From Candidatus Doudnabacteria bacterium (GTDB taxonomy: Bacteria > Patescibacteriota > Doudnabacteria > UBA920): a stretch of 64,000 bases of DNA. The first letter of the stretch is position 1. Each line of letters begins with the position of its first letter. The stretch covers positions 190,305-254,304 of the forward strand of contig CAVYGQ010000001.1 of NCBI GenBank assembly GCA_963768175.1, given 5' to 3'. A program made the translations under genes and the position numbers. This document shows positions 1 to 64,000 of this stretch, piece after piece. The notes beneath the pieces were generated by a model. The model ran no database searches. It worked only from the letters and a program-made list of their open reading frames with translations, and had not been told where the DNA came from.

Positions 1-37
1 AAAATAGGTTAAACGCTCACGTAAATATTAATATTTT

Positions 38-601
38 ATGCCAACAAAGGATACAGCAGCCAAGCACAAGACGGTGCCAAAAACACCGCGCAAACCCAAA
101 GCCACGACCGTAAAAAAGACGGAAGCAATTCATCATGTCCGCAAACATACCGAAGCTGTCCCGGCTCCAGCTGTAGAAAAAGCGATTGTCCATGAAAAGC
201 ATGCTGCGGCTGAAGGCAGGTACATTTTTGCCACTGGTCGCAGAAAAACCGCGGTCTCCAATGTCCGCCTATTTGAAGGAAAGGGCGAATCCATAGTAAA
301 CAAAATTCCAGTGGAAAAATACTTTTCCTACAGTTTTTTTATGGAAGAAATCAACCGGCCATTTCAGGTTACCGGTTTAACCGGTAAATATCACTTTACT
401 GCCCACGTTAATGGTGGCGGCCCGCATGCCCAGGCTACGGCAGTCCGTCACGGCGTAGCCATGGCTTTAAGCAAGGTTTCTGAAGATGTGCGCAAAGTCC
501 TAAAGAAAAATGGCTTTTTAACCCGCGACGACCGTAAAAAAGAGCGCAAAAAGCCTGGTCTCAAACGCGCCCGCCGTTCCCCACAGTGGGCGAAGCGTTA
601 A
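38..601 (+). CDS. rpsI: 30S ribosomal protein S9 (uS9) with ~60-aa Lys/Pro/Ala-rich N-terminal extension
   Basis: Core GRRKTAVSNVRLF...TGKYHFTAHVNGGGPHAQATAVRHGVAMAL and the C-terminal KKPGLKRARRSPQWAKR tail are S9 hallmarks; preceded by K/T/P-rich extension. Confidence 0.85.
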   Translation: MPTKDTAAKHKTVPKTPRKPKATTVKKTEAIHHVRKHTEAVPAPAVEKAIVHEKHAAAEGRYIFATGRRKTAVSNVRLFEGKGESIVNKIPVEKYFSYSFFMEEINRPFQVTGLTGKYHFTAHVNGGGPHAQATAVRHGVAMALSKVSEDVRKVLKKNGFLTRDDRKKERKKPGLKRARRSPQWAKR

Positions 602-605
602 TTTT

Positions 606-644
606 AAAAAAACCGTCCAAGCTTATCGCTGGCCGGTTTTTTTG
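606..644 (+). terminator. putative rho-independent terminator after rpsI (A-tract / GC hairpin / T-tract)
   Basis: aaaaaaaccgtccaagc...gctggccggtttttttg directly after stop codon. Confidence 0.4.
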
Positions 645-953
645 TTTGATAGATTGCCCACCCTAAGCTTGCCGAATGGGTGGGCCAAGAGATAAAAATG
701 TTACAAACACCCTGTTTTTGCAGGGTGTTTTAGTATTTAGCTAGGTTAACGTAATAAAATTATCTATTTTTTTGTGTGTCAAAGACTATTTATCCACAGG
801 CATTTACGCCTTTATACTTGCGGGCACATTTAAAATGGTGTACAATTATGAAAAATGTATGAAGGGTATAATATGGGGCAAGTTTAGAAATTTATCATCT
901 ATCCAAAAACCACATAATTATAAGAAACATAATAAATAACAAAACAAAAAATT

Positions 954-1421
954 ATGAATGTAAAGACGATTAGCCTTAAAGGTTTTACTTTAATTGAGCT
1001 TTTAGTGGTCATTTCTATTATTGCGCTCTTAGCTTCCATAGTTTTAGTGGCATTAAATAACGCCAGGATGAAGTCCCGCGATGCCGCAAGAGTCGCAAAT
1101 ATGAACCAATTAGCCAAGGCTTTTGAGCTATATTATAACGATAAGTTCAGCTATCCTACAAGCGGTGCCGGGTCTTTGTCTACCAGTGCAATTCCGGGCC
1201 TTTTAATCCCCAACTATTTAAGCAAGATGCCCCTTACTATTAACCCCGCTGATGGAAGTTGCAGTTCAGTAGCTGGGGTAAACGGTTCAAATGATTATTA
1301 TATCTACAATAACGCCGCTACTAGTGTAACAAACTCTTACGCTATTACTTTTTGTTTAGGTTCCTCAGTCGGGGCGGTTCCCGCCGGGCCGCATACGCTT
1401 ACCCCGGCTGGTATTCAATGA
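954..1421 (+). CDS. type IV pilin / pseudopilin (prepilin-type N-terminal methylation motif)
   Basis: N-terminus KGFTLIELLVVISIIALLASIVL is the class III signal/N-methylation motif; C-terminal TFCLGSSVGAVPAGPHTLTPAGIQ tail. Confidence 0.85.
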   Translation: MNVKTISLKGFTLIELLVVISIIALLASIVLVALNNARMKSRDAARVANMNQLAKAFELYYNDKFSYPTSGAGSLSTSAIPGLLIPNYLSKMPLTINPADGSCSSVAGVNGSNDYYIYNNAATSVTNSYAITFCLGSSVGAVPAGPHTLTPAGIQ

Positions 1422-1511
1422 TTTGATTTTAGATATTTAAACAAGAAACTGATAACGTCTGGGACGAAACCCTTGCGACTGTAGTTATATATAAAGTATT
1501 TAAAAAACAAA

Positions 1512-2606
1512 TTGGACATAGCGAATTTTTTTAGAGCAATAAATCATTTTAGAAGTTGGCCGTCTTTACCAGTTCCTTACCAAAGGATTTGGAGGTTTTT
1601 TAGCGCCGCCATTGTTATAGTTTTGGCGTTATTTTGTGATTTGCGTTTCCCAATTTTTCACGGATTCCCCAGCATATTGTTGTTCGCGGCTGTTATTTTT
1701 TCGACTTGGTACGCCGGTTTTTGGCCCGGATTAATGTGTATTATTATTGCCGTGCTGTCGCTGGATTATTATTTTACCAAACCCCTTGATACCCTTAGTT
1801 TTGGCCCAAGCTCAATTGCTCAAACAATCGTATTTGTTTTTGCGGCCATATTGATAAGCTCTTTGGTTGAATCCCAGCATCGGGCAGAACAGACGGTTGG
1901 CATGTTGGCTAACAAACAAAAACGTTTTATCGCTGACGCTTCTCATGAATTATTTACACCGCTGTCGGTAATTAGGGCCCAAAGCGAGGTTGTATTACGG
2001 AGTCCTGCTTCTAATCTTGTGGATTACCAAGAAATGACCTCCGATACTATCGCGGAGGTTGACCGGATGTCTAAAATCGTGGAAAATCTTTTGGAATTAT
2101 CGCGTAATGAATACAAAACCAAGGCGGAATTAACCAAGCCAGTGGAATTAAGCGAACTTGCCCAGGGCGTGCTGGATAAAATAAAAATTTTAGCAGACAA
2201 ACAGAATATTATTTTGATTATGACCGGGAAAGATAGGGGGAAAATTAATGGCGACGCCACAGCATTGACTCATATGATTATTAACCTTTTGCAGAACGCT
2301 ATCCAATATACACCGGCGGAAGGTAAAATTAGTGTTGGGGTGTTTGCTAAAGATAAAACTATGCAGCTTATAATTCAAGATACCGGCATGGGGATTGCCC
2401 CGGAGCATTTGCCGTATATTTTTGACCCTTTTTATAAAACTGATGAGGCCAGAAAAAGGCGTCAAAGCGGCGCTGGGCTAGGGCTTACTATAGTAAAAGA
2501 GGTGGTGGATTTTCATAAAGGCAAAATAGATATTAAGAGTAAGGTTAATCATGGTACAATAATAACAATTGAATTTCCCAAAGCCGAATTTTTAGATGGA
2601 ATTTAA
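1512..2606 (+). CDS. sensor histidine kinase (membrane sensor + HisKA + HATPase_c)
   Basis: H-box FIADASHELFTPLSV; G-boxes DTGMGIAPEHLPYIFDPFY and GAGLGLTIVKEVV; N-terminal TM segments. Confidence 0.85.
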   Translation: MDIANFFRAINHFRSWPSLPVPYQRIWRFFSAAIVIVLALFCDLRFPIFHGFPSILLFAAVIFSTWYAGFWPGLMCIIIAVLSLDYYFTKPLDTLSFGPSSIAQTIVFVFAAILISSLVESQHRAEQTVGMLANKQKRFIADASHELFTPLSVIRAQSEVVLRSPASNLVDYQEMTSDTIAEVDRMSKIVENLLELSRNEYKTKAELTKPVELSELAQGVLDKIKILADKQNIILIMTGKDRGKINGDATALTHMIINLLQNAIQYTPAEGKISVGVFAKDKTMQLIIQDTGMGIAPEHLPYIFDPFYKTDEARKRRQSGAGLGLTIVKEVVDFHKGKIDIKSKVNHGTIITIEFPKAEFLDGI

Positions 2607-2611
2607 AATTT

Positions 2612-3289
2612 ATGAAAATTTGCATTATTGAAGACGAAGAACTTCTGGCAAAAGCCTTATGTAAAGGTTTGAATAATTTGGGTTATCAGGCAGAATATTT
2701 TTTGGATGGAGCGGAAGGGTGTAAAAGTTTGGAACTTGGCCACGAAGATTATGATTTGGCGATGGTTGATTTAATGCTTCCCAAAAAAAGTGGTTTGGAA
2801 ATTTGCCGAAGTTTGCGCGAGAAAAAAATTACTTTGCCAATTTTAATCCTAAGTGCCCGTGATAGCGTGGTCGATAAAACCAAACTGCTGCAAAACGGAG
2901 CGGACGATTATTTGACTAAGCCATTTTCTTTTGAAGAGCTGGCCGCTCGCATACAGGCTTTGCTGAGACGGCCCAGAGCTTCTTTACTGATTGAATTAAA
3001 GGTAGGAAGTTTGAGCTTGGAGACAATTAATCATAAGGTTTGCTATAAAAATAACGAAATTCCTTTGTCTTTAAAAGAGTTTGATTTATTGGAATATTTT
3101 GTCAGGCACCCTAAACAAACCATTACTAGGGAACAGCTTTTAAAAGATCTTTGGGATTTTGATTCAGCCAGTAACATTATAGAAGTTCATATTAAAAATT
3201 TGAGAAAAAAAATAAAAAAGCATACCAACGAAGAAATTTTGCAAACAGTCTGGGGCAGCGGTTACAGGCTGAACGGTGATTTTAAATAG
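2612..3289 (+). CDS. OmpR-family response regulator (receiver + winged-helix)
   Basis: MKICIIEDEE...DLMLP receiver motifs; C-terminal EVHIKNLRKKI...GSGYRL trans_reg_C; 5-nt gap to kinase. Confidence 0.85.
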   Translation: MKICIIEDEELLAKALCKGLNNLGYQAEYFLDGAEGCKSLELGHEDYDLAMVDLMLPKKSGLEICRSLREKKITLPILILSARDSVVDKTKLLQNGADDYLTKPFSFEELAARIQALLRRPRASLLIELKVGSLSLETINHKVCYKNNEIPLSLKEFDLLEYFVRHPKQTITREQLLKDLWDFDSASNIIEVHIKNLRKKIKKHTNEEILQTVWGSGYRLNGDFK

Positions 3290-3386
3290 ATAAAAAACGA
3301 GGATCCCCAGATGGCTAGCTTTGTAGTTTTGTTTTACTAATTTAAATGGTATAATAGTTTGGATCAAACAATTAAGTAAAACATGT

Positions 3387-4178
3387 ATGGAAAACATCTT
3401 GCCAAAATGGCTGGTTAACGGCCTGGGAGGATTGCTAATAGCTTTTGTAGCGCTTTTGGTAGTCCAACAAATCTACAATTTTAACCAAGTTGTAAAGAAC
3501 CAAAAGCCGGTCAATACGATTTCCGTTTCGGCGGACGGCAAGGTTACTGCCACGCCTGACCTGGCTACCGTTGACCTTGGAGTAATGACCCAGGCTTCCA
3601 CAGCCACGGGTGCCAAAAATCAAAACGACCAAAAGGTAAACCAAGTTATTGCGTTTGTAAAACAGCAGGGGATAGCTGCTGCAGACATCCAAACTCAGCA
3701 GCTTAATTTGTACCCTCAGCAAAGCTACGATGGAGTAATGATCCCGGGCGGCGTTTCAAGCACTCCCAAAATAACGGGGTATCAGGCCAATCAAACCGTG
3801 GAAATAAAGATCCACGGGGTAGATAAAGACCAGGCGGTTTTGGAAAAAATTTTGGACGGTTCGGTTAACAACGGTGCTAACGAAGTGGACGGAGTAAATT
3901 TTAGCTTTAATAACCCCGACAGCTTGCAGCAGAAAGCCCAGGAGCAAGCCATTGCCAATGCCAAGGTAAAGGCCCAGGCTTTGGCCCAGGCCGCGGGTTT
4001 AAGCTTAGGTAAAGTTGTCAGTATCTCAGAAATTTCCAGCAACCTGCCCGTGCCAGTCCCTTATGCCCTTAATTCGGCTTTGGGCACGCCTGCCACCGCA
4101 AAATCCGTTGCTCCCAACATCCAGCCCGGCAGTCAAGATATTACGGAAAGTATGAGCGTGACTTTCGAGATCAAATAA
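3387..4178 (+). CDS. SIMPL/DUF541 (YggE-like) periplasmic protein
   Basis: N-terminal TM anchor then SIMPL-like repeats (ISVSADGKVTATPDLATVDLGV..., QQKAQEQAIANAKVKAQALAQAAG). Confidence 0.6.
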   Translation: MENILPKWLVNGLGGLLIAFVALLVVQQIYNFNQVVKNQKPVNTISVSADGKVTATPDLATVDLGVMTQASTATGAKNQNDQKVNQVIAFVKQQGIAAADIQTQQLNLYPQQSYDGVMIPGGVSSTPKITGYQANQTVEIKIHGVDKDQAVLEKILDGSVNNGANEVDGVNFSFNNPDSLQQKAQEQAIANAKVKAQALAQAAGLSLGKVVSISEISSNLPVPVPYALNSALGTPATAKSVAPNIQPGSQDITESMSVTFEIK

Positions 4179-4260
4179 TTTAATTTTGATAGACTGAAGT
4201 CCGCCGTAGCCTTGGCGAAAGCGGAGAGGTCAAATAAATCAAGCTAATTAATACAAAATA

Positions 4261-4290
4261 AAAGCCGCCACCCATAGGGTGGCGGCTTTT
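4261..4290. terminator. bidirectional hairpin terminator (SIMPL gene on +, rnpB on -)
   Basis: aaagccgccaccc-atag-ggtggcggctttt perfect 13-bp stem flanked by A/T runs. Confidence 0.6.
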
Positions 4291-4292
4291 AT

Positions 4293-4707
4293 GCCCTAAG
4301 CAAACTCGTAAGCCGAATTCTGTTTAACACCCTGTTAAATAATTTGCCGAAGGCAAATTGCCGCATAGCGGCATTTAATAGGGTAAATAATCATCTATCT
4401 TGTCCAAGTATTGCTACATGGATCTAGCAGCCTACCAAATTTGGCTTTGCACTCAAGTAAGGATTTAGCCGTTTCATCCCTCGACTTCGCTCGGGACCTT
4501 ACGGCCCCGGCTTATACGAAAGTTAATCCAAAATTGGATTCTTGATTCCTTTCGGTCACAAGCGTCTCTGTTCGCACCTCGCGCCTTGCGGCGGACGGGA
4601 GTTACCCGCTACCATTGCTGATGGGCTCTATAGGGGACCATCAACTAAGTGTTCGGACTTTCCTATCTCTGGATTGACCAAAGATTGATTATTCGGTTTG
4701 CTTAGAG
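4293..4707 (-). ncRNA. rnpB: RNase P RNA (bacterial type A-like)
   Basis: Minus-strand reading gives P4 5' strand AGGAAAGTCCGAACAC, GAGGGATGAAACGG (P10-12 region), P4 3' strand ACAGAATTCGGCTTACGAG, and a P1 helix CTAAGCAAAC/GTTTGCTTAG joining the ends; no ORF in this 600-bp gap. Confidence 0.8.
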
Positions 4708-4799
4708 CCTACATAGTTTATCAGAATTTGAAAATTTTGTCAATCTATGGTTAACCAGCTATTTTTTATAACCAAAAATAATGGTATAATAATAGCAAC

Positions 4800-6236
4800 A
4801 TGAAGAAAACCGAACTTATTTTTAATATTGTTTCCATACCCGTTGATGCGATTATGCTGCTGCTTGCCGGCATAGTTTCTTTTTATTTTAGGGGCCATTT
4901 TACCGGCATAGTCGGGCCGATTATTTACCAGCTTAACTTAAGCCAATTTTTGACCGTTATTGAGAAAATTATTCCGGCTTTGATTATAATTTTCGCGTTT
5001 TTAGGGCTCTACAACCTGCGTGGCACCAGAAAGTTTTTGCAGGAATTCAGCAAGATTGTTATCGGTGAATCGCTGGGTTTGCTTTTGGTTATACTATTGT
5101 TCTTTTTTAATCAAAGCATTTTTCCGTCACGTTTTATTATTTTAGCCACTTGGGCGATGGGGATAATTTTTGTATTTGTGGGACGAACGGTTTTAAGGCA
5201 GCTACAAAAAACGCTGTTTTCGAAAAATATTGGTTTGCATAAACTGGTAATAATTAGCGGTGAGGGCGGCGAAGTTCCGATAATCGAGCAGGTTTATAAA
5301 AATAAAAGGTACGGGTACGAAATTAGTGGGGAACTAAAATACGGCCAAAACATTTTTGATAATCTAGAAAAGCTTTACGGCGAAAATAAAATCGATGAAA
5401 TTTTACAGGCAAATCCAGCCTTGGACGATGAATCAAACTTGAAGCTGGTACAATTTGCCAGGAATAACGGTTTGAGTTTTTCTTTTGTGCCTAACTTGTT
5501 TGAAGTCCAGCGCAATGCCGTAGAAATGTCCGAACTCAAAGGCATACCGGTTATTGCTTTAAAAAACACACCGCTGGATGGCTGGGGGCAGGTTATTAAG
5601 CGCGTTACGGATATAATTTTATCCGCGCTCTGTTTAATTGTTACTTCGCCAATATTTTTGATTATCGCCGTAGCTATAAAAATTGACAGCAGGGGCAAAA
5701 TTATTTATTCGGCCAAGCGCGGGGGCAAAGACAGGGACTTTACTTTTTATAAATTCCGGACTATGTATAGCCACCTCTCCGTAGGCGAGGAATACGGCGG
5801 GGTACAGGCGGAAGCAATCCGCAGGGAGCTGTGGAAAAAAAATAACCGAGGTGGCGAAATTGGCCCATTTTTAAAAGTTAAACACGACCCGAGAGTCACT
5901 CGTGTCGGCAGGTTTTTGCGCAAGACCAAACTTGATGAAATTCCGCAATTTTGGAACGTATTGTTAGGCGACATGAGCATGGTCGGGCCCAGGGCTCACG
6001 TGCTGGACGAGGTTGGCCGCTATCGAAACCGTTATAGGCGGATGTTCTCTATAAAACCCGGAGCCTTTGGTATGGCGCAAATCGCCCAAGTTTCCTGGCC
6101 GGATTTGCCGTTTGAGGAAGAAATCAAGTTAAATACCTATTATATTGAAAACTGGTCGCTGTGGTTGGATATAAAAATTTTGGCAAAAAGTTTTTGGCTG
6201 TTGTGTTTTGGAGCAAAGTCCAAGGAAGACTATTAA
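4800..6236 (+). CDS. polyprenyl-phosphate sugar phosphotransferase (WbaP/bacterial sugar transferase family), priming glycosyltransferase
   Basis: N-terminal TM helices; C-terminal bac_transf motifs [16 protein letters not shown]...FYKFRTM...[21 protein letters not shown]. Confidence 0.85.
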
Positions 6237-6316
6237 ACTGATACCAATCCACGAATGGGATACGAATGGCATGAATTCGTAACATTCGTAGGAATTTGTA
6301 TATTAGTATCGCTTAA

Positions 6317-7417
6317 ATGAAAATTGCCATTGCGCACGATTCGTTTACCCAACTTGGCGGCGCGGAAAGAGTCGTAGATGCCTTACACGAGCTTTTCCCG
6401 AACGCGCCCGTGTTTACTTTGGTGTATGATCCAAAGTTTAAAGCAAAGTATAAAAATTGGGATATCCACACTTCGGGTCTCCAGACTTTGTTTTTGAGCC
6501 TGGGCAAGCTTCAGTATCTTTTGCCACTAATACCTTGGGCCGTAGACAATTTGGACTTCAGCGGTTTTGATCTGGTAATATCTTCCAGTTCCGGTTTTGC
6601 AAAAAATATCCGCGTCCCCAAGAATTGTGTCCACTTAAATTATTGTCATACTCCAACCAGATTTTTATGGACAGAGCCGGATTATGTAAACCGTGAAGTC
6701 CCTGTTTTAATTCGCCCCTTAGTTAAGCCGCTTTTAGGGCACATGAAAAAATGGGATTATAATGGTGCCCAGCGGGTAAACAAATTTATTGCCAATTCAA
6801 AAGAAGTTCAAGCGCGAATAAAGAAATATTACACCCGTGACAGTACCATAATTTATCCGTTTATCAATACCGAATTCTGGAATCCCGTAGTGCAACCTCC
6901 CGGGGTGCCTATAAAACGGGATTATTTTCTCCTTGCCGGTCGCTTACAAGTTTACAAGAACAACGAATTTATGATCGGAATTTTCAACGATATCGGTTTG
7001 CCGCTTCACGTTGTAGGTACCGGCAGACAGGAAAATTATTTGCGGTCAATTGCCAAACCTAACATTAAATTTTTTGGTTATGTAAGCAATGAGCGTTTGC
7101 GGGATGAATACAGCGGTGCTAAAGGGTTTATTTTCCCCCAGCTGGAAGACTTTGGCCTAATGCCCCTGGAAGCCGCGGCCTGCGGCACGGCAACATTGGC
7201 CTATGGTAAAGGGGGCTCGCTGGAAACGATTATCCCGGGAGTGACAGGAGAATTTTTTGACAGCTATGATAAAGAAAAAATCAAGCAACTCATTTTATCC
7301 TGGGACCCTCAAAAATATACAGCCGATAATTTGCGCCAACAAGCCGAAAAATTCAGCAAAGAAATATTTAAAGAAAATATAAAAAGGGAGGTTTCTAAAC
7401 TAAAGGAATTTTTATGA
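6317..7417 (+). CDS. glycosyltransferase family 4
   Basis: EDFGLMPLEAAACGTATLAYGKGGSLETI (GT4 E-x7-E region). Confidence 0.75.
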   Translation: MKIAIAHDSFTQLGGAERVVDALHELFPNAPVFTLVYDPKFKAKYKNWDIHTSGLQTLFLSLGKLQYLLPLIPWAVDNLDFSGFDLVISSSSGFAKNIRVPKNCVHLNYCHTPTRFLWTEPDYVNREVPVLIRPLVKPLLGHMKKWDYNGAQRVNKFIANSKEVQARIKKYYTRDSTIIYPFINTEFWNPVVQPPGVPIKRDYFLLAGRLQVYKNNEFMIGIFNDIGLPLHVVGTGRQENYLRSIAKPNIKFFGYVSNERLRDEYSGAKGFIFPQLEDFGLMPLEAAACGTATLAYGKGGSLETIIPGVTGEFFDSYDKEKIKQLILSWDPQKYTADNLRQQAEKFSKEIFKENIKREVSKLKEFL

Positions 7418-8058
7418 ACGAAGGAAATAGGGAAGGTCAATTAGAGTCAGCGGTTAATAGGAAGCCTATTATTGTAGAAATAGGCCCGGCGGGGCAATAT
7501 GGTTCCGGTACGCCCGCCTCTCATTTTTCGAGGCGGGTTAGAGATAATATTGACCAAGGAGCATTGTATATCGGAGTTGATTCTAAAGAAGAAGACTTGA
7601 AAAAATTTATGCAGTCTCAGACTTTAGAATATGATGTCCAACAAGCATTAGTTGGCGATATGGCGCATTTACCTCTAGCAGATGAGAGCGCCGATGAGGT
7701 TTGGCTGATTAATGTATTTGGCAATCTAGACATACGTCCTGAAGTAACAGCAGATGGAACAAGAACTTGGAGAATAAATATGCAGCAGTTTTACAGAGAA
7801 TTAGCCAGGGTATTGAAAAGACAAGGAGAGATAATAATAGGGGAGTTAGGGCACCCTGTGGGTGGAATTGGAGCCACTGATTACTTAAAAAATGTAGATT
7901 TTGAGCAGTTTGGTTTAGAAAAACATTTATATATAGGAGAAAACCTTGTTGAGGCTTGTAAGAAACTTGGGATAACGGAAAAATTAAGGGAAATAATAAA
8001 GGAAGGCCGGCATTCTGATAATTTGGAGCCTTTCTTTATTCTTCTAAACAAACGGTAA
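7414..8058 (+). CDS. class I SAM-dependent methyltransferase-like protein (atypical codon usage)
   Basis: Motif I VEIGPAGQ, post-I YIGVDSKEED, motif II DMAHLPLADESADEVWLINVFG, motif III RVLKRQGEIIIGE; purine-rich AGA/AGG/GGA codons unlike neighbours; ATGA overlaps at both ends. Confidence 0.5.
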   Translation: MNEGNREGQLESAVNRKPIIVEIGPAGQYGSGTPASHFSRRVRDNIDQGALYIGVDSKEEDLKKFMQSQTLEYDVQQALVGDMAHLPLADESADEVWLINVFGNLDIRPEVTADGTRTWRINMQQFYRELARVLKRQGEIIIGELGHPVGGIGATDYLKNVDFEQFGLEKHLYIGENLVEACKKLGITEKLREIIKEGRHSDNLEPFFILLNKR

Positions 8059-9176
8059 TGAAAATCGCCATAGACCTTAGAAGCCTGTCCAGCGGCACGG
8101 TGAGCGGGGTGGAGAATTACTGCATGAATTTGGTGGAAAGCTTGCTGCTGCTTGACAGGCAAAACCAGTATTTATTGTTTTATAATTCCATACGGGCAAA
8201 GCAATTGCCCGATTTTCACTATGTTAATTCCACAATAAAGCAAAGCCGCATTCCGAGTAAAATTTTAAATTTGGCTTTTAAATTTAATTTGACACAAATT
8301 GAAAAGTTTACAGGTGAGTGTGATTGGTTATTTATGCCCAACTTAAACCAGTTCAACATCGGCCCAAATACAAAACTAGCGATTACCGTTCACGACTTAT
8401 CACCGGTAGTGACTCCGGAATTTTACAATTTGAAAAGAAAGATCTGGCATAAATTTTTAAATTATAAAAAGGCTTTTGAGCGCGCCAATACACTGTTTGC
8501 GGTTTCTGAATACACCAAAGATGATCTGATTAGAATTTTCAATATAAGCGCAAAAAAAATTAAAGTTGTCTCTCCAGGAATAAACCGCGCAGCGTTTAAC
8601 CAGGGTATCTTAATAAACAATCAGAGGCTGGTTAGGAATCTTTATGGCCTGCCGGGTGATTTTATTTTGTTTTTAAATACCATAGAGCCGAGAAAAAATC
8701 TAGCGGGGGTAATCAGCGCTTTTGAAAAAATTAAATCCCCGGCTTCTTTAGTCATTGCAGGCCGCTTAGGATGGAAATACAAAAAAGACTTCAAGCTCAT
8801 AGAAAGCAGCAAAAAGTCTGCTAAAATAAAATATATAGGCTACGTTTCAGAAGAACATAAGCCGGCCTTAATTAAAATGGCTAAAATTTTGGTTTACCCA
8901 AGTTTTTATGAAGGCTTTGGTTTCCAGCCGCTTGAAGCCATGGCCGTAGGCACGCCTGTAGTAGTTAGTTACTTAACTTCTTTGCCGGAAATGGCCGGGG
9001 GTGCCGGGCTTTTGGTTGACCCATATAATTCAAATAGTCTAGCAAGTGCCATTGATCAGATTTTAACTAATGAAAAATTAAGGGAGTCGTTAATTCAAAA
9101 GGGTTTTGCCCAAGCGGAAAAATTTAATTGGCAAAAGACAGCGGAAGAAGTATTAGATTCTTTTAAAGTATTATGA
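8058..9176 (+). CDS. glycosyltransferase family 4
   Basis: EGFGFQPLEAMAVGTPVVVS motif. Confidence 0.75.
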   Translation: MKIAIDLRSLSSGTVSGVENYCMNLVESLLLLDRQNQYLLFYNSIRAKQLPDFHYVNSTIKQSRIPSKILNLAFKFNLTQIEKFTGECDWLFMPNLNQFNIGPNTKLAITVHDLSPVVTPEFYNLKRKIWHKFLNYKKAFERANTLFAVSEYTKDDLIRIFNISAKKIKVVSPGINRAAFNQGILINNQRLVRNLYGLPGDFILFLNTIEPRKNLAGVISAFEKIKSPASLVIAGRLGWKYKKDFKLIESSKKSAKIKYIGYVSEEHKPALIKMAKILVYPSFYEGFGFQPLEAMAVGTPVVVSYLTSLPEMAGGAGLLVDPYNSNSLASAIDQILTNEKLRESLIQKGFAQAEKFNWQKTAEEVLDSFKVL

Positions 9177-10411
9177 ACATCGGATTAGATTTAAGGCTTT
9201 TTGGCTACCAACACGGCGGGATTGGCCGCTATTCTAGGGAGCTTTTCCCCAGGGTTTTGGAATTGGACGGGCAAAATATAGGTCCTTCTGAGGAGGGCAC
9301 TGAGCCTATATTAGCTCCTCGGCTCGGAAACTTATCCGCCGAAGACGGAAAGTTTCGCTCGCCCTACGTCGCGAATAAATATTTTTTGTTTGTAAACCAA
9401 AGGGCCGCTTTAGAGGGAGACTTGGAGGTTTTTAAAGCTTTTGGTAACGCGGAAATTGTAACAACTAAAATCCGCCATTATTCCTTAGGCGAACAGTTGG
9501 GTTTTTACAAAGTTTTGAACAAATATAATTTAGACCTTGTCCATTTCCCCAATTTTAACGTGCCGATTTTGTATAAAAAGCCTTTTGTGGTAACTATTCA
9601 CGATATGGTACACCACAAGATTGGCGGCGCAAAAAAAAGCCATTTTTTGCATTTTGTGGCTTACAAAAAAGTTATCAAAAATGCCGCCCAAAAAGCGCAA
9701 AAAATCATTACGGTTTCCCAGGCCTCAAAAAAAGATATCGCCCGTTTTTTGCAAATCAGCTTCGATAAAATACAGGTCATATATGAAGGCAACTCACTTA
9801 ATCCCGAGATCAGCGGAAGTTTGGCAGAAAAAGTCAAAAAGAGTTATTTGATAACCAGGCCTTACTTTTTATTTGTTGGAATTTTGGAGCGCAAGAAAAA
9901 CTTGGTAAATTTAACCCGTGGGTTTGACTATTTTTTGCAAAAATATAAAGCCGGCATGGATATGGTTGTTGTGGGTAAAAGTGATTCACATTACCCCGAG
10001 ATAAAACACAAAGCTTTAGACATAAAACACTCTGGGCGTTTGGTATTTACCGGAGCCGTAGATGATTGGGAATTGCGGGCTTTGTATAAGGGTGCCTATG
10101 CTTTTGTTTCGGCTTCCCTACACGAGGGTTTTGGCTTACCCGGTGTGGAGGCTTTGGGTTTTGGCTTACCGCTTTTAGTATCAAACATTCCGGTATTCAA
10201 CGAAATTTACGATAACGCGGCAATTTATTTTAACCCATTGGATCCCGAGGACATTGGAGAAAAGATGCACCTGCTAGTGCGCGATCGCCAATTTTATCAA
10301 CAGCTCCAGCAAAAGAGCTTTGAAAGATCATTATTGTTTGATTGGGGAAAAGCGGCATCGGAAACGCTGGAGGTTTACCGCAGATGTTTAAATGCTAAAA
10401 TGTTAATATGA
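9173..10411 (+). CDS. glycosyltransferase family 4
   Basis: HEGFGLPGVEALGFGLPLLVSNIPVFNEIY motif. Confidence 0.75.
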   Translation: MNIGLDLRLFGYQHGGIGRYSRELFPRVLELDGQNIGPSEEGTEPILAPRLGNLSAEDGKFRSPYVANKYFLFVNQRAALEGDLEVFKAFGNAEIVTTKIRHYSLGEQLGFYKVLNKYNLDLVHFPNFNVPILYKKPFVVTIHDMVHHKIGGAKKSHFLHFVAYKKVIKNAAQKAQKIITVSQASKKDIARFLQISFDKIQVIYEGNSLNPEISGSLAEKVKKSYLITRPYFLFVGILERKKNLVNLTRGFDYFLQKYKAGMDMVVVGKSDSHYPEIKHKALDIKHSGRLVFTGAVDDWELRALYKGAYAFVSASLHEGFGLPGVEALGFGLPLLVSNIPVFNEIYDNAAIYFNPLDPEDIGEKMHLLVRDRQFYQQLQQKSFERSLLFDWGKAASETLEVYRRCLNAKMLI

Positions 10412-11502
10412 AGATTTTATTAACCGGCGGTGGTACCGGAGGTACCGTATCACCCCTGCTGGCCATCGCGCAACATATTTTAAAAACTCATCCAAAGGCG
10501 GAGTTTTTGTTGGTAGGCACGAAAAACGGGCCTGAAAAAATGATGGCCAAAAACGCAGGGATAAATTTTATTGCCATAACTTCAGGCAAATGGCGCCGAT
10601 ATTTTTCCTGGAAGAATTTTGCCGCTCCGTTTCAAACGCTTGCGGGGTTTTCCCAAAGCTTTAAGGTTTTAAGGTCATTTCGGCCCGATTGTGTTTTTGG
10701 TACAGGCAGCTTTATCCAGGTGCCGGTTGTTTGGGCGGCCTGGTTTTTAAAAATTCCCGCGGTTTTACATCAACAGGATCTTGCTCCAAGCCTGGCCAAT
10801 AAGCTCTGCGAACTTTGCGCTTCAAAAATTACCGTAACTTTCCCCGAAAGCGCTAAAAATTTTTCCACTGGTTTAGGCATATTTTATAAAAGGCGCTCGG
10901 GCGATAAAATAACGGTAACCGGTAACCCGTTCCGCGAAGAGTTAAGGGCATACGATAAGGCGGCCGCGCAAAAATTTTTTCATCTTAAGGCGGATTTGCC
11001 GACTTTGCTGGTTTTGGGCGGTGGCACCGGCGCGGAATTCCTAAATAATTTAATTTTAGATAGCTTGCCCAACTTGTCCAAAGTAGTCCAGATTATCCAT
11101 TCTACGGGCAAAGAAAAATTTAAGGCTAAAACCGCAGAAAATTACTGTCCTTATGGGTTCATCCAAAACATGGCCCTAGCTTACGCCGCCGCTGATATTG
11201 TCCTTGCCCGCGCTGGACTGTCCACCCTTACGGAATTGTCAAATTTAAAAAAATTAAGTATAATTGTCCCCATGCCGCAAAGCCACCAAGAACTTAACGG
11301 CCTTTTACTAATGCGCCTAGAAGCCGCCATAGTCGTCAGCCAAAAACGGATGACTCCGGAAGGTTTGGTGGGACTTATTAGGAAACTTTTGTTTGCACAA
11401 GAGGCGCAAGATATTTTAAAGCACAATATAGGCAAAATAATGCCCCACGAAGCTAATGAAAAAATCAGCGAGATAATCCTTAAACTGACGGAGAAACCTT
11501 GA
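10408..11502 (+). CDS. murG: undecaprenyldiphospho-muramoylpentapeptide beta-N-acetylglucosaminyltransferase
   Basis: MKILLTGGGTGGTVSPLLAIA G-loop and GT28 C-terminal domain. Confidence 0.85.
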   Translation: MKILLTGGGTGGTVSPLLAIAQHILKTHPKAEFLLVGTKNGPEKMMAKNAGINFIAITSGKWRRYFSWKNFAAPFQTLAGFSQSFKVLRSFRPDCVFGTGSFIQVPVVWAAWFLKIPAVLHQQDLAPSLANKLCELCASKITVTFPESAKNFSTGLGIFYKRRSGDKITVTGNPFREELRAYDKAAAQKFFHLKADLPTLLVLGGGTGAEFLNNLILDSLPNLSKVVQIIHSTGKEKFKAKTAENYCPYGFIQNMALAYAAADIVLARAGLSTLTELSNLKKLSIIVPMPQSHQELNGLLLMRLEAAIVVSQKRMTPEGLVGLIRKLLFAQEAQDILKHNIGKIMPHEANEKISEIILKLTEKP

Positions 11503-12431
11503 TGGAAAAATCAATTAATCCAACTTTAGGTTTGGCATTCAGCGGCAGCGGCAACCGCACTACTTTTTATATCGGATTCTTGGAAGTTTTAAACGAAGCC
11601 GGGATTAAAGTTGATTATATTTCTGCCTGTAGCGGCGGGTCATTGGTTGCCGCCGCTTACGCCTGCGGCGTTTTGCCGGAGATGAAAAAAATGGTTTTGG
11701 AAATGAACTTTAAAGATTTTAAGGCCATAATGACTAAAGATAAGGGCAAGGGTGGGCTGTATAAATTGGATTATTTGGAAGACATCCTAAATGAGAAATT
11801 TACCAAAGGCCGGCGCTTTGATGAAGTTAGGCCGATAATGGTGTTTACGGCGGTGGATATTGAAAACGGGGAGCTGGTGGATTTATGTATGGGTGACATT
11901 GCCCGCGCCGCGAGGATTTCCTGCACCACCCCGGGACTTTTTGAATCTGTAAAATGGGGAAACAGGGTTTTGGTGGACGGCGGAGTTTTATCCGTTGTGC
12001 CGGTACTGAGCTTAAAGAAATTTTCACCTGATATCAGCATAAGCCTGAATTTGGCGCTGACACGAAATATTTTTACTGGCGCGCAAATGAACGCAAAAAA
12101 AATGGTGAATACTTTTAAGAAGTTTCTACTATTTCATGAAATTTCAGAACTGTTAAAAAACTTATGGCCGGAAGGCTACGGGGACAGCTTTGAGCAAAGC
12201 CCAAAGTTATTCAGTGTGCTGGGTAAAAGTTTAGACCTGGCAATTTACGCCAATAAACGTTATCTGGACGATGATGGTTGCGATTTAAAAATAACCCCGG
12301 ATTTTAAAAATTTTAATCGCTTTGATTTAAGCTCAGAAATTATGCAAAAATATTACGAAATCGGCAGGCAGGTCGCGGAAGAAAATTTGCCGAAAATAGA
12401 AGACCTGATAAGAGCGAAATTGTATGCTTAA
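11499..12431 (+). CDS. patatin-like phospholipase
   Basis: GLAFSGSGNRTTFYIGFL oxyanion region, ACSGGS (GxSxG) and VDGGVLS (DGG) catalytic dyad motifs. Confidence 0.8.
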   Translation: MMEKSINPTLGLAFSGSGNRTTFYIGFLEVLNEAGIKVDYISACSGGSLVAAAYACGVLPEMKKMVLEMNFKDFKAIMTKDKGKGGLYKLDYLEDILNEKFTKGRRFDEVRPIMVFTAVDIENGELVDLCMGDIARAARISCTTPGLFESVKWGNRVLVDGGVLSVVPVLSLKKFSPDISISLNLALTRNIFTGAQMNAKKMVNTFKKFLLFHEISELLKNLWPEGYGDSFEQSPKLFSVLGKSLDLAIYANKRYLDDDGCDLKITPDFKNFNRFDLSSEIMQKYYEIGRQVAEENLPKIEDLIRAKLYA

Positions 12432-13884
12432 CGATTTAAAAAATATCTTAAAACCAAACGCCAGCCTTTATTTTGTCGGCATAGGCGGCATTGCCATGTC
12501 CGCAGTTGCCAGTATTGCCAAAAAATCCGGTTTTGAAGTCACTGGGAGCGACAGCAAGGGAGTTTATTCTCCGGCCAAGGATGTTTTGGACAAATCCAAA
12601 ATAAAATATTTTTTGGGCTACAGCCAAGAGCAGGTAAAAGCATCCTACGCGGATTTATTTATATTGTCCGCCGGAGAAACTTTGGAAAATCCGGAAGTTA
12701 AATATATTTACGATAAAGGTTTACCCCATGTCGGTTTCGCCGAGCTGCTTTACCATCTAGCCAAAGGAAAATTGCGGGTGGTTGTGGCCGGTACACACGG
12801 GAAATCCACCACCGCGGGGCTCTTAGGGCATTTATTTAAGAACCAAGACGATAGTTCCTTTATGGTTGGCGCGGTTTTGCAAAATTACCAAACAAATTTT
12901 TATTTAGGCCACGGGCATTATTTTGTTTTTGAAGGCGATGAATACAAAGAAGAATTCGACGACCCCGCACCCAAGTTCCAGTATTACCACCCCGATATTT
13001 TGGTTTTAACAAATTTGGAATACGACCACCCGGATTTATTTCCGGATTTTGAATCATTGGAACAGGAATTTCGCCTTTTAATAGAAAAAATGCCGGAAGA
13101 CGGACTGATTGTTTATAATGCCGACGACGCCGCGCTAACTCGTCTGGTTCTCAAATCAAATATTAGCTCCGTAGGTTATGGTATGGAGAATGGAGCTGTT
13201 TTTAAAGCAGAGCAAATCCAATACGGCGACTTTACGACAATCGAGGTTTTAAATAAATTTTCCAAAAATATTTCCAGCAGCCCGCTTGGCCGAACCGAGC
13301 AATATAAAATCCAATTGCCAGGGGAAATTAACGTTTATAATGCTCTTGCGGCCATAGCCGCTTTGCGATGTTTAGGCTTCACTCAGGAACAAATCGCGCT
13401 GGATTTATTAACTTATCAAGGCGTAAAACGGCGTTTCGAGCTTGTGGGTATAAAAAAGGGCATTACCATAATTGACGATTACGCCCACCATCCGACCGCT
13501 GTTAGGGAAACCTTAGATGCTGCCCGTTTGCGCTTTCCTAAAGCCAAAATTTGGGCTGTATTTGAGCCACATACCTTTAGCCGTACCCAAGCTACTTTGC
13601 CAGAACTTGCCAAATCTTTTGATGCCGCCGCCGAGGTTTTAATATCTGAGATTTATCCCGCCCGCGAAAGCGCCAAGGAAGCAACAATTAATTCACAGAA
13701 AGTGATTAAGGCAATTAAAAACCATAACTCCAAATTCCAAATTCATAATTCAATAAAATTGGTTCAGAATAAAGAACAGGCCTTAAAAATATTGAAAAAT
13801 AATTTAAAAGCAACAGACGTAGTTATAATAATGGCCGTGGGCAGCTTTAACCGTTTAGCCTATGAATTAAAAGAGTCTCTGTGA
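12424..13884 (+). CDS. murC: Mur ligase, MurC/Mpl type (UDP-N-acetylmuramate--L-alanine or tripeptide ligase)
   Basis: YFVGIGGIAMSAVA...VTGSD N-terminal domain; VVAGTHGKSTT P-loop; FEGDEYKEEFDD...LTNLEYDHPDLF is closer to Mpl-type spacing. Confidence 0.75.
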   Translation: MLNDLKNILKPNASLYFVGIGGIAMSAVASIAKKSGFEVTGSDSKGVYSPAKDVLDKSKIKYFLGYSQEQVKASYADLFILSAGETLENPEVKYIYDKGLPHVGFAELLYHLAKGKLRVVVAGTHGKSTTAGLLGHLFKNQDDSSFMVGAVLQNYQTNFYLGHGHYFVFEGDEYKEEFDDPAPKFQYYHPDILVLTNLEYDHPDLFPDFESLEQEFRLLIEKMPEDGLIVYNADDAALTRLVLKSNISSVGYGMENGAVFKAEQIQYGDFTTIEVLNKFSKNISSSPLGRTEQYKIQLPGEINVYNALAAIAALRCLGFTQEQIALDLLTYQGVKRRFELVGIKKGITIIDDYAHHPTAVRETLDAARLRFPKAKIWAVFEPHTFSRTQATLPELAKSFDAAAEVLISEIYPARESAKEATINSQKVIKAIKNHNSKFQIHNSIKLVQNKEQALKILKNNLKATDVVIIMAVGSFNRLAYELKESL

Positions 13885-13885
13885 T

Positions 13886-14941
13886 ATGCAAATTAAGGAA
13901 AATGAACTATTAGCCCCATATACCACATTTAAAATTGGCGGGCCGGCCAGGTGGTTTTGTGTTGCAAAAAATCAATCTGACGTTTTGCAAGCTTTTGAAT
14001 TTGCCAAAGAAAAAGGGATTAAGACTTTTGTTTTGGGGGGTGGCAGCAATATTTTGGTTAGTGATGAAGGATTTGACGGGTTGGTAATAAAGATTGTAAA
14101 CAAAGGCATGGAAATTTTATTGCAAGATAGAAACCAAATATTAATTAAAGTCGCTTCCGGCGAAGTTTGGGACGAAGTAGTAAAATTTGTCGTGGAAAAT
14201 AATTGGTGGGGGATAGAGAATTTGTCCCATATTCCCGGCTCAACCGGTGCTATTGCCGTGCAAAACGTGGGCGCTTACGGACAGGAGGCCAGCCGGGTTA
14301 TTGAATCAGTTATGGCTTTTGACAAAGAAACCCAAAACATCGAAAATTTTAAAAATAGCGGTTGCGGCTTTGGTTATCGGCAAAGCATTTTTAATTCCTC
14401 GAGAAAGGAGAAATATATAATTTTTAATATTACTTTTAGATTGTCTAAGACTGGAAATCCAAATTTAGAATACCGCGATCTGAAAGCAAAATTTGACGGC
14501 AAAAACCCGTCGCTTGGTGAAATTAGACGGGCGATAATTGAAATTCGGGATAAAAAGTTTCCTTTTCCTGTTGAGGCAAAAAACGGCAATGCCGGATCAT
14601 TTTTCAAAAATCCGGTTTTAAATCCTGATGGATATCGGCAGCTGCATGCTAAAGTTACTGCCGAGTTTGGCAAGCGGGCGTCAGATGGCTTGGATAAATG
14701 GAAGTTTGACGATAAAAGACAGGTCAAAGTACCAGCCGCCTATTTAATAGAATTATGCGGCTTAAAGGATATGCAAAGCGGGGGTGCGGCAATAAATAAA
14801 AACCAGCCTTTGGTAATAATCAATCAAACCGGAAAGGCCACCGCCCAAGATGTTTTAAATTTAGCCGACCAAGTCAGGCAAACGGTATTAACAAAGACCG
14901 GAATTGAACTTAGGTTTGAGCCTGAATTGGTTGGGTTTTAG
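13886..14941 (+). CDS. murB: UDP-N-acetylenolpyruvoylglucosamine reductase
   Basis: FKIGGPARWF...FVLGGGSNILVSDEGFDGLVI FAD-binding domain; C-terminal MurB domain. Confidence 0.85.
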   Translation: MQIKENELLAPYTTFKIGGPARWFCVAKNQSDVLQAFEFAKEKGIKTFVLGGGSNILVSDEGFDGLVIKIVNKGMEILLQDRNQILIKVASGEVWDEVVKFVVENNWWGIENLSHIPGSTGAIAVQNVGAYGQEASRVIESVMAFDKETQNIENFKNSGCGFGYRQSIFNSSRKEKYIIFNITFRLSKTGNPNLEYRDLKAKFDGKNPSLGEIRRAIIEIRDKKFPFPVEAKNGNAGSFFKNPVLNPDGYRQLHAKVTAEFGKRASDGLDKWKFDDKRQVKVPAAYLIELCGLKDMQSGGAAINKNQPLVIINQTGKATAQDVLNLADQVRQTVLTKTGIELRFEPELVGF

Positions 14942-14980
14942 AGAGTGGCCTAAAAAATATGATATAATTTAGAAGTAAAA

Positions 14981-15023
14981 GATCTGCGTTTATCCGCGTA
15001 GCAGATCCGCGAGAATATCCGCG
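14981..15023 (+). promoter_or_regulatory. inverted repeat GATCTGC/GCAGATC plus three direct ATCCGCG repeats (12-13 bp spacing) immediately upstream of hpf
   Basis: gatctgcgtttATCCGCGtagcagATCCGCGagaatATCCGCGtttc ATG. Confidence 0.3.
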
Positions 15024-15027
15024 TTTC

Positions 15028-15348
15028 ATGAATATCAATATCAAAGCTACTAACACAACCCTTACGCCTTCAATAAAGAGTTACATTGAAGAAAAATTAG
15101 ATGCGATCGCAAAATTTATCCGGCCGGAAGACAAAATCCGTATAGAGATAGAGGTTGATAAAAAACGCGCCAAGGAGCCGCATTTTAGAGCGGAAATAGA
15201 TATCCAGCCGCGCGGGCATTATGCCCAAGCGCGGGGATTAGATGTTTACGCCGCACTTGACTTGGTAATCCCGAAAATTAAGGAGCAACTAACTCGCCAA
15301 AAAGACAAACAGGTTAGTTTAAGGCGCAGGCGGACCAAGATACATTAA
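15028..15348 (+). CDS. hpf: ribosome hibernation-promoting factor (RaiA/HPF short form)
   Basis: [31 protein letters not shown]... typical HPF N-terminus, ~106 aa. Confidence 0.8.
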
Positions 15349-15396
15349 GTTATAATGACCTCCTCCCGGGGCTAAAGCCAGGGGGGTCCTCCTAAA

Positions 15397-15436
15397 CAAA
15401 AAGGGGCATCCTTTTGTAAAAGGATGCCCCTTTTTT
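15397..15436. terminator. bidirectional rho-independent terminator between hpf (+) and trpR-like (-)
   Basis: aaaaaggggcatcc-ttttgtaa-aaggatgcccctttttt. Confidence 0.7.
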
Positions 15437-15449
15437 GCTTTATAATAAC

Positions 15450-15737
15450 CTATTTTGAATAATACTTTTTGAGAACTTTAGCGAATCCGCCGTTTTTATT
15501 CATCATTTCTCTTGAACCCCGCGTTACCGTGGATACGCTGACTTTTAAATTTTTGGCAATATCCCTGTGCGGCACGCCTTTTTGCAGTTGCTTGACTATT
15601 TGCCATCTCACAGCCAGGTCTTTATATTCGGCGGGGGAGAGTAGGTCAAACAACAATTCGTGCATTAAGCCTTTGCTTTTTGCTGATTTTTTAAGCAAAC
15701 CCTCAAGCTCAACGCCGTATTTATGAATATATCGCAT
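15450..15737 (-). CDS. TrpR-like DNA-binding protein (YerC/YecD family)
   Basis: LLSPAEYKDLAVRWQIVKQLQKGVPHRDIAKNLKVSVSTVTRGSREM matches the TrpR/YerC HTH; ~95 aa. Confidence 0.75.
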   Translation of the reverse strand: MRYIHKYGVELEGLLKKSAKSKGLMHELLFDLLSPAEYKDLAVRWQIVKQLQKGVPHRDIAKNLKVSVSTVTRGSREMMNKNGGFAKVLKKYYSK

Positions 15738-15747
15738 AATCGTAGCA

Positions 15748-15767
15748 TTAATGTACTAGTACATTAA
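15748..15767. promoter_or_regulatory. perfect 20-bp palindrome TTAATGTACTAGTACATTAA, TrpR-type operator (GTACTAGTAC core) overlapping the predicted -10 of the trpR-like gene
   Basis: Perfect dyad; core matches the E. coli trp operator half-site arrangement centred on ACTAGT. Confidence 0.55.
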
Positions 15768-15843
15768 CACGTTACAAATTTTGTTTCAAGAGGTTGTGGA
15801 TAACCTAGAATATGATAAAAGTCGCCAAAAAATCAGTGTATTA

Positions 15844-15857
15844 GTGTACTAGTACGC
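15844..15857. promoter_or_regulatory. second TrpR-type operator GTGTACTAGTACGC (13/14 palindromic) abutting the -35 of a plus-strand promoter
   Basis: Same GTACTAGTAC core; 3 bp upstream of TTGACA. Confidence 0.5.
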
Positions 15858-15860
15858 TAG

Positions 15861-15889
15861 TTGACAAAAGATTGGTTTAGGTGTATCAT
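15861..15889 (+). promoter_or_regulatory. sigma-70-like promoter TTGACA-17 bp-TATCAT
   Basis: Consensus -35, 17-bp spacer, near-consensus -10; ATG of leader ORF 7 nt downstream of -10. Confidence 0.5.
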
Positions 15890-15895
15890 TGGGCT

Positions 15896-15952
15896 ATGAA
15901 AGATATAAAGAATCAATTAGACAATGTTTCCTGGTGGAAGGTATTGCCCTAA
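15896..15952 (+). CDS. 18-aa leader-like peptide MKDIKNQLDNVSWWKVLP with tandem Trp codons, followed by overlapping hairpins and a T-tract (attenuator-like)
   Basis: TGG TGG at codons 13-14; downstream gtgcgcctatacgcac and cacctaagg..ccgaaggtg tttttt alternative hairpins. Confidence 0.35.
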   Translation: MKDIKNQLDNVSWWKVLP

Positions 15953-16118
15953 AGCAAAGCCCTAGTTCAGTGCGCCTATACGCACCTAAGGCTTTGCCGA
16001 AGGTGTTTTTTATTTGCACTGACACCGCTTCCTTTGGGCTTGGGCCGCTTTGCCAGCGCAAATACAAAAGGCGGACGGCAAGAGCGCTTGGGTACTCGTC
16101 CGCGAGAAAGAAGGGAAA

Positions 16119-16457
16119 ATGGTACAAGAAACTTTTTTCAGGCTTTTGCTAGAACTCCTTAGCAAATTTCTGAAACAGATCAGGTATAACCAGGAAAGGT
16201 CCAGGTCTGGATGCACAGGTGAAAATACCGCAACAAACTTCGTCGCGGCTCTGGAAAGGCTTGCGGCCGATCATCAGGTGACAGGGATAACTGTATGTGT
16301 AGCGACTGGAGACGGGCAGATTCAGTTTGCAGTTAATCCATACGCTTTCGACCCATTTTGCATACAGGTAGATGCCTGTGGTCTTGCTTTCGCCCAAATC
16401 TTTGACAAGTGCGATGCCCATGTAAGAATGAGAGAAAACAGATCAAGCCTGTTTTGA
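16119..16457 (+). CDS. hypothetical 112-aa protein in GC-rich island (same frame as the next ORF; possible gene fragment)
   Basis: SD gaagggaaa before ATG; GC-rich codon usage unlike host; followed by the palindrome ggcggcggaaatatataaatttccgccgcc. Confidence 0.25.
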   Translation: MVQETFFRLLLELLSKFLKQIRYNQERSRSGCTGENTATNFVAALERLAADHQVTGITVCVATGDGQIQFAVNPYAFDPFCIQVDACGLAFAQIFDKCDAHVRMRENRSSLF

Positions 16458-16640
16458 AATGGCAAGGTCTTGGCGGCGGAAATATATAAATTTCCGCCGC
16501 CAGAAAATAATTTAATTAGCTTTGTTCTGGTGATTGTTTGTTGATAAAAAATGCGGCCGCATTTTATACTAACAGCCACCAGCACAAATTCCAAGTTGGG
16601 GTACAAGCGGCTGGGCTTGCCCAAACAGACCGGAGGGTCT

Positions 16641-16907
16641 ATGTCAACACAATCGTGGTTTCATGCGACTTTTAGCGTTAGAGAAAAACTCGGCCCCGCC
16701 CCAGAAGGGGCAGATGGCTGGGTCAGCAATATCGTGGACGGGGTTCTGCATCTGGTATTGAGCTACCAAGGTGGAAACGTAGGCACAAGGCACTTTGGCC
16801 GGATCCTAGCGACTCAAGCGGACAAGTTTCTTGATCGTAACGGCCAATCCGACAACGACCCCTTCCTTCCCGCTGGAGGCGGTTTTCAGCCTCAGGGGGG
16901 ATTCTGA
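16641..16907 (+). CDS. hypothetical 88-aa protein in GC-rich island
   Basis: SD ggaggg 4 nt before ATG; followed by the hairpin ggaggcgaaatacattttcgcctcc. Confidence 0.25.
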   Translation: MSTQSWFHATFSVREKLGPAPEGADGWVSNIVDGVLHLVLSYQGGNVGTRHFGRILATQADKFLDRNGQSDNDPFLPAGGGFQPQGGF

Positions 16908-17272
16908 AACACCGTTGGCCGGCTGTCGCAAAACCATGGCAGTGGCTTTTCCGCCCACAACGGGCAGCGTTGCCACCTGCCACAACCCGGGAGGCGAAAT
17001 ACATTTTCGCCTCCTCCCACCTACTTGACAATCTTTATCAATTTGCTAAAATAATATAAATGATTAAATTAACACAAAATTTCTGGTTTTATTTTACGCC
17101 GGGCGTTGAGCTTGGAAATTTTGAGTTGATTAACGATGATTTAAAACCTTAAAGTACTTGGATACATATCAACTTAAGACTCCCGATCTCGACGCGAGAC
17201 GGGATTTTTTGTTTGTCCACGCGAGTGTTTGCGGACAAACCGGCATCAATATCTGATAGGGGGATATCATAA

Positions 17273-17467
17273 ATGGCAAACTGCAAATGCGGAGCCGAAC
17301 GTGAACCAAGTGGGGTCTGCTCAGACCCCAAATGTTATCTGGATTGCCCACCTTTCCCTCTGGCTGAAACTTTGAGGCCGAAGGAGGCGGGGTTCAGAGT
17401 CACAGACGAAACCATGCTTGCTGCTTGGCTTGCCGCAACAAAAGAGAATCAAGTCTGGCCAAAATAG
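17273..17467 (+). CDS. hypothetical 64-aa Cys-rich protein (CKCG...GVCSDPKCYLDCPP)
   Basis: Strong SD tagggggatatcataa-ATG; six Cys in the first 26 residues; preceded by hairpin + T-tract at 17172-17205. Confidence 0.3.
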   Translation: MANCKCGAEREPSGVCSDPKCYLDCPPFPLAETLRPKEAGFRVTDETMLAAWLAATKENQVWPK

Positions 17468-17651
17468 AGCATCGGCGGGGAGAAAGGTACGAAAGACATC
17501 AACCCTCATACCACTCCCCGCAACAACCCTATTTTTCGTCCAAAAAGGGCTTTTTTATTTTGCCTAACTCTGTTATAATAAATACTAATGACAAAAATTT
17601 AAAAAATAATAAAAATGACAAAAATATTGAATCCGCCATTTTTGTTCAATT

Positions 17652-20444
17652 TTGTCATTCATGTCATTTTTGCTCATTAACCTTATGTCTTTTTTAACAA
17701 ACTTTTTTAGCGGCGACAAAAATCCTTTGGAAAAATATTCCAAACAGCTGGATTTGGTCAATCAATATAAAGATGAAGTTGCGGGGCTCTCCCAAGAAGC
17801 GATGAAAGAAGAGATCGCAAATTTTAGGACGGAAATTGCCAAACTGGAAACTGATAAAGAAATTTTCGCCCGGCTTAAAGAAATCGCGCCGAGGGTTTTT
17901 GCGCTAGTACGAGAAGCCGCGAAAAGATCCATCTCCCAATTCCACTACGACGTTCAGGTAGCCGGCGGTTTTGCGCTGGCTGAGGGAAAAATCGCGGAAA
18001 TGAAGACCGGTGAAGGTAAGACTTTAGCCGCGACTTTGCCACTAGTGCTTTACGCTTTGGCAGGCAAAGGCTCGCATTTAGTTACAGTTAACGACTATTT
18101 GGCCCGTTGGCAGGCCAGCTTAATGGGGCAGATTTATCATTATTTGGGACTTTCTGTTGCTTCCATTCAGCACGAGGCGTCATTTTTATACGATCCCGAA
18201 TATAAACCCGAGCAGGAAGAAATAGATAAGTTGCAAGGTGAAACCCAAGGTTTGGTTTTAGATGTTAAGCACATGCGGCCAATTTCCAGAAGAGAAGCTT
18301 ACGCGGCGGATATTACCTACGGCACCAATAACGAATTCGGTTTTGATTATTTGCGCGATAATATGGTGCAAAACATCAACCAGCTTGTCCAGCGGGATTT
18401 ATTTTACGCGATTGTGGACGAGGTGGACTCAATTCTTATTGATGAAGCGCGCACGCCTTTAATCATCAGCATGCCGGATACCGAGCCGACCAGCCAATAT
18501 TACGATTTTGCCCGCATGGTTGACCGTTTGGAAGAAGAAAAAGATTACACCGTGGATGAAAAGCATAAAGCCGCAAGCTTGACGGACGAAGGCATAAACA
18601 AAATAGAGGCCGTTTTAAAAATTCCGAATATTTACGACACGTCCAAAGGTGTAACCACCATCCACCATATTGAGCAGGCTGTGCGCGCCCGTGGCCTGTT
18701 TAAGAAAGACCGCGATTATGTGGTGCGCGAAGGGGAAATTATTATTGTGGACGAATTCACCGGGCGGTTAATGTTTGGCCGCCGATACAGTGAGGGCTTG
18801 CATCAGGCCATTGAAGCCAAGGAAGGCGTAAAAATCCAGGCAGAAAGCAAGACCTTGGCCACCATCACTTTCCAGAATTTGTTTAGATTGTATAAAAAAC
18901 TTTCCGGTATGACCGGTACGGCCAAAACCGAGGAAGAAGAATTTTTCAAAATTTACCAGCTTACCGTTGAACAAATCCCTACCAACAAGCCGATGATCCG
19001 GGAAGACAGTCCGGATGTGGTTTATAAAACCGAAACCGCCAAGTTTAACGCTATTGCCCGGGAAATAAAAGAGAGGCACAAAAAAGGGCAGCCGATACTA
19101 ATAGGCACAGTAAGCATCGCCAAAAACGAAATGCTGGCCGAGGTGCTAAAAAAAGAGGGCTTGCAGTTTGAACTCTTAAACGCCAAAAACCACGAACGCG
19201 AAGCGCACATTATTTCCCAGGCCGGCCGCTTGGGGCAAATTACCTTGGCAACCAATATTGCCGGGCGCGGCGTAGACATTATTTTGGGCGGCAACCCTCC
19301 GGACCTTGAGGAACAGAAGGCCGTAATCCAGGCCGGAGGACTTCACATTTTGGGCACGGAACGGCACGAATCCCGCCGCATAGACAACCAGTTAAGGGGC
19401 CGCAGTGGGCGCCAGGGCGACCCGGGTTCTTCCCAATTTTTTGTTTCTATGGAAGATGATTTAATGCGCCTGTTCGGCGGCGAACGGATGAAATCGCTAA
19501 TGACGACTTTGGGCTTACCAGATGAACAGCCTATAGAAGCCAAAATGGTTTCGCGCAGTATTGAATCTGCCCAAAAGAAAATAGAAGGCCTAAACTTTGA
19601 TACCAGAAAACACGTTTTGGAATTTGACGACGTTTTAAACCACCAGCGCAACCATATTTACAAAAAGCGACGTGTATATTTAGGAATTGAATCGATTAAG
19701 CAGCTGGAAAAGAAAACCGATGATAACGAAGGTGAATCGGAAGAAATTAAAGACAAACAAATTGACCTTAAAACCGAAATTCTTGGCTTAGTTCGTAACG
19801 AACTTACCGAATTAGTAGAGTTTAATTTAAATGTAGTGGATGAAAACGGCAACGAACAACGAGATTGGAATAATTTGTTTAAAGCGGCAAATACTATAAT
19901 TCCAGTAACGCCGGAGTTGCAAAAAAGGGCCAAAGCGGAATACGAAAACGCCGCGGACCAGGATTTTGCCGTGGCTGACACGTTCTATAAATCCGCCGTG
20001 GATATGTGGGAAGCCAAAGAAAAGGAGCTTGGTAAAGAAATTTTTGAAGGCGCCCAGCGTTTTGTTGCCCTGCAGGCTTTGGATAATTTATGGATGGAGC
20101 ATTTGGATACCATGGACCATTTGCGCGATTCGGTCAGATTACGCGGTTACGGCCAGCGCGACCCGTTGGTGGAGTACAAAAAAGAAGGTTACCAAATGTT
20201 CCAGACTTTGCTAAAAGAAATTAACAAGCAAATTGTTAACAGCATTTTCCATATTTCGGTAAACGTCCAGCCGCAGCAGCAAAATCAGAATTTGCCAAAT
20301 AATATGATAACTAATTTATCCGATGGCTCATCAGCACCAGGCAAATCATCGTCTGACTCCAAGTACGCTAACGTCGGCCGTAACGACCGCTGTCCTTGCG
20401 GCAGCGGAAAAAAATTCAAGAAGTGCCATGGGAAAAACGTATAG
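17652..20444 (+). CDS. secA: preprotein translocase ATPase SecA (true start possibly at the ATG at 17685)
   Basis: Walker A MKTGEGKT, DEAD-like motor, C-terminal zinc finger CPCGSGKKFKKCHG. Confidence 0.95.
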   Translation: MSFMSFLLINLMSFLTNFFSGDKNPLEKYSKQLDLVNQYKDEVAGLSQEAMKEEIANFRTEIAKLETDKEIFARLKEIAPRVFALVREAAKRSISQFHYDVQVAGGFALAEGKIAEMKTGEGKTLAATLPLVLYALAGKGSHLVTVNDYLARWQASLMGQIYHYLGLSVASIQHEASFLYDPEYKPEQEEIDKLQGETQGLVLDVKHMRPISRREAYAADITYGTNNEFGFDYLRDNMVQNINQLVQRDLFYAIVDEVDSILIDEARTPLIISMPDTEPTSQYYDFARMVDRLEEEKDYTVDEKHKAASLTDEGINKIEAVLKIPNIYDTSKGVTTIHHIEQAVRARGLFKKDRDYVVREGEIIIVDEFTGRLMFGRRYSEGLHQAIEAKEGVKIQAESKTLATITFQNLFRLYKKLSGMTGTAKTEEEEFFKIYQLTVEQIPTNKPMIREDSPDVVYKTETAKFNAIAREIKERHKKGQPILIGTVSIAKNEMLAEVLKKEGLQFELLNAKNHEREAHIISQAGRLGQITLATNIAGRGVDIILGGNPPDLEEQKAVIQAGGLHILGTERHESRRIDNQLRGRSGRQGDPGSSQFFVSMEDDLMRLFGGERMKSLMTTLGLPDEQPIEAKMVSRSIESAQKKIEGLNFDTRKHVLEFDDVLNHQRNHIYKKRRVYLGIESIKQLEKKTDDNEGESEEIKDKQIDLKTEILGLVRNELTELVEFNLNVVDENGNEQRDWNNLFKAANTIIPVTPELQKRAKAEYENAADQDFAVADTFYKSAVDMWEAKEKELGKEIFEGAQRFVALQALDNLWMEHLDTMDHLRDSVRLRGYGQRDPLVEYKKEGYQMFQTLLKEINKQIVNSIFHISVNVQPQQQNQNLPNNMITNLSDGSSAPGKSSSDSKYANVGRNDRCPCGSGKKFKKCHGKNV

Positions 20445-20880
20445 TTTTTTAAAGACTGAATTTCTGTTACCGACGCTCCTGTTTATTTTGTTTGAAACGC
20501 TTGATAGTTATATCACAATTATAGGCACACAGGGAGGCAACCAGAATTTTGAAGGTGATTTTATAGTGATATGGTTATGGCAGAGGCTGGGACAATATTA
20601 TTGGACATTGACCTTTATTTGGGTTCCTGTGGCGATTTTTATCGGACTGGCATTTTTTAGATTTATTGACAGGAAAATAGCTCTTATGTGGATGTATTCA
20701 GTTGGTTTTTCACACTTGCTTGGTTTTCTAACATGGACCCATTACGATATAATTAACCGGTTTACCGCAAGTCTAACCAATAACCAGTCGGTGGGGGTAC
20801 TATTTTTCGCAGCGTTTTTGTTAGGCGTATCCGCGACTTTTATCCACATAAAAATTAAGCCAAAATTAATTATTCATTAG
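20428..20880 (+). CDS. hypothetical membrane protein (4 predicted TM helices)
   Basis: ATG overlapping the secA stop; hydrophobic segments LLPTLLFILF, VPVAIFIGLAFF, GFLTW, VGVLFFAAFLLGV. Confidence 0.5.
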   Translation: MGKTYSFLKTEFLLPTLLFILFETLDSYITIIGTQGGNQNFEGDFIVIWLWQRLGQYYWTLTFIWVPVAIFIGLAFFRFIDRKIALMWMYSVGFSHLLGFLTWTHYDIINRFTASLTNNQSVGVLFFAAFLLGVSATFIHIKIKPKLIIH

Positions 20881-20888
20881 GAGAAATA

Positions 20889-21155
20889 ATGCCCAACGAT
20901 TATCTGAAAAAAGAACCGTCTAAAACCGAAAAATTTATGTATGAACTGGCGGTACACCAGCAGCAGCTGGAAAACCAGACTTTTTCCAATTCCATGACCG
21001 TTTTAGCGGTGGCTTTGGCTTTGGGGGCGGACGCGCAAAAAATTGCCAAGTTCTTAACAACCGATGAAGAAAAAATCAAGGAATTTGGTAAAAGCATAAA
21101 TGAAGCCATAGCCAAGTTCAAACCCGCAAAAGAAGAAACGAAAAAGGCAGAATAA
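20889..21155 (+). CDS. hypothetical small protein
   Basis: ORF with SD ggag 6 nt upstream; no recognisable domain. Confidence 0.45.
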   Translation: MPNDYLKKEPSKTEKFMYELAVHQQQLENQTFSNSMTVLAVALALGADAQKIAKFLTTDEEKIKEFGKSINEAIAKFKPAKEETKKAE

Positions 21156-21166
21156 TTTTGCTTTGA

Positions 21167-21220
21167 AACAATGGGCACCATTGGATTAAGGCATTGTTCA
21201 GACCAATGGTGCCCATTGTT
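21167..21220. repeat. palindromic repeat element, 18-bp perfect arms AACAATGGGCACCATTGG / CCAATGGTGCCCATTGTT (copy 1 of 2)
   Basis: Same arms found at 54373-54424. Confidence 0.8.
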
Positions 21221-21239
21221 AGCCCTAACTCAAAAAAGT

Positions 21240-21791
21240 ATGTTAAAGTTTATTACCGGCAATAGAACAAAGTTTAAAGAAGTGGCTGTGGTGCTGGCGC
21301 CTGTTAAAATTAGGCAGGTTAACATTGATTTAACTGAAATCCAGGAGCTGGATCCGCGAAAAATCATTGAACATAAATTGCGGGAGGCACTTAAGCACCA
21401 AAAGGGCGAGTTTATTATTGACGACAGCTCTTTATATCTAAAATGTTTTGGCTACAAATTGCCGGGACCACTGGTAAAATGGTTTAACGATACAATCGAA
21501 AGCAACGGCTACGCGGAATTAGTAAAATCTATGGGGGAGAACCGGGCTAAAGCCAAAACGATTATCGGTTACGCTAAAAACTCCAAATCTATTTTGTTTT
21601 TTGAAGGTAGTTTAAGCGGTAAAATTGTTGCGCCAAGGGGAAAATATAATTTTGGCTACGATCCGATTTTTGTGCCTTACGGAAAACGCGAAACTTTATC
21701 GGTAATCAAAGCTAAGGGTAATTTTGCATCCAGCCCGAGAGGAATCGCGGTTTTGAAGTTAAAAAAATACTTGAAAAGCAAATCACATTAG
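21240..21791 (+). CDS. rdgB: non-canonical purine NTP pyrophosphatase (Ham1/RdgB/ITPase family)
   Basis: MLKFITGNRTKFKEV N-terminus and FGYDPIFVP C-terminal motif; the ORF-track start at 21171 would read through the repeat element, so the ATG at 21240 is preferred. Confidence 0.75.
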   Translation: MLKFITGNRTKFKEVAVVLAPVKIRQVNIDLTEIQELDPRKIIEHKLREALKHQKGEFIIDDSSLYLKCFGYKLPGPLVKWFNDTIESNGYAELVKSMGENRAKAKTIIGYAKNSKSILFFEGSLSGKIVAPRGKYNFGYDPIFVPYGKRETLSVIKAKGNFASSPRGIAVLKLKKYLKSKSH

Positions 21792-21839
21792 TTAACGGCC
21801 GTAATTTAATGTGATTAAACTGTTTTCAGGAATAGACCT

Positions 21840-24401
21840 ATGAAAAATGTCAGATTGCAAACGCACGTCAAGCCGGAAAGATATCAGCTTACCATAAAAC
21901 CCGACTTGAAAGGGTTTGTTTTTGAAGGTGAAGAGGTTATAAATTTGTCTTTAGGGAAACCAGTGCGCGAAATAACCCTTCACGCCAAGGAGTTAAGTAT
22001 AACTAATGTAAAATTCCAAATTTCTAATTTCAAATTTCCAATAAAAAGCATCAAATACAACCAGAAAGCCGAAACGGCTACTTTTAGCTTCGGGCAAACT
22101 TTGCCTAAAGGCAAGGGGGAACTAAGATTGAAGTTTAAGGGAATTCTAAATGATAAAATGCGCGGGTTTTACAGAAGCAAGTATACACACAACGGCAAGG
22201 AAAAACATATTGCCACGACGCAATTTGAGGCCACAGATGCCCGCATGGCCTTCCCTTGCTTTGACGAACCAGCGCACAAAGCGGTATTTGACATAACGCT
22301 GATAGTGCCAAAAGGTTTGGCGGCGATTTCCAATACAATTGAGTCGGAGATTATAGAACATGAAAGCGGCTACAACATAGTAAAATTCCAACCCACGCCA
22401 AAAATGTCAACTTATTTGGTGGCTTTTATAATCGGAGATTTTGAATTTATACAAGGCAAAACCAAAGACGGCGTTTTGGTTAGAGTTTTCGTCACGCCGG
22501 GCAAAAAACATCAGGCCAAATTCGCTTTAAATACCGCTATCCGCTGTTTGGAATTCTACAACGAATATTTTGGGATTTCTTATCCTTTGCCGGCCTTGGA
22601 CTTGATTGCCATCCCGGATTTCAGCCACGGCGCCATGGAAAACTGGGGCGCGGTCACTTACCGTGAATCCGCTTTACTGACAGATCCGGAAAACTCGTCG
22701 GCCTCAAATAAGCAGTGGGTGGCTTTGGTTATCGCCCACGAACTGGCGCACCAGTGGTTCGGCAATCTGGTGACTATGCAGTGGTGGACACATTTGTGGT
22801 TGAACGAAGGCTTTGCCTCTTACATTGAATACTTAGCCATAGACCATATTTTTCCCAAATGGGATGTCTGGACGCAATTTGCCTATAACGATTTGAGTCC
22901 GGCCTTGGAGCTGGACGGCTTAAAAAACACGCACCCAATAGAAGTGGAAGTCCATCACCCGGACGAGATCGGAGAAATTTTTGATGAGATAAGCTACAGC
23001 AAAGGCTCAAGCGTCATAAGAATGCTGGCGGGCTTTCTGGGAGAAAAAGATTTTCGTGATGGACTAAGGTATTATTTAAAAAAACATTCCTATCAAAATG
23101 CCTCAACCGTGCATCTTTGGAGAGCGTTTGAAAAAATTTCCAAAAAGCCGGTGGCTAAAATAATGCAAAATTGGACGGGCAAAGGCGGATACCCGATAGT
23201 GAAAATTGAGACGCTGAAAGACGACAAAAAAAGCTTGGTTGTAAACACAATGCAACAAAGGTTTTTTTCCAGCCCGCTTTCTAAAACCCAGGACAAAACT
23301 TTGTGGCAAATCCCAATAAGCAATCTTTCATCTGCGAATAAAAATCGCGGCTCCCATTTTTTGGCTTCAAAAAGGCAAAAGTTTTTTAGCCCCTGCGTCA
23401 AGTGGCTTAAAATTAACGCCGGCGAAACGGGTTTTTTCCGTACGCAATACGATGGAAATTTGCTGACAAAATTATCCGGGCCAGTTTTTTCCCAAAAACT
23501 CCCGCCAATAGACCGGCTGGGCATAATCCGCGATTTGTTGGCTCTGTCTGAAGCCGGAGAGATGCCTTCCGTAAGGGCACTGGAATTTATGGGCAATTAC
23601 AAAAATGAAACCGACTATACAGTTTGGGTTGAATTGGCCTCGGGCTTGTCCGATTTAAAAAATTTGCTCTATGGGCAAAAATGCTACGGAGAATTTGAAA
23701 AGTTTGCGCGAGAAATATTTACCGGCATTGGCAAAAAATTGGGATGGAAAACCAAAGCCGGAGAGGGTCATACCCGAGGATTGCTCCGAAGTTTGGTTTT
23801 AAACCAGTTAATCGGTTATAATTATCAGCCAGCGATAAAGTCGGGAGTGAAAATTTACAAATCGGCAAAAAATATTCCGGCCGATATTAGGGCCGCGGTT
23901 TATCATGCTAGGGCCGTAACCGGGACGCAAAACGATTATCGGAAATTTATTAAAAGATACCGAAAAGAAAGCTTAAGCGAAGAAAAAAACAGAATTGGCC
24001 GCGCGCTCGGCCAGTTTACTGATATAAAATTGTTAAAAAAATCTTTGAAATTCGCTTTGTCTAGAAATGTGCGCATTCAGGATACGGCGGGAATTTTTGC
24101 CGCAGTTTGGGCAAATCCTAAAGGAAAAAAAATTGCCTGGGAGTTTACAAAAAGGAATTGGGCCACCCTGGTTAAACGTTACCCGCCTTCCAGCCACATT
24201 TTAAACAGGTTTGTCAAAATGACCGCGGGCCTTACAAACACCCAAGAGGCCAAAGAAGTGTCAACGTTCTTTAAACAGCACAAAGCCCCGGGAGCGAAGC
24301 GCGTTATTTTACAGGTTTTGGAAAAAATCTATTCCAATGGCGCGTGGCTCAAGCGCGATTTAAAACATATCGAAACTTGGTTAAATGTTCAAAAACTTTG
24401 A
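21840..24401 (+). CDS. pepN: aminopeptidase N (M1 family zinc metallopeptidase)
   Basis: GAMENWG exopeptidase motif; HELAHQWFGNLVTMQWWTHLWLNEGFASY zinc-binding HExxH-x18-E. Confidence 0.9.
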   Translation: MKNVRLQTHVKPERYQLTIKPDLKGFVFEGEEVINLSLGKPVREITLHAKELSITNVKFQISNFKFPIKSIKYNQKAETATFSFGQTLPKGKGELRLKFKGILNDKMRGFYRSKYTHNGKEKHIATTQFEATDARMAFPCFDEPAHKAVFDITLIVPKGLAAISNTIESEIIEHESGYNIVKFQPTPKMSTYLVAFIIGDFEFIQGKTKDGVLVRVFVTPGKKHQAKFALNTAIRCLEFYNEYFGISYPLPALDLIAIPDFSHGAMENWGAVTYRESALLTDPENSSASNKQWVALVIAHELAHQWFGNLVTMQWWTHLWLNEGFASYIEYLAIDHIFPKWDVWTQFAYNDLSPALELDGLKNTHPIEVEVHHPDEIGEIFDEISYSKGSSVIRMLAGFLGEKDFRDGLRYYLKKHSYQNASTVHLWRAFEKISKKPVAKIMQNWTGKGGYPIVKIETLKDDKKSLVVNTMQQRFFSSPLSKTQDKTLWQIPISNLSSANKNRGSHFLASKRQKFFSPCVKWLKINAGETGFFRTQYDGNLLTKLSGPVFSQKLPPIDRLGIIRDLLALSEAGEMPSVRALEFMGNYKNETDYTVWVELASGLSDLKNLLYGQKCYGEFEKFAREIFTGIGKKLGWKTKAGEGHTRGLLRSLVLNQLIGYNYQPAIKSGVKIYKSAKNIPADIRAAVYHARAVTGTQNDYRKFIKRYRKESLSEEKNRIGRALGQFTDIKLLKKSLKFALSRNVRIQDTAGIFAAVWANPKGKKIAWEFTKRNWATLVKRYPPSSHILNRFVKMTAGLTNTQEAKEVSTFFKQHKAPGAKRVILQVLEKIYSNGAWLKRDLKHIETWLNVQKL

Positions 24402-25083
24402 CGATTTTACAAACTTAAAATACGGAATATCGAAAAAATCCGACGGCGCGATGGAATTGGCGGTCGGAGATTTATCGAAAGCAAATAATCGCCGGGTCTA
24501 TTTTAACCGTCAAGGGGTAAATGTTTTAAATACAGTTAATGCCGGGATTGTTCATTCTGCCACGGTCCACAAAGTTGGCGGGGACCATCACGGTAAAACA
24601 ATTTCGGAGACAGACGCTTTGGTAACCGGTGATCATAATTTGTTTCTAACCGTAACCGTAGCCGATTGTTTTCCTGTCTATTTTTACAATCCCGCCTTAA
24701 ACATCATAGGCCTTGCGCACTCCGGCTGGCGAGGGACTGCGGGCAATATAGTCGGACAGGCAGTCCAAACTATTTCCAATAATCCGACAAATTTATTAGC
24801 CGGCATCGGCCCAGGCATCGGCCCTTGCCATTTTGAAATTAAAGATGACGTTTTGAAAAAATTTGCAAGCTATCCGGAAGCCGTAATAAATCGGGGCAAC
24901 AAACTTTTTGTGGATTTACCGATGATTATCAAAAAACAGCTGGTTGTTGCCGGCTTAAAAAGCCAAAATATTGAAAATTGCGGCAAATGCACTTTTTGCC
25001 TAAAAGAAGAGTATTTTTCTTACAGGCGGGATAAGCCAAAAAGTATTGAGACAATGATTGCGTATATCGGGCTACTGTCATAG
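24385..25083 (+). CDS. pgeF: YfiH/PgeF family (Cu-oxidase_4 / purine nucleoside phosphorylase LACC1-like)
   Basis: VADCFPVYFY...AHSGWRGTAGNIV...GIGPCHFEI conserved Cys/His motifs. Confidence 0.8.
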   Translation: MFKNFDDFTNLKYGISKKSDGAMELAVGDLSKANNRRVYFNRQGVNVLNTVNAGIVHSATVHKVGGDHHGKTISETDALVTGDHNLFLTVTVADCFPVYFYNPALNIIGLAHSGWRGTAGNIVGQAVQTISNNPTNLLAGIGPGIGPCHFEIKDDVLKKFASYPEAVINRGNKLFVDLPMIIKKQLVVAGLKSQNIENCGKCTFCLKEEYFSYRRDKPKSIETMIAYIGLLS

Positions 25084-25275
25084 AGCCATTTTAACATTTT
25101 ATCATACTACCATTTTACCAGAGGTCAAAAAAACCGAACCGCCAAGATGTTAGAATGTTAATATGCTAACATTGATAAAATTACTTGCGCTGTTGCCAAA
25201 ATCCTAAAGTTTGCTATAATATCCAAAGTTACTTAATTACCATTTTCCCCATACAAAACCGATTTTAAAAATAAC

Positions 25276-26763
25276 ATGCATCCAAAGCTTAAACTTTTTT
25301 CTTCACTTTTGGCGATACTGCTCATAGCAGCCGGTGCGGTATGGATAGTATTGCCTCAAGGCAGCAAAATCAGCCTAGAAAGTCTTAAAATACCCTATAG
25401 CCAAAACTATAAAATCCATTTGGGTCTGGATTTGCAGGGCGGTAGCCACTTGGTTTATCAGGCCGATTTTAGCGGCATTAAGCCTGCCGACCAAGCCGAC
25501 GCTTTAAACGCCATTCGCGATACTATTGAAAGGCGCGTCAACAGTTTTGGCGTCAGCGAACCTTTAGTACAGGTTTCCGGAAGCAACCAAATAGTTATAG
25601 AGCTTCCCGGCATAAAAGACATCAACGAGGCCATAAATCAAATCGGACAAACTCCGACGCTGGAATTTAAAACCCAAAATCCTAATCCCCAGCCGGTAAC
25701 CGCATCCGGTACCAGCGTGACTTTAAATGCGGGCGACCAATGGTTATCCACCGGACTTTCGGGCAAACAACTGCAAAAAGCGACTGTAGATTACCAGCAA
25801 GGGCAGACTTTGAGCAGCCAGGTTGTCGTGCGGCTTCAGTTTGACAGCGACGGGGCAAAACTTTTTTCACAAATTACTTCTGCTAATGTTGGCAAACCGC
25901 TCGCCATCTTTCTCGACGGCCAGCTGCTATCCGCTCCCACAGTGCAAAACGCCATAACTGACGGTACGGCCATAATCACCGGTAATTTTACCGTGCAGCA
26001 AGCGAAAGATTTGGCTACCAGACTTAACAGTGGGGCTTTGCCCGTACCTATAAAGCTGATTTCCCAAGAAACCGTCGGTGCGACTTTGGGCAAGGAATCA
26101 GTACAAAAATCCGTGGAAGCCGGTATTATTGGTTTAATCCTGATAGTTTTATTTATGATAATCTACTACCGTTTTCCCGGAGTCCTGGCCACTTTTGCCC
26201 TGTTGATTTATGCCGTAGTGTCGTTCGCGATTTTTAAAATCGGAATTTCGTTTACCGCCGTGGTGTTAGTCGGATTGTTTTTCTTTTTGGGATTAACGGT
26301 CAGCGCCTGGTTCGGGACTTTAGCTTTTTTAAGCTACTTACTGTTGATTTTTCTAAACGGGCTTGCCCCAGTGACCTTAACTTTAGCGGGCATCGCCGGA
26401 TTTATTTTATCCATCGGCATGGCCGTTGATGCCAATATTTTGATTTTTGAGAGGTTAAAGGAAGAAATCCGTTCTGGCAAGGAAATTCACAAAGCCGTTG
26501 AAGAAGGTTTCAAACGGGCCTGGCTTTCCATCCGCGATTCCAATGTTTCCAGCTTAATTACAACCACCATTCTTTATATATTTGGAACTCCTTCCATTAA
26601 AGGGTTTGCCGTAACTTTGGGCATCGGTATTTTAATTTCCATGTTTACTGCGATTACCGTTACTAGGACTTTTTTGCGGGTATTTGTAGGTAATAACATT
26701 GCCACGCATCCGTGGTTATTCGGAGTAAGTAAAATAAAAGAAGTTTCTAACAGTAAATCTTAA
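25276..26763 (+). CDS. secD: protein translocase subunit SecD
   Basis: LGLDLQGGSHLVYQAD periplasmic domain; C-terminal six-TM SecD/F domain. Confidence 0.9.
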   Translation: MHPKLKLFSSLLAILLIAAGAVWIVLPQGSKISLESLKIPYSQNYKIHLGLDLQGGSHLVYQADFSGIKPADQADALNAIRDTIERRVNSFGVSEPLVQVSGSNQIVIELPGIKDINEAINQIGQTPTLEFKTQNPNPQPVTASGTSVTLNAGDQWLSTGLSGKQLQKATVDYQQGQTLSSQVVVRLQFDSDGAKLFSQITSANVGKPLAIFLDGQLLSAPTVQNAITDGTAIITGNFTVQQAKDLATRLNSGALPVPIKLISQETVGATLGKESVQKSVEAGIIGLILIVLFMIIYYRFPGVLATFALLIYAVVSFAIFKIGISFTAVVLVGLFFFLGLTVSAWFGTLAFLSYLLLIFLNGLAPVTLTLAGIAGFILSIGMAVDANILIFERLKEEIRSGKEIHKAVEEGFKRAWLSIRDSNVSSLITTTILYIFGTPSIKGFAVTLGIGILISMFTAITVTRTFLRVFVGNNIATHPWLFGVSKIKEVSNSKS

Positions 26764-26774
26764 CACCAATTAAA

Positions 26775-27668
26775 ATGTTTGACATTTTAAAGTATTACAA
26801 ATTTTTCTTCTGTGTTTCAGGAATAATTTTGCTTTTCGGGATTGTCTCCCTTTCGGTTTATCATTTGAAGCTCGGCGTAGATTTTAAGGGAGGCAGCCAA
26901 GTCCAGCTGCAGTTTAACCAGCCGGTTGATATTACCAAGGTCCAAGATGCCGTAAGATCGCAGAATTTAGGGAATTTTCAGCTACAAACGGCTTCCAATA
27001 ACGGTTTGATAATTGAGACGGAAAGTTTAAACAAAGACCAGCACGACCAGCTATTGGCTAAAATTCAGTCAACAGTGGGAAATTTTACGGAAACCGAGTA
27101 TACCACCATTGGCCCGGTCATTGGCAAACAACTGACGCAAAGCGCTTTTTGGCAACTTTTATTCGTTTCTTTAGGAATTGTTTTTTACATCGGCTACGCC
27201 TTCCGCAAGGTTACCAAGCCTGTTACTTCCTGGCGATTTGGTTGGGCGGCAGTTATCGCTTTACTCCACGACCTACTTTTTGTTTTGGGAGTTTTCTCTA
27301 TTTTGGGACATTTTAAAGGCGTAGAAATAGACAGCTTATTTGTCACCGCCATGCTCACAGTCTTGGGCTTTTCTGTCCACGATACCATTGTGGTTTTCGA
27401 CCGGATTAGAGAAAACTTGAGGGTTTACGCGGGGCAAAGCATTGAGTTTGTGGTTAACCACAGCATCAGCCAAACTTTAGTCAGGTCTTTAAATACCAGC
27501 TTAACCGTTTTGTTTGTTTTGCTAAGCTTACTGCTGTTTGGCGGTGAAACCATTAAATATTTTGTCTTTGCCTTATTTATTGGGATTATTGTGGGGACCT
27601 ACTCATCTATTTTTATCGCAAGCCCTGTGCTTGTGCTTTGGCAAAGGTGGAAAACAAAACAAATATAA
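26775..27668 (+). CDS. secF: protein translocase subunit SecF
   Basis: GVDFKGGSQVQLQF; SecF TM domain. Confidence 0.9.
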   Translation: MFDILKYYKFFFCVSGIILLFGIVSLSVYHLKLGVDFKGGSQVQLQFNQPVDITKVQDAVRSQNLGNFQLQTASNNGLIIETESLNKDQHDQLLAKIQSTVGNFTETEYTTIGPVIGKQLTQSAFWQLLFVSLGIVFYIGYAFRKVTKPVTSWRFGWAAVIALLHDLLFVLGVFSILGHFKGVEIDSLFVTAMLTVLGFSVHDTIVVFDRIRENLRVYAGQSIEFVVNHSISQTLVRSLNTSLTVLFVLLSLLLFGGETIKYFVFALFIGIIVGTYSSIFIASPVLVLWQRWKTKQI

Positions 27669-27704
27669 AGGGATATTAATTAACGTTAAGATATTGAAAT
27701 ATCC

Positions 27705-27732
27705 AAAATCTTCCTTATTTAAGGAAGATTTT
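27705..27732 (+). terminator. rho-independent terminator after secF
   Basis: aaaatcttcctta-ttt-aaggaagatttt. Confidence 0.6.
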
Positions 27733-27748
27733 ATTTATCTTAAAACAT

Positions 27749-27778
27749 TTGACAATTAAGCTTATTTTATGCTATACT
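27749..27778 (+). promoter_or_regulatory. sigma-70-like promoter TTGACA-18 bp-TATACT, followed by an 11-bp perfect inverted repeat AATTCATAACT/AGTTATGAATT in the 5'UTR
   Basis: Consensus hexamers; the inverted repeat at ~27808-27850 is a candidate operator. Confidence 0.45.
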
Positions 27779-27913
27779 GATATAAATTAACAATACTTAA
27801 TAATTCATAACTAAATATCAAAAATTCTGCATAAGTTATGAATTATCTATTATAAATTATCAGTTATTTAACCCTCGACTTCTTCGCTCGGGGTAAAATT
27901 TTTAGGAAATTTT

Positions 27914-28996
27914 ATGGGAATCCTAGATACCATAATCCACACCAAGCAAAATGAATCTTTAAGCCGGTTTAAACCTTCCGACGTAGTTAAAGAAATTTTA
28001 GATTTACTCAAAGAGCGCGACAGGCGTATTTTAATCCAACGCTACGGCTTGGAAGGCTTCGAGAGCCAAACTTTGGCCGCCATCGGCAAGGAACAAAATT
28101 TAACGCGCGAAAGGGTCAGGCAAATTGAGAAGGACCTTTTAAAAAACTTAAAGAAAACCAGCCTTCAAAAAGAAAGTTTTGCTTCAGCGAAAAATTTTTT
28201 GCTTGACATTGTCGCCGAACACGGCCGCATTATTGCCGAAGAAAGCCTTTTGATGTATTTGAACATTAACGACGCCAAAGAACGGAACGCGTTAATTTTT
28301 ATTTTGCATTTAATCGAAGAGCTTGATCACTTCATCCACGAAAATTATAAAAACTCCTGGGTCTCTGTTTTATTCAAACAGGATTTGCTCTCCAGTTTTG
28401 TAACCGAAAGCAAAAAAATTATAAGTGAAAAAAATACCCCGCTCCCGGCCGCGGAATTTTTGGAACATTTCAAGCAGACACAATTTTATAAGCAAAACCA
28501 GGCCGAACTTTCCGACCGCATAATTTTAAATTATTTGGAACTCACTGTAGAGATTGAAAAAAACGTTTTTGGCCACTGGGGGCTGAGCTTGTGGAAAGAA
28601 GTTAGGCCAAAAGACGTCGGCGATAAAGCTTTCCTGGTAATGAAGCACCACAAGAGCCCGGAGCATTATTCTACGATTACCGATATGATTAATAAAGCCG
28701 GGTTTGACGAGCGCAAGGCTTACAAAGAGACCGTGCATAATGAGTTAATTAAGGACCAAAGGTTTATTTTAATCGGCCGCGGAATTTACGCGCTTTCCGA
28801 ATGGGGCTACAAGCCGGGCGTGGTGGCGGAAGTAATAGTGGAAATTTTAAAGCAATCAGACCAGCCGCTGAGCAAAGAAAAGATTATTGAAGAGGTATTA
28901 AAACGCAGGATGGTAAAAAAGAATACTATTTTAGTCGGACTTTCAAATAAAAAGCTTTTCCAGAAGGTCGGAAAAAATTCTTACGCATTAGCATAG
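27914..28996 (+). CDS. sigma-70 region-4 domain fused to a C-terminal HARE-HTH-like domain (atypical transcription factor)
   Basis: N-terminus ERDRRILIQRYGLEGFESQTLAAIGKEQNLTRERVRQIEKDLLKNL matches sigma70_r4; C-terminus ...HYSTITDMINKAGF...KDQRFILIGRGIYALSEWGY resembles the HARE-HTH of RNAP delta. Confidence 0.55.
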   Translation: MGILDTIIHTKQNESLSRFKPSDVVKEILDLLKERDRRILIQRYGLEGFESQTLAAIGKEQNLTRERVRQIEKDLLKNLKKTSLQKESFASAKNFLLDIVAEHGRIIAEESLLMYLNINDAKERNALIFILHLIEELDHFIHENYKNSWVSVLFKQDLLSSFVTESKKIISEKNTPLPAAEFLEHFKQTQFYKQNQAELSDRIILNYLELTVEIEKNVFGHWGLSLWKEVRPKDVGDKAFLVMKHHKSPEHYSTITDMINKAGFDERKAYKETVHNELIKDQRFILIGRGIYALSEWGYKPGVVAEVIVEILKQSDQPLSKEKIIEEVLKRRMVKKNTILVGLSNKKLFQKVGKNSYALA

Positions 28997-29165
28997 TAAT
29001 CGCGAACATACAAAATCAAGTAATATACAAAAAGCAAACCGGTCATTTTGGGCACCAACTAAAGCTACCGTAATTAAGATTGCTTTGCAAATTGTGGCGG
29101 TCTTATAAAAACGGTTCGTATATTAATACCAATTTGTATATTCGCGAATAGTATTTGAAACACAA

Positions 29166-30518
29166 ATGGAAGTTTTAACAAGCATATTGCCGAATTTCAG
29201 AGAAGTTTTCCATATAGCCTTTTTGGTAATAGTTACCTATTACGGATGGGTGCTTTTTGTTTTAGGGCTTGTTTATATGCTTTATTTTGAATATTTGGAA
29301 GAAATCCAGGCACAATATGTTAAAGCTACCGAGTGGGTATTCCTACATATTTTAGTGCCAAAGGAAAATACAGTAAGCACGTTGGGGGTGGAAAATATTT
29401 TTGCCCAAATGCACGCGCTTCACAGAAGCCTAACTTGGCATGAAAAGTATGTTGAGGGGAAATTCCAATTGTGGTATTCCCTGGAAATAGTCAGTTTGGG
29501 CGGTGTAGTATCTTTTATTTTAAGAGTACCGAAGCGTTCCCAGCATCTGGTTGAATCCGCTTTTTACGCCCAATACCCGAGTGCCGAAATCCATGAGGTA
29601 TCGGATTACATGGAAAACTTCAAATTGGACCCTTACAATGACGATAACCAGTACGATTTTTTCGGAACAGAATGGAAAATGGCCCAGGATAGCGTTATCC
29701 CCATAAAAACCTATAAAGAGTTTGAACATCCTTCGGCCGAAGAAAAAATTATAGACCCGCTTGCCAATCTGATTGAAACCATGGAGCGGGTTAAGCCGCA
29801 CGAATTTTTATCGTTGCAAATCCTCATCCAGCCTATCCAAAATGACGAATGGGAAGAGCGAGCCGTAAAAAAAATAAAAGAGCTGACTGGCGAGGAAATT
29901 CCGCACGAAGCTTCAATCTTAGGCTTTTTCCTAAGGCCGCTTCACTGGTTTGCCGGTTTTAATTACAAAGAAACCTTTTTTGGTTCCCATGGTGGCCACG
30001 CCGAGCAGGAAAACAAACCCAGGAATAACTGGCTGAACATGAGCGAAGGGGAAAAGGGGCGCGTGACTCTAATTGAAAATAAAATTAACAAGGCCTGTTA
30101 TAATACCAAAATAAGATTATTGTACATGGCGCCCAAGGCCGAATATGACAAAGGCAGGCGTTTTGAACTAATCGGCGCGCTTAGGCATTTTAGCCCTGGT
30201 GGCGGGGCCGGGATGCACAACACGCTTAAGGTTGACTCGCATATCTGGACAAAGGTAGATCCATACTTTTCCGAGGCTTTGGAAGCGTACTTTTTGGACA
30301 GAATTACAAAGTACAGAAAATATTGGTTTTTACGGGGCTACAAAAACCGCAGTATTTACGTCGGATCACCGAAGTTTTTACTGAGTACGGAAGAACTTGC
30401 CACGTTATTCCATTTCCCGATTACTTTTGAAACCACGGTAGCGCCAGCCCAAGTGCAGGCCATAGCCAGTAAAACCGCCAGGCCACCGGCAGACTTGCCG
30501 ATTGCCCAGACCGAGTAA
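29166..30518 (+). CDS. hypothetical membrane-anchored protein (partner of the downstream ATPase)
   Basis: Single N-terminal TM region HIAFLVIVTYYGWVLFVLGLVYMLYF; no recognisable domain. Confidence 0.5.
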   Translation: MEVLTSILPNFREVFHIAFLVIVTYYGWVLFVLGLVYMLYFEYLEEIQAQYVKATEWVFLHILVPKENTVSTLGVENIFAQMHALHRSLTWHEKYVEGKFQLWYSLEIVSLGGVVSFILRVPKRSQHLVESAFYAQYPSAEIHEVSDYMENFKLDPYNDDNQYDFFGTEWKMAQDSVIPIKTYKEFEHPSAEEKIIDPLANLIETMERVKPHEFLSLQILIQPIQNDEWEERAVKKIKELTGEEIPHEASILGFFLRPLHWFAGFNYKETFFGSHGGHAEQENKPRNNWLNMSEGEKGRVTLIENKINKACYNTKIRLLYMAPKAEYDKGRRFELIGALRHFSPGGGAGMHNTLKVDSHIWTKVDPYFSEALEAYFLDRITKYRKYWFLRGYKNRSIYVGSPKFLLSTEELATLFHFPITFETTVAPAQVQAIASKTARPPADLPIAQTE

Positions 30519-30525
30519 TTGCTTA

Positions 30526-30624
30526 AAACTTTCTTTACCAACTACTAATTTTACGAATATACCAATGTTCGTTCTCAGAAGTTAGTATATTAGTATCGAT
30601 TCGTAGTTAGTAAAGTCAGTAATT
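30526..30624 (+). repeat. ~100-bp conserved intergenic element (copy 1), ending 5 nt before the start codon
   Basis: aactttctttaccaactactaatt...agttagtatattagta..gattcgtagttagtaaagtcagtaatt, near-identical to 48459-48555. Confidence 0.8.
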
Positions 30625-30629
30625 AAAAA

Positions 30630-32444
30630 ATGGATAACGACGAAAACAGAATTACAATTTTTGCCAAAACCAACTTCCGCAACAAGGAAGTGCCTTTTGG
30701 CATTAAAACCGACGACCGCCGCCGCCATATGTATTTAATCGGGAAAACCGGCATGGGCAAAACCACGCTTATGGAAAATATGGTCATTCAGGACATCCAA
30801 AACGGTCACGGCGTGGCATTTTTGGATCCGCACGGCGATTCAGTCAAAAGAATTTTGGACTGCGTCCCATCAAACCGAATAAACGACGTAATTTATTTTA
30901 ATCCAGCAGATTTGGAATACCCCGTGGCTTTCAATATTTTGGAATCGGTTGATCCAAAATACAAACATTTGGTGGCTAGCGGGCTTATGGGCGTTTTTAC
31001 CAAAATCTGGGCTAATTTGTGGTCAGCAAGGATGGAATACATTTTGAACAATACGATTTTGGCTTTGCTGGACAGCCCGGGCAACACCCTTTTGGGAATT
31101 ACCAGGATGTATGTGGATAAAAAATACCGCAAAAAAATCGTGGATAACATTAAAGACCCCATGGTCCGCGCTTTTTGGGTAGATGAGTTTGCCAATTATA
31201 ACGAAAAATACCGCACCGAAGCCATTGCGCCAATCCAAAATAAGGTCGGGCAGTTTTTGAGCTCCGGCATTATCCGCAACATTGTCGGGCAGCCAAAAAG
31301 CACAATAGACCTGCGCGAAATCATGGACAACCGTAAAATCCTGATTATGGATTTGTCCAAGGGAAAAGTCGGCGAAGACAACTCCGCGTTGCTTGGCGCC
31401 ATGCTGGTAACCAAAATCCAGCTGGCCGCCATGTCCCGCACGGACATCGACGAAAAAGACAGAAAAGACTTTTACCTTTATGTGGACGAGTTCCAGAATT
31501 TTGCCACCGAAAGTTTCGCCACAATTTTAAGCGAAGCCCGCAAGTACCGCCTTAACTTAATTGTCGGCCACCAGTATATTGCCCAGCTGGAAGAAGACAG
31601 AAGCACCAAAGTCCGCGACGCGATTTTCGGTAACGTCGGGACGATTATTATATTCAGGATTGGCGCCGTAGACGCCGAATTTTTGGAAACTGAATTCGAG
31701 CCGATTTTTACCCCAAGCGACCTGGTTAACTTGCCCAAGTATTCAATTATTTTAAAATTAATGATTAACGGCGTGGCTTCGGACCCGTTTTCCGCGATAA
31801 CTCTCGCACCCAACCCTACCCATCTTACGGGCAACCAGGAAAAAGTTTTAAAAGTTTCCAGGGAACGTTATGCCAACCCCGCCTCTGAAGTTGAAGAAAA
31901 AATTTCCCGTTGGATGGGCGCGGAATATCACCAGGAATCGGCTTTACTGATAGGCAGCGAAGAACAGCAACCGTCGGAGTCGCCCGAACAAAACCAGCAG
32001 CCCGTTGAACGGCCAAAGCCGCAGGCCCAAGAGAAAGCTGAAGCCGAAGCTCAAAAAAATTCGGAGCCTAAAAAGCCGGCTGAATCGCCCCAAAGGCCGT
32101 TTATTGAAAAAAAGGGCCAGGTTTTCAGGCAACCGGAAAAAGCTCGCCAGCAAAAAGACCGGCCTCACAGGCAACAGCAAAACCAACAGCCAAGGCAGCA
32201 AACCAAAACCAATGTCAGCAACCGCGGCCAAGAATCAAGGACCCAGCAAAAAAGGGAAAACCCCATTTGGGATAAAGTTGCGAATTTTCAACAGGAAAAA
32301 ATTAACCAAGCAAACAAAAAAACCGGCGAGGCCGTGGCTCAAATATTAACCCAGTCTCCACAACCCGTCGTTCCAAAGCCGCAATTAGAATCGGGAACAG
32401 TAGAAAAAAAAGTTCTAAACCCAGGCGAATTGCACAAACTATAA
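30630..32444 (+). CDS. VirD4/TraD/TrwB-like FtsK-HerA-superfamily P-loop ATPase (AAA_10/TraG-D_C-like) with ~190-aa low-complexity Q/P/E/K-rich C-terminal tail
   Basis: Walker A LIGKTGMGKTT followed by AFLDPHGD (compare TrwB VDPNGD); Walker B FYLYVDEFQNF; GHQY; disordered tail QQPSESPEQNQQPVERPKPQAQEKAEAEAQ... Confidence 0.6.
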   Translation: MDNDENRITIFAKTNFRNKEVPFGIKTDDRRRHMYLIGKTGMGKTTLMENMVIQDIQNGHGVAFLDPHGDSVKRILDCVPSNRINDVIYFNPADLEYPVAFNILESVDPKYKHLVASGLMGVFTKIWANLWSARMEYILNNTILALLDSPGNTLLGITRMYVDKKYRKKIVDNIKDPMVRAFWVDEFANYNEKYRTEAIAPIQNKVGQFLSSGIIRNIVGQPKSTIDLREIMDNRKILIMDLSKGKVGEDNSALLGAMLVTKIQLAAMSRTDIDEKDRKDFYLYVDEFQNFATESFATILSEARKYRLNLIVGHQYIAQLEEDRSTKVRDAIFGNVGTIIIFRIGAVDAEFLETEFEPIFTPSDLVNLPKYSIILKLMINGVASDPFSAITLAPNPTHLTGNQEKVLKVSRERYANPASEVEEKISRWMGAEYHQESALLIGSEEQQPSESPEQNQQPVERPKPQAQEKAEAEAQKNSEPKKPAESPQRPFIEKKGQVFRQPEKARQQKDRPHRQQQNQQPRQQTKTNVSNRGQESRTQQKRENPIWDKVANFQQEKINQANKKTGEAVAQILTQSPQPVVPKPQLESGTVEKKVLNPGELHKL

Positions 32445-32478
32445 AAAAATTCCCGGTTGACCGGGAATTTTTTTATTT
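32443..32478. terminator. bidirectional terminator between the ATPase gene (+) and trxA (-)
   Basis: aaaaaaattcccggt-tga-ccgggaattttttt. Confidence 0.7.
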
Positions 32479-32479
32479 T

Positions 32480-32800
32480 TTAAATATGCTTCTTTATTTC
32501 CGCTTCCACGGTGGCTTTGGGCGCAGCTCCTATCATTTCGCCCACAAGCTTGCCATTTTTAAAAAATTTTAGCGTGGGAATGCTCATTACGCCATATTTA
32601 GATGCTAAAGCATTATTTTCGTCCACATTCACTTTGCCAACCTTAAGCCTACCTTCATAATCCTTGGCCAACTCTTCAACGATCGGGCCCAAAACCTTGC
32701 AAGGTCCGCACCACACAGCCCAAAAATCAACCATTACCGGTAATTTAGACTGCAAAACTTCTTTATCAAAATTGTTTTCGTCTATCTTTATTTCCGCCAT
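32480..32800 (-). CDS. trxA: thioredoxin
   Basis: WAVWCGPCK active site; 106 aa. Confidence 0.95.
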   Translation of the reverse strand: MAEIKIDENNFDKEVLQSKLPVMVDFWAVWCGPCKVLGPIVEELAKDYEGRLKVGKVNVDENNALASKYGVMSIPTLKFFKNGKLVGEMIGAAPKATVEAEIKKHI

Positions 32801-32962
32801 ATATGTGAGGAACTAATAACTGATAATTTATAACTGATAACGGCATTCACAGTTATTGATTACCAATTATTTGTTATTTATAAACGCCTATCTATTTTAT
32901 CCACAGATCAAACTTCTGTCAATAAGCTATAATGATTATAGAACCAGTATAATTTTTTAAAA

Positions 32963-33922
32963 TTGGACACCAAAACAAAAATTTTAAAAATGATGCCTTA
33001 TTGGTTGATTTTACTGCTGTTAATTATTTCAGCACAAACAGCGGCTTTTTTGTGTTTTCTGAATGCCCCCAAAAATGATGTTATTCTGCCAAAAATTTTA
33101 GGAGCCAGTACCGATGCGCCAAATTTTATCAGGGGCGACAGCCAAAGCACAACAAAAACCATTAGCCAAACAAGTAATCCCGACCTTTTGGGCATAAGCG
33201 CACAAAGTTTTTTGGTTTTTGATTTAAACAGCGGCCAGGAACTTTTGGGGAAAAATCCTGCCCAAAAAGTAGCCATTGCCAGTTTAACCAAACTGATGAC
33301 GGCTTTGACGGCTTATAATAATTCAAAGCTCAACCGGACATATAGAATTTCGGACAAGGACACCTTGAATATTAAACCCAATTTAGGGCTAATCCCCGGA
33401 GATGAAGTTAGCGCCCTGGACATTTTTAATTCCATGCTAATCGGTTCGTGCAATGACGCCGCTTTAGCATTGGCAGACTATTCGTCCCAGTCTTCGGGCG
33501 ATAATTTTGTTGATTTAATGAACCGGCAGGCTAAGCAGCTGGGAATGCTAAACAGCAGTTTTAGCAATCCCATGGGTTTTGACAGTAACGGAAATTACTC
33601 CACTGCCGAAGATTTAAAACTTCTTATAACAGTTACCCAGCAGTTGTCTGCTTTTACCGATTTAGGGCGCAGAACCGCTTATACGTTTGTTGGAGCTGAA
33701 GGTAAAACTTATTATACGGCTGCCACTAACACTCTTATAAAAGAACACCCCGATATTCAGGCAATCAAAACCGGTTTTACCGACGAAGCTAACGGCGCGA
33801 TGGCCACCAAAATCAGTATTTCCGGACATCAAATAATTATTTTAGTTTTAGACAGCCAAAACCGCGAAAGGGACACGCTTAAGCTTAAGTCGGCTACAGC
33901 ATCTAGTTTTGATTGGAATTGA
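32963..33922 (+). CDS. D-alanyl-D-alanine carboxypeptidase (S11 / PBP5-like)
   Basis: SxxK (ASLTKLMT), SxN (GSCND) and KTG (KTGFT) motifs; N-terminal TM anchor. Confidence 0.8.
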   Translation: MDTKTKILKMMPYWLILLLLIISAQTAAFLCFLNAPKNDVILPKILGASTDAPNFIRGDSQSTTKTISQTSNPDLLGISAQSFLVFDLNSGQELLGKNPAQKVAIASLTKLMTALTAYNNSKLNRTYRISDKDTLNIKPNLGLIPGDEVSALDIFNSMLIGSCNDAALALADYSSQSSGDNFVDLMNRQAKQLGMLNSSFSNPMGFDSNGNYSTAEDLKLLITVTQQLSAFTDLGRRTAYTFVGAEGKTYYTAATNTLIKEHPDIQAIKTGFTDEANGAMATKISISGHQIIILVLDSQNRERDTLKLKSATASSFDWN

Positions 33923-33943
33923 TAAAATCCCTTGTTTATATTG

Positions 33944-33995
33944 AGGACTGTCCTTTTACCCTGATTTTGCACGGAAAAGGACAGTCCTCTTTTCT
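33944..33995 (+). terminator. long-stem terminator after the DD-carboxypeptidase gene
   Basis: gaggactgtcctttt...aaaaggacagtcctc ttttct (15-bp stem). Confidence 0.55.
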
Positions 33996-34098
33996 GACAA
34001 TGAAGAACCATTAAAATAAACTTTTTAAAAATGTCTTTTTATGGTACAATAAATCCAGCATTTATTTATTTTGCAATTCTTTAATTTGAAATAAATAA

Positions 34099-35157
34099 GT
34101 GCTGGATAAATGCTATATGATGGGCCATTTGGTGTTGACTAAAATTTTCGCGTTGACCTCTTTAGGTTTTATCTTTGCTCTGGCGGTTACTCCGCTTTTT
34201 ACTAAATTTTTATACAAAAATAAACTTGGCAAGCAAATCCGCAACGACGGCAGCACGCCGCTGTTTACGGAAATGCACAAGCACAAGGCCGGCACGCCAA
34301 CTATGGGCGGCATCTTAGTCTGGGGCACGCTTGGCATTTTAATGCTTGTTTTTTGGTTCTTTGATAGGGTCGCGCACGTTGGTATTTTCAATAATTTTGA
34401 TTTTTATTCCCGCAGGGAAACACTTTTGCCTTTGGGAGCGCTGCTCGGGGCGTCGCTAGTCGGGCTGATAGACGACTGGCTAGATATTCACAAGCGCGGC
34501 CATAATGGCAGAGGGTTGCGTTTTAGGTTTAAACTCATTTTATATTCCGTTGTCGCGGCTATCGGCGCCTGGTGGTTTTACTTCAAACTTGGTTTCGATT
34601 ACGTCCACGTTCCTTTTGCCGGCAATTTACATCTCGGCTGGCTGTTTATTCCGTTTTTTATTTTTGTGGTTATCGCCACCAGCTTTTCCGTCAACCAGAC
34701 CGACGGGCTGGACGGACTGGCCGGCGGCAGCCTGATGATTGCTTTTTTCTCTTTTGGCCTTATCGCTTTTTTGCAGGGCAAGCACGACTTGGCGACTTTT
34801 ATCGGCGTAATCTGTGGCAGCCTGTTAGCCTTTTTGTGGTTTAATGTTTTTCCGGCAAGATTTATTATGGGAGATACCGGTTCCATGGGGCTGGGTGTTT
34901 TGCTGGCCATTGTTGCTTTTTTGACCAATTCGGTTTTGATATTGCCGATTGTGGGGTTTGTATTTTTACTGGAAGCCGTTTCCACGATTATCCAGCTATT
35001 TTCCAAAAAGTTCCTAAAAAAGAAAATCCTTTTATCCGCGCCGCTTCACCATCATTTGGAAGCTTTAGGCTGGCCGGAAGCCAAAATTACCATGCGTTTT
35101 TGGATAATCGCCGCGGTCACCAGCCTTATAGGAGTAATAATATACTTTCTTGGGTAA
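34099..35157 (+). CDS. mraY: phospho-N-acetylmuramoyl-pentapeptide transferase
   Basis: MraY/GT4 polyprenyl-phosphate family: DDWLD, NQTDGLDGLAGG, multi-TM. Confidence 0.9.
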   Translation: MLDKCYMMGHLVLTKIFALTSLGFIFALAVTPLFTKFLYKNKLGKQIRNDGSTPLFTEMHKHKAGTPTMGGILVWGTLGILMLVFWFFDRVAHVGIFNNFDFYSRRETLLPLGALLGASLVGLIDDWLDIHKRGHNGRGLRFRFKLILYSVVAAIGAWWFYFKLGFDYVHVPFAGNLHLGWLFIPFFIFVVIATSFSVNQTDGLDGLAGGSLMIAFFSFGLIAFLQGKHDLATFIGVICGSLLAFLWFNVFPARFIMGDTGSMGLGVLLAIVAFLTNSVLILPIVGFVFLLEAVSTIIQLFSKKFLKKKILLSAPLHHHLEALGWPEAKITMRFWIIAAVTSLIGVIIYFLG

Positions 35158-35314
35158 AAACTTAATTAAATCCTAAAAACTAAAACTTAAATTCTAAACA
35201 AATTACAAAAATTAAAAAATAAATTACAAACCTCGATTGTTCCCGTTTAAAATTTAATATCTATAATTTGGATTTTGTTTAGTATTTAAAGTTTAGTGTT
35301 TAGATTTTATTCAC

Positions 35315-36883
35315 ATGTATTCACTATTGATAAAAAACGCCACGGTCATTGACGGCACCGGAAAGCCGGGGCAGGTTTTGGATGTGGCCGTGCAGGGTGA
35401 CGAAATTGTAAATATTGCGCCAAAAATAGATTTGCAGGCGCAATCGGTTATTGACGCAACCGGGAAAGTTCTTAGCCCTGGCTTTGTGGATTTGCAAAAC
35501 CACAGCGACAGCTATTGGCAAATTTTTGACAACCCCCAACTACACAGTTTAATTAGCCAGGGCTACACCACGATTTTAGTGGGAAACTGCGGCGCCAGCC
35601 TGGCGCCCCTGTTAACTCACGAAGCTTTATATTCATTGCAAAAATGGCACAATCTAGAAGGGATAAATGTCAATTGGGTTTCCTACAGCGAGTTTATAGA
35701 AGAGCTTTCCAGAAAACGCTTTGCCTGCAACATAGCCAGCCTGATAGGCTACTCAACCTTGAGAAGAGCAATGGTCGGCGACCAAATTAGGAGCTTGGAA
35801 AAACAGGAACTTAATGCCCTAAAAACCGCGCTTTCAGAAAGTTTGGAAGCAGGGGCATTTGGCTTGTCCAGCGGCTTGTCTTACGCTCACGAAATAATTA
35901 TTTCCGAGCTGGAGCTTTTTGAGCTGGCAAAAATCGTAAAAAGCGCGAGTGGTTTGTTCTCAATCCACTTAAGAAGCGAAGGCGGGGAAATTATTGAAGC
36001 TTTGGACGAAGCTTTGGACATTGCCAAGGCTACGGAAGTCAATTTAAAAATTTCCCACTTAAAAGTCCGCAATCAGCAGAACTGGGACAAGTTTCCCGAA
36101 GTTTTGAGTTTAATCGATACGGCCTATATGCAAGGCACCCAGGTGCATTTTGATTTATATCCTTACGACATTATGTGGCAGCCGCTTTACAGCTACTTGC
36201 CGAAATGGGCCATAGAGGGCGGGCGGAAAATTATGTTAAAGCATTTTGCGGATCCAGTGCAAAAAAATAAAATTTTAATGTATTTGAACAACCTGGGCGT
36301 TAAATTTTCGGAAGTGCGCGTAGCGTCCACGGCCAGCAGGCTGAACTTTGCCGGAAAAACTATCGGTCAAATTGCCAAAAATTTGGAATGTTCCAGCGAG
36401 CAGGCAGTTTTGCATTTGATACAAAACGGCGGCAGCGAAGTTCTGGTTTTCGAAAAAAATTTGGACATGGAACAGGTTGAGCAATTAACCCTCCACCCTT
36501 TATCGTTTATCAGCACCGACGGCGCCGGGTTCAGCAATTTATCCGCAGGCGGCGGGCTGGTCCATCCGCGGTCTTTTGGAACCGCAACTAAATTTTTGGC
36601 CAATGTCCGGAAGACCGGAAGCCTGCCAATGGAAACAGCCATAAGAAAGTTGACCTCCGGCCCCGCAAAAAAAATGGGTTTAAAAAAACGCGGGGAAATT
36701 CAAATTGGAAATTTTGCAGACTTGGTCATCTTTGACCAGGAAAAAATTACCGACAAGGCCAGCTACGAAAACCCTTATCTATTAAGCGAGGGGATTTCTT
36801 ACGTGTTTGTTAACGGCAAGGCCGCGCTTTCGGAAGGAAAATTAACCAACCAGTTGCCCGGGTATGCCTTGAGAAAGGGTTAA
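35315..36883 (+). CDS. N-acyl-D-amino-acid deacylase (D-aminoacylase, amidohydrolase superfamily)
   Basis: LIKNATVIDGTG...SPGFVDLQNHSD metal-binding N-terminus, ~520 aa D-aminoacylase architecture. Confidence 0.75.
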   Translation: MYSLLIKNATVIDGTGKPGQVLDVAVQGDEIVNIAPKIDLQAQSVIDATGKVLSPGFVDLQNHSDSYWQIFDNPQLHSLISQGYTTILVGNCGASLAPLLTHEALYSLQKWHNLEGINVNWVSYSEFIEELSRKRFACNIASLIGYSTLRRAMVGDQIRSLEKQELNALKTALSESLEAGAFGLSSGLSYAHEIIISELELFELAKIVKSASGLFSIHLRSEGGEIIEALDEALDIAKATEVNLKISHLKVRNQQNWDKFPEVLSLIDTAYMQGTQVHFDLYPYDIMWQPLYSYLPKWAIEGGRKIMLKHFADPVQKNKILMYLNNLGVKFSEVRVASTASRLNFAGKTIGQIAKNLECSSEQAVLHLIQNGGSEVLVFEKNLDMEQVEQLTLHPLSFISTDGAGFSNLSAGGGLVHPRSFGTATKFLANVRKTGSLPMETAIRKLTSGPAKKMGLKKRGEIQIGNFADLVIFDQEKITDKASYENPYLLSEGISYVFVNGKAALSEGKLTNQLPGYALRKG

Positions 36884-37215
36884 AAGGGTGGCATTAGGAA
36901 TGTTTTTTTAACGCACGGCTTAAAATTGACGCCAAAAAACTCCTGAAGCCCAAATTCAATAGAGTTTGGCCTTCTTAAAAAGATGCCCCCAACAGAAATC
37001 AAAATAAAGCCGGAATGCTGGAGGGGAGAGAATATTTCCAGTAAGCTTTTTAGAATTACCTTCACAAAAACCGCCGCGCTTTCCGGCCTTAGGCGGGTCA
37101 GCCTCGGACTGATGCTATGCGCGGGGTTTTTGTTTTTTGGCTTTGGGCTTGCCGGTGGGCTCCGTGGTCAGTGAGCGGGTGCTCCAATAACCTTAAGGTC
37201 AAGCAGACAAACCAT

Positions 37216-40200
37216 ATGTCCCTGTACCAAAAATTAAAACAAACTTCCCTTCGACCCCCCCACTGGCACCAGTATCTTGTCCCTTATGGGGTGGCTTTGG
37301 CTTTTCTCGTGCTCTTGTCCCTGGCTTTGCTGCCAACCTTCAGCCATCCGGTTAAGGCCGCGGCTACTACTTATTATATTGATTATGCCAGCGGCAGTGA
37401 TTCTTATAACGGAACTTCAAAAGCTACACCTTGGAAACACGCGCCGGGGATGCAGGGTTTCTCTGCTTCTTACACTCATCAGGCCGGAGATGTTTTTATT
37501 TTCAAAGGCGGCGTGACCTGGGGCGAAACCAATTGGAAAATGACAGTGAACGGTGGCGGTACGAACGGCGACCCCGACTACTATGGTGTCGACAAGACTT
37601 GGTACACGGGGAGTTCGTGGGCGCGACCGATCTTCGATGCTGAAAGTGCATCAATTAGCGGTAATGGAATTATGATTCAGGTTGAAGCCGGTTATGTTAC
37701 CTTTGACAACATCGAGTTTAGGAACCTCGTGAGTGCGTCTTCTGCCGCAACGAAGTACATCGGGATAGACAGCCAGTCTAACATTCTGGTCGAGAATTGT
37801 TATTTTCATGCGTGGGACCAGGTGTACTTCAACATCTCGACGATTAGCCGAAACTCAAGTGGGGTGGTGACCGTGACAACAGCAGGGGCGAATGATTTTA
37901 CCACCGGTATGAACTTGGTCGTTTCAGGCGTCACAGACAATTCATTCAACACGTCGTGCGGCAATCACTGCGGCAGTCCTACGGGGTCCATCACGGTCAT
38001 GAGCGGGACGCAATTTATTTACACGAGTGCGAATATGACGGCAGCAAGTTCCAGCGGAGGCATTGTCAGTGACACTGATCAGGGCATGGGAGTTGTGACA
38101 TGCGGCGGAACTTGCACCTCGAATGAGGTGACAAATTGCCTGATTGAAAATACGTCTTTCTCCACCGTTCACAATTCCGGCGAGGTATTTCAAGGTATCA
38201 ACCATATCGACCACAATACGATACACGATGTTGCCTCGGTCGCTTCCGGGGTTAACGTCTTTGATGACAACCTGATCTACGACGTAAGCTACCCGACGGC
38301 CGATTTTGACGCTTCTTACCATACCGATGGTGCCTACCAGGTGTACTCTGGAGCCATATACAACAACGTCTTCTATAACTACGGCGCGAATGAGACGGCC
38401 CTCTACCCGAACCCAGAGGGCGATAACTCCACGTGTACCCCAAACACCGTAAGCATTTACAATAACGTCTACTTCCCGCTGGCAGCACCCGATACCGTGA
38501 ACATGGTGGACATCAATGACTCTTATTATACGGGAGCGGGCGGGTGCGACACGATCAACATTTACAACAATACCTTGGTGGCGAATGGCTTGGTCGATGC
38601 TGTCCGAGTGATCGGCAGGGGGTCAGGAATTGCCAACCTGAACGTTGAAAACAACCATTTTATCAATTCGACAGGTGCGGTAGAACTTTGCTTTAATATG
38701 AGTGGCTGTGGCAATGCGGCGACAGTTACCAATACTAACAACATCTGGCAGTCAACAGCGACGGCAACCGCGCAAGGCTATACGACCTCCGAGGTATATG
38801 CTTATTCCCCAGTTTCAGGCGGCGCAACGATCGGAGCGGGCGCAAATTTAACGGAGGTCTGTTCTGGGAATCTTGCAGCACTGTGCAATGACACTACTTT
38901 TGGCAATAGCCGCACAACGGTAAGTCGTCCCGCCTCCAGCGCTTGGGATGCCGGCGCTTACCAATATCAGACAGCTCCGTTAGCCAATGTCTATATTGCC
39001 CAGACCGCCCAAGGTTCAAACAACGGTACTTCCTGCGCCAATGCCAAAGCCGTCTCCTTCTTTAACACTGCCGGCAACTGGGGTACCGGCACCGGCCAGA
39101 TTGGCCCCGGCACCACGGTACACCTGTGCGGGGTGTTTTCTACCGCAACTCCGAACACTTCTATGCTCACGCTCCAAGGCAGCGGCTCATCTGGCTTACC
39201 CATCACAATTTTGTTTGAGAGTGGCGCTCAATTGAATTCTCCTGCCTGGGGAGCGAACGGCGCAATCAATCTGAACGATCAGAATTACATTACTATCGAC
39301 GGAGGCACAAACGGGCTTATTCAGAACACTGCCAACGGGACCAGTCTGACTTACCATCAGGCTTCCACGATGGTGTACCAGCCAAGCATTTCCGGGTCGG
39401 TACATGACATTGAAATTCGTAATCTTACGTTTACAAACAATTACGTGCGTGTGGCAAACACCGCGTCGGACGAGGCAGCCGCTGGTGGCAGCGGTGTCAT
39501 CGTTCTCTTGTCTGCGGGAAGCAACATCCTTATTCACAACAACACGATGACAAACTGCGGAAACGGTGGTATTGGCGTGTCTGGAAGCAACACGAATTCT
39601 ACGAATTGGCAGATATACAGCAACACTATTAGTCAGGCATCCTGGCTCATCAATGTGGCTAACGTCAATAGCCAAACCCACTATATCTTCATCCATGACA
39701 ACGATCTGTCAAACAACGATCAATACTGGGACACAACCCTAGTAAATTGCGGAGATGATTGCCCATACTTTCACAACAATGCAATTTTCCTTTATGGCAA
39801 TCCTACCGGCGGAGCCACGGGAACCTATGGCTATGCCTATATCTATAACAATTACATTCATGGTGCGCTAGGGGTCATGACGGGTTTCATATTCGCCAGT
39901 CTCACGACGGATGGCCCAATCTATGTCTTTAATAACGTGATGAAGCCGACATCAACCTACACTGGCGGTCCTAGTAACCTAGCCTGCAACGCGGATGGGT
40001 GGGTAGCGCTGCCCTGGCAGACCCTAGACGTTCACGTCTATAATAACACCTTCAATGCGAGTGCAGCCTGTGGAAATAGCTCTCCCAGCCCCTACAACTT
40101 CGGCACCAGGACCACCGTATCCAACGCGAGCACGTTGGACTGGGTGAACAATATAAACTATTATGTCTCCGGCCACGACATTGAGGATGGGGCTATTGGC

Positions 40201-43200
40201 ACCTCGGATTACAACGTCTGGTATGGAATTAGCTCGGGAGGGGAGCCCCAGCAGGCGTTCAAGTGGAACGTCTCAAACGCAGGCTGGTGGTACTACTACA
40301 ACACATCTTGCCCGAGATGGACCTATAGCGCGGCGCAGAACACGAGTTGCGGAGAATCCGGCGATCCTCGCCCATCCGCATACGATATCCACGGTGTCAC
40401 AGGAGACCCGAAGCTATCCACAACCGACCAGCTAGGTGCTGGGTCTTCGGCAATAGGGCTTGGGACGAACCTAACATCTGTCTGTAATTCAGATTCGAAT
40501 CTGGCTCCTCTGTGTCTGGACAAGTCCGGCACCGCCCGTCCCGCCTCCGGTGCCTGGGATGCCGGCGCCTACCAATACGCCACCAGCACCGACACCACCC
40601 CTCCCGCCGTGGCTTGGGTGTCTCCGGCCTTAAATGCCACGGTCTCCGGAACCGTCACCCTCACCGCCTCCTCCACCGATAACGTGGCTGTTTCCACCAC
40701 GTCCTTCTATGAGGGTAGCTTCGGCAGCAGTCTTGCCTCCAGCACCCTCATCGGCTCCACCTCCACCCCCAGCGGTACCCTATATTCCATACCCTGGAAC
40801 ACGGCCTCTCTTACGAACGGCTCCACCACCCTCTGGGCCCTCTCCACCGACACCTCCAGCAACACCACTACGGCCTCCAGCACGGTCAATGTGGAGAATC
40901 CACCTACAATCTCTGCCGTCTCCACCTCCACTGCCACCAGTACCGCCACCATCACCTGGACCACGAGCCACACCGCCTCTTCCCAGGTCAACTACGGTCT
41001 CACCTCCGGCTACGGCTCTTCCACCGCCACCTCCACCCTGGTCACCAGCCATTTAATCACCCTAACCAACCTTACGGCTAGCACCACTTACCACTACCAG
41101 ATCCTCTCCACCGACGCCCAGGGAAACCCAGCCACCACGACGGATGCGACATTTGTGACCATGGCTTTAAGCTCCCGCACCTTCTATATCGATCTCGTAT
41201 CTGGCAACGATTCCCAAGCTGGAACTAAGTTAGCCCCCTGGAAACATGCCCCCGGAATGACGGGGTTCAGCGCAACCTACAGCCATGCCGCAGGAGACCA
41301 ATTCATTTTCAAAGGTGGGCAGACGTGTGGTTCGAGCGGCACCCCCTGCTTCACATCCTGGACTATTTCTAACTCCGGGTCCGCTGGGGCGGGACATGAT
41401 TACTATGGGGTTGACCAGACATGGTATGCCGGAGCCTCATGGTCAAAACCTGTTATTGATGGCGGCCACAAGAACCCCGTGGTTGCCGACCCCTATATTG
41501 AAATCACGGGCTCCTACGTCACCATGGACAGTCTGCGCGTGCAGAACATTGGCGTAACTCCCGCAGAGAACGGTGGAACGGGACTGAATCAAGGAAATTA
41601 TGCCGTTGAGCTTACCGGAGGCAATCACGACATCTTGATTGAAAATATGGTATTGCCTGTGGAGAGCCGGATCGCCATTGCTTTTATAGAGTCTGGAACT
41701 CCGAACAATATTGAGATCAAAGGGAATGATATTTCCGCATGTTCATGGGGACTGGGCGGTGGCGGAGGCGTCGGCACGGGCTTTTCTTTCCATGACAACG
41801 TCATCCATGATTTCCACGACCAGATGGCAAGCGGGGCCCATGGAGATGGCCTGTACATTTTTGGTGACGCCACCAGCTACCTTGTAAGTCCTCTTATTTA
41901 CAATAATTGGGGCTATGGCGACTTCTCGCCGTCTGAACTCGGGCAGCGGGGCCGGGATGACCGCGTTTCTGTGGATTTCCGCCGCTTCCGGGAACCTGTA
42001 CGCGTACAACAACCATTGGACGGAGAGCGACACAACAGGAGGAACAGCACATGCGTTAAGCTTTGGCGGACCAGATGCAAGCGTACAGCCCAACGTCTAT
42101 ATCTACAACAACAGCATCCAGCAGAACGCGGTGTCGTACTACGGCATTTCGGTTGACCAAGCCGCGAGCGCGGTCGTTGAAAACAACATCGTTATCGGCG
42201 GCAGCGAGGCTCTGACCTTCGGGCAGTATCAGAACGTCAGAAGCGTAACCAGCGACTACAATGATCTCTACGGGTTCACCGCTTATGCCGCTACTGTCAA
42301 TGCCTCGGCATACGGAAGCTGGGCGAGTTTCCATTCAGCCGGATACGAAGCTCACGGCTTCAATACCGATCCCAAGTACGTAAATCCGACAGATTCCGGA
42401 AGCGGTGGCAACTTGCATTTACAATCCTCATCGCCTCTCGTTGGGCAAGGGGTCAATTTGTATTCGATATTCACCACCGACGCGGACGGCATTTCCCGTC
42501 CCGCCTCCGCCGCCTGGGACATCGGTGCTTACCAGTATGCCACCTCCACCCCCACCTACACCATCGGCGGCACCATCAGTGGCCTGACCGGCACCGTAGT
42601 GTTGCAGAATAACGGGGGAGATAACCTCACTACCTCTGCCAACGGCGCCTTTACCTTTGCCACGGCCACCACCAGCGGGGGAACGTATAATGTCACGGTC
42701 TTAAGTCAGCCCTCAAACCAGACCTGCAGTGTCAGCAACGGCAGCGGCACCGTCTCTAGCGCTAACATTACCAGTGTTACCGTGTCCTGCACCACCAATT
42801 CCTCTGGAGGTGGTGGGGGAGGCGGCGGCTCATCAGGCGGTGGCGGGGGAGGCGGTGGGGGATCAATTGCCCCTGTTTCCTCAACTCCCCAGCCCGGTGC
42901 TCCAAGTACCTCAACCTCTCCCTCGGTCTTGCGCCTGATTAACTCCTCCGGCACCCTCTATCTCATTAAGGGGGGCTACCGTTACGGTATTACCTCCCCG
43001 GGCATCCTCTACAGCTATGGTTTTGACTTTCCGGATGCCAAAGCAGCCACCACCGCTGATTTAGCCATACCCTTGGGCAGTTTGCTCCTGCCCGGCAACG
43101 GCTATCTGGTTAAATCTAACCAGGACAAGACAGTTTACCTCATTTCCAACAACCGGCGTTATGCTTTTGTCTCTGCCCAGGTCTTTACCGCCCTTGGTTT

Positions 43201-43483
43201 CTCTTTTAGCCATGTCTTTATTGTCACCAACCCGGAACTGCAGTCCTTGCCTAGAGCCGCTGACCTCAGCAACGGCCAATCGGCTCATCTGCCCGGCTTA
43301 GACATCAACAAACAAGGCACCATCTACTGGATTGGGGGGGACAGCACCCTGCACGGTTATCCGTCCTTAGCTGTTTATAACAGTTGGCACAAAGATAATG
43401 ATTTTTCACAAGTAGTTCCCGCTAATACCGCTGATATGTCTATGCCCATAGGTGGTCTGGTGGAGGCAAGGACGCTGGAGTAA
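37216..43483 (+). CDS. giant (~2,090 aa) secreted multi-module right-handed beta-helix / Ig-FN3 / poly-Gly / C-terminal triple-repeat surface protein, GC-rich, reading frame interrupted by an apparent frameshift near 41,930-41,960
   Basis: ORF-track pieces 37117..42156 and 41915..43483 overlap in different frames. Signal peptide VALAFLVLLSLALLP; three NxxxN-rich beta-helix modules each capped by RPASxAWDxGAYQY; near-duplicate module N-termini (TTYYIDYASGSDSYNGTSKATPWKHAPGMQGFSASY / TFYIDLVSGNDSQAGTKLAPWKHAPGMTGFSATY); T/S-rich FN3-like region; G8-SS-G10 linker; three ~50-aa C-terminal repeats. Confidence 0.7.
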
Positions 43484-43584
43484 GGTCGGACAAATAAAAA
43501 AATCGACCAATCTGTTTATGCCAGTTGGTTTTTATTTTGCGTAAAATATGGTAAAATAAAAAGGCTGAAAGGCAAACATTTAAA

Positions 43585-44961
43585 ATGGAAACCAAAGATT
43601 TGCAAGAAAAACTTGTTGCTGTTTTAGGGTTTGGCATGGAAGGTCGCGCGGTGACGGCGTATCTAATAAAGCACGGAGTTAAACCCGTGCTGTTTGATCA
43701 AAAGCCATGGACAAAATGGACGGAGAAAGACCGGGAATATATAAAGTCTCTTGGACTGAATTTTATTTTTGGGCCGGATGCATTTAAGGAGTTGGCAGGG
43801 TTTGATATAGCATTTAGGAGTCCAGGGGTACAATTGTCAAAAATCAAAGGTCAATTACCAAAAGTTGCGATTATAACCTCCCAAACCAAATGGTTTTTTG
43901 AACACTGCCCGGCTAAAATCATCGGGGTTGCCGGCACTAAGGGTAAAGGCACAACCGCAAGCCTAATTTTTGAGATACTTCGGGCCAACAGCCGCAGGCT
44001 AAAGGCCAAGTGCTATTTGACCGGCAACATCGGCAAAATTCAGCCGATGGATTTCTTGGACGACTTGGATGCCGAAGACTGGGTAATATACGAACTTTCA
44101 AGTTTTCAATTGCAGGATTTAACACAAAGTCCGCATATCGGAGTGGTCTTAATGGTTACTGGAGAGCACTTGGATTACCATAAAACCGTTAAAGAATACC
44201 ATGAAGCCAAAACTTCCATTGTAAAATTCCAACAAAAAGGCGATATTGCGATTATAAATCAGGATTTCCCCGCATCAAAATCCATAGGTTCGTTTGGCAA
44301 AGGCAAAAAATTGTTTTTTAGCCGCGTTAAACCACAAAAGAACGGCTGCTTTGTCCAAAATGATATGATCTTGGCGCCAATTTTTAATTTCCAGTTCCTG
44401 GCCTCTAAATTGCAATTACGGGGCAGGCACAACCTGGAGAACGTTTGCGCGGCAGTCTTGGCGTCTTTTAGCGCGAGATGCTCCGCGCAGTCAATAAAAA
44501 GCGTCTTAAAAAAATTCAAAGGGCTGGAACACAGGTTGGAATTTGTAGCCGAAAAACAGGGAATAAAGTTTTTCAACAACTCCTTTTCCACTACGCCAGA
44601 AACTTGTATCGCCGCCATAGAAAGCTTCAAAGAACCTTTAATTGTGATTTTGGGAGGCTCATCCAAAAATTCAAATTTTTCAAGGCTTGGGGAAACGCTG
44701 GGTAACACAAAAAACATTAAAGCTTTAATCCTTATTGGCCGAGAAGCGGGCAGAATTAAGGATGCCGTAAGCGGCACAAAAAAATTTGAAGGAAAATTCT
44801 TTGAGGGAGCAAAAAATATGGAGGAAATTTTTAGCCAAATCAAGGGAGTAGCTTCGGACGGAGATGTAGTGTTGCTTTCACCGGCTTGTGCCAGCTTTGA
44901 TATGTTCAGCAGTTACGTAGATCGGGGTAACCAATTCAAACAAGCCGTAAGGAATTTTTAA
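43585..44961 (+). CDS. murD: UDP-N-acetylmuramoylalanine--D-glutamate ligase
   Basis: VAVLGFGMEGRA Rossmann N-terminus; VAGTKGKGTTASL P-loop. Confidence 0.9.
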   Translation: METKDLQEKLVAVLGFGMEGRAVTAYLIKHGVKPVLFDQKPWTKWTEKDREYIKSLGLNFIFGPDAFKELAGFDIAFRSPGVQLSKIKGQLPKVAIITSQTKWFFEHCPAKIIGVAGTKGKGTTASLIFEILRANSRRLKAKCYLTGNIGKIQPMDFLDDLDAEDWVIYELSSFQLQDLTQSPHIGVVLMVTGEHLDYHKTVKEYHEAKTSIVKFQQKGDIAIINQDFPASKSIGSFGKGKKLFFSRVKPQKNGCFVQNDMILAPIFNFQFLASKLQLRGRHNLENVCAAVLASFSARCSAQSIKSVLKKFKGLEHRLEFVAEKQGIKFFNNSFSTTPETCIAAIESFKEPLIVILGGSSKNSNFSRLGETLGNTKNIKALILIGREAGRIKDAVSGTKKFEGKFFEGAKNMEEIFSQIKGVASDGDVVLLSPACASFDMFSSYVDRGNQFKQAVRNF

Positions 44962-44994
44962 ACAGACAACTGCTTTTAGCAAGTCTGGTAAAAT

Positions 44995-46113
44995 TTGATG
45001 AAAAAATCAAATTCAAAAATTGATTACACCCTTTTATTTATTACCCTTGGCCTGTTGACCTACGGTTTAGCAGTGCTTTACTCGGCTTCTACAGTACAGT
45101 CTTTTGCCAATTTCGGGAATACCAGCTACTATATTGTTCACCAAGTACTGTACGGCGCCCTTTTTGGCCTTGTTGCCATGTATCTCTGTTCTAAAATGGA
45201 CTACCATATTTGGCAAAAGTATTTGCCTTACTTAATTTTTTTGTCTTTATTTTTATTGCTGCTGGTAAAAATTCCCGGTCTGGGTTTTGCCTCAGGTGGC
45301 GCAGCCAGATGGGTGAGGTTGGGACCGGTTACCTTTCAGCCTGCGGAGTTCGCCAAATTAGTTATCATCCTGTATTTGGCCGCGTGGGTGGAAAAAAAAC
45401 GCGGGACATTGAACGATTTTTATTATGGGCTTTTACCCTCTTTGTGCATTATAGCCTTGTTTGGCGCACTAATTTTGTGGCAGCCCGATTTTGGCACAAT
45501 GCTGGTTTTATTGCTGGTGTCGTTTTTTATGCTGTTTGCCGCCGGAATAAATTGGAAATACTTTTTTTACAGCTTCATAGGAGCGGTTTTGGCGCTTTAC
45601 GCATTTATTAAAACAGAGCCTTACCGCGTAAAACGTTTGGCAACTTTTTTGAATCCTGCCTTAGACCCAAAAGGCATTAGTTATCAAATTAACCAAGCGT
45701 TGTTGGCCATTGGTTCCGGTGGCTTGTGGGGTTTTGGCTACGGGCTTTCGCGGCAAAAACACAACTATCTTCCGGCTGTTTTAAATGATTCTGTCTTTGC
45801 CGTGTTTGCCGAAGAACTGGGTTTTTTCAGGGTGCTGGCGGCTTTGGTGCTTTTCACCCTTTTTGCCCTAAAAGGTTTCAAAATTGCCAAAAACGCCCCA
45901 GATACTTTTGGTAAAATGGCGGCTTTGGGCATTACATCGTGGATTACCCTGCAGGCTTTGATAAACATTGCGGCTATTTTAAATTTGTTACCGTTAACCG
46001 GAATCCCTTTGCCTTTTTTTAGTTACGGAAGCACCGCCTTAATTACCAACTTAGCTGCTGTTGGAATCTTACTTAATATTTCCAAGTATGGGCATAAAAC
46101 AATCAGGGTTTGA
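44995..46113 (+). CDS. ftsW: SEDS-family peptidoglycan glycosyltransferase FtsW/RodA
   Basis: 10-TM SEDS signature (GGAARWVRLGPVTFQPAEFAKL..., PLPFFSYGST); directly follows murD as in dcw clusters. Confidence 0.85.
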   Translation: MMKKSNSKIDYTLLFITLGLLTYGLAVLYSASTVQSFANFGNTSYYIVHQVLYGALFGLVAMYLCSKMDYHIWQKYLPYLIFLSLFLLLLVKIPGLGFASGGAARWVRLGPVTFQPAEFAKLVIILYLAAWVEKKRGTLNDFYYGLLPSLCIIALFGALILWQPDFGTMLVLLLVSFFMLFAAGINWKYFFYSFIGAVLALYAFIKTEPYRVKRLATFLNPALDPKGISYQINQALLAIGSGGLWGFGYGLSRQKHNYLPAVLNDSVFAVFAEELGFFRVLAALVLFTLFALKGFKIAKNAPDTFGKMAALGITSWITLQALINIAAILNLLPLTGIPLPFFSYGSTALITNLAAVGILLNISKYGHKTIRV

Positions 46114-46230
46114 TGGGAGTCTTCTTACTGCAAAATCAGTTAGTCTATTTTTGTTGGTTTGGCGTTAAATTAAATGCAGTTTTATTAACAACAACGAAGA
46201 CTCCCATCAACTTGTTAGCTTAAATCCAAA

Positions 46231-48453
46231 ATGAAAAAAACCACCAAATTTACACTGTATACCCATCACCGAAGGTTTTTAACGTTGGGGACAAAAAGCA
46301 AGCCCTGGCACAGTTTTTTTGCCAAACTAGCCGGCATAATTTTTGGCATTTTTTATTTTATCGGAATGGCAATTTTGGCAATATTTAATTTTTTAAAAAA
46401 AATTATACTCACCCTTTGCTACAACATCGGTAATATATTGGTTACCCAGCCCCTCAAAGCTTATAAAGCATTAAAACAAGATATAAAAAATACCGGGAAC
46501 ATTTTTCCTAAACGCTTAAAGCTTTTGTTCCAGAAAAAATTTGCGAGGGCTTTACTGATATTTTTATGCTTTTCTGCCATAGGTTACGGCGGTATTATTT
46601 TTTTGCATTTAGTAGCAACCGGCCTTGAACTAAAAAACGAAATAATACAAACGGCCGCCTTGGGCGATGCTTATTTATCGCAAGCCAAAGACGCTTTGGC
46701 TTCCCAAGATTTCTCTACTGCCGATAATCGTTTTGCTCTGGCTTTCCAGACATTCAACCAAGGGGAAAACGAGCTGTCCTCATCAGGCCAACTTTTAAGC
46801 CAGCTGATGTCTGTTTTGCCTCAAAAGCAAACGGCGGCTGGTTTGCTTGAAGCCGCGGCTTTGGTTTCTTCTGCCGGACAGGATTTCATTTCATTGCAAA
46901 GCCAAATTAAATCGTTGCAAATTGGCCAGGGCGGCATAAGCTCCAACAATGGAACCACCAAGGATACTTTAGAAGCAATTAACTCCCAAATAAACGCAAT
47001 TTCAGATAAAATTTCCAGTGCAAACAGCCTCATCGACAACATTAATCAGAACTTTTTACCTGCCGCAAACCAGGAAAATTTTGCCAACTTAAAAACTGAA
47101 TTACAAATTGCCCAATTCGCCCTAAATAATTTTACTTCGGTTTTTGGTTTTATAAAAAATTTGCTGGAGGGAGATAAAAACGTTTTGGTACTTTTTGAAA
47201 ATAACAACGAACTTCGGGCCGGTGGTGGGTTTATTGGGACTTACGGGATTTTAAAAATTAGCGACGGACAAATTAGTAAAATTAACGTCAGCAGTATTTA
47301 CGACTTGGATAATCAGCTAACACAAAACATCCAGCCACCGACCCCCTTGTTAAAAGTCGGCGCCAACTGGTATATGAGGGACGCCAATTGGTTTACGGAC
47401 TTTCCACTGTCGGCGGCAAAAGTTAGTAATTTTTACGAGATGGAAGGAGGCGAAACCCCTGATTTGGTTATTGCTATGACGCCAAACCTAATTGTTGATT
47501 GGCTAAAAATTACCGGGCCTATCGCTCTTCCTAACTTCGGCGTAACTTTGACTGCCGACAATTTTGTGGAAGAAACCCAAGTAGTAACCACTATAAGCAA
47601 CAATTTGCCCACCAATTCTCCCAAACAGATTTTGGCCGATTTGGTTCCCATACTTTTACAAAAAATCAGCCAGAGCCCGTCTTCTGAATGGCCTCAAATT
47701 ATCCAAAGCCTGCAGGATAATTTAAACAACAAACAAATTGTTATTTACTCGCGCGACAGCGGTCTGGAAAGCCAACTTAAACAATTTAACTGGACGGGTT
47801 CGGTAAATAATACCGACCGTGACTATCTATCCGTAGTTTCCAGCAACCTTGGGGCTACAAAGACCGATCTTTACGTGGACCAGCAGATTAACTTAACCAG
47901 CGTTGTGCTGGACGACGGCTCTATAATTAATGAACTAAATATTACTCGGACCAATAAGCTTCCGAACTTGCCGGATACCTTTAACAACAGCTTCTTAAGG
48001 ATTTATGTGCCTTTGGGAAGCAAACTTATTAGCAATCTTGGGTTTGACTATGTAACTTTGGATTATCCCTCGGGAAAAAATTACCAAATTGATCCAGATA
48101 TTTATAACTGGGAGAAAAATTCCGTAAAAGACGTGGTCAGCGGAACTTATATTGGCCAGGAGAGCGGCAAAACTTTTTTCGGCAATTGGCTAAATCTTGA
48201 CGGTGGGCAAACCCGAACGGTTAAGCTCGTCTATCAGCTGCCTTTTAAATTAAGCGGCACGGACAAATACAGCCTGCTTTTGCAAAAACAAATCGGCAGC
48301 ACAAATGACGACTTCAACTGGACTTTTAATTTTGCGAGCCGGAAAATTGTCTGGAAAAATTTTGACGCGCAAACCCTTAACACAGACAACCTGAATTCTG
48401 ATATAATACTGGGCAAGGATTACTTTTTTGGGATGGTATTACAAAAGAGATAG
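46231..48453 (+). CDS. large membrane-anchored extracytoplasmic protein (possibly DUF4012-like)
   Basis: N-terminal TM helices; conserved ENNNELRAGGGFIGTYGIL motif; otherwise no catalytic signature recognised. Confidence 0.4.
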   Translation: MKKTTKFTLYTHHRRFLTLGTKSKPWHSFFAKLAGIIFGIFYFIGMAILAIFNFLKKIILTLCYNIGNILVTQPLKAYKALKQDIKNTGNIFPKRLKLLFQKKFARALLIFLCFSAIGYGGIIFLHLVATGLELKNEIIQTAALGDAYLSQAKDALASQDFSTADNRFALAFQTFNQGENELSSSGQLLSQLMSVLPQKQTAAGLLEAAALVSSAGQDFISLQSQIKSLQIGQGGISSNNGTTKDTLEAINSQINAISDKISSANSLIDNINQNFLPAANQENFANLKTELQIAQFALNNFTSVFGFIKNLLEGDKNVLVLFENNNELRAGGGFIGTYGILKISDGQISKINVSSIYDLDNQLTQNIQPPTPLLKVGANWYMRDANWFTDFPLSAAKVSNFYEMEGGETPDLVIAMTPNLIVDWLKITGPIALPNFGVTLTADNFVEETQVVTTISNNLPTNSPKQILADLVPILLQKISQSPSSEWPQIIQSLQDNLNNKQIVIYSRDSGLESQLKQFNWTGSVNNTDRDYLSVVSSNLGATKTDLYVDQQINLTSVVLDDGSIINELNITRTNKLPNLPDTFNNSFLRIYVPLGSKLISNLGFDYVTLDYPSGKNYQIDPDIYNWEKNSVKDVVSGTYIGQESGKTFFGNWLNLDGGQTRTVKLVYQLPFKLSGTDKYSLLLQKQIGSTNDDFNWTFNFASRKIVWKNFDAQTLNTDNLNSDIILGKDYFFGMVLQKR

Positions 48454-48458
48454 CCTGT

Positions 48459-48555
48459 AACTTTCTTTACTAACTACTAATTCATACTAATATACTAATG
48501 CACAAATCCAAAGTTAGTATATTAGTAAAGATTCGTAATTAGTAAAGCCAGTAAA
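48459..48555 (+). repeat. ~100-bp conserved intergenic element (copy 2), ending at the murJ start codon
   Basis: aactttctttactaactactaatt...agttagtatattagtaaagattcgtaattagtaaagccagtaaa; homologous to 30526-30624. Confidence 0.8.
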
Positions 48556-50142
48556 ATGCTAAACAAACTCAAGAACCTAGAACAGAATTTTTCCGTTTCC
48601 AAAGCCGCAATTATTGTGGGCTTTTTTACGCTGCTATCCAAATTGGTCGGATTAATCCGCGATCCGCTGCTGGCCGGAAAAATCGGGGTAGGCGACAGCT
48701 TGGATATCTATTACGCGGCTTTTCGCATCCCAGATTTTATTTTTAATTTGCTGGTATTGGGAACTTTGTCGGTCGCGTTAATCCCCGTTTTTACCGAATG
48801 GCTATTAAAAGACAAAGATAAAGCCAACCGCATTTCCAGTTCCGTTTTAAATATTTCCGTATCCGGCATGGCGGCAATCTGTTTAATTTTACTTATTTTC
48901 TCCGCTCCGCTGACAAAAGCTTTGGTTCCGGGGTTTTCGGGGGACAAACTTGCTCACACCATCCAGTTAATGAGATTGTTTTTACTGTCGCCGATTATTT
49001 TTACCGCTTCCAACGTTTTTACAAGTTTTCTGACTGCGAGCAAAAAATTCCTGGTGTTGAGCATCGCCCCCATTATGTATAATTTGGGCATTATTTTTGG
49101 CCTGTTCTTTTTTTACCCGCATTTTGGCTTAATGGGTTTGGGCTACGGCGTAATTTTAGGCGCGCTTTGCCACCTGCTAGTGCAAATCCCGGAAGCCGTG
49201 CGTTTTGGCTGGCGTTTTAAAGCGGTGATAGATTGGCACGAGCCCACGCTGAAAAAAATCGCCAAACTGTTTATACCCAGGATAATCGGAGTGGATATTT
49301 CCCAAATTAGTTTGATTGTCGGCACCACCGTTGGTTCCATTTTAGCCGCCGGTTCCGTTACCATTTTTAACCTTGCCAACAACTTACAGGCTGCGCCATT
49401 GGGAATTTTTGCGCTTTCCATATCGGCTGCCTCATTTCCGCTGCTTTCCGAGCATTACTCCAAAGGCGATAACAAGGCTTTTTTAAAAACTTTGGCCGAC
49501 AACGTCATAATGGTCCTGTTTTTTATTATCCCGATTACAATCTTAATGCTAATCTTCCGCGCCTATATTGTGCGCATTATTTACGGCCACGGAAAATTTA
49601 ACTGGAACGACACGGTTTTGATGTTCACGACTTTCGGCATCTTAACTTTTTCCCTTATCGGGCAAAGCCTTTCGCCGCTGTTTTCACGCAGCTTTTACTC
49701 CCGCCAAAACACGATTATCCCGGTTATGGTCAATATTTGCTCCATAATTGTAGATATAATTTTGGCTTACGTCTTGGGAAAACAATTCGGTTTGGTAGGC
49801 ATTGCCGGCGGTTTTGTTATTGCCTGCACACTGGACGCGCTGGTAATGTTTTTATTTTTGCGCTGGTATTTGCATAAAAGCGATATCTCGTTTACGGATT
49901 TTGACAGCGAAGTAGGGCACTTTCTGGTTAAACTTTTGTTCTCCAGCATTGTAATGGGCCTTGTCGGTTATGGCGGAATTTATGCTTTTGCGCCTTTAGT
50001 CAACACCCGCACAACTTTGGGAATAATCATCCAATCCGGCCTGGCCGTTACCATTGCCCTGTTGGCATTTTTAGTTGTGTCCTATAAAATAGGCATACAG
50101 CAAACTAAAAGGGTTTTGGGGATCATAAGAAAAGTGTTCTAA
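48556..50142 (+). CDS. murJ: lipid II flippase MurJ (MviN)
   Basis: 14-TM MOP-family protein; N-terminus SKAAIIVGFFTLLSKLVGLIRDPLLAGKIGVG typical of MurJ. Confidence 0.85.
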   Translation: MLNKLKNLEQNFSVSKAAIIVGFFTLLSKLVGLIRDPLLAGKIGVGDSLDIYYAAFRIPDFIFNLLVLGTLSVALIPVFTEWLLKDKDKANRISSSVLNISVSGMAAICLILLIFSAPLTKALVPGFSGDKLAHTIQLMRLFLLSPIIFTASNVFTSFLTASKKFLVLSIAPIMYNLGIIFGLFFFYPHFGLMGLGYGVILGALCHLLVQIPEAVRFGWRFKAVIDWHEPTLKKIAKLFIPRIIGVDISQISLIVGTTVGSILAAGSVTIFNLANNLQAAPLGIFALSISAASFPLLSEHYSKGDNKAFLKTLADNVIMVLFFIIPITILMLIFRAYIVRIIYGHGKFNWNDTVLMFTTFGILTFSLIGQSLSPLFSRSFYSRQNTIIPVMVNICSIIVDIILAYVLGKQFGLVGIAGGFVIACTLDALVMFLFLRWYLHKSDISFTDFDSEVGHFLVKLLFSSIVMGLVGYGGIYAFAPLVNTRTTLGIIIQSGLAVTIALLAFLVVSYKIGIQQTKRVLGIIRKVF

Positions 50143-50167
50143 TCCATTTTTTTGATTCGATATATTT

Positions 50168-52402
50168 ATGTTCCAGAACAACATCAGAAATTTCTGCATC
50201 ATCGCTCATATTGACCACGGTAAGTCCACGCTGGCTGACCGGCTTTTGGAAATTACCCACACAGTCAGCAAGCGTGACATGAAGGACCAGCTGCTTGACC
50301 AAATGGATTTGGAACGGGAAAGGGGAATTACAATCAAGCTGCAACCTGTCAGAATGCAATATACGCTGACTAACACGGACAGTAAACGGACTAACGCGGA
50401 AGGCAATTTGTTATACGAGGATTTAACTTACAAGATAAGAGGGGCTGTATTTGAAGTCCGCAGGCAAATCGGCCCGGGCCATAAAGAAAGTGTTTACCAG
50501 AACGCCTTGGCTTTAGAGTTCAAAAAACGAAATATACCTTTTGAAAAGGAAAAACGCATTGATGTCTTGTATTACGATAAAAAAGTCGGCGTTTACCAAC
50601 CAGATTTTTTAATAGATAATAAAGTATTACTGGAAACCAAAGCTTTGTCATTTATTGGAAAGAATGAAGAGAGACAGGTTTGGCATTATTTAAAAGGTAC
50701 TCCATATAAACTCGCTCTATTAGTCAACTTCTCTTCTGCCGGCGCCGATATCAAACGGATTATTAATACTCCGTTACAGTCCATTTCCGAAAAGTCCGTT
50801 CCTAGTCCATCACCGTCAGTGTACACATTGAATTTAATTGATACGCCAGGGCATGTGGACTTTAGTTACGAAGTTTCGCGATCCCTTGCCTGCTGTGAAG
50901 GCGCAATTTTAGTCGTGGACAGCACGCAAGGCATAGAAGCCCAAACCTTGGCCAACGTCCACTTGGCACAGGAGCATAATTTGGTTTTAATCCCGGTGGT
51001 CAATAAAATAGATTTGCCAAACTCCGACCGTAAACAAACCGCGGAAGAACTAAAAACCGTTTTTGGCTTCACGGACAATGAAATACTTTACGCCTCGGGG
51101 AAGACCGGCGAAGGCGTGGAGGATATTTTAAAAGCGGTAATCAAAAAAGTTCCTCCTCCGGTCGGCGACGAACAAAAGCCGTTCCGCGGCCTGATTTTTG
51201 ACTCCATGTACGACATCCACCGCGGCGTGGTAATTTTTGTCCGCTGTTTTGACGGAGAATTAAAAAACCGAGAAAAAGTCTTTACCATCGGCAGCCAAAC
51301 CCAGTTTGAAAGTTTGGAGGTCGGATATTTCCATCCAAAAATGGAAAAGTCCGATGGAATAAAAACCGGCGAAGTCGGCTATATAGTCACCGGTTTGCGC
51401 GACGTCAGCAAGGCCCGCGTGGGCGACACTGTCACGCTGTATGATCGAAAAACCGATGTAAAACAACTGCCCGGCTACAAACACGTAAAGCCGATGGTTT
51501 ATGCCACCATTTTCCCGGTCAGCGGGGATGACTATCCGCTTTTGCGCGATGCCATGAACAAATTAAAGCTTTCCGATGCCGCGCTGGAATTTGAGCCGAT
51601 AAATATTCCTTCCATCGGCTTTGGTTTCCGCACAGGGTTTTTGGGGCTGCTTCATATGGACATTGTACAGGAGCGCCTGACCCGCGAATACAATTTGGAT
51701 TTAATTTTAACCGCGCCTTCGGTGGCTTACCATGTCGTGACAAGCAGCGGAAAAGATTTATACATCCACAACCCGGCGGAGTTTCCCGATCCGTCCATCA
51801 TAAAAGAGCTTTACGAGCCGTGGATGTCCGTAAATATTTTGGTGCCGCAAACTTACATTGGCCCGATTATGGAAATCGCCACCCAGCGCCGCGCCATTTC
51901 CAAAGACATAAAATATTTGGGCAAAAATCGCGTGGAAATGAATTTTGAAATGCCGCTGGCCAATATTATTTCCGATTTTTACGATAAGCTTAAATCCGTG
52001 TCCAGCGGTTATGCCAGTTTGAATTATGATTTAATTGAAGAGCGGGTAGGGGATTTGGTTAAAGTGGATATCTTGGTCGCCGGCGAGCCGGTAGTCGCGC
52101 TGTCGGCAATTATGCACCGTTTTACCGCTACCGCCGAAGGCAAGCAATTAGTGGAAAAACTTAAAACCTTAATTCCCAAACACCAGTTTGAGGTTGCCAT
52201 TCAGGCCGCAATTGGCGGTAAAATAATCGCCCGCGAAACCATCTCCGCCCTGCGCAAAGACGTTACCGGCTACCTTTATGGCGGCGACGTCACCCGCAAA
52301 ATGAAACTTTTAAATAAACAAAAACGCGGCAAAAAACGGATGAAGAGAATAGGTAAGGTGGATATTCCTCAGGAGGCATTCCTTGCTGTACTTAAAAAAT
52401 AA
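50168..52402 (+). CDS. lepA: elongation factor 4 (LepA) carrying an in-frame ~150-aa GxxExxY / PD-(D/E)xK-family domain insertion between switch I and the DTPGH G3 motif
   Basis: [22 protein letters not shown], then insertion ([35 protein letters not shown]...[16 protein letters not shown]...[19 protein letters not shown]), then [24 protein letters not shown] and the complete LepA C-terminus. Confidence 0.85.
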   Translation: [744 protein letters not shown]

Positions 52403-52411
52403 TGTTATAAT

Positions 52412-52654
52412 TTGTTCATGCTAGAAAGTGAATTTCAATATTATAAAGACCACCAAAAGGAACTCGTCGATAAATTTGAAGGTAAGTTTATCGTTATTAA
52501 AGGCGCCAAGGTGATCGGTGTATATGATACAGAAATTGAGGCCTATGAAGAAACCAAAAAAATTGAAGAACTTGGCACTTTTCTTATTCAGCAAGTTTTA
52601 CCGGGAACAGAAAGTTATACCCAAACTTTTCATTCCAGAGTTAGCGTAATATAA
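52412..52654 (+). CDS. small DUF5678-like protein (putative partner of the downstream aspartyl protease)
   Basis: 80 aa, ...KFEGKFIVIKGAKVIGVYDTEIEAYEETKK... pattern; 7-nt gap to the next gene. Confidence 0.4.
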   Translation: MFMLESEFQYYKDHQKELVDKFEGKFIVIKGAKVIGVYDTEIEAYEETKKIEELGTFLIQQVLPGTESYTQTFHSRVSVI

Positions 52655-52661
52655 TAAAATC

Positions 52662-53180
52662 ATGCCGGAAGCGCTTACCTTAAAAGCTAACGGAATTGCT
52701 AGAGTTTTAGTTTCCGAAGTTGGAGTATCAGAACCTTTAGGTAATCTTCAGCCAAATCAAACAATTCAAATAAAAAATTTCAGAGGGATTTGGGACACTG
52801 GGGCCACGGGATGTGTGATAACAAATAAAGTAGTATCGGATCTGGGTCTAAAGCCAATCGGTATGAGAGAAGTACATACCGCAAATGGAAAAGCAAACCA
52901 ACAGACTTACCTTGTTGACATTTATTTACCAAATAAGGTTCGCATTGTAAATTTAACCGTAACTGAGGCCTCGTTGCCTCAAAATACCGACTGCTTAATT
53001 GGAATGGATGTTATTACTTTGGGTGATTTTTGTATTACGAATTTGAATGGAAAAACGGTAATGTCTTTTAGAACTCCTTCTAGTGCCTGCATTGATTTTG
53101 TAGAGGAGTTAAAACTTAACGACCCGAATAGAATGAGCAGGCAGCAAAGAAGAGCGATGTTGAGAAAAAAAGGATTTTAA
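52662..53180 (+). CDS. retropepsin-like (clan AA) aspartyl protease
   Basis: Hydrophobic-hydrophobic-DTGA active-site motif IWDTGATGCVIT; ~170 aa single-lobe size. Confidence 0.6.
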   Translation: MPEALTLKANGIARVLVSEVGVSEPLGNLQPNQTIQIKNFRGIWDTGATGCVITNKVVSDLGLKPIGMREVHTANGKANQQTYLVDIYLPNKVRIVNLTVTEASLPQNTDCLIGMDVITLGDFCITNLNGKTVMSFRTPSSACIDFVEELKLNDPNRMSRQQRRAMLRKKGF

Positions 53181-53206
53181 AAATCGGCAAAAGGCCGATT
53201 TTTTGA
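53179..53206 (+). terminator. rho-independent terminator
   Basis: aaaatcggc-aaaa-ggccgattttttg. Confidence 0.6.
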
Positions 53207-53326
53207 TATTATGCCGAGTGCTTATTCGCACGAATTAGCACTCGAACAAGCAAATACAATCAAAAAGCCCTATTTTCCGCGGCAACTTGATCTCCCGAAA
53301 AAGGTGTATACTATAGGTGGAAAGGG

Positions 53327-53590
53327 GTGAGTTATATGCCCAAGGAAGAGCTTGTGGGAGAAGTCTTCCGATATTACGAAGACAAAGGGACTGCCTGTAT
53401 TAAGCTTTCGGGCAGGCTCGTAGTCGGCCAAACCTTGCACTTTAAGGACCCTAACGGCGATTATTTCCAAACTATCGGCGAAATGGAAGTCGCCAACGAA
53501 ACGGCACGTTTTGCCTACCGTGGTGACTATGTGGGAATCAAAGTCGGGCGAAAGCTGCATGAACACGACCAGGTTTTTGTGCAGGATTAG
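53327..53590 (+). CDS. hypothetical 87-aa protein (beta-barrel-like, EF-Tu domain-2-like pattern)
   Basis: Strong SD aaagggg 8 nt before ATG; GEVFRYYEDKGTACIKLSGRLVVGQTLHF pattern. Confidence 0.5.
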   Translation: MSYMPKEELVGEVFRYYEDKGTACIKLSGRLVVGQTLHFKDPNGDYFQTIGEMEVANETARFAYRGDYVGIKVGRKLHEHDQVFVQD

Positions 53591-53713
53591 ATTTTTCATA
53601 AAAAATGTTTCAATCTAACAAATTGAGATGCGGTTTTTTGGGATATTTTTAAATTTTGATTTTTTAAAAAGATTTTATATAATGATTCCAAGTAAAAATT
53701 AACAAACAAACCT

Positions 53714-54343
53714 ATGCAAAAGAAAGTAATTTTTATGGCAGTTGCCATAACTTTAGTAGCCGCCGGGTGCGGCAAGAAGCAGCCTCCTGCACCGGTCAAT
53801 CCCTTGCAGGGCAATGCCAAGACAAATACCCAGGCAAGCGGACAGCTAATGACATTGAATGATTTATTGGCAGCGGGCAAATCCCAAAAGTGCACAGTCA
53901 GCTACGTAGTTAACAATACACAAAATCAAGGGACAGTCTATATTGACGGAAGCAACGTTCGGATGGATACAACTTACCAGCTTAACGGCGCCGAAAAAAA
54001 CTTCAGCGTAATTAGCAACGGCCAGTATGCATACCTTTGGACTAGCGATTCGACATTGGGATTTAAAGCCCCGGTTCAAAAAACTAGTACCTCTAGCCAA
54101 CCGTTCGGCGCAAGCAAACTGCGCCAAGACTTAGACCCAAACCATCCATACCAATATGACTGTTCCGGCTGGACGGCTGATTCGTCTGAATTCACCCCTC
54201 CTTCTTCCATAAATTTTAGCGACATGGGGAAGCTGCAAAGCCAAACCCCAGTGGCACCGGGTAGTAATGCCCAAGCTTGTGCCGCTTGCAACTACGCAGG
54301 CAGCGGAAAAGCCAAATGTTTGGCCGATTTAGGGTGCAAGTAA
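53714..54343 (+). CDS. lipoprotein of unknown function (Cys-rich C-terminus)
   Basis: Signal peptide + lipobox LVAAGC; C-terminal CAACNYAGSGKAKCLADLGCK. Confidence 0.6.
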   Translation: MQKKVIFMAVAITLVAAGCGKKQPPAPVNPLQGNAKTNTQASGQLMTLNDLLAAGKSQKCTVSYVVNNTQNQGTVYIDGSNVRMDTTYQLNGAEKNFSVISNGQYAYLWTSDSTLGFKAPVQKTSTSSQPFGASKLRQDLDPNHPYQYDCSGWTADSSEFTPPSSINFSDMGKLQSQTPVAPGSNAQACAACNYAGSGKAKCLADLGCK

Positions 54344-54372
54344 AACTGTACAACATAGCTATCAACACAAAC

Positions 54373-54424
54373 ACAATGGGCACCATTGGCCAAAGCCAAC
54401 TTTTATTCCAATGGTGCCCATTGT
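54373..54424. repeat. palindromic repeat element ACAATGGGCACCATTGG / CCAATGGTGCCCATTGT (copy 2 of 2)
   Basis: Same arms as 21167-21220; followed immediately by a terminator. Confidence 0.8.
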
Positions 54425-54430
54425 CGCGCT

Positions 54431-54468
54431 AAAAACCCCGCCGAACTGGCGCGGGGTTTTTATTTTTG
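54431..54468 (+). terminator. rho-independent terminator
   Basis: aaaaaccccgcc-gaactggc-gcggggtttttatttttg. Confidence 0.7.
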
Positions 54469-54599
54469 CCTAAAATATGGTAGAATAAATCCAGCGCTAC
54501 TTTTTGATTATCACTATTAAAAGATAAGATTTAAAGTCAATTTTACCCCAGCCTTAAACAGTAAAAGTTTAAAAAAAGTGGTGCTGGATAAAGGTACCT

Positions 54600-54710
54600 A
54601 TGTTTAAAAATCGCAAACACCTAAACAAAATAATGGCCATAATAATGGTTATAGTCGTCCTTAGCATGGTTGGGGCGCTATTTGCTGGCGCATTTATCGG
54701 CAACAAGTAA
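54600..54710 (+). CDS. putative 36-aa single-TM small protein (MFKNRKHLNKIMAIIMVIVVLSMVGALFAGAFIGNK)
   Basis: SD aaagg 6 nt upstream; hydrophobic core; below the ORF-track size cutoff. Confidence 0.3.
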   Translation: MFKNRKHLNKIMAIIMVIVVLSMVGALFAGAFIGNK

Positions 54711-54722
54711 GCGAAATTTTCC

Positions 54723-55265
54723 ATGTTCAAATTTGATTTGCTGGAAAACGAAAAAGTCATCAATATTTATCGGCAAACCGAGGCGGTGCTATTTAAACCG
54801 GTACTCATTATTTTTGTGTTAATATTTTCCCCCTGGTATTTTTTAATCAAATACGAATTAGTTTCCGGCCATGAGCGCCTGCTACTGTTTTGGACTTTCT
54901 TGGTTTTTTTGTATGGCGTCCGCACTTATCTTATTTGGCTCCTTAACGCTTATATTGTTACCGATATGCGCTTAATAAATGTCTCCCACAAAAGCCTGCT
55001 TAATAAAAAAGTGGTGGAGACCCCGCTGGAGCGGATTTTAAATGTCAGTTTCCAAATAAAAGGTTTTTGGCAGTCCCTATTCAGATTCGGCACGGTAGAA
55101 GTCCAGGCGGCAGGCCTTGTTGATCCTTTGGCTTTAAAAAACGTTAGCCAGCCCGATAAGCTTAAGGATTTCTTATGGAAAATCCATAACCAGCATTCGG
55201 GAGGAGGGATTTTAACGCAAAATTTGGAAATTAAACACCCGTCTTTACCTAGGCAGGTAAAATGA
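54723..55265 (+). CDS. membrane protein with bacterial PH-like (YdbS/YdbT-type) domain
   Basis: Two TM helices followed by a ~100-aa soluble domain; generic. Confidence 0.4.
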   Translation: MFKFDLLENEKVINIYRQTEAVLFKPVLIIFVLIFSPWYFLIKYELVSGHERLLLFWTFLVFLYGVRTYLIWLLNAYIVTDMRLINVSHKSLLNKKVVETPLERILNVSFQIKGFWQSLFRFGTVEVQAAGLVDPLALKNVSQPDKLKDFLWKIHNQHSGGGILTQNLEIKHPSLPRQVK

Positions 55266-55627
55266 TAAACAAACAAGCCCTGTCATCTAAAATAACTATC
55301 GTAGGCCTGTTAATTTTACTGGCCTTCTTGTCGGATTGGAAATACAAACAGTGGTCCAGTGAAAAATTAATCCAGAAACAAAAACAAGATTTACAACAGC
55401 AGGCCGACGCTTTACAAAAAAAGAACAACGAATTAAGCCAGTCCTTGCAGGATTTTAATTCTCTCAGCTTTAAGGAAAGTGTGGCCAGACGGCAGCTGAA
55501 TTTAAAAAAACAGGGTGAGCAGGTTTACACTTTTATGGATGCCGCGGCAGCCGGCCAAATGCAGAATCAAAATTCCCAAGGCCGGGGTAATGCTAAAAAA
55601 TGGCTTGATTATTTTTTTGCGAACTAA
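55262..55627 (+). CDS. septum formation initiator family protein (FtsB/DivIC-like)
   Basis: Single TM + coiled-coil (QKQKQDLQQQADALQKKNNELSQSLQD), ~120 aa. Confidence 0.6.
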   Translation: MINKQALSSKITIVGLLILLAFLSDWKYKQWSSEKLIQKQKQDLQQQADALQKKNNELSQSLQDFNSLSFKESVARRQLNLKKQGEQVYTFMDAAAAGQMQNQNSQGRGNAKKWLDYFFAN

Positions 55628-55630
55628 AAA

Positions 55631-56494
55631 ATGCCCAGCAAACATCGCAAAATTTTAAAATATGTTTGTTGGCTAACGGCAATTATTCTGGTCTTAATAA
55701 TCTCGACCGCCTTATGGCTGTATACGGGTACGCTCACGCAGGACAAAATAAAAATTTTCCAAATCGTGCCTCTGCCCATGGCCTTGGTAAACGGGCATCC
55801 TCTTCCCATAAAGGATTTTTTGATAAGGTTTGGCGTTGCCCAAAAAGTTTTGACGCAAAATAACGAGCAACAGGCAAAATTCGCCATTGCCCAGCAGCTG
55901 ATTTTGGAAGACGAAATTTCCCAACTAGCGGCACAAAGTGATGTCTCGGTAAACCAAAAACAAATTGACCAAGAATACTCAATTTTATCGGCTCAAACAA
56001 ATTTGCAGGGGCAGCCTAATTTTGAAAAATTTTTGCAAAGTCAAAATTTAAATGAAAGCATCTTAAAAAACAGCGTGATAAAGCCAGAACTGCTTTTGGA
56101 CCAGCTGCGAATTTGGTTTAACTCCCAGCCCAATTTAAATCTTCGGGCCTACGGTTTGGCAAACAACCTGCTGACACAAATAAACGAGGGGAGCGACATG
56201 GCTGCTTTAGCCGTTCACTTTTCGGAAGACCCGACGGGAAAAAGTTCCGAAGGGGATATGGGTTTTGTGCAAATAACCGATCTCTCTTTAGAACTTAGGG
56301 AAAGCGTAAGCAACCTAAAGCCCGGCGAAACCAAAATTATCCCCGGCCTTAAGGGATTGTATATTATCCGCTTGGAGGAGCAAACCAATAACCGCTTGCA
56401 TTTGAGGGAAATATTTTTAAATACGGACGATTTTAACGCTTGGCTCAACGCCCAAACAAAAAATTTTAAAGTCATTAATTTATTAAAAATCTGA
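55631..56494 (+). CDS. parvulin-type peptidyl-prolyl cis-trans isomerase (PrsA/SurA-like), membrane anchored
   Basis: C-terminal PpiC-like domain ...SEGDMGFVQITDLSLELRESVSNLKPGETKIIPGLKGLYIIRLEE. Confidence 0.6.
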   Translation: MPSKHRKILKYVCWLTAIILVLIISTALWLYTGTLTQDKIKIFQIVPLPMALVNGHPLPIKDFLIRFGVAQKVLTQNNEQQAKFAIAQQLILEDEISQLAAQSDVSVNQKQIDQEYSILSAQTNLQGQPNFEKFLQSQNLNESILKNSVIKPELLLDQLRIWFNSQPNLNLRAYGLANNLLTQINEGSDMAALAVHFSEDPTGKSSEGDMGFVQITDLSLELRESVSNLKPGETKIIPGLKGLYIIRLEEQTNNRLHLREIFLNTDDFNAWLNAQTKNFKVINLLKI

Positions 56495-56596
56495 CAAGTA
56501 TAAAGTTATAGGTTGTGGAAACCGGTGTAGTCATAAGCAATAGGTTATAGGGTACTTATAACCATACACTTATTACTAAACCGGCATCTATAACTT

Positions 56597-58678
56597 ATGA
56601 CTATTAACCAAAACATTATGGACCAAGAAATTGTCGACTACATTTTACAGGCCCAAAAACACGGGCTGGTCGATTTAGAAATTAAACAAAACTTGCTTGA
56701 CGCCGGCTGGGATGCCAACATGGTTGAGCAAAGCTTTATTTTTGCAAAAGCAGTTGATACGCACTCGGGCGCTAACGATGTGCCACAGGTACCGGCTGGC
56801 TACCGAGCCTCCCAAAGACCCGATTTAAGCCGGCAACCAGCGGCTTTCCAAAATACCCACACCACCGTTGCCATTAGCGAAGAACAATTTCGAAAAGCTT
56901 CCGAGCCTCAAAAACACGGTTTTTTTAAGAAACCAGCACTTTGGATAGCCGTTGCGGTTCTAATGTTGCTGGCGGTCGGAACCTATGCCTATTACAGTTT
57001 AGTTTTAGCCAACCCGGCAAGAATTTGGCAAAAATTTACCCAAGCAGGCCAGCAGGCTACTTACCAGACAAAGTTCAATTTTTCTTATTCCGATCCCGGC
57101 CAATATGACAGCGGCACAAGCAGCCTTGTTAGCTTCCAATTTAAAAATATTAAACTCCAGTTAAGCGGCAGCGGTTATGTTAACGACCAAAATAAGGACA
57201 ATCCGGAATCTACTTCCAAAATCCAATACACTTTCAGCAGCGGCAATACCAGTTTTTCCACCGGTTTAGAATACATATTGCAAAATAAAATTTTATACTT
57301 AAATGTCGGCAGCAACCCAATTTTAGATTTTATCAGCCAGGAGGCCAACAACGGGCAAAAAATTGACTGGATAAAAATTGATTTAAGCCAATTAAGCAAT
57401 CAGGCTTCCGGTACTCCGGATACGGCTAAATTTTATCAACAGTTTGCCAACCCCGATTTTAAAAACGAACTCCAAAAAATTTGGGAAAACACTACCATAA
57501 TAAAGGAAGGTTCGTATGTCGGTCGGGAAAAAATTAACGGCGTTACGACTTTACATTTTAAAAATTCCGTAGATAAACAAGCCCTTAAAGGTTTAATAAA
57601 CCAGTATGTCCAGGAACTGACCAAAGCCCTTAAAGGCAGCGGCTCGGAGCTTTCCGACAGCGACGCCCAAACCATTAACCAAATCGCCGGCCAGCTCATT
57701 GATAAAGTCCAAATTCAAGATTTTGAAACCTGGGTCGGAATGACCGACTTTAAGCTTTACCGGGTACATTTGGCTGTTAATGCCCCTTCGTTAATATCTT
57801 TGGCAAAAAATGCGGGAAGCTTCATAGAGCCCTCTTCCGACGACGATAAAAGGATATTAGATGTAAGGCGTACGGCATCCGCTCTGGAACTTTATTATAA
57901 CGCGCACCACGGCTATCCCGATGCCTTAAACGGCCAACCAGTTGATTTAGTACCTGCGTATATGACTTCGTTCCCAACCGCTCCCCAGACTGCCGGCAAT
58001 TGCAGTGATTTTTTTAACACCTATTGGTACCAACCTATGGGACAAAAAACTATATATCAAGGCAAAACGGTTTATTCCTCTTATCAAATGACTTTTTGTC
58101 TTGGATCGTCTGCGGACGGTTATCAGGCCGGCATCGGGAAACTCACACCTTCGGGCATAACGGCCAACATAACTTGCCCGGGAACCCCGGAGCACTGCGC
58201 CAAATCGGCGGATGCAATTGACCCCAACATAGCTATAAAACAACAAATAACAGATTTCATTAGCAAGCTTGATTTTAGCGCCCAAGTCCAGGCCGATGCA
58301 GATTATACCGATTACGGCAAAACAATTCCTGTTACTCCTCCGGCAAGCTCGTTTGATCTTGTGCAAAAGTACCAAGCGACCCAAAGTCTGGCGGACGATG
58401 CCAAAAGGCTGGCTGACATAAGACAGATGTCCAGCGCTTTAGAGCTTTACTATAACGATAAAGGCTCTTACCCCCAAAGCCTAAATGCCTTGTCGCCGAC
58501 ATACATTGGAATCGTTCCTATTCCGCCCGCAGCTTCGGGGACTTGTTCCGAACAGGATAATGCCTATACCTATACAAAAATTGCTCCCGGAAAATTCCAG
58601 TTAACTTTTTGCTTAGGGCAGGCAACCGGAGGATATGCACCGGGCAGGCATACTTTATCGGAAACGGGGATTCAATAA
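56597..58678 (+). CDS. membrane protein with two tandem pilin-like globular domains lacking the prepilin N-terminal helix
   Basis: Two blocks, (ALELYYNAHHGYPD...YQMTFCLGSSADGYQAGIGKLTPSGI) and (ALELYYNDKGSYPQ...FQLTFCLGQATGGYAPGRHTLSETGIQ), parallel the pilin at 954-1421 (FELYYNDKFSYPT...ITFCLGSSVGAVPAGPHTLTPAGIQ). Confidence 0.6.
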   Translation: MTINQNIMDQEIVDYILQAQKHGLVDLEIKQNLLDAGWDANMVEQSFIFAKAVDTHSGANDVPQVPAGYRASQRPDLSRQPAAFQNTHTTVAISEEQFRKASEPQKHGFFKKPALWIAVAVLMLLAVGTYAYYSLVLANPARIWQKFTQAGQQATYQTKFNFSYSDPGQYDSGTSSLVSFQFKNIKLQLSGSGYVNDQNKDNPESTSKIQYTFSSGNTSFSTGLEYILQNKILYLNVGSNPILDFISQEANNGQKIDWIKIDLSQLSNQASGTPDTAKFYQQFANPDFKNELQKIWENTTIIKEGSYVGREKINGVTTLHFKNSVDKQALKGLINQYVQELTKALKGSGSELSDSDAQTINQIAGQLIDKVQIQDFETWVGMTDFKLYRVHLAVNAPSLISLAKNAGSFIEPSSDDDKRILDVRRTASALELYYNAHHGYPDALNGQPVDLVPAYMTSFPTAPQTAGNCSDFFNTYWYQPMGQKTIYQGKTVYSSYQMTFCLGSSADGYQAGIGKLTPSGITANITCPGTPEHCAKSADAIDPNIAIKQQITDFISKLDFSAQVQADADYTDYGKTIPVTPPASSFDLVQKYQATQSLADDAKRLADIRQMSSALELYYNDKGSYPQSLNALSPTYIGIVPIPPAASGTCSEQDNAYTYTKIAPGKFQLTFCLGQATGGYAPGRHTLSETGIQ

Positions 58679-58725
58679 ATCTAAAAGGCCTTTTAAATTC
58701 GCCGGCATTGCTATATAATTAAACT

Positions 58726-59526
58726 ATGAAAATTGGCATTTTTGATTCCGGCCTTGGCGGTTTGGTAATCGCCAAGGCTATTTTAAAAAAGCTCCCCGGG
58801 TATGATTACATATACCTTGGCGACACCAAGCGTGTGCCTTACGGAAACCGGCAAAAAAACGAAGTATATAAATTGACACTTGGGGCTGTTAAATACCTTT
58901 TTGAACATGACTGCCAATTGGTTATTTTAGCCTGTAATACCGCCTCGGCTTTGGCTTTGCGAAAAATCCAGCGGAAATTTTTACCCAAATTTTATCCGGA
59001 CAGGCGCGTGCTGGGAGTGGTTATCCCTACTTTGGAAGAAGCCAATAAAAACCATACCAGAAAAATTGTCGGCGTCTTGGGGACCACGGCAACTGTTAGC
59101 TCACACATTTATAAAAAAGAATTGATGAAAATCGACCGTAAAGCCAAAATTTTTGAAATAGCAGCGCCAAAACTGGTCATGTTAATTGAGCAAAATTCTT
59201 TACAAAAAGCCAAAAAAGTCTTAAAATCATACATGAAACCGCTTTTGAAGCACGATATTGAAGCGCTGATTTTGGGTTGTACCCATTATCCGTTGTTAAA
59301 GGACGAAATTGGCAAGCTGGCGGGGAATAAAATAAAGATGGTTTCCCAAACCGATTTTTTGCCAGGAAAGTTGAAAGATTATTTAAAGCGGCACAAAGAA
59401 ATTGATAGCAAACTGTCTAAAAATGGTAAGTGCGAATTTTTGGTTACGGCTTTCAACAAGGATTTTGGCGAAGTAGCAAAGAGGTTATTTGGGAAAAAGT
59501 TGAAGTTTAAAGTTGTTAGTTTGTAG
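58726..59526 (+). CDS. murI: glutamate racemase
   Basis: IGIFDSGLGGL, ILACNTASA and GCTHYPLL catalytic Cys motifs. Confidence 0.9.
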   Translation: MKIGIFDSGLGGLVIAKAILKKLPGYDYIYLGDTKRVPYGNRQKNEVYKLTLGAVKYLFEHDCQLVILACNTASALALRKIQRKFLPKFYPDRRVLGVVIPTLEEANKNHTRKIVGVLGTTATVSSHIYKKELMKIDRKAKIFEIAAPKLVMLIEQNSLQKAKKVLKSYMKPLLKHDIEALILGCTHYPLLKDEIGKLAGNKIKMVSQTDFLPGKLKDYLKRHKEIDSKLSKNGKCEFLVTAFNKDFGEVAKRLFGKKLKFKVVSL

Positions 59527-59593
59527 CGCGCCGATTCATCGGCTGCAGCACATAAATGGGCACGCTACATTACGCCGAGATAGCTCAATCTTG

Positions 59594-59691
59594 CCCCGCA
59601 CCAATTCCCATAAACTAGACTGCCAATAATGTTATCTTTGCTGCAAAAATTACTTTTTTAAAATTTATGCATTAGGGGAATTGGTGCGGGG
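59594..59691. repeat. large stem-loop element (16-bp perfect arms CCCCGCACCAATTCCC / GGGAATTGGTGCGGGG, ~66-nt loop) upstream of the tRNA; preceded by a 15-nt partial copy of the tRNA 5' end
   Basis: ccgagatagctcaat at 59575-59589 versus the tRNA 5' gccaagatagctcaattgg. Confidence 0.5.
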
Positions 59692-59728
59692 GTGAAGCAG
59701 AGCAACGGCTCGGCCCGTTAAATAATTT

Positions 59729-59804
59729 GCCAAGATAGCTCAATTGGTAGAGCAATGGTATCGTAAACCATAGGTTGTGGGTTCAAGCCCCACTCTTGGC
59801 TCCA
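59729..59804 (+). tRNA. tRNA-Thr (anticodon CGU), CCA encoded
   Basis: Cloverleaf: acceptor GCCAAGA/TCTTGGC, D-arm GCTC..GAGC, anticodon stem ATGGT/ACCAT with loop ATCGTAA, T-arm GTGGG-TTCAAGC-CCCAC, discriminator T + CCA. Confidence 0.9.
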
Positions 59805-60030
59805 TATTTAACGGGCTGAATAAACCGCGGGTTGGAGGTTTAGTTCCTCTTCTCGGCTCCACCTGCTGCGCCCCTGATAAATCGGGGCTACGCAGTGCAA
59901 GCAGCGCATTTGTGAGGCTTTGCTCGCACTTTCGCAACTTTAGCGAAGAAGTGTCAAGAGCTCCCAAAATCGCCACCCTTGCCAAATCAGCCGTTTTTTG
60001 TTAATCTTATCGCGTTCACATTGAAGAATC

Positions 60031-60324
60031 ATGGATAATCCTGAAAAAGAAAAGGAACAAGAGATTAAGGCTCGCCCTGAACCATCGGAGAGGTACAGGG
60101 CAAGTAAAGCGGCCATTTGGTCTCAGCTAATGGAAATTGGTTTGGATTTTGCCCTTTATCTTGCAATTCCCTTGTTTGCTTTTATTTATGCCGGAAAGTG
60201 GCTGGATGCCAAATACAATCATAAATTTTTCGTCATAATCGGCATCTTTTTAGCTTTAGGTTTAAGCTCCTATCTGATATATAAAAAAGTCAAGTCGGTT
60301 AAGGATTTGATGGATAAAAAATAA
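60031..60324 (+). CDS. small two-TM protein upstream of atpB (AtpZ/AtpI-like)
   Basis: 97 aa, two hydrophobic helices, position immediately 5' of the F0 a-subunit gene. Confidence 0.45.
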   Translation: MDNPEKEKEQEIKARPEPSERYRASKAAIWSQLMEIGLDFALYLAIPLFAFIYAGKWLDAKYNHKFFVIIGIFLALGLSSYLIYKKVKSVKDLMDKK

Positions 60325-60334
60325 ATAAGTAGCC

Positions 60335-60433
60335 GGCGTCATCCTGACGCTGAGTGCATCCGAAGCGGAAGGATCTCATCAAAGATTAAAAGATTCTTGG
60401 TCCCTCAGATGCATTCGGGACTCAGAATGACGC
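60335..60433. repeat. palindromic intergenic element (family GTCATYC...GRATGAC), copy A
   Basis: ggcgtcatcctgacgctgagtgcatccgaag...atctcatcaaagattaaaagatt...ctcagatgcattcgggactcagaatgacgcc. Confidence 0.7.
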
Positions 60434-60445
60434 CAGAAGAAAACC

Positions 60446-61306
60446 ATGCTTTCACTTCCACCTTTAGCCGCAGAACCCATATTCCACATCGGAGCTTTCC
60501 CCATCACCAACGCTTACATTAATTCCACGTTGGGCGTATTGGCTTTTGCGGTTTTTGCTTTCTTTTTAAACAAGAGCGCCAAAAAATACTACGCGCAAGG
60601 CGCGCCGCGCGGCATAGTTAATTTTTTTGAATCGTTGTTGGAATTTGTCCTGGGCTATATTGACGGCGTTACCAAAGACCGGCGAAAAACCATAAAATTT
60701 TTGCCGATTGTCGGAGGAATGTTCTTTTTTATTCTATTTTCCAATTGGATAGGGCTGCTTCCGGGTACCGGCAGTTTTGGCATTTTTCGCGGCAGCGAGT
60801 TTTTCCCCATTTTGCGGCCCGCCACCTCGGATCTGAATTTAACTCTGGCCATGGCCGTGTTTGCGGTTGTTACCAGCCATATTTTGGGCATTTTTACCAT
60901 CGGCTTTTTTAAGTACGCCAACAAGTTCATTAAGCTTGGCGACATTTGGCAGGCAATAAAAAGCCTAAGCCCGATTAAAATAATGGTCGCTTGTATTGAA
61001 TTTTTTGTCGGATTTATCGAAATTTTTTCCGAAGCCGCCAAAATGGTTTCTTTGTCTTTGCGGTTATTCGGCAATATTTTTGCCGGCGAAGTCCTGCTGA
61101 CGGTTTTAGCGTCGCTCATTGCCGGCTACGGGGCGTTTTTAATCCCGATCCCGTTTATGCTTTTAGAATTAATAGTAGGGATTGTACAGGCTACGGTTTT
61201 TGCCATGTTAACGCTGGTTTATTTAAGCGTTGCCACGGCAGAAATCCAGGAGCATACCGAAATTGACCATAAAGAAATTGAAGTCAGCGAGGTGGAGACG
61301 ATATAG
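60446..61306 (+). CDS. atpB: F0F1 ATP synthase subunit a
   Basis: SLRLFGNIFAGEVLL arginine-containing TM helix; 5-6 TM helices. Confidence 0.9.
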   Translation: MLSLPPLAAEPIFHIGAFPITNAYINSTLGVLAFAVFAFFLNKSAKKYYAQGAPRGIVNFFESLLEFVLGYIDGVTKDRRKTIKFLPIVGGMFFFILFSNWIGLLPGTGSFGIFRGSEFFPILRPATSDLNLTLAMAVFAVVTSHILGIFTIGFFKYANKFIKLGDIWQAIKSLSPIKIMVACIEFFVGFIEIFSEAAKMVSLSLRLFGNIFAGEVLLTVLASLIAGYGAFLIPIPFMLLELIVGIVQATVFAMLTLVYLSVATAEIQEHTEIDHKEIEVSEVETI

Positions 61307-61502
61307 CGTTTTAAGGTTTACGGCAGCGCGGCGCGTTTCGGTAAACGTTAAGGGCAGGTGCGGAGCTCCGCACGTCGCCGCCGTACAAACGATACGCGCG
61401 GCGCCGACGATTAACGATTAACAATAAATTATTAACCCTCACAAAAGGCGACATTAAACAATAAATATAAATTGTCGACCAAATGTGAAAGAAGGAAAAA
61501 CT

Positions 61503-61721
61503 ATGGAGACCCAAACAATGACGGTATTGGCCAAAGCCTTCGCAATTGCCGTTGGAGGCTTTGCCCCGGCGCTGGCCATTGGCCGAATTGCAGGCAAAGC
61601 CATGGAGTTTATCGGCAGAAACCCGGAAAGCACGGATAAAATTTTCGTGCCGCTTCTGCTCGGCATGGCTTTTGCCGAAGCTATTGCGATTTACGCTTTG
61701 GTGGTTACGTTTACTTTATAG
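61503..61721 (+). CDS. atpE: F0F1 ATP synthase subunit c
   Basis: Hairpin proteolipid with GRNPE loop and FAEAIAIYALVV (conserved carboxylate helix); SD aaggaa before the ATG at 61503. Confidence 0.9.
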   Translation: METQTMTVLAKAFAIAVGGFAPALAIGRIAGKAMEFIGRNPESTDKIFVPLLLGMAFAEAIAIYALVVTFTL

Positions 61722-61729
61722 GTTTTAAA

Positions 61730-61861
61730 CCTGATGATGGTCCAAGGACAATCATCAGGATTTACAACTTAACACATTCGGCGTCATTCTGAGGCCGAAG
61801 TAGCAAACGAGGCCGAAGAATCTCTTTATTTGAGATCCTTCACTTCGCTCAGGATGACGCC
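61730..61861. repeat. palindromic intergenic element, copy B (inverted orientation, plus an adjacent CCTGATGAT/ATCATCAGG hairpin)
   Basis: gcgtcattctgaggccgaag...gaatctctttatttgagatcc...cttcacttcgctcaggatgacgc. Confidence 0.7.
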
Positions 61862-61867
61862 AAAAAT

Positions 61868-62431
61868 ATGATTCTTGATCTTCACACTTTTATCAATTTT
61901 TTAATTCCCGTCGCCCACGCGCAGGAAACTGCCAGCTCCGGCGGCATTGCTGTTTTAGGCTTAAACGTCAAGTTCTTTATTGCCCAGTTAATCAATTTTG
62001 GCATTTTACTCTTGATTTTTTGGAAGTGGATATTGCCCGGCGTTACCAAAGCAATGCAAGCCCGCACCGAGCGCATCCAAAAATCCCTGGCTGATGCCGA
62101 CCGCATAGAAAAAGAAAAAAAGGAATTTGAGGCTTGGAGACAGACGGAAATGGGCAAAGCCAGGCAGGAAGCTTCGTCGATTGTTACATCGGCACAAACT
62201 GAAGCGGGCAAGGCTAAACAATTGATTATCGACCAAACCAAGCAAGACCAGCAAAAATTGGTAGACCAGGCCAAAGCGCAAATTGAATCGGAAAAAAACA
62301 AGTCTATTTTGGAAGCAAAATCGGAATTGGCGGATTTGGTAACCAACGCTACGGAAAAGATATTAAGAAAAAAATTGGATGCAAAGACAGACCAAGAGCT
62401 CGTTAAAGAATCGTTAGCGAACATAAAATAA
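61868..62431 (+). CDS. atpF: F0F1 ATP synthase subunit b
   Basis: N-terminal TM helix followed by a long charged coiled coil (EKEKKEFEAWRQTEMGKARQEA...). Confidence 0.8.
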   Translation: MILDLHTFINFLIPVAHAQETASSGGIAVLGLNVKFFIAQLINFGILLLIFWKWILPGVTKAMQARTERIQKSLADADRIEKEKKEFEAWRQTEMGKARQEASSIVTSAQTEAGKAKQLIIDQTKQDQQKLVDQAKAQIESEKNKSILEAKSELADLVTNATEKILRKKLDAKTDQELVKESLANIK

Positions 62432-62438
62432 GTATAGT

Positions 62439-62527
62439 GTCATTGCGAGGAGCCCCGAGTGCATCCGAGGGGCGACGCGGCAATCTTATCAAAGAAAAGA
62501 TTGCTTCGACTGCACTCGCAATGACAA
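62439..62527. repeat. palindromic intergenic element, copy C
   Basis: gtcattgcgaggagccccgagtgcatccgagg...caatcttatcaaagaaaagattg...ctcgactgcactcgcaatgac. Confidence 0.7.
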
Positions 62528-62536
62528 GGAATCACT

Positions 62537-62929
62537 ATGAAATTAACTTCGCAACAATACGCCCAGGCCCTATTTGAAGCAATCAGCGAGACCGCACCCC
62601 ACGACCACGACAAAGTCCTGGATAATTTTGTAAAAGTTTTGGCGCAAAACGGGGATTTAGGGAAATACGAAGAAATAGACGCCGAATTCCGTAAGTTGAA
62701 GCTGCTATCGCAAGGCATAAAAGAAGCCGAGGTTACCATCGCCAAAGAAGTGGAAATGAATACCGCGTTGATCCACTCACTAAACGAAATAGTCGGAAGT
62801 AAAGTGGAAATAAAGAAACGGATAGACGAATCCATAATCGGCGGTGTAGTAATAAGGGTAGACGACACATTAATAGACGCCAGCGTAAAAAACCAGCTTA
62901 ATAATTTGAATAAGAGTTTAAAGAATTAA
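62537..62929 (+). CDS. atpH: F0F1 ATP synthase subunit delta (OSCP), short form
   Basis: MKLTSQQYAQALFEA N-terminus and ...IIGGVVIRVDDTLIDASVKNQLNNL C-terminus typical of delta/OSCP. Confidence 0.75.
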   Translation: MKLTSQQYAQALFEAISETAPHDHDKVLDNFVKVLAQNGDLGKYEEIDAEFRKLKLLSQGIKEAEVTIAKEVEMNTALIHSLNEIVGSKVEIKKRIDESIIGGVVIRVDDTLIDASVKNQLNNLNKSLKN

Positions 62930-63334
62930 ATGAAAAATAAACTTTGGACAGCTAAAATAATTTTTCAGACTTTATTAGTCTTAGCGGTAGTTTCGTCCGT
63001 TATCTTTGATGCATTTTTATTTCGTGGACAAAGTAACGAAGGTATGGCCGGTTTAGCTGACATGATGGTAATTATACCCGAAGCACTTTGCATAATTGTT
63101 CTAGCTTTTGTTACTGCAGTAATAGTTGCAGTGCAAAAAAGATTGCCAAAAAATTCTTCTTTAGCAGATCAGCCTACACAAAAACATAAATATATGATTG
63201 TTTCAATAATTATATCCTTGTTAGCACTTTTTATCCTTTTTCAGTTATTTGTCGCATATGACAGCAGCAAAATTTTTAATCCAAATGACCCAAATCAAAA
63301 TATAATAGTTCGGCACCCAAAAATAGTTAAATAA
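62930..63334 (+). CDS. hypothetical membrane protein
   Basis: 3-4 TM helices; starts at the atpH stop codon. Confidence 0.45.
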   Translation: MKNKLWTAKIIFQTLLVLAVVSSVIFDAFLFRGQSNEGMAGLADMMVIIPEALCIIVLAFVTAVIVAVQKRLPKNSSLADQPTQKHKYMIVSIIISLLALFILFQLFVAYDSSKIFNPNDPNQNIIVRHPKIVK

Positions 63335-63426
63335 TTTCAATATTCCCATTTGTTAACATTAAACTTATATGGCCTCAACAAATATTGTAGAACAACTGAC
63401 AAACTAATAATTAAAATTAATTTAGC

Positions 63427-63546
63427 TGTCATCCCAGAATTTTTCAGCCTAAGGACAATCGTGGTCTGAAAAATATCCGGGATCCAGACCTAGAAATCAG
63501 ATTCCGGATAAATTTAATAGCAATATAAATTTTCCGGAATGACAAA
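63427..63546. repeat. palindromic intergenic element, copy D
   Basis: tgtcatcccagaatttttcagcctaaggacaatcgtggtctgaaaaat...ttttccggaatgacaa. Confidence 0.6.
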
Positions 63547-63597
63547 GGAAATACATGGCACAAACTAATATAGTCGAACAACCAACTTAAACAATAA

Positions 63598-63993
63598 ATG
63601 GATACGCAGCAAAACAATTCAACGCGATTGTTGGAGATACCTATCCTAGTGACAGTGGCGCTCACCGAAACATTTATATTAAGCATTTTTATTATAATGT
63701 TTATAGGGCGCCTGTTCCCTAATCCCGAATTACAAGGATGGAATGGCGTCCAATATATACCAATATTATTTCTATTGTCAATCTGTTCAATTGTCGGAAT
63801 TTTAGTTTCAATTATTTTAATTTCAACAAGTGCTCTAAAGAAACGAAAACTTCTTGCAGATAATGAGGACATCCTCCCAATCAATAACGGTTCATTCAAA
63901 AAATTTCTGGTAACAATTTTAAAATCCCTCGCTTTTCTCATTTTTCTTTCTATTTTATTTTTTATACTAATAATAAATTTTAGTCCAAATTAA
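63598..63993 (+). CDS. hypothetical membrane protein
   Basis: Three hydrophobic helices; no domain recognised. Confidence 0.4.
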   Translation: MDTQQNNSTRLLEIPILVTVALTETFILSIFIIMFIGRLFPNPELQGWNGVQYIPILFLLSICSIVGILVSIILISTSALKKRKLLADNEDILPINNGSFKKFLVTILKSLAFLIFLSILFFILIINFSPN

Positions 63994-64000
63994 TGTATGC

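Follow-up and report, generated by a model that had tools for sequence, protein, structure and literature searches.

In-frame and stem-flanked insertions in conserved genes have been described in several settings. Inteins with a homing endonuclease are selfish inserts of conserved housekeeping proteins (helicases, translation and replication factors) that lie inside active-site motifs, are translated with their host, occur sporadically at one site among orthologues and carry a nuclease of the LAGLIDADG or HNH type. The Rickettsia palindromic elements (RPEs; Ogata et al. 2000) are, as outlined in PMC10969869, in-frame palindromic inserts of ~100–150 bp in unrelated genes, free of any enzyme, whose translation adds to the host a peptide judged compatible with its fold and function. 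The ShiLan insertion in a phage DNA methylase is, according to its abstract (PMC11855218), a stop-free, homing-like segment in the host frame, neither intein nor intron, that is predicted to form a loop protruding from its host and whose HNH endonuclease lies in another frame and is made as a separate product. The 23S rRNA IVS elements with an ORF enclose it in a stem-forming inverted repeat within a conserved essential gene, and they are sporadic and common in reduced genomes, including those of CPR (PMC11270868). RNase III excises these elements, and the protein that they encode is a four-helix bundle. Free-standing GxxExxY genes (TIGR04256 / PF13366), for their part, are complete with start and stop codons and have unrelated genes on either side.

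Here we describe a GxxExxY nuclease domain embedded in the gene for LepA, an essential translation factor, in a 64-kb stretch of DNA (the window) from an ultra-small CPR bacterium. Like an intein, this cassette sits in frame in a conserved housekeeping protein with which it would be translated, is sporadic at its site and carries a nuclease domain, but it has neither a Hint domain nor junction residues and therefore apparently stays in the mature protein; it also differs in its PD-(D/E)xK GxxExxY nuclease, in its inverted-repeat arms and in its position in loops between motifs. With the RPEs, as that outline presents them, it shares inverted-repeat DNA placed in frame in many unrelated protein-coding genes, but at ~450 bp, with a complete conserved nuclease domain, a CPR lineage and a different repeat sequence, it is not an RPE member; a closer analogue would be the short palindromic loops of insert-less CPR LepAs. 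Unlike the HNH endonuclease of ShiLan, whose abstract mentions no flanking inverted repeats, the cassette nuclease is read in the host frame and only as a host domain. In contrast to the 23S IVS elements, the cassette occupies protein-coding genes, is read through in frame and bears no trace of selection for a stem in the sense RNA. Finally, the domain is 45–62% identical to those of free-standing GxxExxY genes, with which it shares catalytic motifs and inverted-repeat arms, but the window copy lacks start and stop codons of its own and continues into LepA at both ends. In the literature on GxxExxY, PDDEXK_3, and CPR protein insertions or inteins we found no description of such embedded cassettes.

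The LepA host and its nuclease domain

The host protein is LepA (EF4), both by curated profile and by domain set. The NCBIfam profile TIGR01393 matched with 867 bits (cut-off 534), its alignment broken in two by the insert, and the Pfam domains GTP_EFTU, GTP_EFTU_D2, EFG_C and LepA_C were all found, with PDDEXK_3 lying between two stretches of GTP_EFTU and N-terminal to LepA_C. Alignment with 14 insert-less LepA orthologues located the extra segment in the turn between strands beta2 and beta3 of the G domain, as a net insertion of ~149 aa (roughly window positions 50369–50815) that is in frame on both sides and leaves the ORF without a stop codon. The G1, switch I and G3 motifs were invariant across the alignment. 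The features are collected in Table 1.

Table 1. Features of the lepA locus and of a related intergenic array, in window coordinates
Feature	Position	Strand	Evidence or remarks
lepA (EF4) gene, insertion host	50168..52402	+	single ORF, 744 aa; TIGR01393 867 bits
LepA G domain, N-terminal part: G1 AHIDHGKST, switch I, strand beta2 ending VRMQYTL	50168..50368	+	alignment; AF2 strand E61-67
Left arm, translated linker	50369..50407	+	motif scan, direct repeat D3, RNAfold pairing, family-wide arm statistics
GxxExxY / PDDEXK_3 nuclease domain, aa 81-199	50408..50764	+	PF13366, TIGR04256, AF2, Foldseek
Candidate catalytic residues	E107 50486-50488; D146 50603-50605; E156 50633-50635; K158 50639-50641	+	
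Right arm, translated linker, degenerate inverted left-arm copy	50765..50815	+	inverted repeats I8, I7, I2; direct repeat D4
Rest of LepA: beta3 + G3, G4, G5, domains II, III, V, LepA_C	50816..52402	+	profile matches, alignment
Solo array of four ATC(T/C)GCG(T) units, arm motif reversed	14980..15027		MurB-like / hpf-like intergenic spacer; motif cluster

An earlier note, made from the letters of this DNA alone, had placed an in-frame GxxExxY / PD-(D/E)xK domain at 50363–50821 within an otherwise intact LepA G domain. The full-length profile matches, the invariant motifs and the presence of LepA_C bear this out, and its bounds were essentially correct. Other details need amending. The ~20 residues said to be replaced are not, since beta2 and beta3 are both kept in the alignment; the stretch read as SLAACEGA is in fact SLACCEGA; and the LepA G domain, described as highly conserved in length, has at this position a loop that varies in CPR LepAs, where empty loops carry 0–35 extra residues in the alignment. 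Some of these empty loops are palindromic.

Membership of the insert in the GxxExxY / PDDEXK_3 family follows from matches over nearly the whole of both profiles: PF13366 aligned with aa 85–198 over profile positions 2–117 of 117 (E 3e-32, 111.8 bits, cut-off 22) and TIGR04256 over positions 1–116 of 116 (E 8e-34, 116.4 bits, cut-off 35). The candidate catalytic residues (E27, D66, E76 and K78 in domain numbering) and six more positions were invariant in 81 copies, although for D66 and E27 this is in part a product of the locus search, whose peptide patterns contained PDF and KE. In an AF2 model separate from that of full-length LepA, the domain reached a pLDDT >94 with an alpha-alpha-beta5-alpha-beta2 topology, and the linkers were of low confidence or disordered; in the full-length LepA model the pLDDT of the insert was <50, because only six sequences cover it. 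Foldseek with the domain model retrieved PD-(D/E)xK nucleases only, headed by lambda exonuclease, Cas4 and MGME1, all of them weak matches (TM 0.3–0.44). The residues and the model together point to a PD-(D/E)xK catalytic constellation on a predicted restriction-endonuclease-like fold. A sequence-profile search of the PDB gave only marginal matches to T7 endonuclease I (E 0.15), which we treat as a lead toward structure-specific cleavage, not as evidence of it. In the searchable literature no GxxExxY / PDDEXK_3 member has apparently been biochemically characterised, and the embedded domain is presumed to be an active nuclease. On average it is more conserved than LepA or RecG (0.61 vs 0.52 and 0.48), and a dN/dS of ~0.06 in the one pair with computable dS (dS was saturated in all the others) supports purifying selection on it.

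Recurrence across hosts and the inverted-repeat arms

In the raw DNA of GTDB species genomes, 79 of 80 copies of the domain lay in frame in stop-free ORFs of 500–1200 aa, a count that is free of gene-caller bias. Approximately 34 of the 80 loci occupy the same LepA site as the window copy and ~36 are in RecG; the cassette is found at this LepA site across many CPR phyla. At least ten host protein families besides LepA carry the cassette in frame, and these hosts include LeuRS, ValRS-type aaRS, SecA, GatB, RtcB, DHFR, GT2 glycosyltransferases and Wzy_C (O-antigen ligase). A second insertion site was observed in LepA (locus L022) and another in RecG (L044), one protein (L077) contains two inserts, and three MAGs have two copies, LepA hosting one and RecG the other. 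Among the 46 best matches in 1.84 billion representative proteins, 39 were at least 200 aa long and ~35 of these 39 were internal to long hosts. Many of the CPR copies come without a start or stop codon. The GC content of the insert was below that of its host in 78 of 78 loci, and in the window the GC3 of the domain was 0.37 against 0.555 for the host. The window holds one copy only; a tblastn match at 26853–27074 (E 0.81) falls within a SecF-like membrane protein and was discarded as spurious.

The copies are bracketed by imperfect inverted repeats of ~40 nt, built from ACGC(A/G)GA(C/T) units spaced 10–11 nt apart (phased units such as ACGCGGAC), which in translation give odd TQTDAD / QRQSAS linkers. 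Against shuffled sequences the inverted-repeat score reached z>3 in 55 of the 80 loci and z>5 in 42, and a direct-orientation control stayed at shuffle level. The motif is ~15–100-fold enriched over host sequence, with ~2.8 copies per arm, and the spacing of its units peaks at 10 nt (151 cases), followed by 11 (44) and 12 (32). Ten nucleotides do not make up whole codons, so this spacing is not a coding feature; the motif is a feature of the DNA itself. Family-wide, the arms qualify as terminal inverted repeats of the kind that define TIR transposons and MITE-like elements; no clear target-site duplication was seen.

In the window copy, a motif scan identified three ~8-nt AC(G/A)C(G/T)GA(C/A) units in the left arm, starting at 50363, 50373 and 50394, together with the direct repeat D3 (GACTAACACGGA / GACTAACGCGGA), and the right-arm units are TCCGTT, AGTCCGTT and CCGTCAGT. 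The first left-arm unit starts just upstream of the annotated arm start. RNAfold paired the left arm with 50770–50835 in a terminal stem (z −2.98), and only ~90 nt of the element lie outside the nuclease ORF. Both junctions read Y-T-L (TATACGCTG / TACACATTG), a reading that is not conserved in locus L002. The local inverted-repeat score of this copy is weak (z 2.7); its arms are degenerate, and the window copy may therefore no longer be mobile.

Free-standing GxxExxY genes flanked by inverted repeats were found in CPR, in a gammaproteobacterium and in a Bacteroidetes genome. The CPR and gammaproteobacterial copies have the same arm motif as the embedded ones, and the Bacteroidetes copy has arms built from a different repeat unit. 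We rejected the idea that these are split host genes, because their flanking ORFs are unrelated. That free-standing genes have arms in common with the embedded copies supports the view that the arms belong to the cassette.

Evolutionary history and alternative explanations

The domain is present in only six of the 120 closest LepA clusters, namely that of the window and five more. The nearest insert-less relatives are Doudnabacteria-type LepAs, 91–93% identical to the window protein, and the nearest empty site is ~84% identical at the nucleotide level; a closely related pair of filled and empty alleles with clean breakpoints was not found among the compared loci. The identities of insert and host correlated weakly (Spearman 0.16 for LepA and 0.22 for RecG), below all forty control host segments of 119 aa (0.39–0.72), although part of this low correlation could arise because a constrained domain spans only a small range of identities. 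The window insert is closest to a Yanofskybacteria copy, with a domain identity of 76% and a host identity of only 54%, and in cross-phylum pairs the dN of the domain was 0.07–0.15 versus 0.30–0.54 for the host. In co-diverging Doudnabacteria pairs domain and host dN were about equal, a pattern equally compatible with prolonged vertical inheritance accompanied by losses and with homing. The phylogeny of the insert thus appears to be decoupled from that of its hosts, and the insert shows the pattern by which a homing element would be recognised, sporadic presence at one homologous site combined with insert/host incongruence. The single, lineage-specific capture of a stand-alone gene that was first suggested for this locus is not supported, in view of the use of the same LepA site across many CPR phyla, the at least ten other hosts, the like arms of free-standing cassettes and the decoupled phylogenies.

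We considered whether the segment might be removed before the protein matures, through unrecognised RNA or protein splicing, translational bypass, or cleavage by RNase III and religation at the arm stem. The flanks are indeed able to form the long terminal stem described above, and 23S rRNA IVS elements have a like stem-plus-ORF layout (PMC11270868), but the stop-free, in-frame state of 79 of 80 copies would be left unexplained by a removal at the RNA level. We rejected an intein, as Pfam found no Hint/intein family in the LepA protein at E<=0.01 and six LepA copies showed no conserved intein junction residues, their boundaries being variable low-complexity linkers (TNTD.. / ..SPSPSV); the earlier note had likewise seen no splice-junction residues, and the check for a splicing element came out in its favour. 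A group I/II intron or other Rfam RNA was also rejected, with no covariance-model match at E<=1 in 50250–50950 and one tRNA only at the gathering threshold in the whole window. In the sense strand, arm mismatches comprised 65 G-U-compatible against 168 A-C cases, opposite in direction to what a selected sense-RNA stem (the IVS / RNase III model) predicts; because the mismatches are not biased toward G-U, such a helix finds no support and was rejected. Translational bypass fails in turn, as there is no stop after a take-off codon, no conserved stop or matched take-off and landing codons between the window copy and L002, and the junction codons are not conserved between the two either. Removal of the segment is therefore, in our judgement, very improbable. 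A chimeric contig or a frameshift is more remote still and verges on the negligible: nothing was found in its favour, the architecture is identical in independent assemblies of ~34 species for LepA alone and is shared by five further LepA protein clusters, and the protein is recorded from a 949-kb contig.

Two further readings accept that the domain is a genuine part of its hosts. It could be an ancient, immobile passenger that entered LepA, RecG and other CPR proteins early and has since been inherited vertically as a neutral loop decoration with repeated in-frame losses, its nuclease now irrelevant. The equal dN of insert and host in Doudnabacteria and the decayed arms of the window copy agree with this, and the empty LepA loops, widely variable in length and in some cases palindromic, could be deletion scars. 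A neutral passenger should decay, however, and here ten signature residues, catalytic ones included, are invariant in 81 copies, the domain exceeds LepA and RecG in average conservation, its cross-phylum dN is much below that of the host and the insert-host correlation falls under every control segment; we regard this reading as unlikely. Alternatively, the nuclease could be a domesticated module, retained for its use to the hosts in tethered nucleic-acid cleavage or binding, defence or quality control. Its active site is kept in all copies and many of the proteins concerned (LepA, RecG, aaRS, RtcB, GatB) have nucleic acids or the ribosome as their targets, but a tethered nuclease has no obvious role in SecA, DHFR, GT2 or the membrane-protein family Wzy_C, close relatives of each host do without the insert, and the arms and the free-standing, inverted-repeat-flanked paralogues point to an element and not to an adaptive fusion. 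Domestication seems to us about as unlikely.

A proposed mobile nuclease cassette

The reading that we prefer, with a probability of roughly 0.6, is that the insert is a copy of a small selfish cassette, a GxxExxY PD-(D/E)xK nuclease gene of ~120 aa within imperfect inverted repeats of ~40 nt, which moves from one conserved gene to another and persists there as a tolerated loop domain that is always translated. It looks like a selfish, intein-like element that is never spliced out, because it lies in frame in many other CPR housekeeping proteins. Under this model the cassette would be transcribed and translated as part of LepA, its arms being read as hydrophilic disordered linkers, and the nuclease would fold as an independent module off the beta2-beta3 hairpin, so that EF4 could stay functional. 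The embedded nuclease, probably dimeric, would possibly dock on the arm repeats, whose units are phased one helical turn apart, and a DNA break made by it would lead to the copying of the cassette into alleles that lack it at the same conserved site (homing); new sites would be reached more rarely. Survival would be limited to insertions that are in frame and fall in permissive loops of essential genes, where the element would be kept in place because its imprecise deletion would be lethal.

Of the two outcomes that the earlier note had offered for the host, tolerance in a surface loop was the better one. A gain of nucleic-acid binding specific to the host is unlikely because the hosts are unrelated, with SecA, DHFR, glycosyltransferases and an O-antigen ligase among them. 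Retention of the active site in all copies, unlike the decay of many intein endonucleases, could signal a role of benefit to the host.

More tentatively, and at somewhat less than even odds, GxxExxY cassettes may represent an undescribed class of bacterial selfish element, a 'splicing-free intein' that homes or transposes while permanently embedded and catalytically active in essential proteins and is a substantial source of large CPR protein insertions. The arms would then be docking sites of the nuclease, and the palindromic loops of empty alleles would be footprints or non-autonomous derivatives. If this is true, a selfish element would have solved the problem of inserting into essential genes without splicing, by means of permissive loops and of arms that serve at the same time as flexible linkers. 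The abundant, uncharacterised GxxExxY family would gain a biological role, part of the otherwise puzzling insertions in housekeeping proteins of CPR bacteria would be accounted for, and annotators would be cautioned against taking such 'fusions', which are elements, for new functions. The insertion sites would moreover serve as natural maps of tolerant positions in LepA, RecG, SecA and aminoacyl-tRNA synthetases, and the nuclease would be a compact, possibly sequence-specific enzyme with a directly testable candidate recognition motif.

Elsewhere in the window, the solo array of reversed arm-motif units (Table 1) may be a related remnant, separate from the LepA element.

A GxxExxY domain within the LepA GTPase domain

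The lepA gene of the window is uninterrupted, and its product was assigned to LepA/EF4 by TIGR01393 (NCBIfam; 867 bits, above the cut-off of 534, in two stretches). Homologues from named taxa put the organism within the CPR / Patescibacteria, near Candidatus Doudnabacteria. Pfam placed a complete PDDEXK_3 domain at residues 85-198 (profile positions 2-117 of 117, E 3e-32), between the two pieces of a split GTP_EFTU domain, and TIGR04256 ('GxxExxY') also matched over its full length (E 8e-34). Alignment with insert-less orthologues located ~149 extra residues in the turn of the beta2-beta3 hairpin with both strands retained, which confirms the earlier note's observation of a PD-(D/E)xK-family GxxExxY domain lying in frame within the GTPase domain. 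The note had described the residues between ITIK and the DTPGH strand as replaced, but the alignment keeps beta2 and beta3; its G3-region SLAACEGA should read SLACCEGA. The note took LepA G domains to be highly conserved in length, but in this lineage the loop is not: insert-less relatives have 0-35 extra residues in it.

Coordinates of the features in the window
Feature	Position (nt)	Strand	Basis
lepA (EF4) ORF, uninterrupted, 744 aa	50168-52402	+	ORF; TIGR01393
Extra segment in LepA (~aa 68-216)	~50369-50815	+	alignment with insert-less LepA orthologues
Left-arm motif units, three	50363-50401	+	motif scan
Right-arm inverted partners	50767-50822	+	repeat search
Small ORF, 80 aa	52412-52654
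ORF with DTGA motif, 172 aa	52662-53180	+
MurB-like gene	13886-14941
Solo array of ATC(T/C)GCG(T) units	14980-15027
hpf/RaiA-like gene	15028-15348

The insert coincides with a GC trough at 50400-50800 (0.32-0.39 vs 0.45-0.53 elsewhere in lepA), and GC3 is 0.37 in its domain vs 0.555 in the LepA host. GC was likewise lower in the insert than in the host in 78 of 78 related loci. The domain, modelled with 42 free-standing homologues, reached a pLDDT >94 with an alpha-alpha-beta5-alpha-beta2 topology; both linkers were of low confidence (pLDDT 52-69), and the full-length LepA model was uninformative in the insert region. Foldseek returned PD-(D/E)xK nucleases only, every match weak (lambda exonuclease, Cas4, MGME1, R2 endonuclease, splicing endonucleases, I-Bth0305I and Hjc), and a PDB profile search with the domain gave only marginal matches to T7 endonuclease I.

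Downstream of lepA, the 80-aa ORF precedes a 172-aa ORF whose DTGA motif (..IWDTGATGCVI..) is typical of retropepsin-like aspartic proteases.

Hosts and divergence of the insert

The same domain occupies the same place in LepA in five further protein clusters (P0003, P0025, P0045, P0048 and P0055; 67-75% identical overall), whereas the closest LepAs, P0002 and P0004, lack it despite being 91-93% identical in whole-protein alignment; it was present in 6 of the 120 best LepA matches. Used as a query on 1.84 billion representative proteins, the insert gave 46 matches below 1e-30, 39 of them at least 200 aa long; ~35 of these 39 were internal segments of long proteins, with RtcB, GT2 glycosyltransferases, Wzy_C, RecG, LepA, other EF-Tu-type GTPases, DHFR, LeuRS and GatB as Pfam hosts. 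Gene-caller bias was avoided by scanning one genome per GTDB species, which yielded 431 relatives, and reading raw stop-to-stop frames in the best 80 loci. In 79 of these 80, the domain lay in frame within an ORF of 500-1200 aa. In ~34 it was inserted at the LepA hairpin used in the window; another ~36 copies lay in RecG, where the DEQHRFG and TATPIPR motifs enclose them. The remaining hosts were LeuRS, a ValRS-type synthetase, SecA, Wzy and GT2. Second sites mark independent insertions at the LepA domain II/III junction (L022 1918-4389; ..IGDTL / LPGYKEPKP..) and in the RecG wedge domain (L044 2521-5136), and one 862-aa glycosyltransferase-like ORF (L077 1876-4461) matched PDDEXK_3 in two stretches (178 bits), as insertions apart from each other. 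The one-off event proposed earlier is thus contradicted by the shared LepA site and the many other hosts.

Several MAGs with CPR-type LepA or RecG inserts (L014, L018, L020, L033, L039, L044, L048 and L049) have records that name them as Gammaproteobacteria, Bdellovibrionales, Spirochaetia or Nanoarchaeota, probably through mis-binning or mislabelling rather than as true hosts.

Mean conservation was 0.61 in the domain vs 0.52 in LepA hosts and 0.48 in RecG hosts. Pairwise identities of insert and host were weakly correlated (Spearman 0.16 for LepA, 0.22 for RecG), compared with 0.39-0.72 for forty random 119-aa host segments used as controls. The copy closest to the window's insert is from Yanofskybacteria, with domains 76% and LepAs 54% identical, while Doudnabacteria LepAs 69-77% identical carry inserts 68-73% identical. 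Congruently, Nei-Gojobori estimates gave similar host and insert dN in Doudnabacteria pairs, but host dN of 0.30-0.54 vs insert dN of 0.07-0.15 in cross-phylum pairs; dN/dS was ~0.06 in the only pair with a computable dS. Across all 81 copies, no variation was seen at the putative catalytic residues or at six further positions, with the caveat that two of these positions belonged to the locus-search patterns.

Inverted-repeat arms and empty loops

All inserts have low-complexity flanks (TQTDAD or RTNAE upstream, QRQSAS or PRKSAS downstream) that are mutual reverse complements in DNA. We locally aligned 120 nt of upstream flank with the downstream flank in reverse complement, using shuffles as the null; z exceeded 3 in 55 of 80 loci and 5 in 42, while the direct-orientation control stayed at shuffle level. 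The arms are ~40 nt long, directly adjoin the domain and contain ~2.8 ACGC(A/G)GA(C/T) units each, a ~15-100-fold enrichment vs host sequence. The spacing between units has a sharp maximum at 10 nt (151 cases); 11 nt (44) and 12 nt (32) come next, and there is a harmonic at 21. A 10-nt period matches a full turn of the helix and is not divisible by three, so the periodicity is a nucleic-acid feature read in shifting frames rather than one of the protein. Mismatches between arms showed no G-U bias on the sense strand (65 G-U-compatible vs 168 A-C), which favours a DNA-level role, for instance as terminal inverted repeats or protein-binding-site arrays, over a maintained mRNA stem. The arms of the window copy are decayed (z 2.7); a terminal stem closes its insert in RNAfold (z -2.98).

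Free-standing GxxExxY genes encode 132-150 aa, share 55-62% identity with the insert, lie among unrelated genes and are complete with start and stop codons. Inverted repeats also flank them in CPR, Oceanisphaera and a Bacteroidetes genome, so the arms are intrinsic to the GxxExxY cassette (domain plus arms). The repeats lie 150-200 nt from the gene in Oceanisphaera avium (L089, CP021376), with CACGGAATA-type units of the cassette arm motif, and in a Bacteroidetes MAG (L090), where a near-perfect 37-nt repeat of different sequence appears duplicated on both sides.

Extended beta2-beta3 loops of insert-less LepAs carry other short in-frame palindromes: GCACGCC-GT-GGCGTGC and CGGCATGCCG in the P0002 loop (L001 4180-4300), and CCAAT / ATTGG arrays in the P0113 loop (L087), with fold z of -4.9 and -3.7, respectively. 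They are absent from the minimal-loop allele L083. The hairpin thus has the look of a hot spot, either where RPE-like palindromes insert or where excision leaves footprints.

Reading of the insert and a solo arm array

The best-supported reading of these comparisons is that the insert represents a nuclease cassette with inverted-repeat flanks, resembling an intein homing module minus the splicing module. Such a cassette would ride in frame within permissive loops of conserved genes, its nuclease would not be expressed apart from the host protein, and the arms would double as flexible linkers. Many ~265-aa proteins (P0152, P0157, P0165, P0169 and others) comprise two tandem GxxExxY domains in two HMM stretches; they suggest a fused pseudo-dimer and hint that the active unit may be a dimer, with the phased arm repeats as candidate docking sites.

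Cryptic splicing is one rival, but ORFs run stop-free through both insert edges in 79 of 80 loci, which makes removal from RNA unlikely. Neither a Hint/intein domain nor junction residues were found in the window LepA, bearing out the earlier note on the boundaries, and an Rfam search of the window matched no group I/II-type intron or ribozyme. Bypass signals were also absent at the insert, and an assembly artefact is rejected because independent assemblies carry the same architecture. As for an immobile, vertically inherited passenger, the divergence data fit vertical descent within clades combined with horizontal movement between distant alleles. A domesticated functional module is the other rival; the chief observation that a purely selfish model leaves partly unexplained is universal active-site retention.

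Four known systems come closest to the cassette. Inteins share its lifestyle but splice; Rickettsia palindromic elements are palindromes translated in frame that lack an enzyme (PMC10969869); ShiLan, inserted in a phage methylase, is a non-splicing in-frame homing element with its HNH read out of frame (PMC11855218); and 23S rRNA IVSs likewise combine a stem and an ORF within a conserved gene (PMC11270868). In the literature we searched, neither GxxExxY cassettes and their arms nor their in-frame insertion into CPR proteins were described. We place the cassette among in-frame selfish insertions, with putative mobility and nuclease activity.

Elsewhere in the window, four tandem ATC(T/C)GCG(T) units, the arm motif reversed, form a solo array between the MurB-like gene and the hpf/RaiA-like gene, directly upstream of the start codon of the latter. 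This array could be left over from an element, or it could represent a non-autonomous arm or a regulatory site for the same factor.

Follow-up and report, generated by a model that had tools for sequence, protein, structure and literature searches.

A DUF5678 protein and a retropepsin-like protease encoded by a strictly coupled gene pair, a possible mobile cassette

Directly downstream of lepA in a Candidatus Doudnabacteria genome lie two small genes annotated as 'hypothetical', the second of which encodes a protein with the active-site motif of retropepsin-like aspartic proteases. The locus raises the question of whether these genes form a unit, where the unit begins and ends, and what a protease of this kind would do in the company of a small acidic protein. 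A sequence-only reading of the window (the whole stretch of 64,000 nucleotides that was analysed) had proposed a module of three genes, encoding a DUF5678-like protein, a retropepsin-like protease and a small protein resembling EF-Tu domain 2. In this work we find a two-gene cassette, at 52403–53205 of the window, and we propose, with a probability that we put at about 45%, that the pair is a self-contained, horizontally mobile toxin–antitoxin- or defence-like cassette whose protease is kept in check by the small protein.

The two genes and the limits of the cassette

The features of the locus are the following (window coordinates).
52403–52411, + strand: extended -10-like box TGTTATAAT, directly 3' of the lepA stop codon, with its end 6 nt upstream of the small gene's ATG
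52418–52654, + strand: gene for the small acidic DUF5678-family protein (78 amino acids), upstream partner and proposed protease inhibitor or regulator
52655–52661, + strand: intergenic spacer of 7 nt between the small-protein and protease genes
52662–53180, + strand: gene for the cytoplasmic retropepsin-like (clan AA) aspartic protease (172 amino acids), proposed effector
52794–52805, + strand: codons of the putative catalytic motif D45-T-G-A48, read from the sequence
53106–53177, + strand: Lys/Arg-rich C-terminal tail of the protease (amino acids 149–172, ending ...NRMSRQQRRAMLRKKGF), at the position of the SEC-C knuckle of many homologues
53179–53205, + strand: intrinsic-terminator-like hairpin AAAAATCGGC / GCCGATTTTT with T tract, marking the 3' end of the cassette
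53336–53590: third gene (84 amino acids), behind the terminator

The upstream gene had been described as encoding 80 amino acids. The open reading frame 52412–52654 does contain KFEGKFIVIKGAKVIGVYDTEIEAYEE, but TTG 52412 is only its mechanical start, and both homologues and gene callers begin the protein at ATG 52418 (78 amino acids, MLESEF...). Its proposed assignment to DUF5678 holds: the Pfam profile PF18929 matches residues 17–59 with 28.2 bits (E 1.7e-06), above the gathering cut-off of 23.2. The protein has more than 500 homologues, the majority 60–72% identical, of which about one-third of those listed carry a precomputed PF18929 flag, and a C-terminal motif, GTFLIQxCxPGxxSYTQTFHSRV, is near-invariant among them. 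An AF2 model (pLDDT 75) has the topology alpha-alpha-beta-beta-alpha-beta-beta and ends in a segment of predicted disorder (residues 74–80, pLDDT below 50). It matches the BFVD model of a Pandoravirus 'DUF5678 domain-containing protein' with a TM score of 0.74 and an rmsd of 1.9 Å, which confirms, at the level of predicted structures, that the small protein shares its fold with other DUF5678 proteins. Foldseek found no significant match to it in the PDB, and neither Pfam nor NCBIfam detected an HTH, RHH, AbrB or Phd domain. Two candidate identities were examined. A Phd/YefM-like antitoxin is not indicated, since hhalign against YefM gave a probability of 0.1 and no YefM or Phd protein was among the top 50 listed Foldseek matches. 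A ubiquitin-like beta-grasp, an idea prompted by the beta-beta-alpha-beta-beta order and by analogy with DDI1, was rejected: ubiquitin, ThiS and MoaD were all absent from the 50 best listed matches, and none of these matches was significant.

The downstream gene was correctly recognized as a clan AA protease. Its product contains IWDTGATGCVIT and scores above the Pfam cut-offs of both Asp_protease_2 (PF13650; 40.2 bits against 24.3) and gag-asp_proteas (36.4 against 28.2). The active-site motif IWDTGA occupies amino acids 43–48 and a second motif, LIGMD, amino acids 112–116; among 30 homologues no variation was seen at W44, D45, G47, A48, G114, M115 or D122, and conservation at T46 and D116 is 90% or more. 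With the AF2 model (pLDDT 87) as query, Foldseek returned Rickettsia APRc as top match (E 6.6e-06), followed by retroviral proteases and DDI1, with a probability of 1.00 for APRc, the foamy virus, RSV, EIAV and FIV proteases and DDI1. On the strength of this model we are confident that the protein has a retropepsin fold. The protease scored below the cut-offs of two NCBIfam clan AA families, TIGR02281 (clan_AA_DTGA; 25.3 bits against 57.95), whose members also have an N-terminal transmembrane helix, and TIGR03698 (clan_AA_DTGF; 19.7 against 57.35), the motif here being DTGA and not DTGF. No hydrophobic segment, signal peptide or transmembrane segment was found in it (maximum Kyte–Doolittle value over 19 residues, 1.19), and PHROG gave no match. 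The family to which it belongs comprises 1,673 clusters at E ≤ 1e-30. Single-lobe retropepsin-like proteases act as homodimers, and a natural tandem-duplicated homologue (P0244, 336 amino acids) with two WDTGSS catalytic units is consistent with dimeric function in this family.

Beyond the catalytic core the family has a C-terminal extension of its own, GDF.ITN..GKT..SFR.PS..DFV, after which its members diverge. Thirty-eight of 80 homologues end in a SEC-C-type zinc-knuckle motif, CxCxSGxKxKxC[CH], most of the others carry a Lys/Arg-rich tail, and among PDB entries the family profile could be aligned with YchJ and with C-terminal peptides of SecA. The SEC-C motif (PF02810) is absent from the window protease, whose tail (...RQQRRAMLRKKGF) has no cysteines; this tail has a pI of 11.8 and the core a pI of 5.8. 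The window small protein has a pI of 4.9. Across the family the small protein has a median pI of 5.4 and the protease one of 8.9, a distribution of charge typical of antitoxin/toxin pairs.

The signals around the two genes are compact. The 7 nt between them were reported correctly, as was the terminator after the protease gene: its arms (53179–53188 and 53194–53203, 10 nt each, 100% complementary, with a 5-nt loop) run into a T tract directly 3' of the protease stop codon. At the other end, the box TGTTATAAT is a candidate for a promoter that belongs to the cassette itself, and a transcript from it might be leaderless or nearly so; the relative L125 has the same arrangement (TGGTATAAT, 6 nt, ATG). 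Across the family, extended -10-like boxes are weakly enriched (14 of 112 loci, compared with 6% of control ORFs; p = 0.026). Their positions in these loci are not clearly clustered, apart from eight loci with the box at 6 nt. The extended -10 promoter placed after the terminator by the sequence-only reading corresponds to a TG-extended -10-like site (53184–53212) that agrees with the consensus at 9 of 12 positions; as a consensus match it is a candidate promoter. An Rfam search of 52000–54000 gave no structured-RNA match at E ≤ 1.

The third gene does not belong to the cassette. It starts at ATG 53336, for 84 amino acids, and not at GTG 53327, from which 87 had been counted, and its EF-Tu-domain-2-like label fails, PF03144 giving 13.3 bits against a cut-off of 30.3. 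The best Pfam match, Peptidase_U32_C (PF16325), is also below threshold (19.2 against 28.2), and no PDB sequence matched. When the ORFs of 80 loci that carry the pair were searched with phmmer, a homologue of the third protein was found beside the pair in none; moreover, the two occur apart in relatives, the pair without the third gene in L125 and the reverse in L122. The 84-amino-acid gene is an unrelated neighbour, and the three-gene module is reduced to the pair.

A strict pair in variable surroundings

The proposal of a protease/partner system, possibly addiction-like, stands for the two genes. A gene-neighbourhood analysis placed a DUF5678 gene directly upstream of the protease gene, on the same strand, in all 80 genome loci, which span at least 14 bacterial phylum-level groups at about 45–55% identity; the intergenic distance is mostly -8 to +12 nt, and stop and start codons often overlap. 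Among species-representative genomes the pair occurs in at least 530 loci, and its carriers range from the tiny genomes of CPR bacteria to Variovorax paradoxus and Flavobacteriia that can be cultured (Tenacibaculum adriaticum DSM 18961, Tamlana, Aquimarina). On viral contigs the coupling is nearly as tight: the small gene was found on 39 IMG/VR contigs, and the protease gene lies directly downstream in 35 of the 37 that could be assessed. A natural DUF5678–protease fusion, which would have pointed to physical interaction, was found neither in 119 loci nor among the 150 best representative matches, and the N-terminal extensions of homologues P0330 and P0278 are not DUF5678.

The surroundings of the pair vary. 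Only the DUF5678 and protease families recur in the 80 loci, without a third partner, and no single Pfam family is present in more than three of about 75 upstream or downstream neighbours. On viral contigs the neighbours include integrases, DNA methyltransferases, a HicB-like antitoxin and lysis genes, at varying positions, and in Leptospira LE1-like phages the pair adjoins the portal gene. Closer to the window, lepA (EF4) directly precedes the pair in the window and in L125 (about 90% identical), where the downstream genes differ, while in L122, whose LepA is 92.5% identical, the site contains neither the pair nor a remnant of it, and DNA homology with the window resumes only at about 53301. 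Strict pairing, variable flanks and presence or absence between close relatives are the pattern expected of a mobile cassette of the addiction or defence type.

Models for the action of the pair

In the model that we favour, the two genes would be co-transcribed and translationally coupled, as the 7-nt spacer here and the overlapping stop and start codons elsewhere suggest. The protease would be active in the cytoplasm, probably as a homodimer, given what is known of the family and the one tandem-duplicated homologue. Its SEC-C knuckle, or here the Lys/Arg-rich tail, would dock it onto an acidic surface, which could belong to the ribosome, be SecB-like or be offered by its acidic partner. The DUF5678 protein would bind and inactivate it through the conserved C-terminal hairpin and tail (GTFLIQ..PG..SYTQTFHSRV), whose conserved His-Ser-Arg may occlude the two active-site aspartates, much as the lysine of the pepsinogen prosegment does. 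Loss, degradation or titration of the partner, whether through stress, phage infection or disappearance of the element, would then free the protease to cleave cellular targets, with growth arrest, maintenance of the element or abortive infection as the outcome. The pair would on the whole be a type II toxin–antitoxin or abortive-infection module with a retropepsin as toxin. Two viral contigs (L091 and L096) carry the small gene alone, and by analogy these orphans resemble orphan antitoxins or phage-borne counter-inhibitors.

Several observations weigh against this reading. By profile searches and in its predicted structure the small protein appears to lack a DNA-binding domain, unlike most type II antitoxins. 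It is also at least as conserved as the enzyme: an initial comparison made it look far more conserved (mean identity 56% against 43%), a difference that narrows to 56% against 52% on the protease core alone, while its C-terminal part reaches 66%. Antitoxins usually evolve faster than toxins, and the high conservation fits the role of a substrate or effector, or of a partner that has a conserved component of the host as a further contact. Searches of PLSDB found no plasmid with the protease. PADLOC gave only weak matches of the protease to PDC-M08B (E 2e-04 for the window copy, 3e-06 for the best family member), and the small protein matches no PADLOC model, PDC-M08 included; judged by these profiles, the pair would not belong to PDC-M08. 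Finally, the pair adjoins housekeeping genes in the lineage of the window, where it may simply be a domesticated regulator.

The conservation of the small protein leads to a rival that we consider unlikely but worth weighing, namely that the DUF5678 protein is a dedicated substrate or pro-protein of the protease, cut for example within or after YTQTF/HSRV, with activation, inactivation or release of a fragment as the result. Conservation not only equals or exceeds that of the enzyme core but peaks in the exposed C-terminal segment, whose predicted disorder is what would be expected of a protease-accessible tail, and cleavage of partner polyproteins at defined sites is characteristic of retropepsins. 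Strict co-occurrence suits a dedicated substrate as well as it suits an inhibitor. However, no accompanying gene, whether for a transporter, a modification enzyme or another function, was found with the pair, which makes a secreted peptide product unlikely, and a small acidic protein encoded first with a larger basic enzyme second is the commoner antitoxin–toxin order. The same rival includes a version with the roles reversed, in which the small protein would be the effector or toxin and the protease would neutralize it, as in type VII-like enzymatic antitoxins; the orphan small genes of viral contigs argue against it, as they would be hazardous if they encoded a toxin.

The C-terminal tails and the lepA neighbourhood lend themselves to another explanation, a domesticated housekeeping regulator of translation or secretion, which we hold to be distinctly improbable. 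The SEC-C domain or basic tail would recruit the protease to ribosomes or to Sec/SecB, where a ribosomal or nascent protein would be its target for trimming and the small protein would serve as adaptor or regulator. A SecA-type metal-binding domain in 38 of 80 homologues and K/R tails in most others agree with this, as does the position of the pair after lepA in the window and L125 and, in locus L011, upstream of a gene for a TypA/BipA GTPase. RimB offers both an analogue and a precedent for a bacterial retropepsin-like enzyme that acts on a ribosomal protein (PMC11957791). Yet L011 is the only one of the 80 loci with a translational GTPase beside the pair, the neighbourhoods being otherwise unrelated; the pair is missing from the relative with the 92.5% identical LepA; and a patchy distribution that includes phages is unlike that of a core housekeeping function. 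The phage copies could instead be the primary ones, serving for example to process virion proteins, exclude superinfection or counter defences, and the copies on chromosomes would be remnants of prophages. This last reading would accommodate the 39 IMG/VR contigs with the small gene (35 with both genes), the pair beside the portal gene in LE1-like phages, a solo protease gene that follows a putative tail-fibre gene, so read from its sequence (L103), and the DUF5678 proteins of Pandoraviruses. We nevertheless regard it as very unlikely, because the position in viral contigs varies and the neighbours there are mostly accessory genes, because housekeeping genes, and no phage genes, adjoin the pair in the window and in most of the 80 genome loci, and because the protease lacks a PHROG match.

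Known systems and what the pair would add

A restrained-protease cassette would resemble type II toxin–antitoxin and abortive-infection modules such as Phd-Doc and MazEF in having two small co-directional genes that overlap or nearly abut, the small acidic protein first and the larger basic enzyme second, and in being patchy across phyla, in variable contexts, present or absent between close relatives, with phage copies and orphan copies of the small gene. It differs in that the putative toxin is a retropepsin-like aspartic protease and in that the small partner has no recognisable DNA-binding fold and is as conserved as the enzyme. A literature search for a toxin–antitoxin or defence family with a retropepsin-like enzyme found none; searches on DUF5678, on retropepsins together with toxin–antitoxin and on PDC-M08 returned nothing relevant, and no publication on the pair was found.

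As a protease, the window protein shares the single-lobe clan AA fold with D-T/S-G-A of APRc (PDB 5c9b), Pseudomonas RimB and the secreted enzymes of P. aeruginosa. APRc is membrane-anchored and the retropepsin-like enzymes of P. aeruginosa are secreted (PMC4140852, PMC12239564), whereas the window protease has no signal peptide or transmembrane segment; it also departs from bacterial retropepsin-like proteases in its family-specific C-terminal extension, followed by SEC-C or a basic tail. RimB is cytoplasmic and controls the polyglutamylation of ribosomal protein S6 (RpsF) (PMC11957791), but it belongs to a tri-partite RimABK complex while the family described here pairs with DUF5678. The C-terminal ending of 38 of the 80 family members is like the SEC-C of SecA, YecA and YchJ, and the SecA-type metal-binding domain has been reported to bind SecB and ribosomes (bioRxiv 10.1101/613315); here, unlike in SecA, it is attached to a protease and not to a translocase or chaperone, and in the window it is replaced by Lys and Arg residues. 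DDI1/DDI2 (UBL-HDD-RVP-UBA) likewise combine a cellular retropepsin with small accessory binding modules, and the DDI1 RVP domain is among the Foldseek and HMM matches; by Foldseek, however, the small partner is not a ubiquitin-like beta-grasp, and it is encoded by a separate gene instead of forming a fused domain.

Proteases with co-encoded inhibitors include staphopain with staphostatin, pepsinogen with its prosegment and yeast proteinase A with IA3. The DUF5678 protein would join them as a small co-encoded protein proposed to block an active site, and its conserved basic and polar C-terminal residues, His-Ser-Arg, might reach the catalytic Asp pair in the manner of the pepsinogen prosegment lysine, but it has no sequence or fold similarity to these inhibitors, and to our knowledge none of the three systems is a mobile two-gene cassette.

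Cytoplasmic bacterial retropepsin-like proteases have barely been studied. Where annotation offered two 'hypothetical' proteins, we can now describe a mobile unit of two genes that are strictly coupled. Should the protease prove to be a restrained toxin, it would represent a new catalytic class in toxin–antitoxin and defence biology, and its partner a natural protein inhibitor of retropepsins, together with a new use of SEC-C; if the two form a dedicated processing pair instead, they would constitute a new system of small-protein maturation. A wider proposal, which we advance as speculative and somewhat doubtful, is that the pair is the founding example of a very widespread and hitherto unrecognised class of mobile toxin–antitoxin or abortive-infection modules, with a retropepsin toxin that its SecA-like zinc knuckle or basic tail delivers to the ribosome or to acidic surfaces of the SecB type, a DUF5678 pseudo-substrate that keeps the toxin inactive, and phages that at times carry this DUF5678 protein by itself as a counter-measure. 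Were this true, retropepsins would circulate among bacteria and phages as selfish cassettes, with relatives of the partner in giant viruses, which would bear on the origin of retroviral and DDI1-type proteases.

Layout and local history of the cassette

The sequence-only reading grouped three open reading frames downstream of lepA into one module. Its sequence observations are essentially right, with small corrections of coordinates at the starts of the small gene and of the third gene.

Features downstream of lepA (window coordinates)
50168-52402, + strand: lepA, followed by three + strand ORFs
52412-52654, + strand: small-protein ORF as mechanically listed (TTG start, 80 aa)
52418-52654, + strand: small-protein gene, corrected to the ATG at 52418 (78 aa, MLESEF...) from gene callers and the N-termini of >100 homologues
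52662-53180, + strand: protease ORF (172 aa), beginning 7 nt past the small-gene stop codon
52794-52796, + strand: codon 45 of the protease, the catalytic Asp, within IWDTGATGCVIT
53179-53205: perfect 10-bp hairpin running into a T tract, directly past the protease stop codon
53336-53590, + strand: third ORF, corrected to the ATG at 53336 (84 aa)

Downstream of the hairpin lies a TG-extended -10-like site, defined by its match to the consensus only. Both proteins of the pair fall in known Pfam families, as had been proposed: the small protein scores 28.2 bits against DUF5678 (gathering cut-off 23.2), and the 172-aa protein 40.2 against Asp_protease_2 (cut-off 24.3) and 36.4 against gag-asp_proteas (28.2). 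The EF-Tu-domain-2-like label of the third protein is unsupported (13.3 for EF-Tu domain 2 versus 30.3).

Two relatives document the local history. In L125, whose LepA is about 90% identical, the order DUF4012-MurJ-LepA-pair is exactly that of the window; the pair is followed there by methyltransferase genes, and the 84-aa gene is missing. In L122, whose LepA is 92.5% identical across 483 available residues, a 427-nt gap separates lepA from the 84-aa gene, after which come bPH_2 and DivIC; the gap holds no detectable trace of the pair, and DNA similarity to the window ends at the lepA stop codon and restarts at about 53301. Close relatives therefore differ in whether this site holds the cassette (about 52403-53300), and the third gene is a neighbour independent of it, which reduces the proposed three-gene module to a pair. 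A TGnTATAAT box lies directly past the lepA stop codon in both carriers, the window and L125, with 6 nt between its end and the ATG; it suggests that the cassette has its own putative promoter and perhaps a leaderless transcript, with weak support across the family.

The 84-aa gene (53336-53590) belongs to a conserved block with the bPH_2 and DivIC genes, and only three homologues of its product were retrieved (65-100% identity). The protein reaches no family threshold (Peptidase_U32_C, 19.2 versus 28.2) and has no match in a PDB sequence search; below threshold it resembles the C-terminal beta-barrel domain found in U32 peptidases and TrhP, the weak match to TrhP being confined to that domain. 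Between the cassette terminator and this gene lies a palindrome with 14-nt arms (53215-53244; CGAGTGCTTATTCG / CGAATTAGCACTCG, core ATTCGCACGAAT); no other such palindrome occurs in the window, and chance alone would predict none. L122 has two similar ATTCGTACGAAT palindromes upstream of the orthologous gene, and the window palindrome may be an operator of the 84-aa gene.

In the GTPase domain of the window LepA/EF4, about 137 aa are inserted in frame (about aa 82-218, nt ~50411-50821). They form a complete domain of the PD-(D/E)XK nuclease superfamily (PDDEXK_3 in Pfam, E 3e-32), which the L125 LepA (608 aa, 90% identical) lacks. The insert is possibly a mobile domain that entered an essential translation GTPase.

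The protease and its small partner

In an alignment of 30 protease sequences, W44, D45, G47, A48, G114, M115 and D122 are invariant and a family-specific C-terminal extension, GDF.ITN..GKT..SFR.PS...D(F/Y)V, is present. The AlphaFold2 model is confident (pLDDT 87), and its best Foldseek match is Rickettsia APRc, followed by the foamy-virus, RSV, EIAV and FIV proteases and DDI1, all with probability 1.00; a PDB-sequence profile search agrees. The protease has no hydrophobic segment and is predicted from its sequence to be cytoplasmic. It is apparently an active cytoplasmic retropepsin. It falls below the cut-offs of NCBIfam TIGR02281 and TIGR03698 and thus belongs to a distinct subfamily, which is large (of the 1.84 billion cluster representatives searched, 1,673 match at E<=1e-30 and 3,915 at E<=1e-10). 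Retropepsins work by a homodimeric mechanism. In one of these representatives, P0244 (336 aa), the protease is duplicated in tandem, with two WDTGSS catalytic motifs and a single SEC-C knuckle at the end; it resembles a pseudo-dimer made naturally as one chain, which would fit that mechanism, but as a single case calls for caution and could be an assembly artefact.

Past the core, a SecA-type SEC-C zinc knuckle (CxCxSGxKxKxC[CH]) forms the terminus of 38 of 80 protease homologues, and most of the others have Lys/Arg-rich tails. The window protease has a tail of the latter kind (...RQQRRAMLRKKGF), with a pI of 11.8 versus 5.8 for the core. The SecA metal-binding domain reportedly binds SecB and ribosomes (bioRxiv 10.1101/613315). 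We infer that either tail type would dock the protease onto an acidic surface. A SEC-C-type motif at about 20355-20435 of the window (+ strand, third frame) matches the tail portion of the protease-family HMM (E 2e-04) and possibly forms the C-terminal end of SecA from this genome. The PADLOC E2/E1-E2 and PDC-S12 models drew weak matches from 9-10 of 30 protease homologues (best 2e-06 to 2.6e-10), a number close to that of SEC-C-tailed homologues, so the shared zinc knuckle probably accounts for them.

The small protein has >500 homologues, most of them 60-72% identical to the window copy even between phyla, and its C-terminal part is nearly invariant (G-T-F-L-I-Q-x-C-x-P-G-x-x-S-Y-T-Q-T-F-H-S-R-V). 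Over 69 complete pairs, mean pairwise identity is 56% for the whole small protein and 66% for its C-terminal part, 52% for the protease core and 43% for the whole protease. The small protein is acidic (pI 4.9 in the window, family median 5.4) and the protease basic (family median 8.9). In the small-protein model (pLDDT 75), the secondary-structure elements run alpha-alpha-beta-beta-alpha-beta-beta and the end (residues 74-80) is disordered; no solved structure matches the model significantly. The model superposes on Pandoravirus DUF5678 models (TM 0.74), which at the level of models confirms DUF5678 membership and says nothing on function; BFVD matches with this fold (TM 0.70-0.75) include the Pandoravirus proteins A0A2U7UG46, S4VV29 and A0A2U7UD66. 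No DNA-binding domain was recognised by Pfam, NCBIfam or hhalign against YefM.

Pairing across genomes and viral contigs

Scanning one genome per species gave at least 530 loci that encode protease relatives, the best 80 of which were examined. These 80 come from CPR/Patescibacteria, Chloroflexota, Bacteroidota, Ignavibacteria/Chlorobiota, Pseudomonadota, Desulfobacterota, Verrucomicrobiota, Planctomycetota, Nitrospirota, Nitrospinota, Krumholzibacteriota, Cloacimonadota, Bacillota and Dormiibacterota. A DUF5678 gene lies immediately upstream of the protease on the same strand in all 80, mostly with gaps of -8 to +12 nt and often with overlapping stop and start codons. All other flanks are variable: clustering of all flanking ORFs gave no third conserved family, and no Pfam family recurs in more than 3 of the ~75 nearest upstream or downstream genes. 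The pairing is real, strikingly so, fits the two-component system of protease and small partner proposed earlier, and extends to viral contigs. A reverse search from the small protein in IMG/VR gave 39 viral contigs, 35 with the protease directly downstream (truncated in L099, interrupted in L120) and two that end too early to judge. In the other two the small gene is alone (L091, 3977-4243; L096, 3986-4243), with no protease downstream in any frame; phages may carry these as orphan partners or inhibitors. In Leptospira LE1-like phages a divergent pair with an overlapping ATGA adjoins the portal gene. On viral contigs the pair has a mixture of accessory and structural genes around it (DNA methyltransferases, integrases, a HicB-like antitoxin, lysis genes). 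The protease is in none of the PLSDB plasmids. On contig L103 (2024-3522), a tail-less 148-aa family protease (ALWDSGAT) without a DUF5678 gene overlaps the end of a 353-aa gene, phage tail-fibre-like as judged from sequence only; a complete pair lies about 450 nt downstream.

What the pair may do

A predicted-active retropepsin, strict coupling to a small acidic partner, overlapping frames and the lack of any other partner are hallmarks of a two-gene cassette that is selfish or defensive, as are the patchy spread over many phyla, the phage copies, the presence or absence at one site among close relatives and the orphan small genes. This combination favours a toxin-antitoxin- or abortive-infection-like mechanism, to which we tentatively give a probability of about 0.45. 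The protease would be kept inactive by the small partner, probably by way of the partner's C-terminal hairpin or its His-Ser-Arg segment, both conserved, and the freed protease would be guided to its target by the SEC-C or basic tail.

The main counter-evidence is that the small protein is unusually conserved and has no DNA-binding fold, which keeps two other models alive. It could instead be a substrate of the protease or itself the effector, which we consider rather unlikely; the same two properties would also suit a domesticated ribosome- or Sec-associated regulator, for which RimB offers a precedent by analogy (PMC11957791), a more doubtful proposal. A primarily phage function is less likely still, and we regard it as improbable.

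Our literature search found no paper on the pair, no retropepsin-based toxin-antitoxin or defence system and no function for DUF5678; in PADLOC the protease gives only weak matches to the candidate model PDC-M08B, and the partner matches nothing. What appears to be new is that a mobile two-gene module, whose function we infer, combines an enzyme class without precedent with a targeting tail of an unusual kind. The module is widespread, cleanly defined, found in culturable hosts and open to direct testing.

Follow-up and report, generated by a model that had tools for sequence, protein, structure and literature searches.

Stalkless Pilin-Like Heads and a Predicted LprG-Like Half-Barrel in a Conserved Single-Pass Membrane Protein of Doudnabacteria-Type Patescibacteria

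Results

ORF X lies in a conserved string of division and cell-wall genes

The window, which is the whole 64-kb stretch of DNA that was analyzed, carries an open reading frame designated ORF X (positions 56597..58678, forward strand, including the stop; 693 aa). Since nearly all homologues begin at M8 (nt 56618), among them a 686-aa database protein that is 100% identical to ORF X, this methionine is the likelier start and the true product is probably 686 aa in length. Upstream on the same strand lies a gene block (54723..56494) that was assigned by Pfam matches and synteny to a bPH_2 membrane protein (54723-55265), DivIC/FtsB (55262-55627), and a TM-anchored PPIase of the PpiD/PrsA type with SurA_N and parvulin domains (55631-56494). 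The conserved gene downstream encodes the glutamate racemase MurI (58726..59526, forward strand), whose place is taken by an alanine racemase in some genomes, and murI is followed by tRNA-Thr and then the atp operon. The window as a whole is a cell-wall/division neighborhood encoding MraY, Mur ligases, FtsW, MurJ, MurG, MurB, and a D-Ala-D-Ala carboxypeptidase.

Related loci were gathered with a 13-sequence alignment of ORF X, and the family was found in 32 species-level genomes of Doudnabacteria-type Patescibacteria, at 27-74% identity; residues of the middle domain and of the first of the two pilin-like heads described below include invariant ones. ORF X is a syntenic, mostly single-copy orthologue rather than a variable adhesin. 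The surrounding genes form a fixed string (bPH-divIC-PPIase-X-murI/alr); the part from divIC to murI/alr was complete in 28 of the 32 genomes and cut by contig ends in 2 more, and the PPIase gene was directly upstream of ORF X in 30. The gap between these two genes is ~100-120 nt in the window, while in loci L001 and L004 they overlap by 4 nt. Collinearity reaches well past this string (MurJ...LepA...atp operon), and because the collinear region is so much longer, the synteny of ORF X may reflect general conservation of gene order, not functional coupling. An Rfam scan returned tRNA-Thr only, with no RNA element in the PPIase-X spacer, and promoter and terminator scans gave background levels. 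An intein-like origin of the insertion seen in LepA was ruled out, as the hallmark residues were missing.

A gene 55 kb from ORF X, between rpsI and a two-component system, encodes a 155-aa type IV pilin (954..1421, forward strand) with the class III signal KGFTLIELLVV and a head of the same family as those of ORF X. The original prediction had taken this pilin to be genuine, which was confirmed by matches to Pfam N_methyl (E 7.6e-7), TIGR02532 (E 5.9e-8), and a GspG-type N-terminus (E 1.1e-11). Genes for pilB, pilC, pilM/N/O, or a prepilin peptidase were found neither in the 64-kb window nor in 36 related loci (10-18 kb).

Domain architecture of ORF X

The full-length AlphaFold2 (AF2) model of ORF X (pLDDT 84.3), together with Foldseek, gave the order three-helix domain, TM helix, half-barrel, head 1, conserved linker, and head 2. 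The three-helix domain (56618..56758, forward strand; aa 8-54), predicted to be cytoplasmic, was modeled with helices at residues 5-21, 26-35, and 40-54 at pLDDT >90; most family members begin with it, with the consensus EIxxYIxxAxKHGLxDxEIKQNLLxAGW, and it had no match in Pfam or PDB. It is followed by a predicted disordered linker (56759..56929, forward strand; aa 55-111), which is poorly conserved and variable in the alignment and has pLDDT <50 over aa 56-111. In agreement with the single TM helix that had been noticed before, hydropathy and an AF2 helix placed one such segment at aa 113-137 (56933..57007, forward strand), directly preceded by KHGFFKK; the hydrophobic stretch at aa ~113-137 is the only one in the protein (KD19 maximum 2.0). 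The predicted orientation is N-in/C-out, and the Cys pairs, as well as the C-terminal DsbA domain of the homologue P0024, speak for an outside location of the C-terminal part.

Sequence searches of Pfam, NCBIfam, and PDB with the whole protein and with its N-terminal, middle-domain, and linker regions returned nothing above threshold. A search of the literature on pilin-like domains in CPR and on LprG/LolA in Patescibacteria did not find the ORF X family described. The architecture is thus new, as had been proposed, in that neither Pfam nor NCBIfam has a model for it and we found no published description of its layout.

The middle domain is predicted to be an LprG-like half-barrel

The largest domain of ORF X (57014..57820, forward strand; aa 140-408) was modeled as an unclosed beta half-barrel with helices, resembling LprG, LprF, LppX, and LolA. 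The assignment comes from a single method, Foldseek, run on the predicted model. The only significant matches in PDB were to LprG, LprF, and LppX (prob 0.99-1.0, TM(target) 0.38-0.47), led by LprG 3mh8 (E 2.2e-5, prob 1.0); the LprG structures 3mh8, 3mh9, 3mha, and 4zra ranged from E 2e-5 to 2e-4, and LprF 4qa8 and LppX 2byo followed at E 2.7e-4 and E 7.5e-3, respectively. At the sequence level ORF X had no match to LppX_LprAFG (PF07161), LolA, or a PDB entry, and it has no lipobox cysteine, with no Cys before residue 469. A match of aa 230-351 to NCBIfam NF053532, an actinobacterial SCO4651-family lipoprotein, was below the cut-off of 65 bits (37.6 bits, E 1.9e-9), and sub-threshold matches to the same family in 43 of 50 ORF X family members indicate a remote relation only. 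Matches to PgfA and to PorA/DUF3068 at aa ~306-342 were weak (E ~0.1). Searching with the middle-domain alignment returned only 3 proteins, one of which (P0187) lacks head 1 and keeps the linker and the terminal head.

In known proteins the LprG/LppX/LolA-like fold shelters the acyl chains of lipids, glycolipids, or lipoproteins, and on the strength of the predicted fold the middle domain of ORF X may likewise bind a lipid. Its invariant residues include the polar H320, D384, D326, E311, and K370, which might point away from a greasy pocket.

Two domains of ORF X are pilin heads without stalks

Head 1 (57830..58168, forward strand; aa 412-524), present in nearly all family members, contains Cys469 and Cys501 and carries an aromatic insert (YYNTYWY...GK.VY.SY). 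A conserved linker (58169..58369, forward strand) follows, with a C-x6-C loop (Cys527/Cys534), a helix at 543-557, a strand at 562-571, and the residues P582 and D587, and this element is kept even in members that have no head 2. Head 2 (58385..58675, forward strand; aa 597-693), which is optional in the family, contains Cys650 and Cys672 and ends the protein in GIQ. The original prediction of two domains in ORF X that resemble the globular region of the pilin in the window was borne out as true homology by BLASTP, in which ORF X residues 601-693 aligned with pilin residues 43-155 (38% identity, E 6e-17) and residues 414-521 with pilin residues 41-154 (35% identity, E 7e-15); between the two heads themselves, identity is 41% (E ~1e-19). 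These E-values rule out a chance or low-complexity motif as the source of the likeness. No head copy beyond the pilin and the two heads of ORF X was found in the 64-kb window. Structure prediction, which had been suggested as a check, returned a pilin fold: head 2 modeled by itself reached pLDDT 95.4, with an alpha1-C helix packed on an antiparallel beta-sheet, the arrangement of globular pilin heads that both heads of ORF X share, and all ten of its best Foldseek matches in PDB were type IV pilins or pseudopilins, the best being EpsG (TM 0.60, prob 0.99, E only 0.03). The Pfam model T2SSG (PF08334) matched aa 599-632 only, below its 21-bit gathering threshold (18.2 bits, E 0.0026), and T2SSG matches at E<0.01 were found in 23 of 50 homologues.

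Neither head has a hydrophobic stalk. The KD19 maximum is 1.0 before head 1 and 0.01 before head 2, compared to 3.2 for the pilin stalk, and the hydrophobic fraction upstream of the heads is 0.40-0.46 compared to 0.91 in pilins. No class III signal was found in ORF X with N_methyl, TIGR02532, or a motif search. It is established for pilus assembly that entry into the filament needs both alpha1-N and the class III signal; lacking these, the heads of ORF X cannot be polymerised, just as had been expected of them.

The TFCLG...GIQ tail had been proposed as a disulfide/C-terminal motif of the lineage, and the two halves of this claim fared differently. The TFCLG cysteine and its partner were 100% conserved in 250 head-domain copies, consistent with a disulfide, while the terminal GIQ is only a preference (GI[QKEDN]). 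A search with the head domain collected 3,851 cluster representatives at E<=1e-3, and >1,000 protein clusters contain the domain with both invariant cysteines, many of these being secreted proteins other than pilins. Stalkless heads were also found on Sec-secreted and multi-TM proteins, and many secreted proteins combine the module with Ig-like, TIG, or beta-propeller domains; the stalkless head is a widespread module and not peculiar to ORF X. Across the family, the heads are as alike to the heads of genuine pilins (~43-44% mean identity) as they are to each other. The LprG/LppX/LolA-like middle domain, the optional nature of head 2, and the wide occurrence of the head module all lay outside the original prediction.

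Head 2 is fused, separate, or absent

Head 2 is fused to ORF X in 14 of the 32 genomes, absent in another 14, and encoded by a separate adjacent gene in the remaining 4; with one metagenome contig, there are 5 split loci in all. The split partners are TM-anchored, pilin-like proteins of 133-146 aa with a hydrophobic N-terminus, and they are closer to head 2 of the window (53-59% identity) than to head 1 (44-48%) or to the genuine pilin (40-47%). Their prepilin signals are degenerate, with Glu at +3 or +7/+8 and not at +5, which argues against polymerisation. A remnant of the pilin junction 'LNSARAKSR' survives in the fused heads, yet the hydrophobic fraction upstream of it is 0.40 compared to 0.91 in pilins. 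In the homologue P0024, 1 of about 50 close members, a DsbA/thioredoxin domain with a CPAC (CxxC) motif stands in place of head 2. Head 2 thus appears to descend from a neighboring gene for a membrane-anchored, atypical pilin-like protein, which would have been fused to ORF X with deletion of its anchor. The occurrence of head 2 as a separate gene in some genomes might instead suggest that the fused ORF X is a mis-assembled or mis-called gene fusion or a decaying pseudogene, but this is practically untenable: the same uninterrupted architecture recurs in dozens of independent assemblies with a high-confidence fold, the leader and TM segment of the split genes are missing from the fused forms, which are hence not frameshift read-throughs, and an assembly or frameshift artifact is refuted by these comparative data.

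Discussion

We favor the view, to which we give about even weight, that ORF X is not a pilus subunit but a stationary single-pass envelope factor, which may handle lipids and in which pilin-fold modules serve for interactions outside the cytoplasm. A cytoplasmic three-helix domain and a disordered tether would lead through the TM helix to a half-barrel on the outside, which carries the near-obligatory head 1 and the optional head 2. The heads have retained the amphipathic alpha1-C, the beta-sheet, and the invariant Cys pair and have lost the leader and the hydrophobic alpha1-N. The protein would stay in the membrane and may be co-expressed with DivIC/FtsB, the PpiD/PrsA-like foldase, and the peptidoglycan racemase. 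Its role would then lie in the biogenesis or maintenance of the envelope, with the half-barrel binding a hydrophobic envelope ligand and the pilin-fold modules acting as disulfide-stabilised domains for protein or glycan contacts.

The original prediction had seen in ORF X a pilus-associated tip, adhesin, or anchor, the heads of which would interact with, cap, or mimic the pilus formed by the pilin at 954-1421. Since the heads are close relatives of genuine-pilin heads, equally alike to these and to each other, a pilus link is still conceivable; head-head contacts do occur in type IV pilus filaments, and a pilin-like gene with a hydrophobic N-terminus adjoins ORF X in the 5 split loci. We nevertheless consider this role unlikely, because incorporation into a filament is impossible for heads of this kind, the genuine pilin is far off and no pilus-machinery gene accompanies ORF X in the window or the loci examined, head 2 is dispensable in the 14 genomes without it, and the split partners have degenerate signals. 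The conserved cell-wall/division string and the mostly single-copy, syntenic nature of the gene likewise do not fit a tip or adhesin.

A second possibility is that ORF X is a device for host contact and lipid scavenging, in which the heads bind the host surface and the barrel extracts host (lyso)lipids or shuttles them to a CPR cell that is auxotrophic for lipids. In Patescibacteria, systems for the uptake or trafficking of lipids have yet to be identified, and lysolipids are thought to be taken from neighbors (PMC11665869). The LprG/LppX/LolA-like fold displayed outside the cytoplasm on a long tether, the aromatic-rich insert of head 1, and the presence of the head module next to Ig-like, TIG, or beta-propeller domains in many secreted proteins would suit such a device. 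This reading is purely inferential, however, and we regard it as quite unlikely: the gene sits among housekeeping division and cell-wall genes and not in host-interaction islands, a membrane tether restricts the reach across the CPR wall or S-layer, and the LolAB-like SEML1_0598 of Southlakia, likened to ORF X by description only, was non-essential in co-culture Tn-seq. A bolder proposal, which we put forward as a speculation with little chance of proving right, is that the missing machinery of lipid acquisition or envelope-lipid trafficking in Patescibacteria has in ORF X its first candidate, a tethered LprG-like carrier with heads docking to the host envelope or to the cell's own wall, and, more broadly, that the pilin head, freed from the filament, became in CPR a general binding module, locked by a disulfide and displayed outside the cell on hundreds of proteins other than pilins.

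ORF X might also be an extracytoplasmic partner in folding or assembly which works with the PpiD/PrsA-like foldase and, in one lineage, with a DsbA domain of its own, its heads docking onto or templating newly exported proteins of the pilin family. MdbA-like oxidoreductases enriched in CPR have been suggested to fold pilins (PMC6744442), each head would require a disulfide, a DsbA domain replaces head 2 in P0024, and the PPIase gene is the near-constant upstream neighbor, overlapping ORF X in two loci. Here too the adjacency may be mere collinearity, the DsbA domain is confined to that one close member, and the LprG-like barrel is left without explanation, all of which makes this role very doubtful.

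A polymerisable N-terminal helix normally defines type IV pilins; here the head by itself serves as a domain, in one conserved envelope protein as well as in many secreted CPR proteins, and the three states of head 2 (fused, split, and absent) would record the conversion of a pilin gene into part of another protein. A large share of the tiny CPR genomes is given over to surface proteins whose function is unknown. Neither the ORF X family nor the head domain has a model in Pfam or NCBIfam, and such models would annotate thousands of 'hypothetical proteins' and end the miscounting of stalkless copies as pilins. As a conserved, tethered LprG-like protein in a division/cell-wall string, ORF X is also a concrete, testable candidate for lipid uptake or trafficking.

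Like type IV pilins and the major pseudopilins of T2SS (GspG/EpsG, PilE, and C. difficile PilA1), the heads of ORF X have alpha1-C packed on an antiparallel sheet, with a GspG-like alpha1-C signature (RDAKRxADxxxxxxALExYxxDxxxYP) and a Cys pair conserved as in pilins. Unlike them, the heads lack the leader, the G-1/E+5 processing site, and the hydrophobic alpha1-N, and are not encoded with pilus machinery; lying within or at the C-terminal end of a bitopic protein of 693 aa, they can be neither cleaved by a prepilin peptidase nor polymerised. Modular pilins such as Streptococcus sanguinis PilB consist of an N-terminal polymerisable pilin module and a grafted effector (PMC8179133). ORF X similarly joins a pilin module and another functional module in one polypeptide, but in the inverse arrangement, with a three-helix domain at the N-terminus and stalkless pilin heads appended C-terminally to a non-pilin membrane protein.

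With the mycobacterial LppX_LprAFG lipoproteins (LprG, LprF, and LppX) and with LolA/LolB, ORF X shares the predicted fold of its middle domain, an extracytoplasmic, membrane-tethered location, and a cell-envelope gene context; it differs from them in being anchored by a TM helix instead of a lipobox and in having extra cytoplasmic and pilin-like domains. PgfA (MSMEG_0317, DUF3068/PorA family) has been implicated in envelope lipid trafficking and tied to division and growth proteins (PMC9678360), and like ORF X it has a TM anchor and a beta-barrel-like domain outside the cytoplasm. The protein is specific to actinobacteria, however, and has no pilin heads, and with matches far below threshold the resemblance is a lead only. 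Within the CPR, SEML1_0598 of Southlakia epibionticum (Saccharibacteria) is a 422-aa hypothetical protein annotated from structure as LolAB-like on template 4qa8, whose gene adjoins a Mur ligase and was the one found non-essential in Tn-seq (PMC10633639). Both proteins are thus CPR proteins that match 4qa8, compared here by description only, and the pilin-like domains, which are not reported for SEML1_0598, set ORF X apart.

Stalkless pilin heads in protein X

The open reading frame at 56597..58678 (+ strand) encodes a large protein of 693 aa, designated X; the start in its homologues corresponds to the second Met (nt 56618), as it does in a database entry of 686 aa with 100% identity. The original prediction of two stalkless heads sharing homology with the genuine type IV pilin at 954..1421 (Pfam N_methyl E 7.6e-7; TIGR02532 E 5.9e-8; GspG-like N-terminus E 1.1e-11) was borne out in every particular by the ORF, BLASTP and hydropathy analyses. 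Residues 414-521 of X (head 1) matched pilin residues 41-154 (35% identity, E 7e-15), residues 601-693 (head 2) matched pilin residues 43-155 (38%, E 6e-17), and the heads matched each other (41%, E ~1e-19), with no additional copy in any frame of the whole window. The sole hydrophobic segment of X is aa 113-137, and the residues upstream of either head are non-hydrophobic. The genuine pilin gene itself is an orphan (954-3289): rpsI lies on one side of it and a gene pair for a DUF4118-HisKA histidine kinase and an OmpR-type response regulator on the other, and its vicinity has no genes for pilus assembly.

When head 2 alone was modeled with AlphaFold2 (40-sequence alignment; pLDDT 95.4, pTM 0.85), the ten top PDB matches were all type IV pilins or pseudopilins (EpsG, PilE, C. 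difficile PilA1, PilV and others), EpsG with TM 0.60 and prob 0.99; their E-values were weak (>=0.03), as expected for a query of only 96 residues. A head profile matched the alpha1-C segment of GspG in the PDB (E 0.002-0.06), and Pfam T2SSG was matched by 23 of 50 X family members. Together, these matches indicate that the heads of X are pilin heads starting where the alpha1 helix exits the membrane. The pilin junction reads ...LLASVVLVALNSARAKAR followed by DAKR, and the fused heads keep a vestige, l..a(r/q)(a/s)kSR, before the same DAKR. The stretch upstream of the fused heads is hydrophilic (hydrophobic fraction 0.40-0.46 versus 0.91 in pilins). The earlier proposal that these are stalkless heads unable to polymerise was right. 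The Cys-containing motif also held as a family signature, both Cys columns being 100% conserved across 250 head copies.

Predicted structure and topology

The AlphaFold2 model of full-length X (50 homologues; mean pLDDT 84.3) begins with three highly conserved helices (aa 5-54; EIxxYIxxAxKHGLxDxEIKQNLLxAGW) that have no Pfam or PDB match, followed by a linker that is disordered and variable (aa 56-111), a TM helix (aa 113-137) preceded by KHGFFKK, an alpha/beta domain of ~270 aa (aa 140-408, the barrel), head 1 (aa 412-524), a conserved C-x6-C loop with a helix and strand linker (aa 525-591), and head 2 (aa 597-693). The positive charge flanking the TM helix on its N-terminal side, the position of all six Cys (pairs 469/501, 527/534 and 650/672) C-terminal to it, and the CPAC DsbA/thioredoxin domain that the homologue P0024 carries where head 2 would be, all argue that X is N-in/C-out, with everything past the TM helix probably outside the cytoplasm.

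The only significant Foldseek PDB matches of the full model were mycobacterial LprG, LprF and LppX (E 2.2e-5 to 7.5e-3, prob 0.99-1.0, target-normalised TM 0.38-0.47), followed by LolA3 (E 1.4e-3, prob 0.82, TM 0.22). Three weaker lines agree with an LprG/LppX-like fold: the NCBIfam 'SCO4651 family lipoprotein' model, below threshold in the barrel of 43 of 50 family members; weak local matches to PorA/DUF3068 and to PgfA, a TM-anchored, beta-barrel-like lipid-trafficking protein of mycobacteria (PMC9678360); and CD36-family proteins in the Foldseek list (E~0.2).

Spread of the head module and history of head 2

A word-indexed search returned 51 relatives of X (27-74% identity), all annotated 'hypothetical'; those with organism labels came from Candidatus Doudnabacteria or Patescibacteria MAGs, except one labelled Limnocylindria. 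An exhaustive search with a profile of the window's three heads gave 3,851 cluster representatives at E<=1e-3, narrowing to 1,171 at E<=1e-10 and to 56 at E<=1e-30. The best 150 of the 3,851, together with earlier matches, were classified with custom HMMs, a set skewed to multi-head proteins. The X family accounts for about 125 of them, built as (N-domain)-TM-barrel-head-linker, with a second head in some members; in some the barrel contains a nested head, and others (e.g. P0187) lack head 1 and keep the linker and terminal head. Genuine pilins with a class III signal (136-200 aa) carry 15 head copies, and the remaining proteins bear one to three C-terminal heads; among these are proteins that combine a Sec signal with Kre9/KNH Ig-like, TIG or beta-propeller domains, and zinc-ribbon+RDD multi-TM proteins. 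Mean identity between pilin and X heads (0.43-0.44) about equals that within each class. Some genomes have two X paralogues, in tandem in L010 (1889-5880) or 3 kb apart in L026 (9926-11623), and in L014 a paralogue occupies a second, non-syntenic site of the MAG that holds the syntenic L025. No Pfam or NCBIfam model for the X family or stalkless-head module was found, and literature searches found no published description.

Among 32 genome loci, 14 have two fused heads, 14 have one head with nothing adjacent, and four have a one-head X directly followed by a separate gene of 133-146 aa, as does the metagenome locus L004 (separate genes at L004 7540-7950; L009 3003-3401; L011 6881-7318; L017 6820-7245; L019 6788-7216). 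The separate product starts with a short basic leader and a Gly, continues through a hydrophobic helix and ...LLSLNSARAKSRDAKR, and finishes with a head whose last residues are GIK, GIE or GVQ; the Glu of the helix lies at +3 or +7/+8, not +5, a degenerate class III signal. Its head shares 53-59% identity with head 2 of the window's X, compared to 44-48% with head 1 and 40-47% with the window's pilin. A sequencing frameshift does not account for the split state, since the fused forms lack this leader and helix. These features suggest that X acts together with a membrane-tethered, probably non-polymerising pilin-like protein that, in the window's lineage, became covalently joined to X and lost its own anchor. 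Two proteins from the profile search, P0148 and P0164, resemble the split-gene products. In L003 (8001-10328, encoding P0024) the DsbA/Thioredoxin_4 domain with its CPAC active site replaces head 2, and alanine racemase, not MurI, lies downstream. Overall, the architecture and evolutionary history of X are solid, and mildly surprising.

Gene neighbourhood

The window is a cell-envelope and housekeeping region, nearly all on the + strand, encoding glycosyltransferases, MurG, Mur ligases, MurB, SecA, SecDF, D-Ala-D-Ala carboxypeptidase, MraY, FtsW, DUF4012, MurJ and LepA, then bPH_2, DivIC/FtsB, a TM-anchored SurA_N+parvulin PPIase, X, MurI, tRNA-Thr and the atp operon. With one genome per species, X was present in 32 genomes. 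The complete DivIC-PPIase-X-(MurI or Alr) string occurred in 28; two were compatible with it and interrupted by contig ends, one had no detectable PPIase, and one was an additional copy in a MAG that also holds a syntenic one. Because collinearity reaches from MurJ to the atp operon, this partly reflects general gene-order conservation. In L001 and L004 the called PPIase and X genes share 4 nt; in the window a ~100-120-nt spacer (56495-56617) with short repeated words (ATAGGTT..., AACCGG...) separates them, in which no Rfam match and no convincing promoter or terminator was found.

Other features of the region were also recorded. LepA (50168-52402) has 744 aa, versus 597-598 in related loci, owing to a 147-aa PD-(D/E)XK_3 domain (~50384-50824; PF13366, E 3e-32) inserted in frame within the GTPase domain, between ...LQPVRMQYTL and YTLNLIDTPGH. 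No intein hallmarks were visible in the insertion, and in L001 the atp operon contains a homologous free-standing PDDEXK_3 ORF (16432-16845); the insert may be a mobile nuclease gene tolerating in-frame residence. A 1,679-aa ORF among the cell-wall genes (37117-42156), with only a weak purple-acid-phosphatase-N/FN3-like Pfam match, shares about 240 nt at its 3' end with the next, unannotated ORF of 522 aa, which is read in a different frame (41915-43483). A 450-aa protein without Pfam match shows a weak BLAST likeness to head 1 (E 0.012), probably by chance, and precedes a VirD4/TrwB-like coupling ATPase (30630-32444); this stretch (29166-32444) may belong to the patescibacterial type IV secretion system or be what is left of it.

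Candidate function

The function of X is a candidate envelope role, unproven. The best-supported reading, in which we place roughly even confidence, is that X would stay put in the envelope, N-in/C-out, its LprG/LolA-like barrel handling a hydrophobic envelope ligand and its pilin-fold modules serving as disulfide-locked interaction domains, and that it would be co-expressed with the neighbouring division, folding and peptidoglycan genes. The original prediction had proposed X as a candidate pilus-associated tip, adhesin or anchor; gene context, conservation pattern and domain content give a pilus role no support, the window containing no pilus-machinery gene, and we regard such a role as unlikely. 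A host-contact or lipid-scavenging device is attractive since lipid uptake mechanisms of Patescibacteria are unidentified (PMC11665869), yet it seems improbable. It is also rather doubtful that X partners the adjacent PPIase and CPR MdbA/DsbA-type oxidoreductases (PMC6744442) in folding or assembly. That X is an artefact is hardly credible.

Comparison with known systems

The heads derive from type IV pilin heads and work in the same way, but X lacks what defines a pilin, namely the signal, the hydrophobic alpha1-N stalk and linkage to the machinery; with respect to the 'modular pilins' of S. sanguinis (PMC8179133), X is the inverse arrangement. The barrel is like LprG, LppX and LolA in predicted fold only, lacking a lipobox and sequence membership. 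In Southlakia epibionticum, SEML1_0598, a 422-aa hypothetical protein adjoining murF and non-essential by Tn-seq, was annotated LolAB-like by structure from ECOD e4qa8A1 (PMC10633639 supplements). This is the LprF template that matched X too, and SEML1_0598 may be a saccharibacterial counterpart of the middle domain of X.
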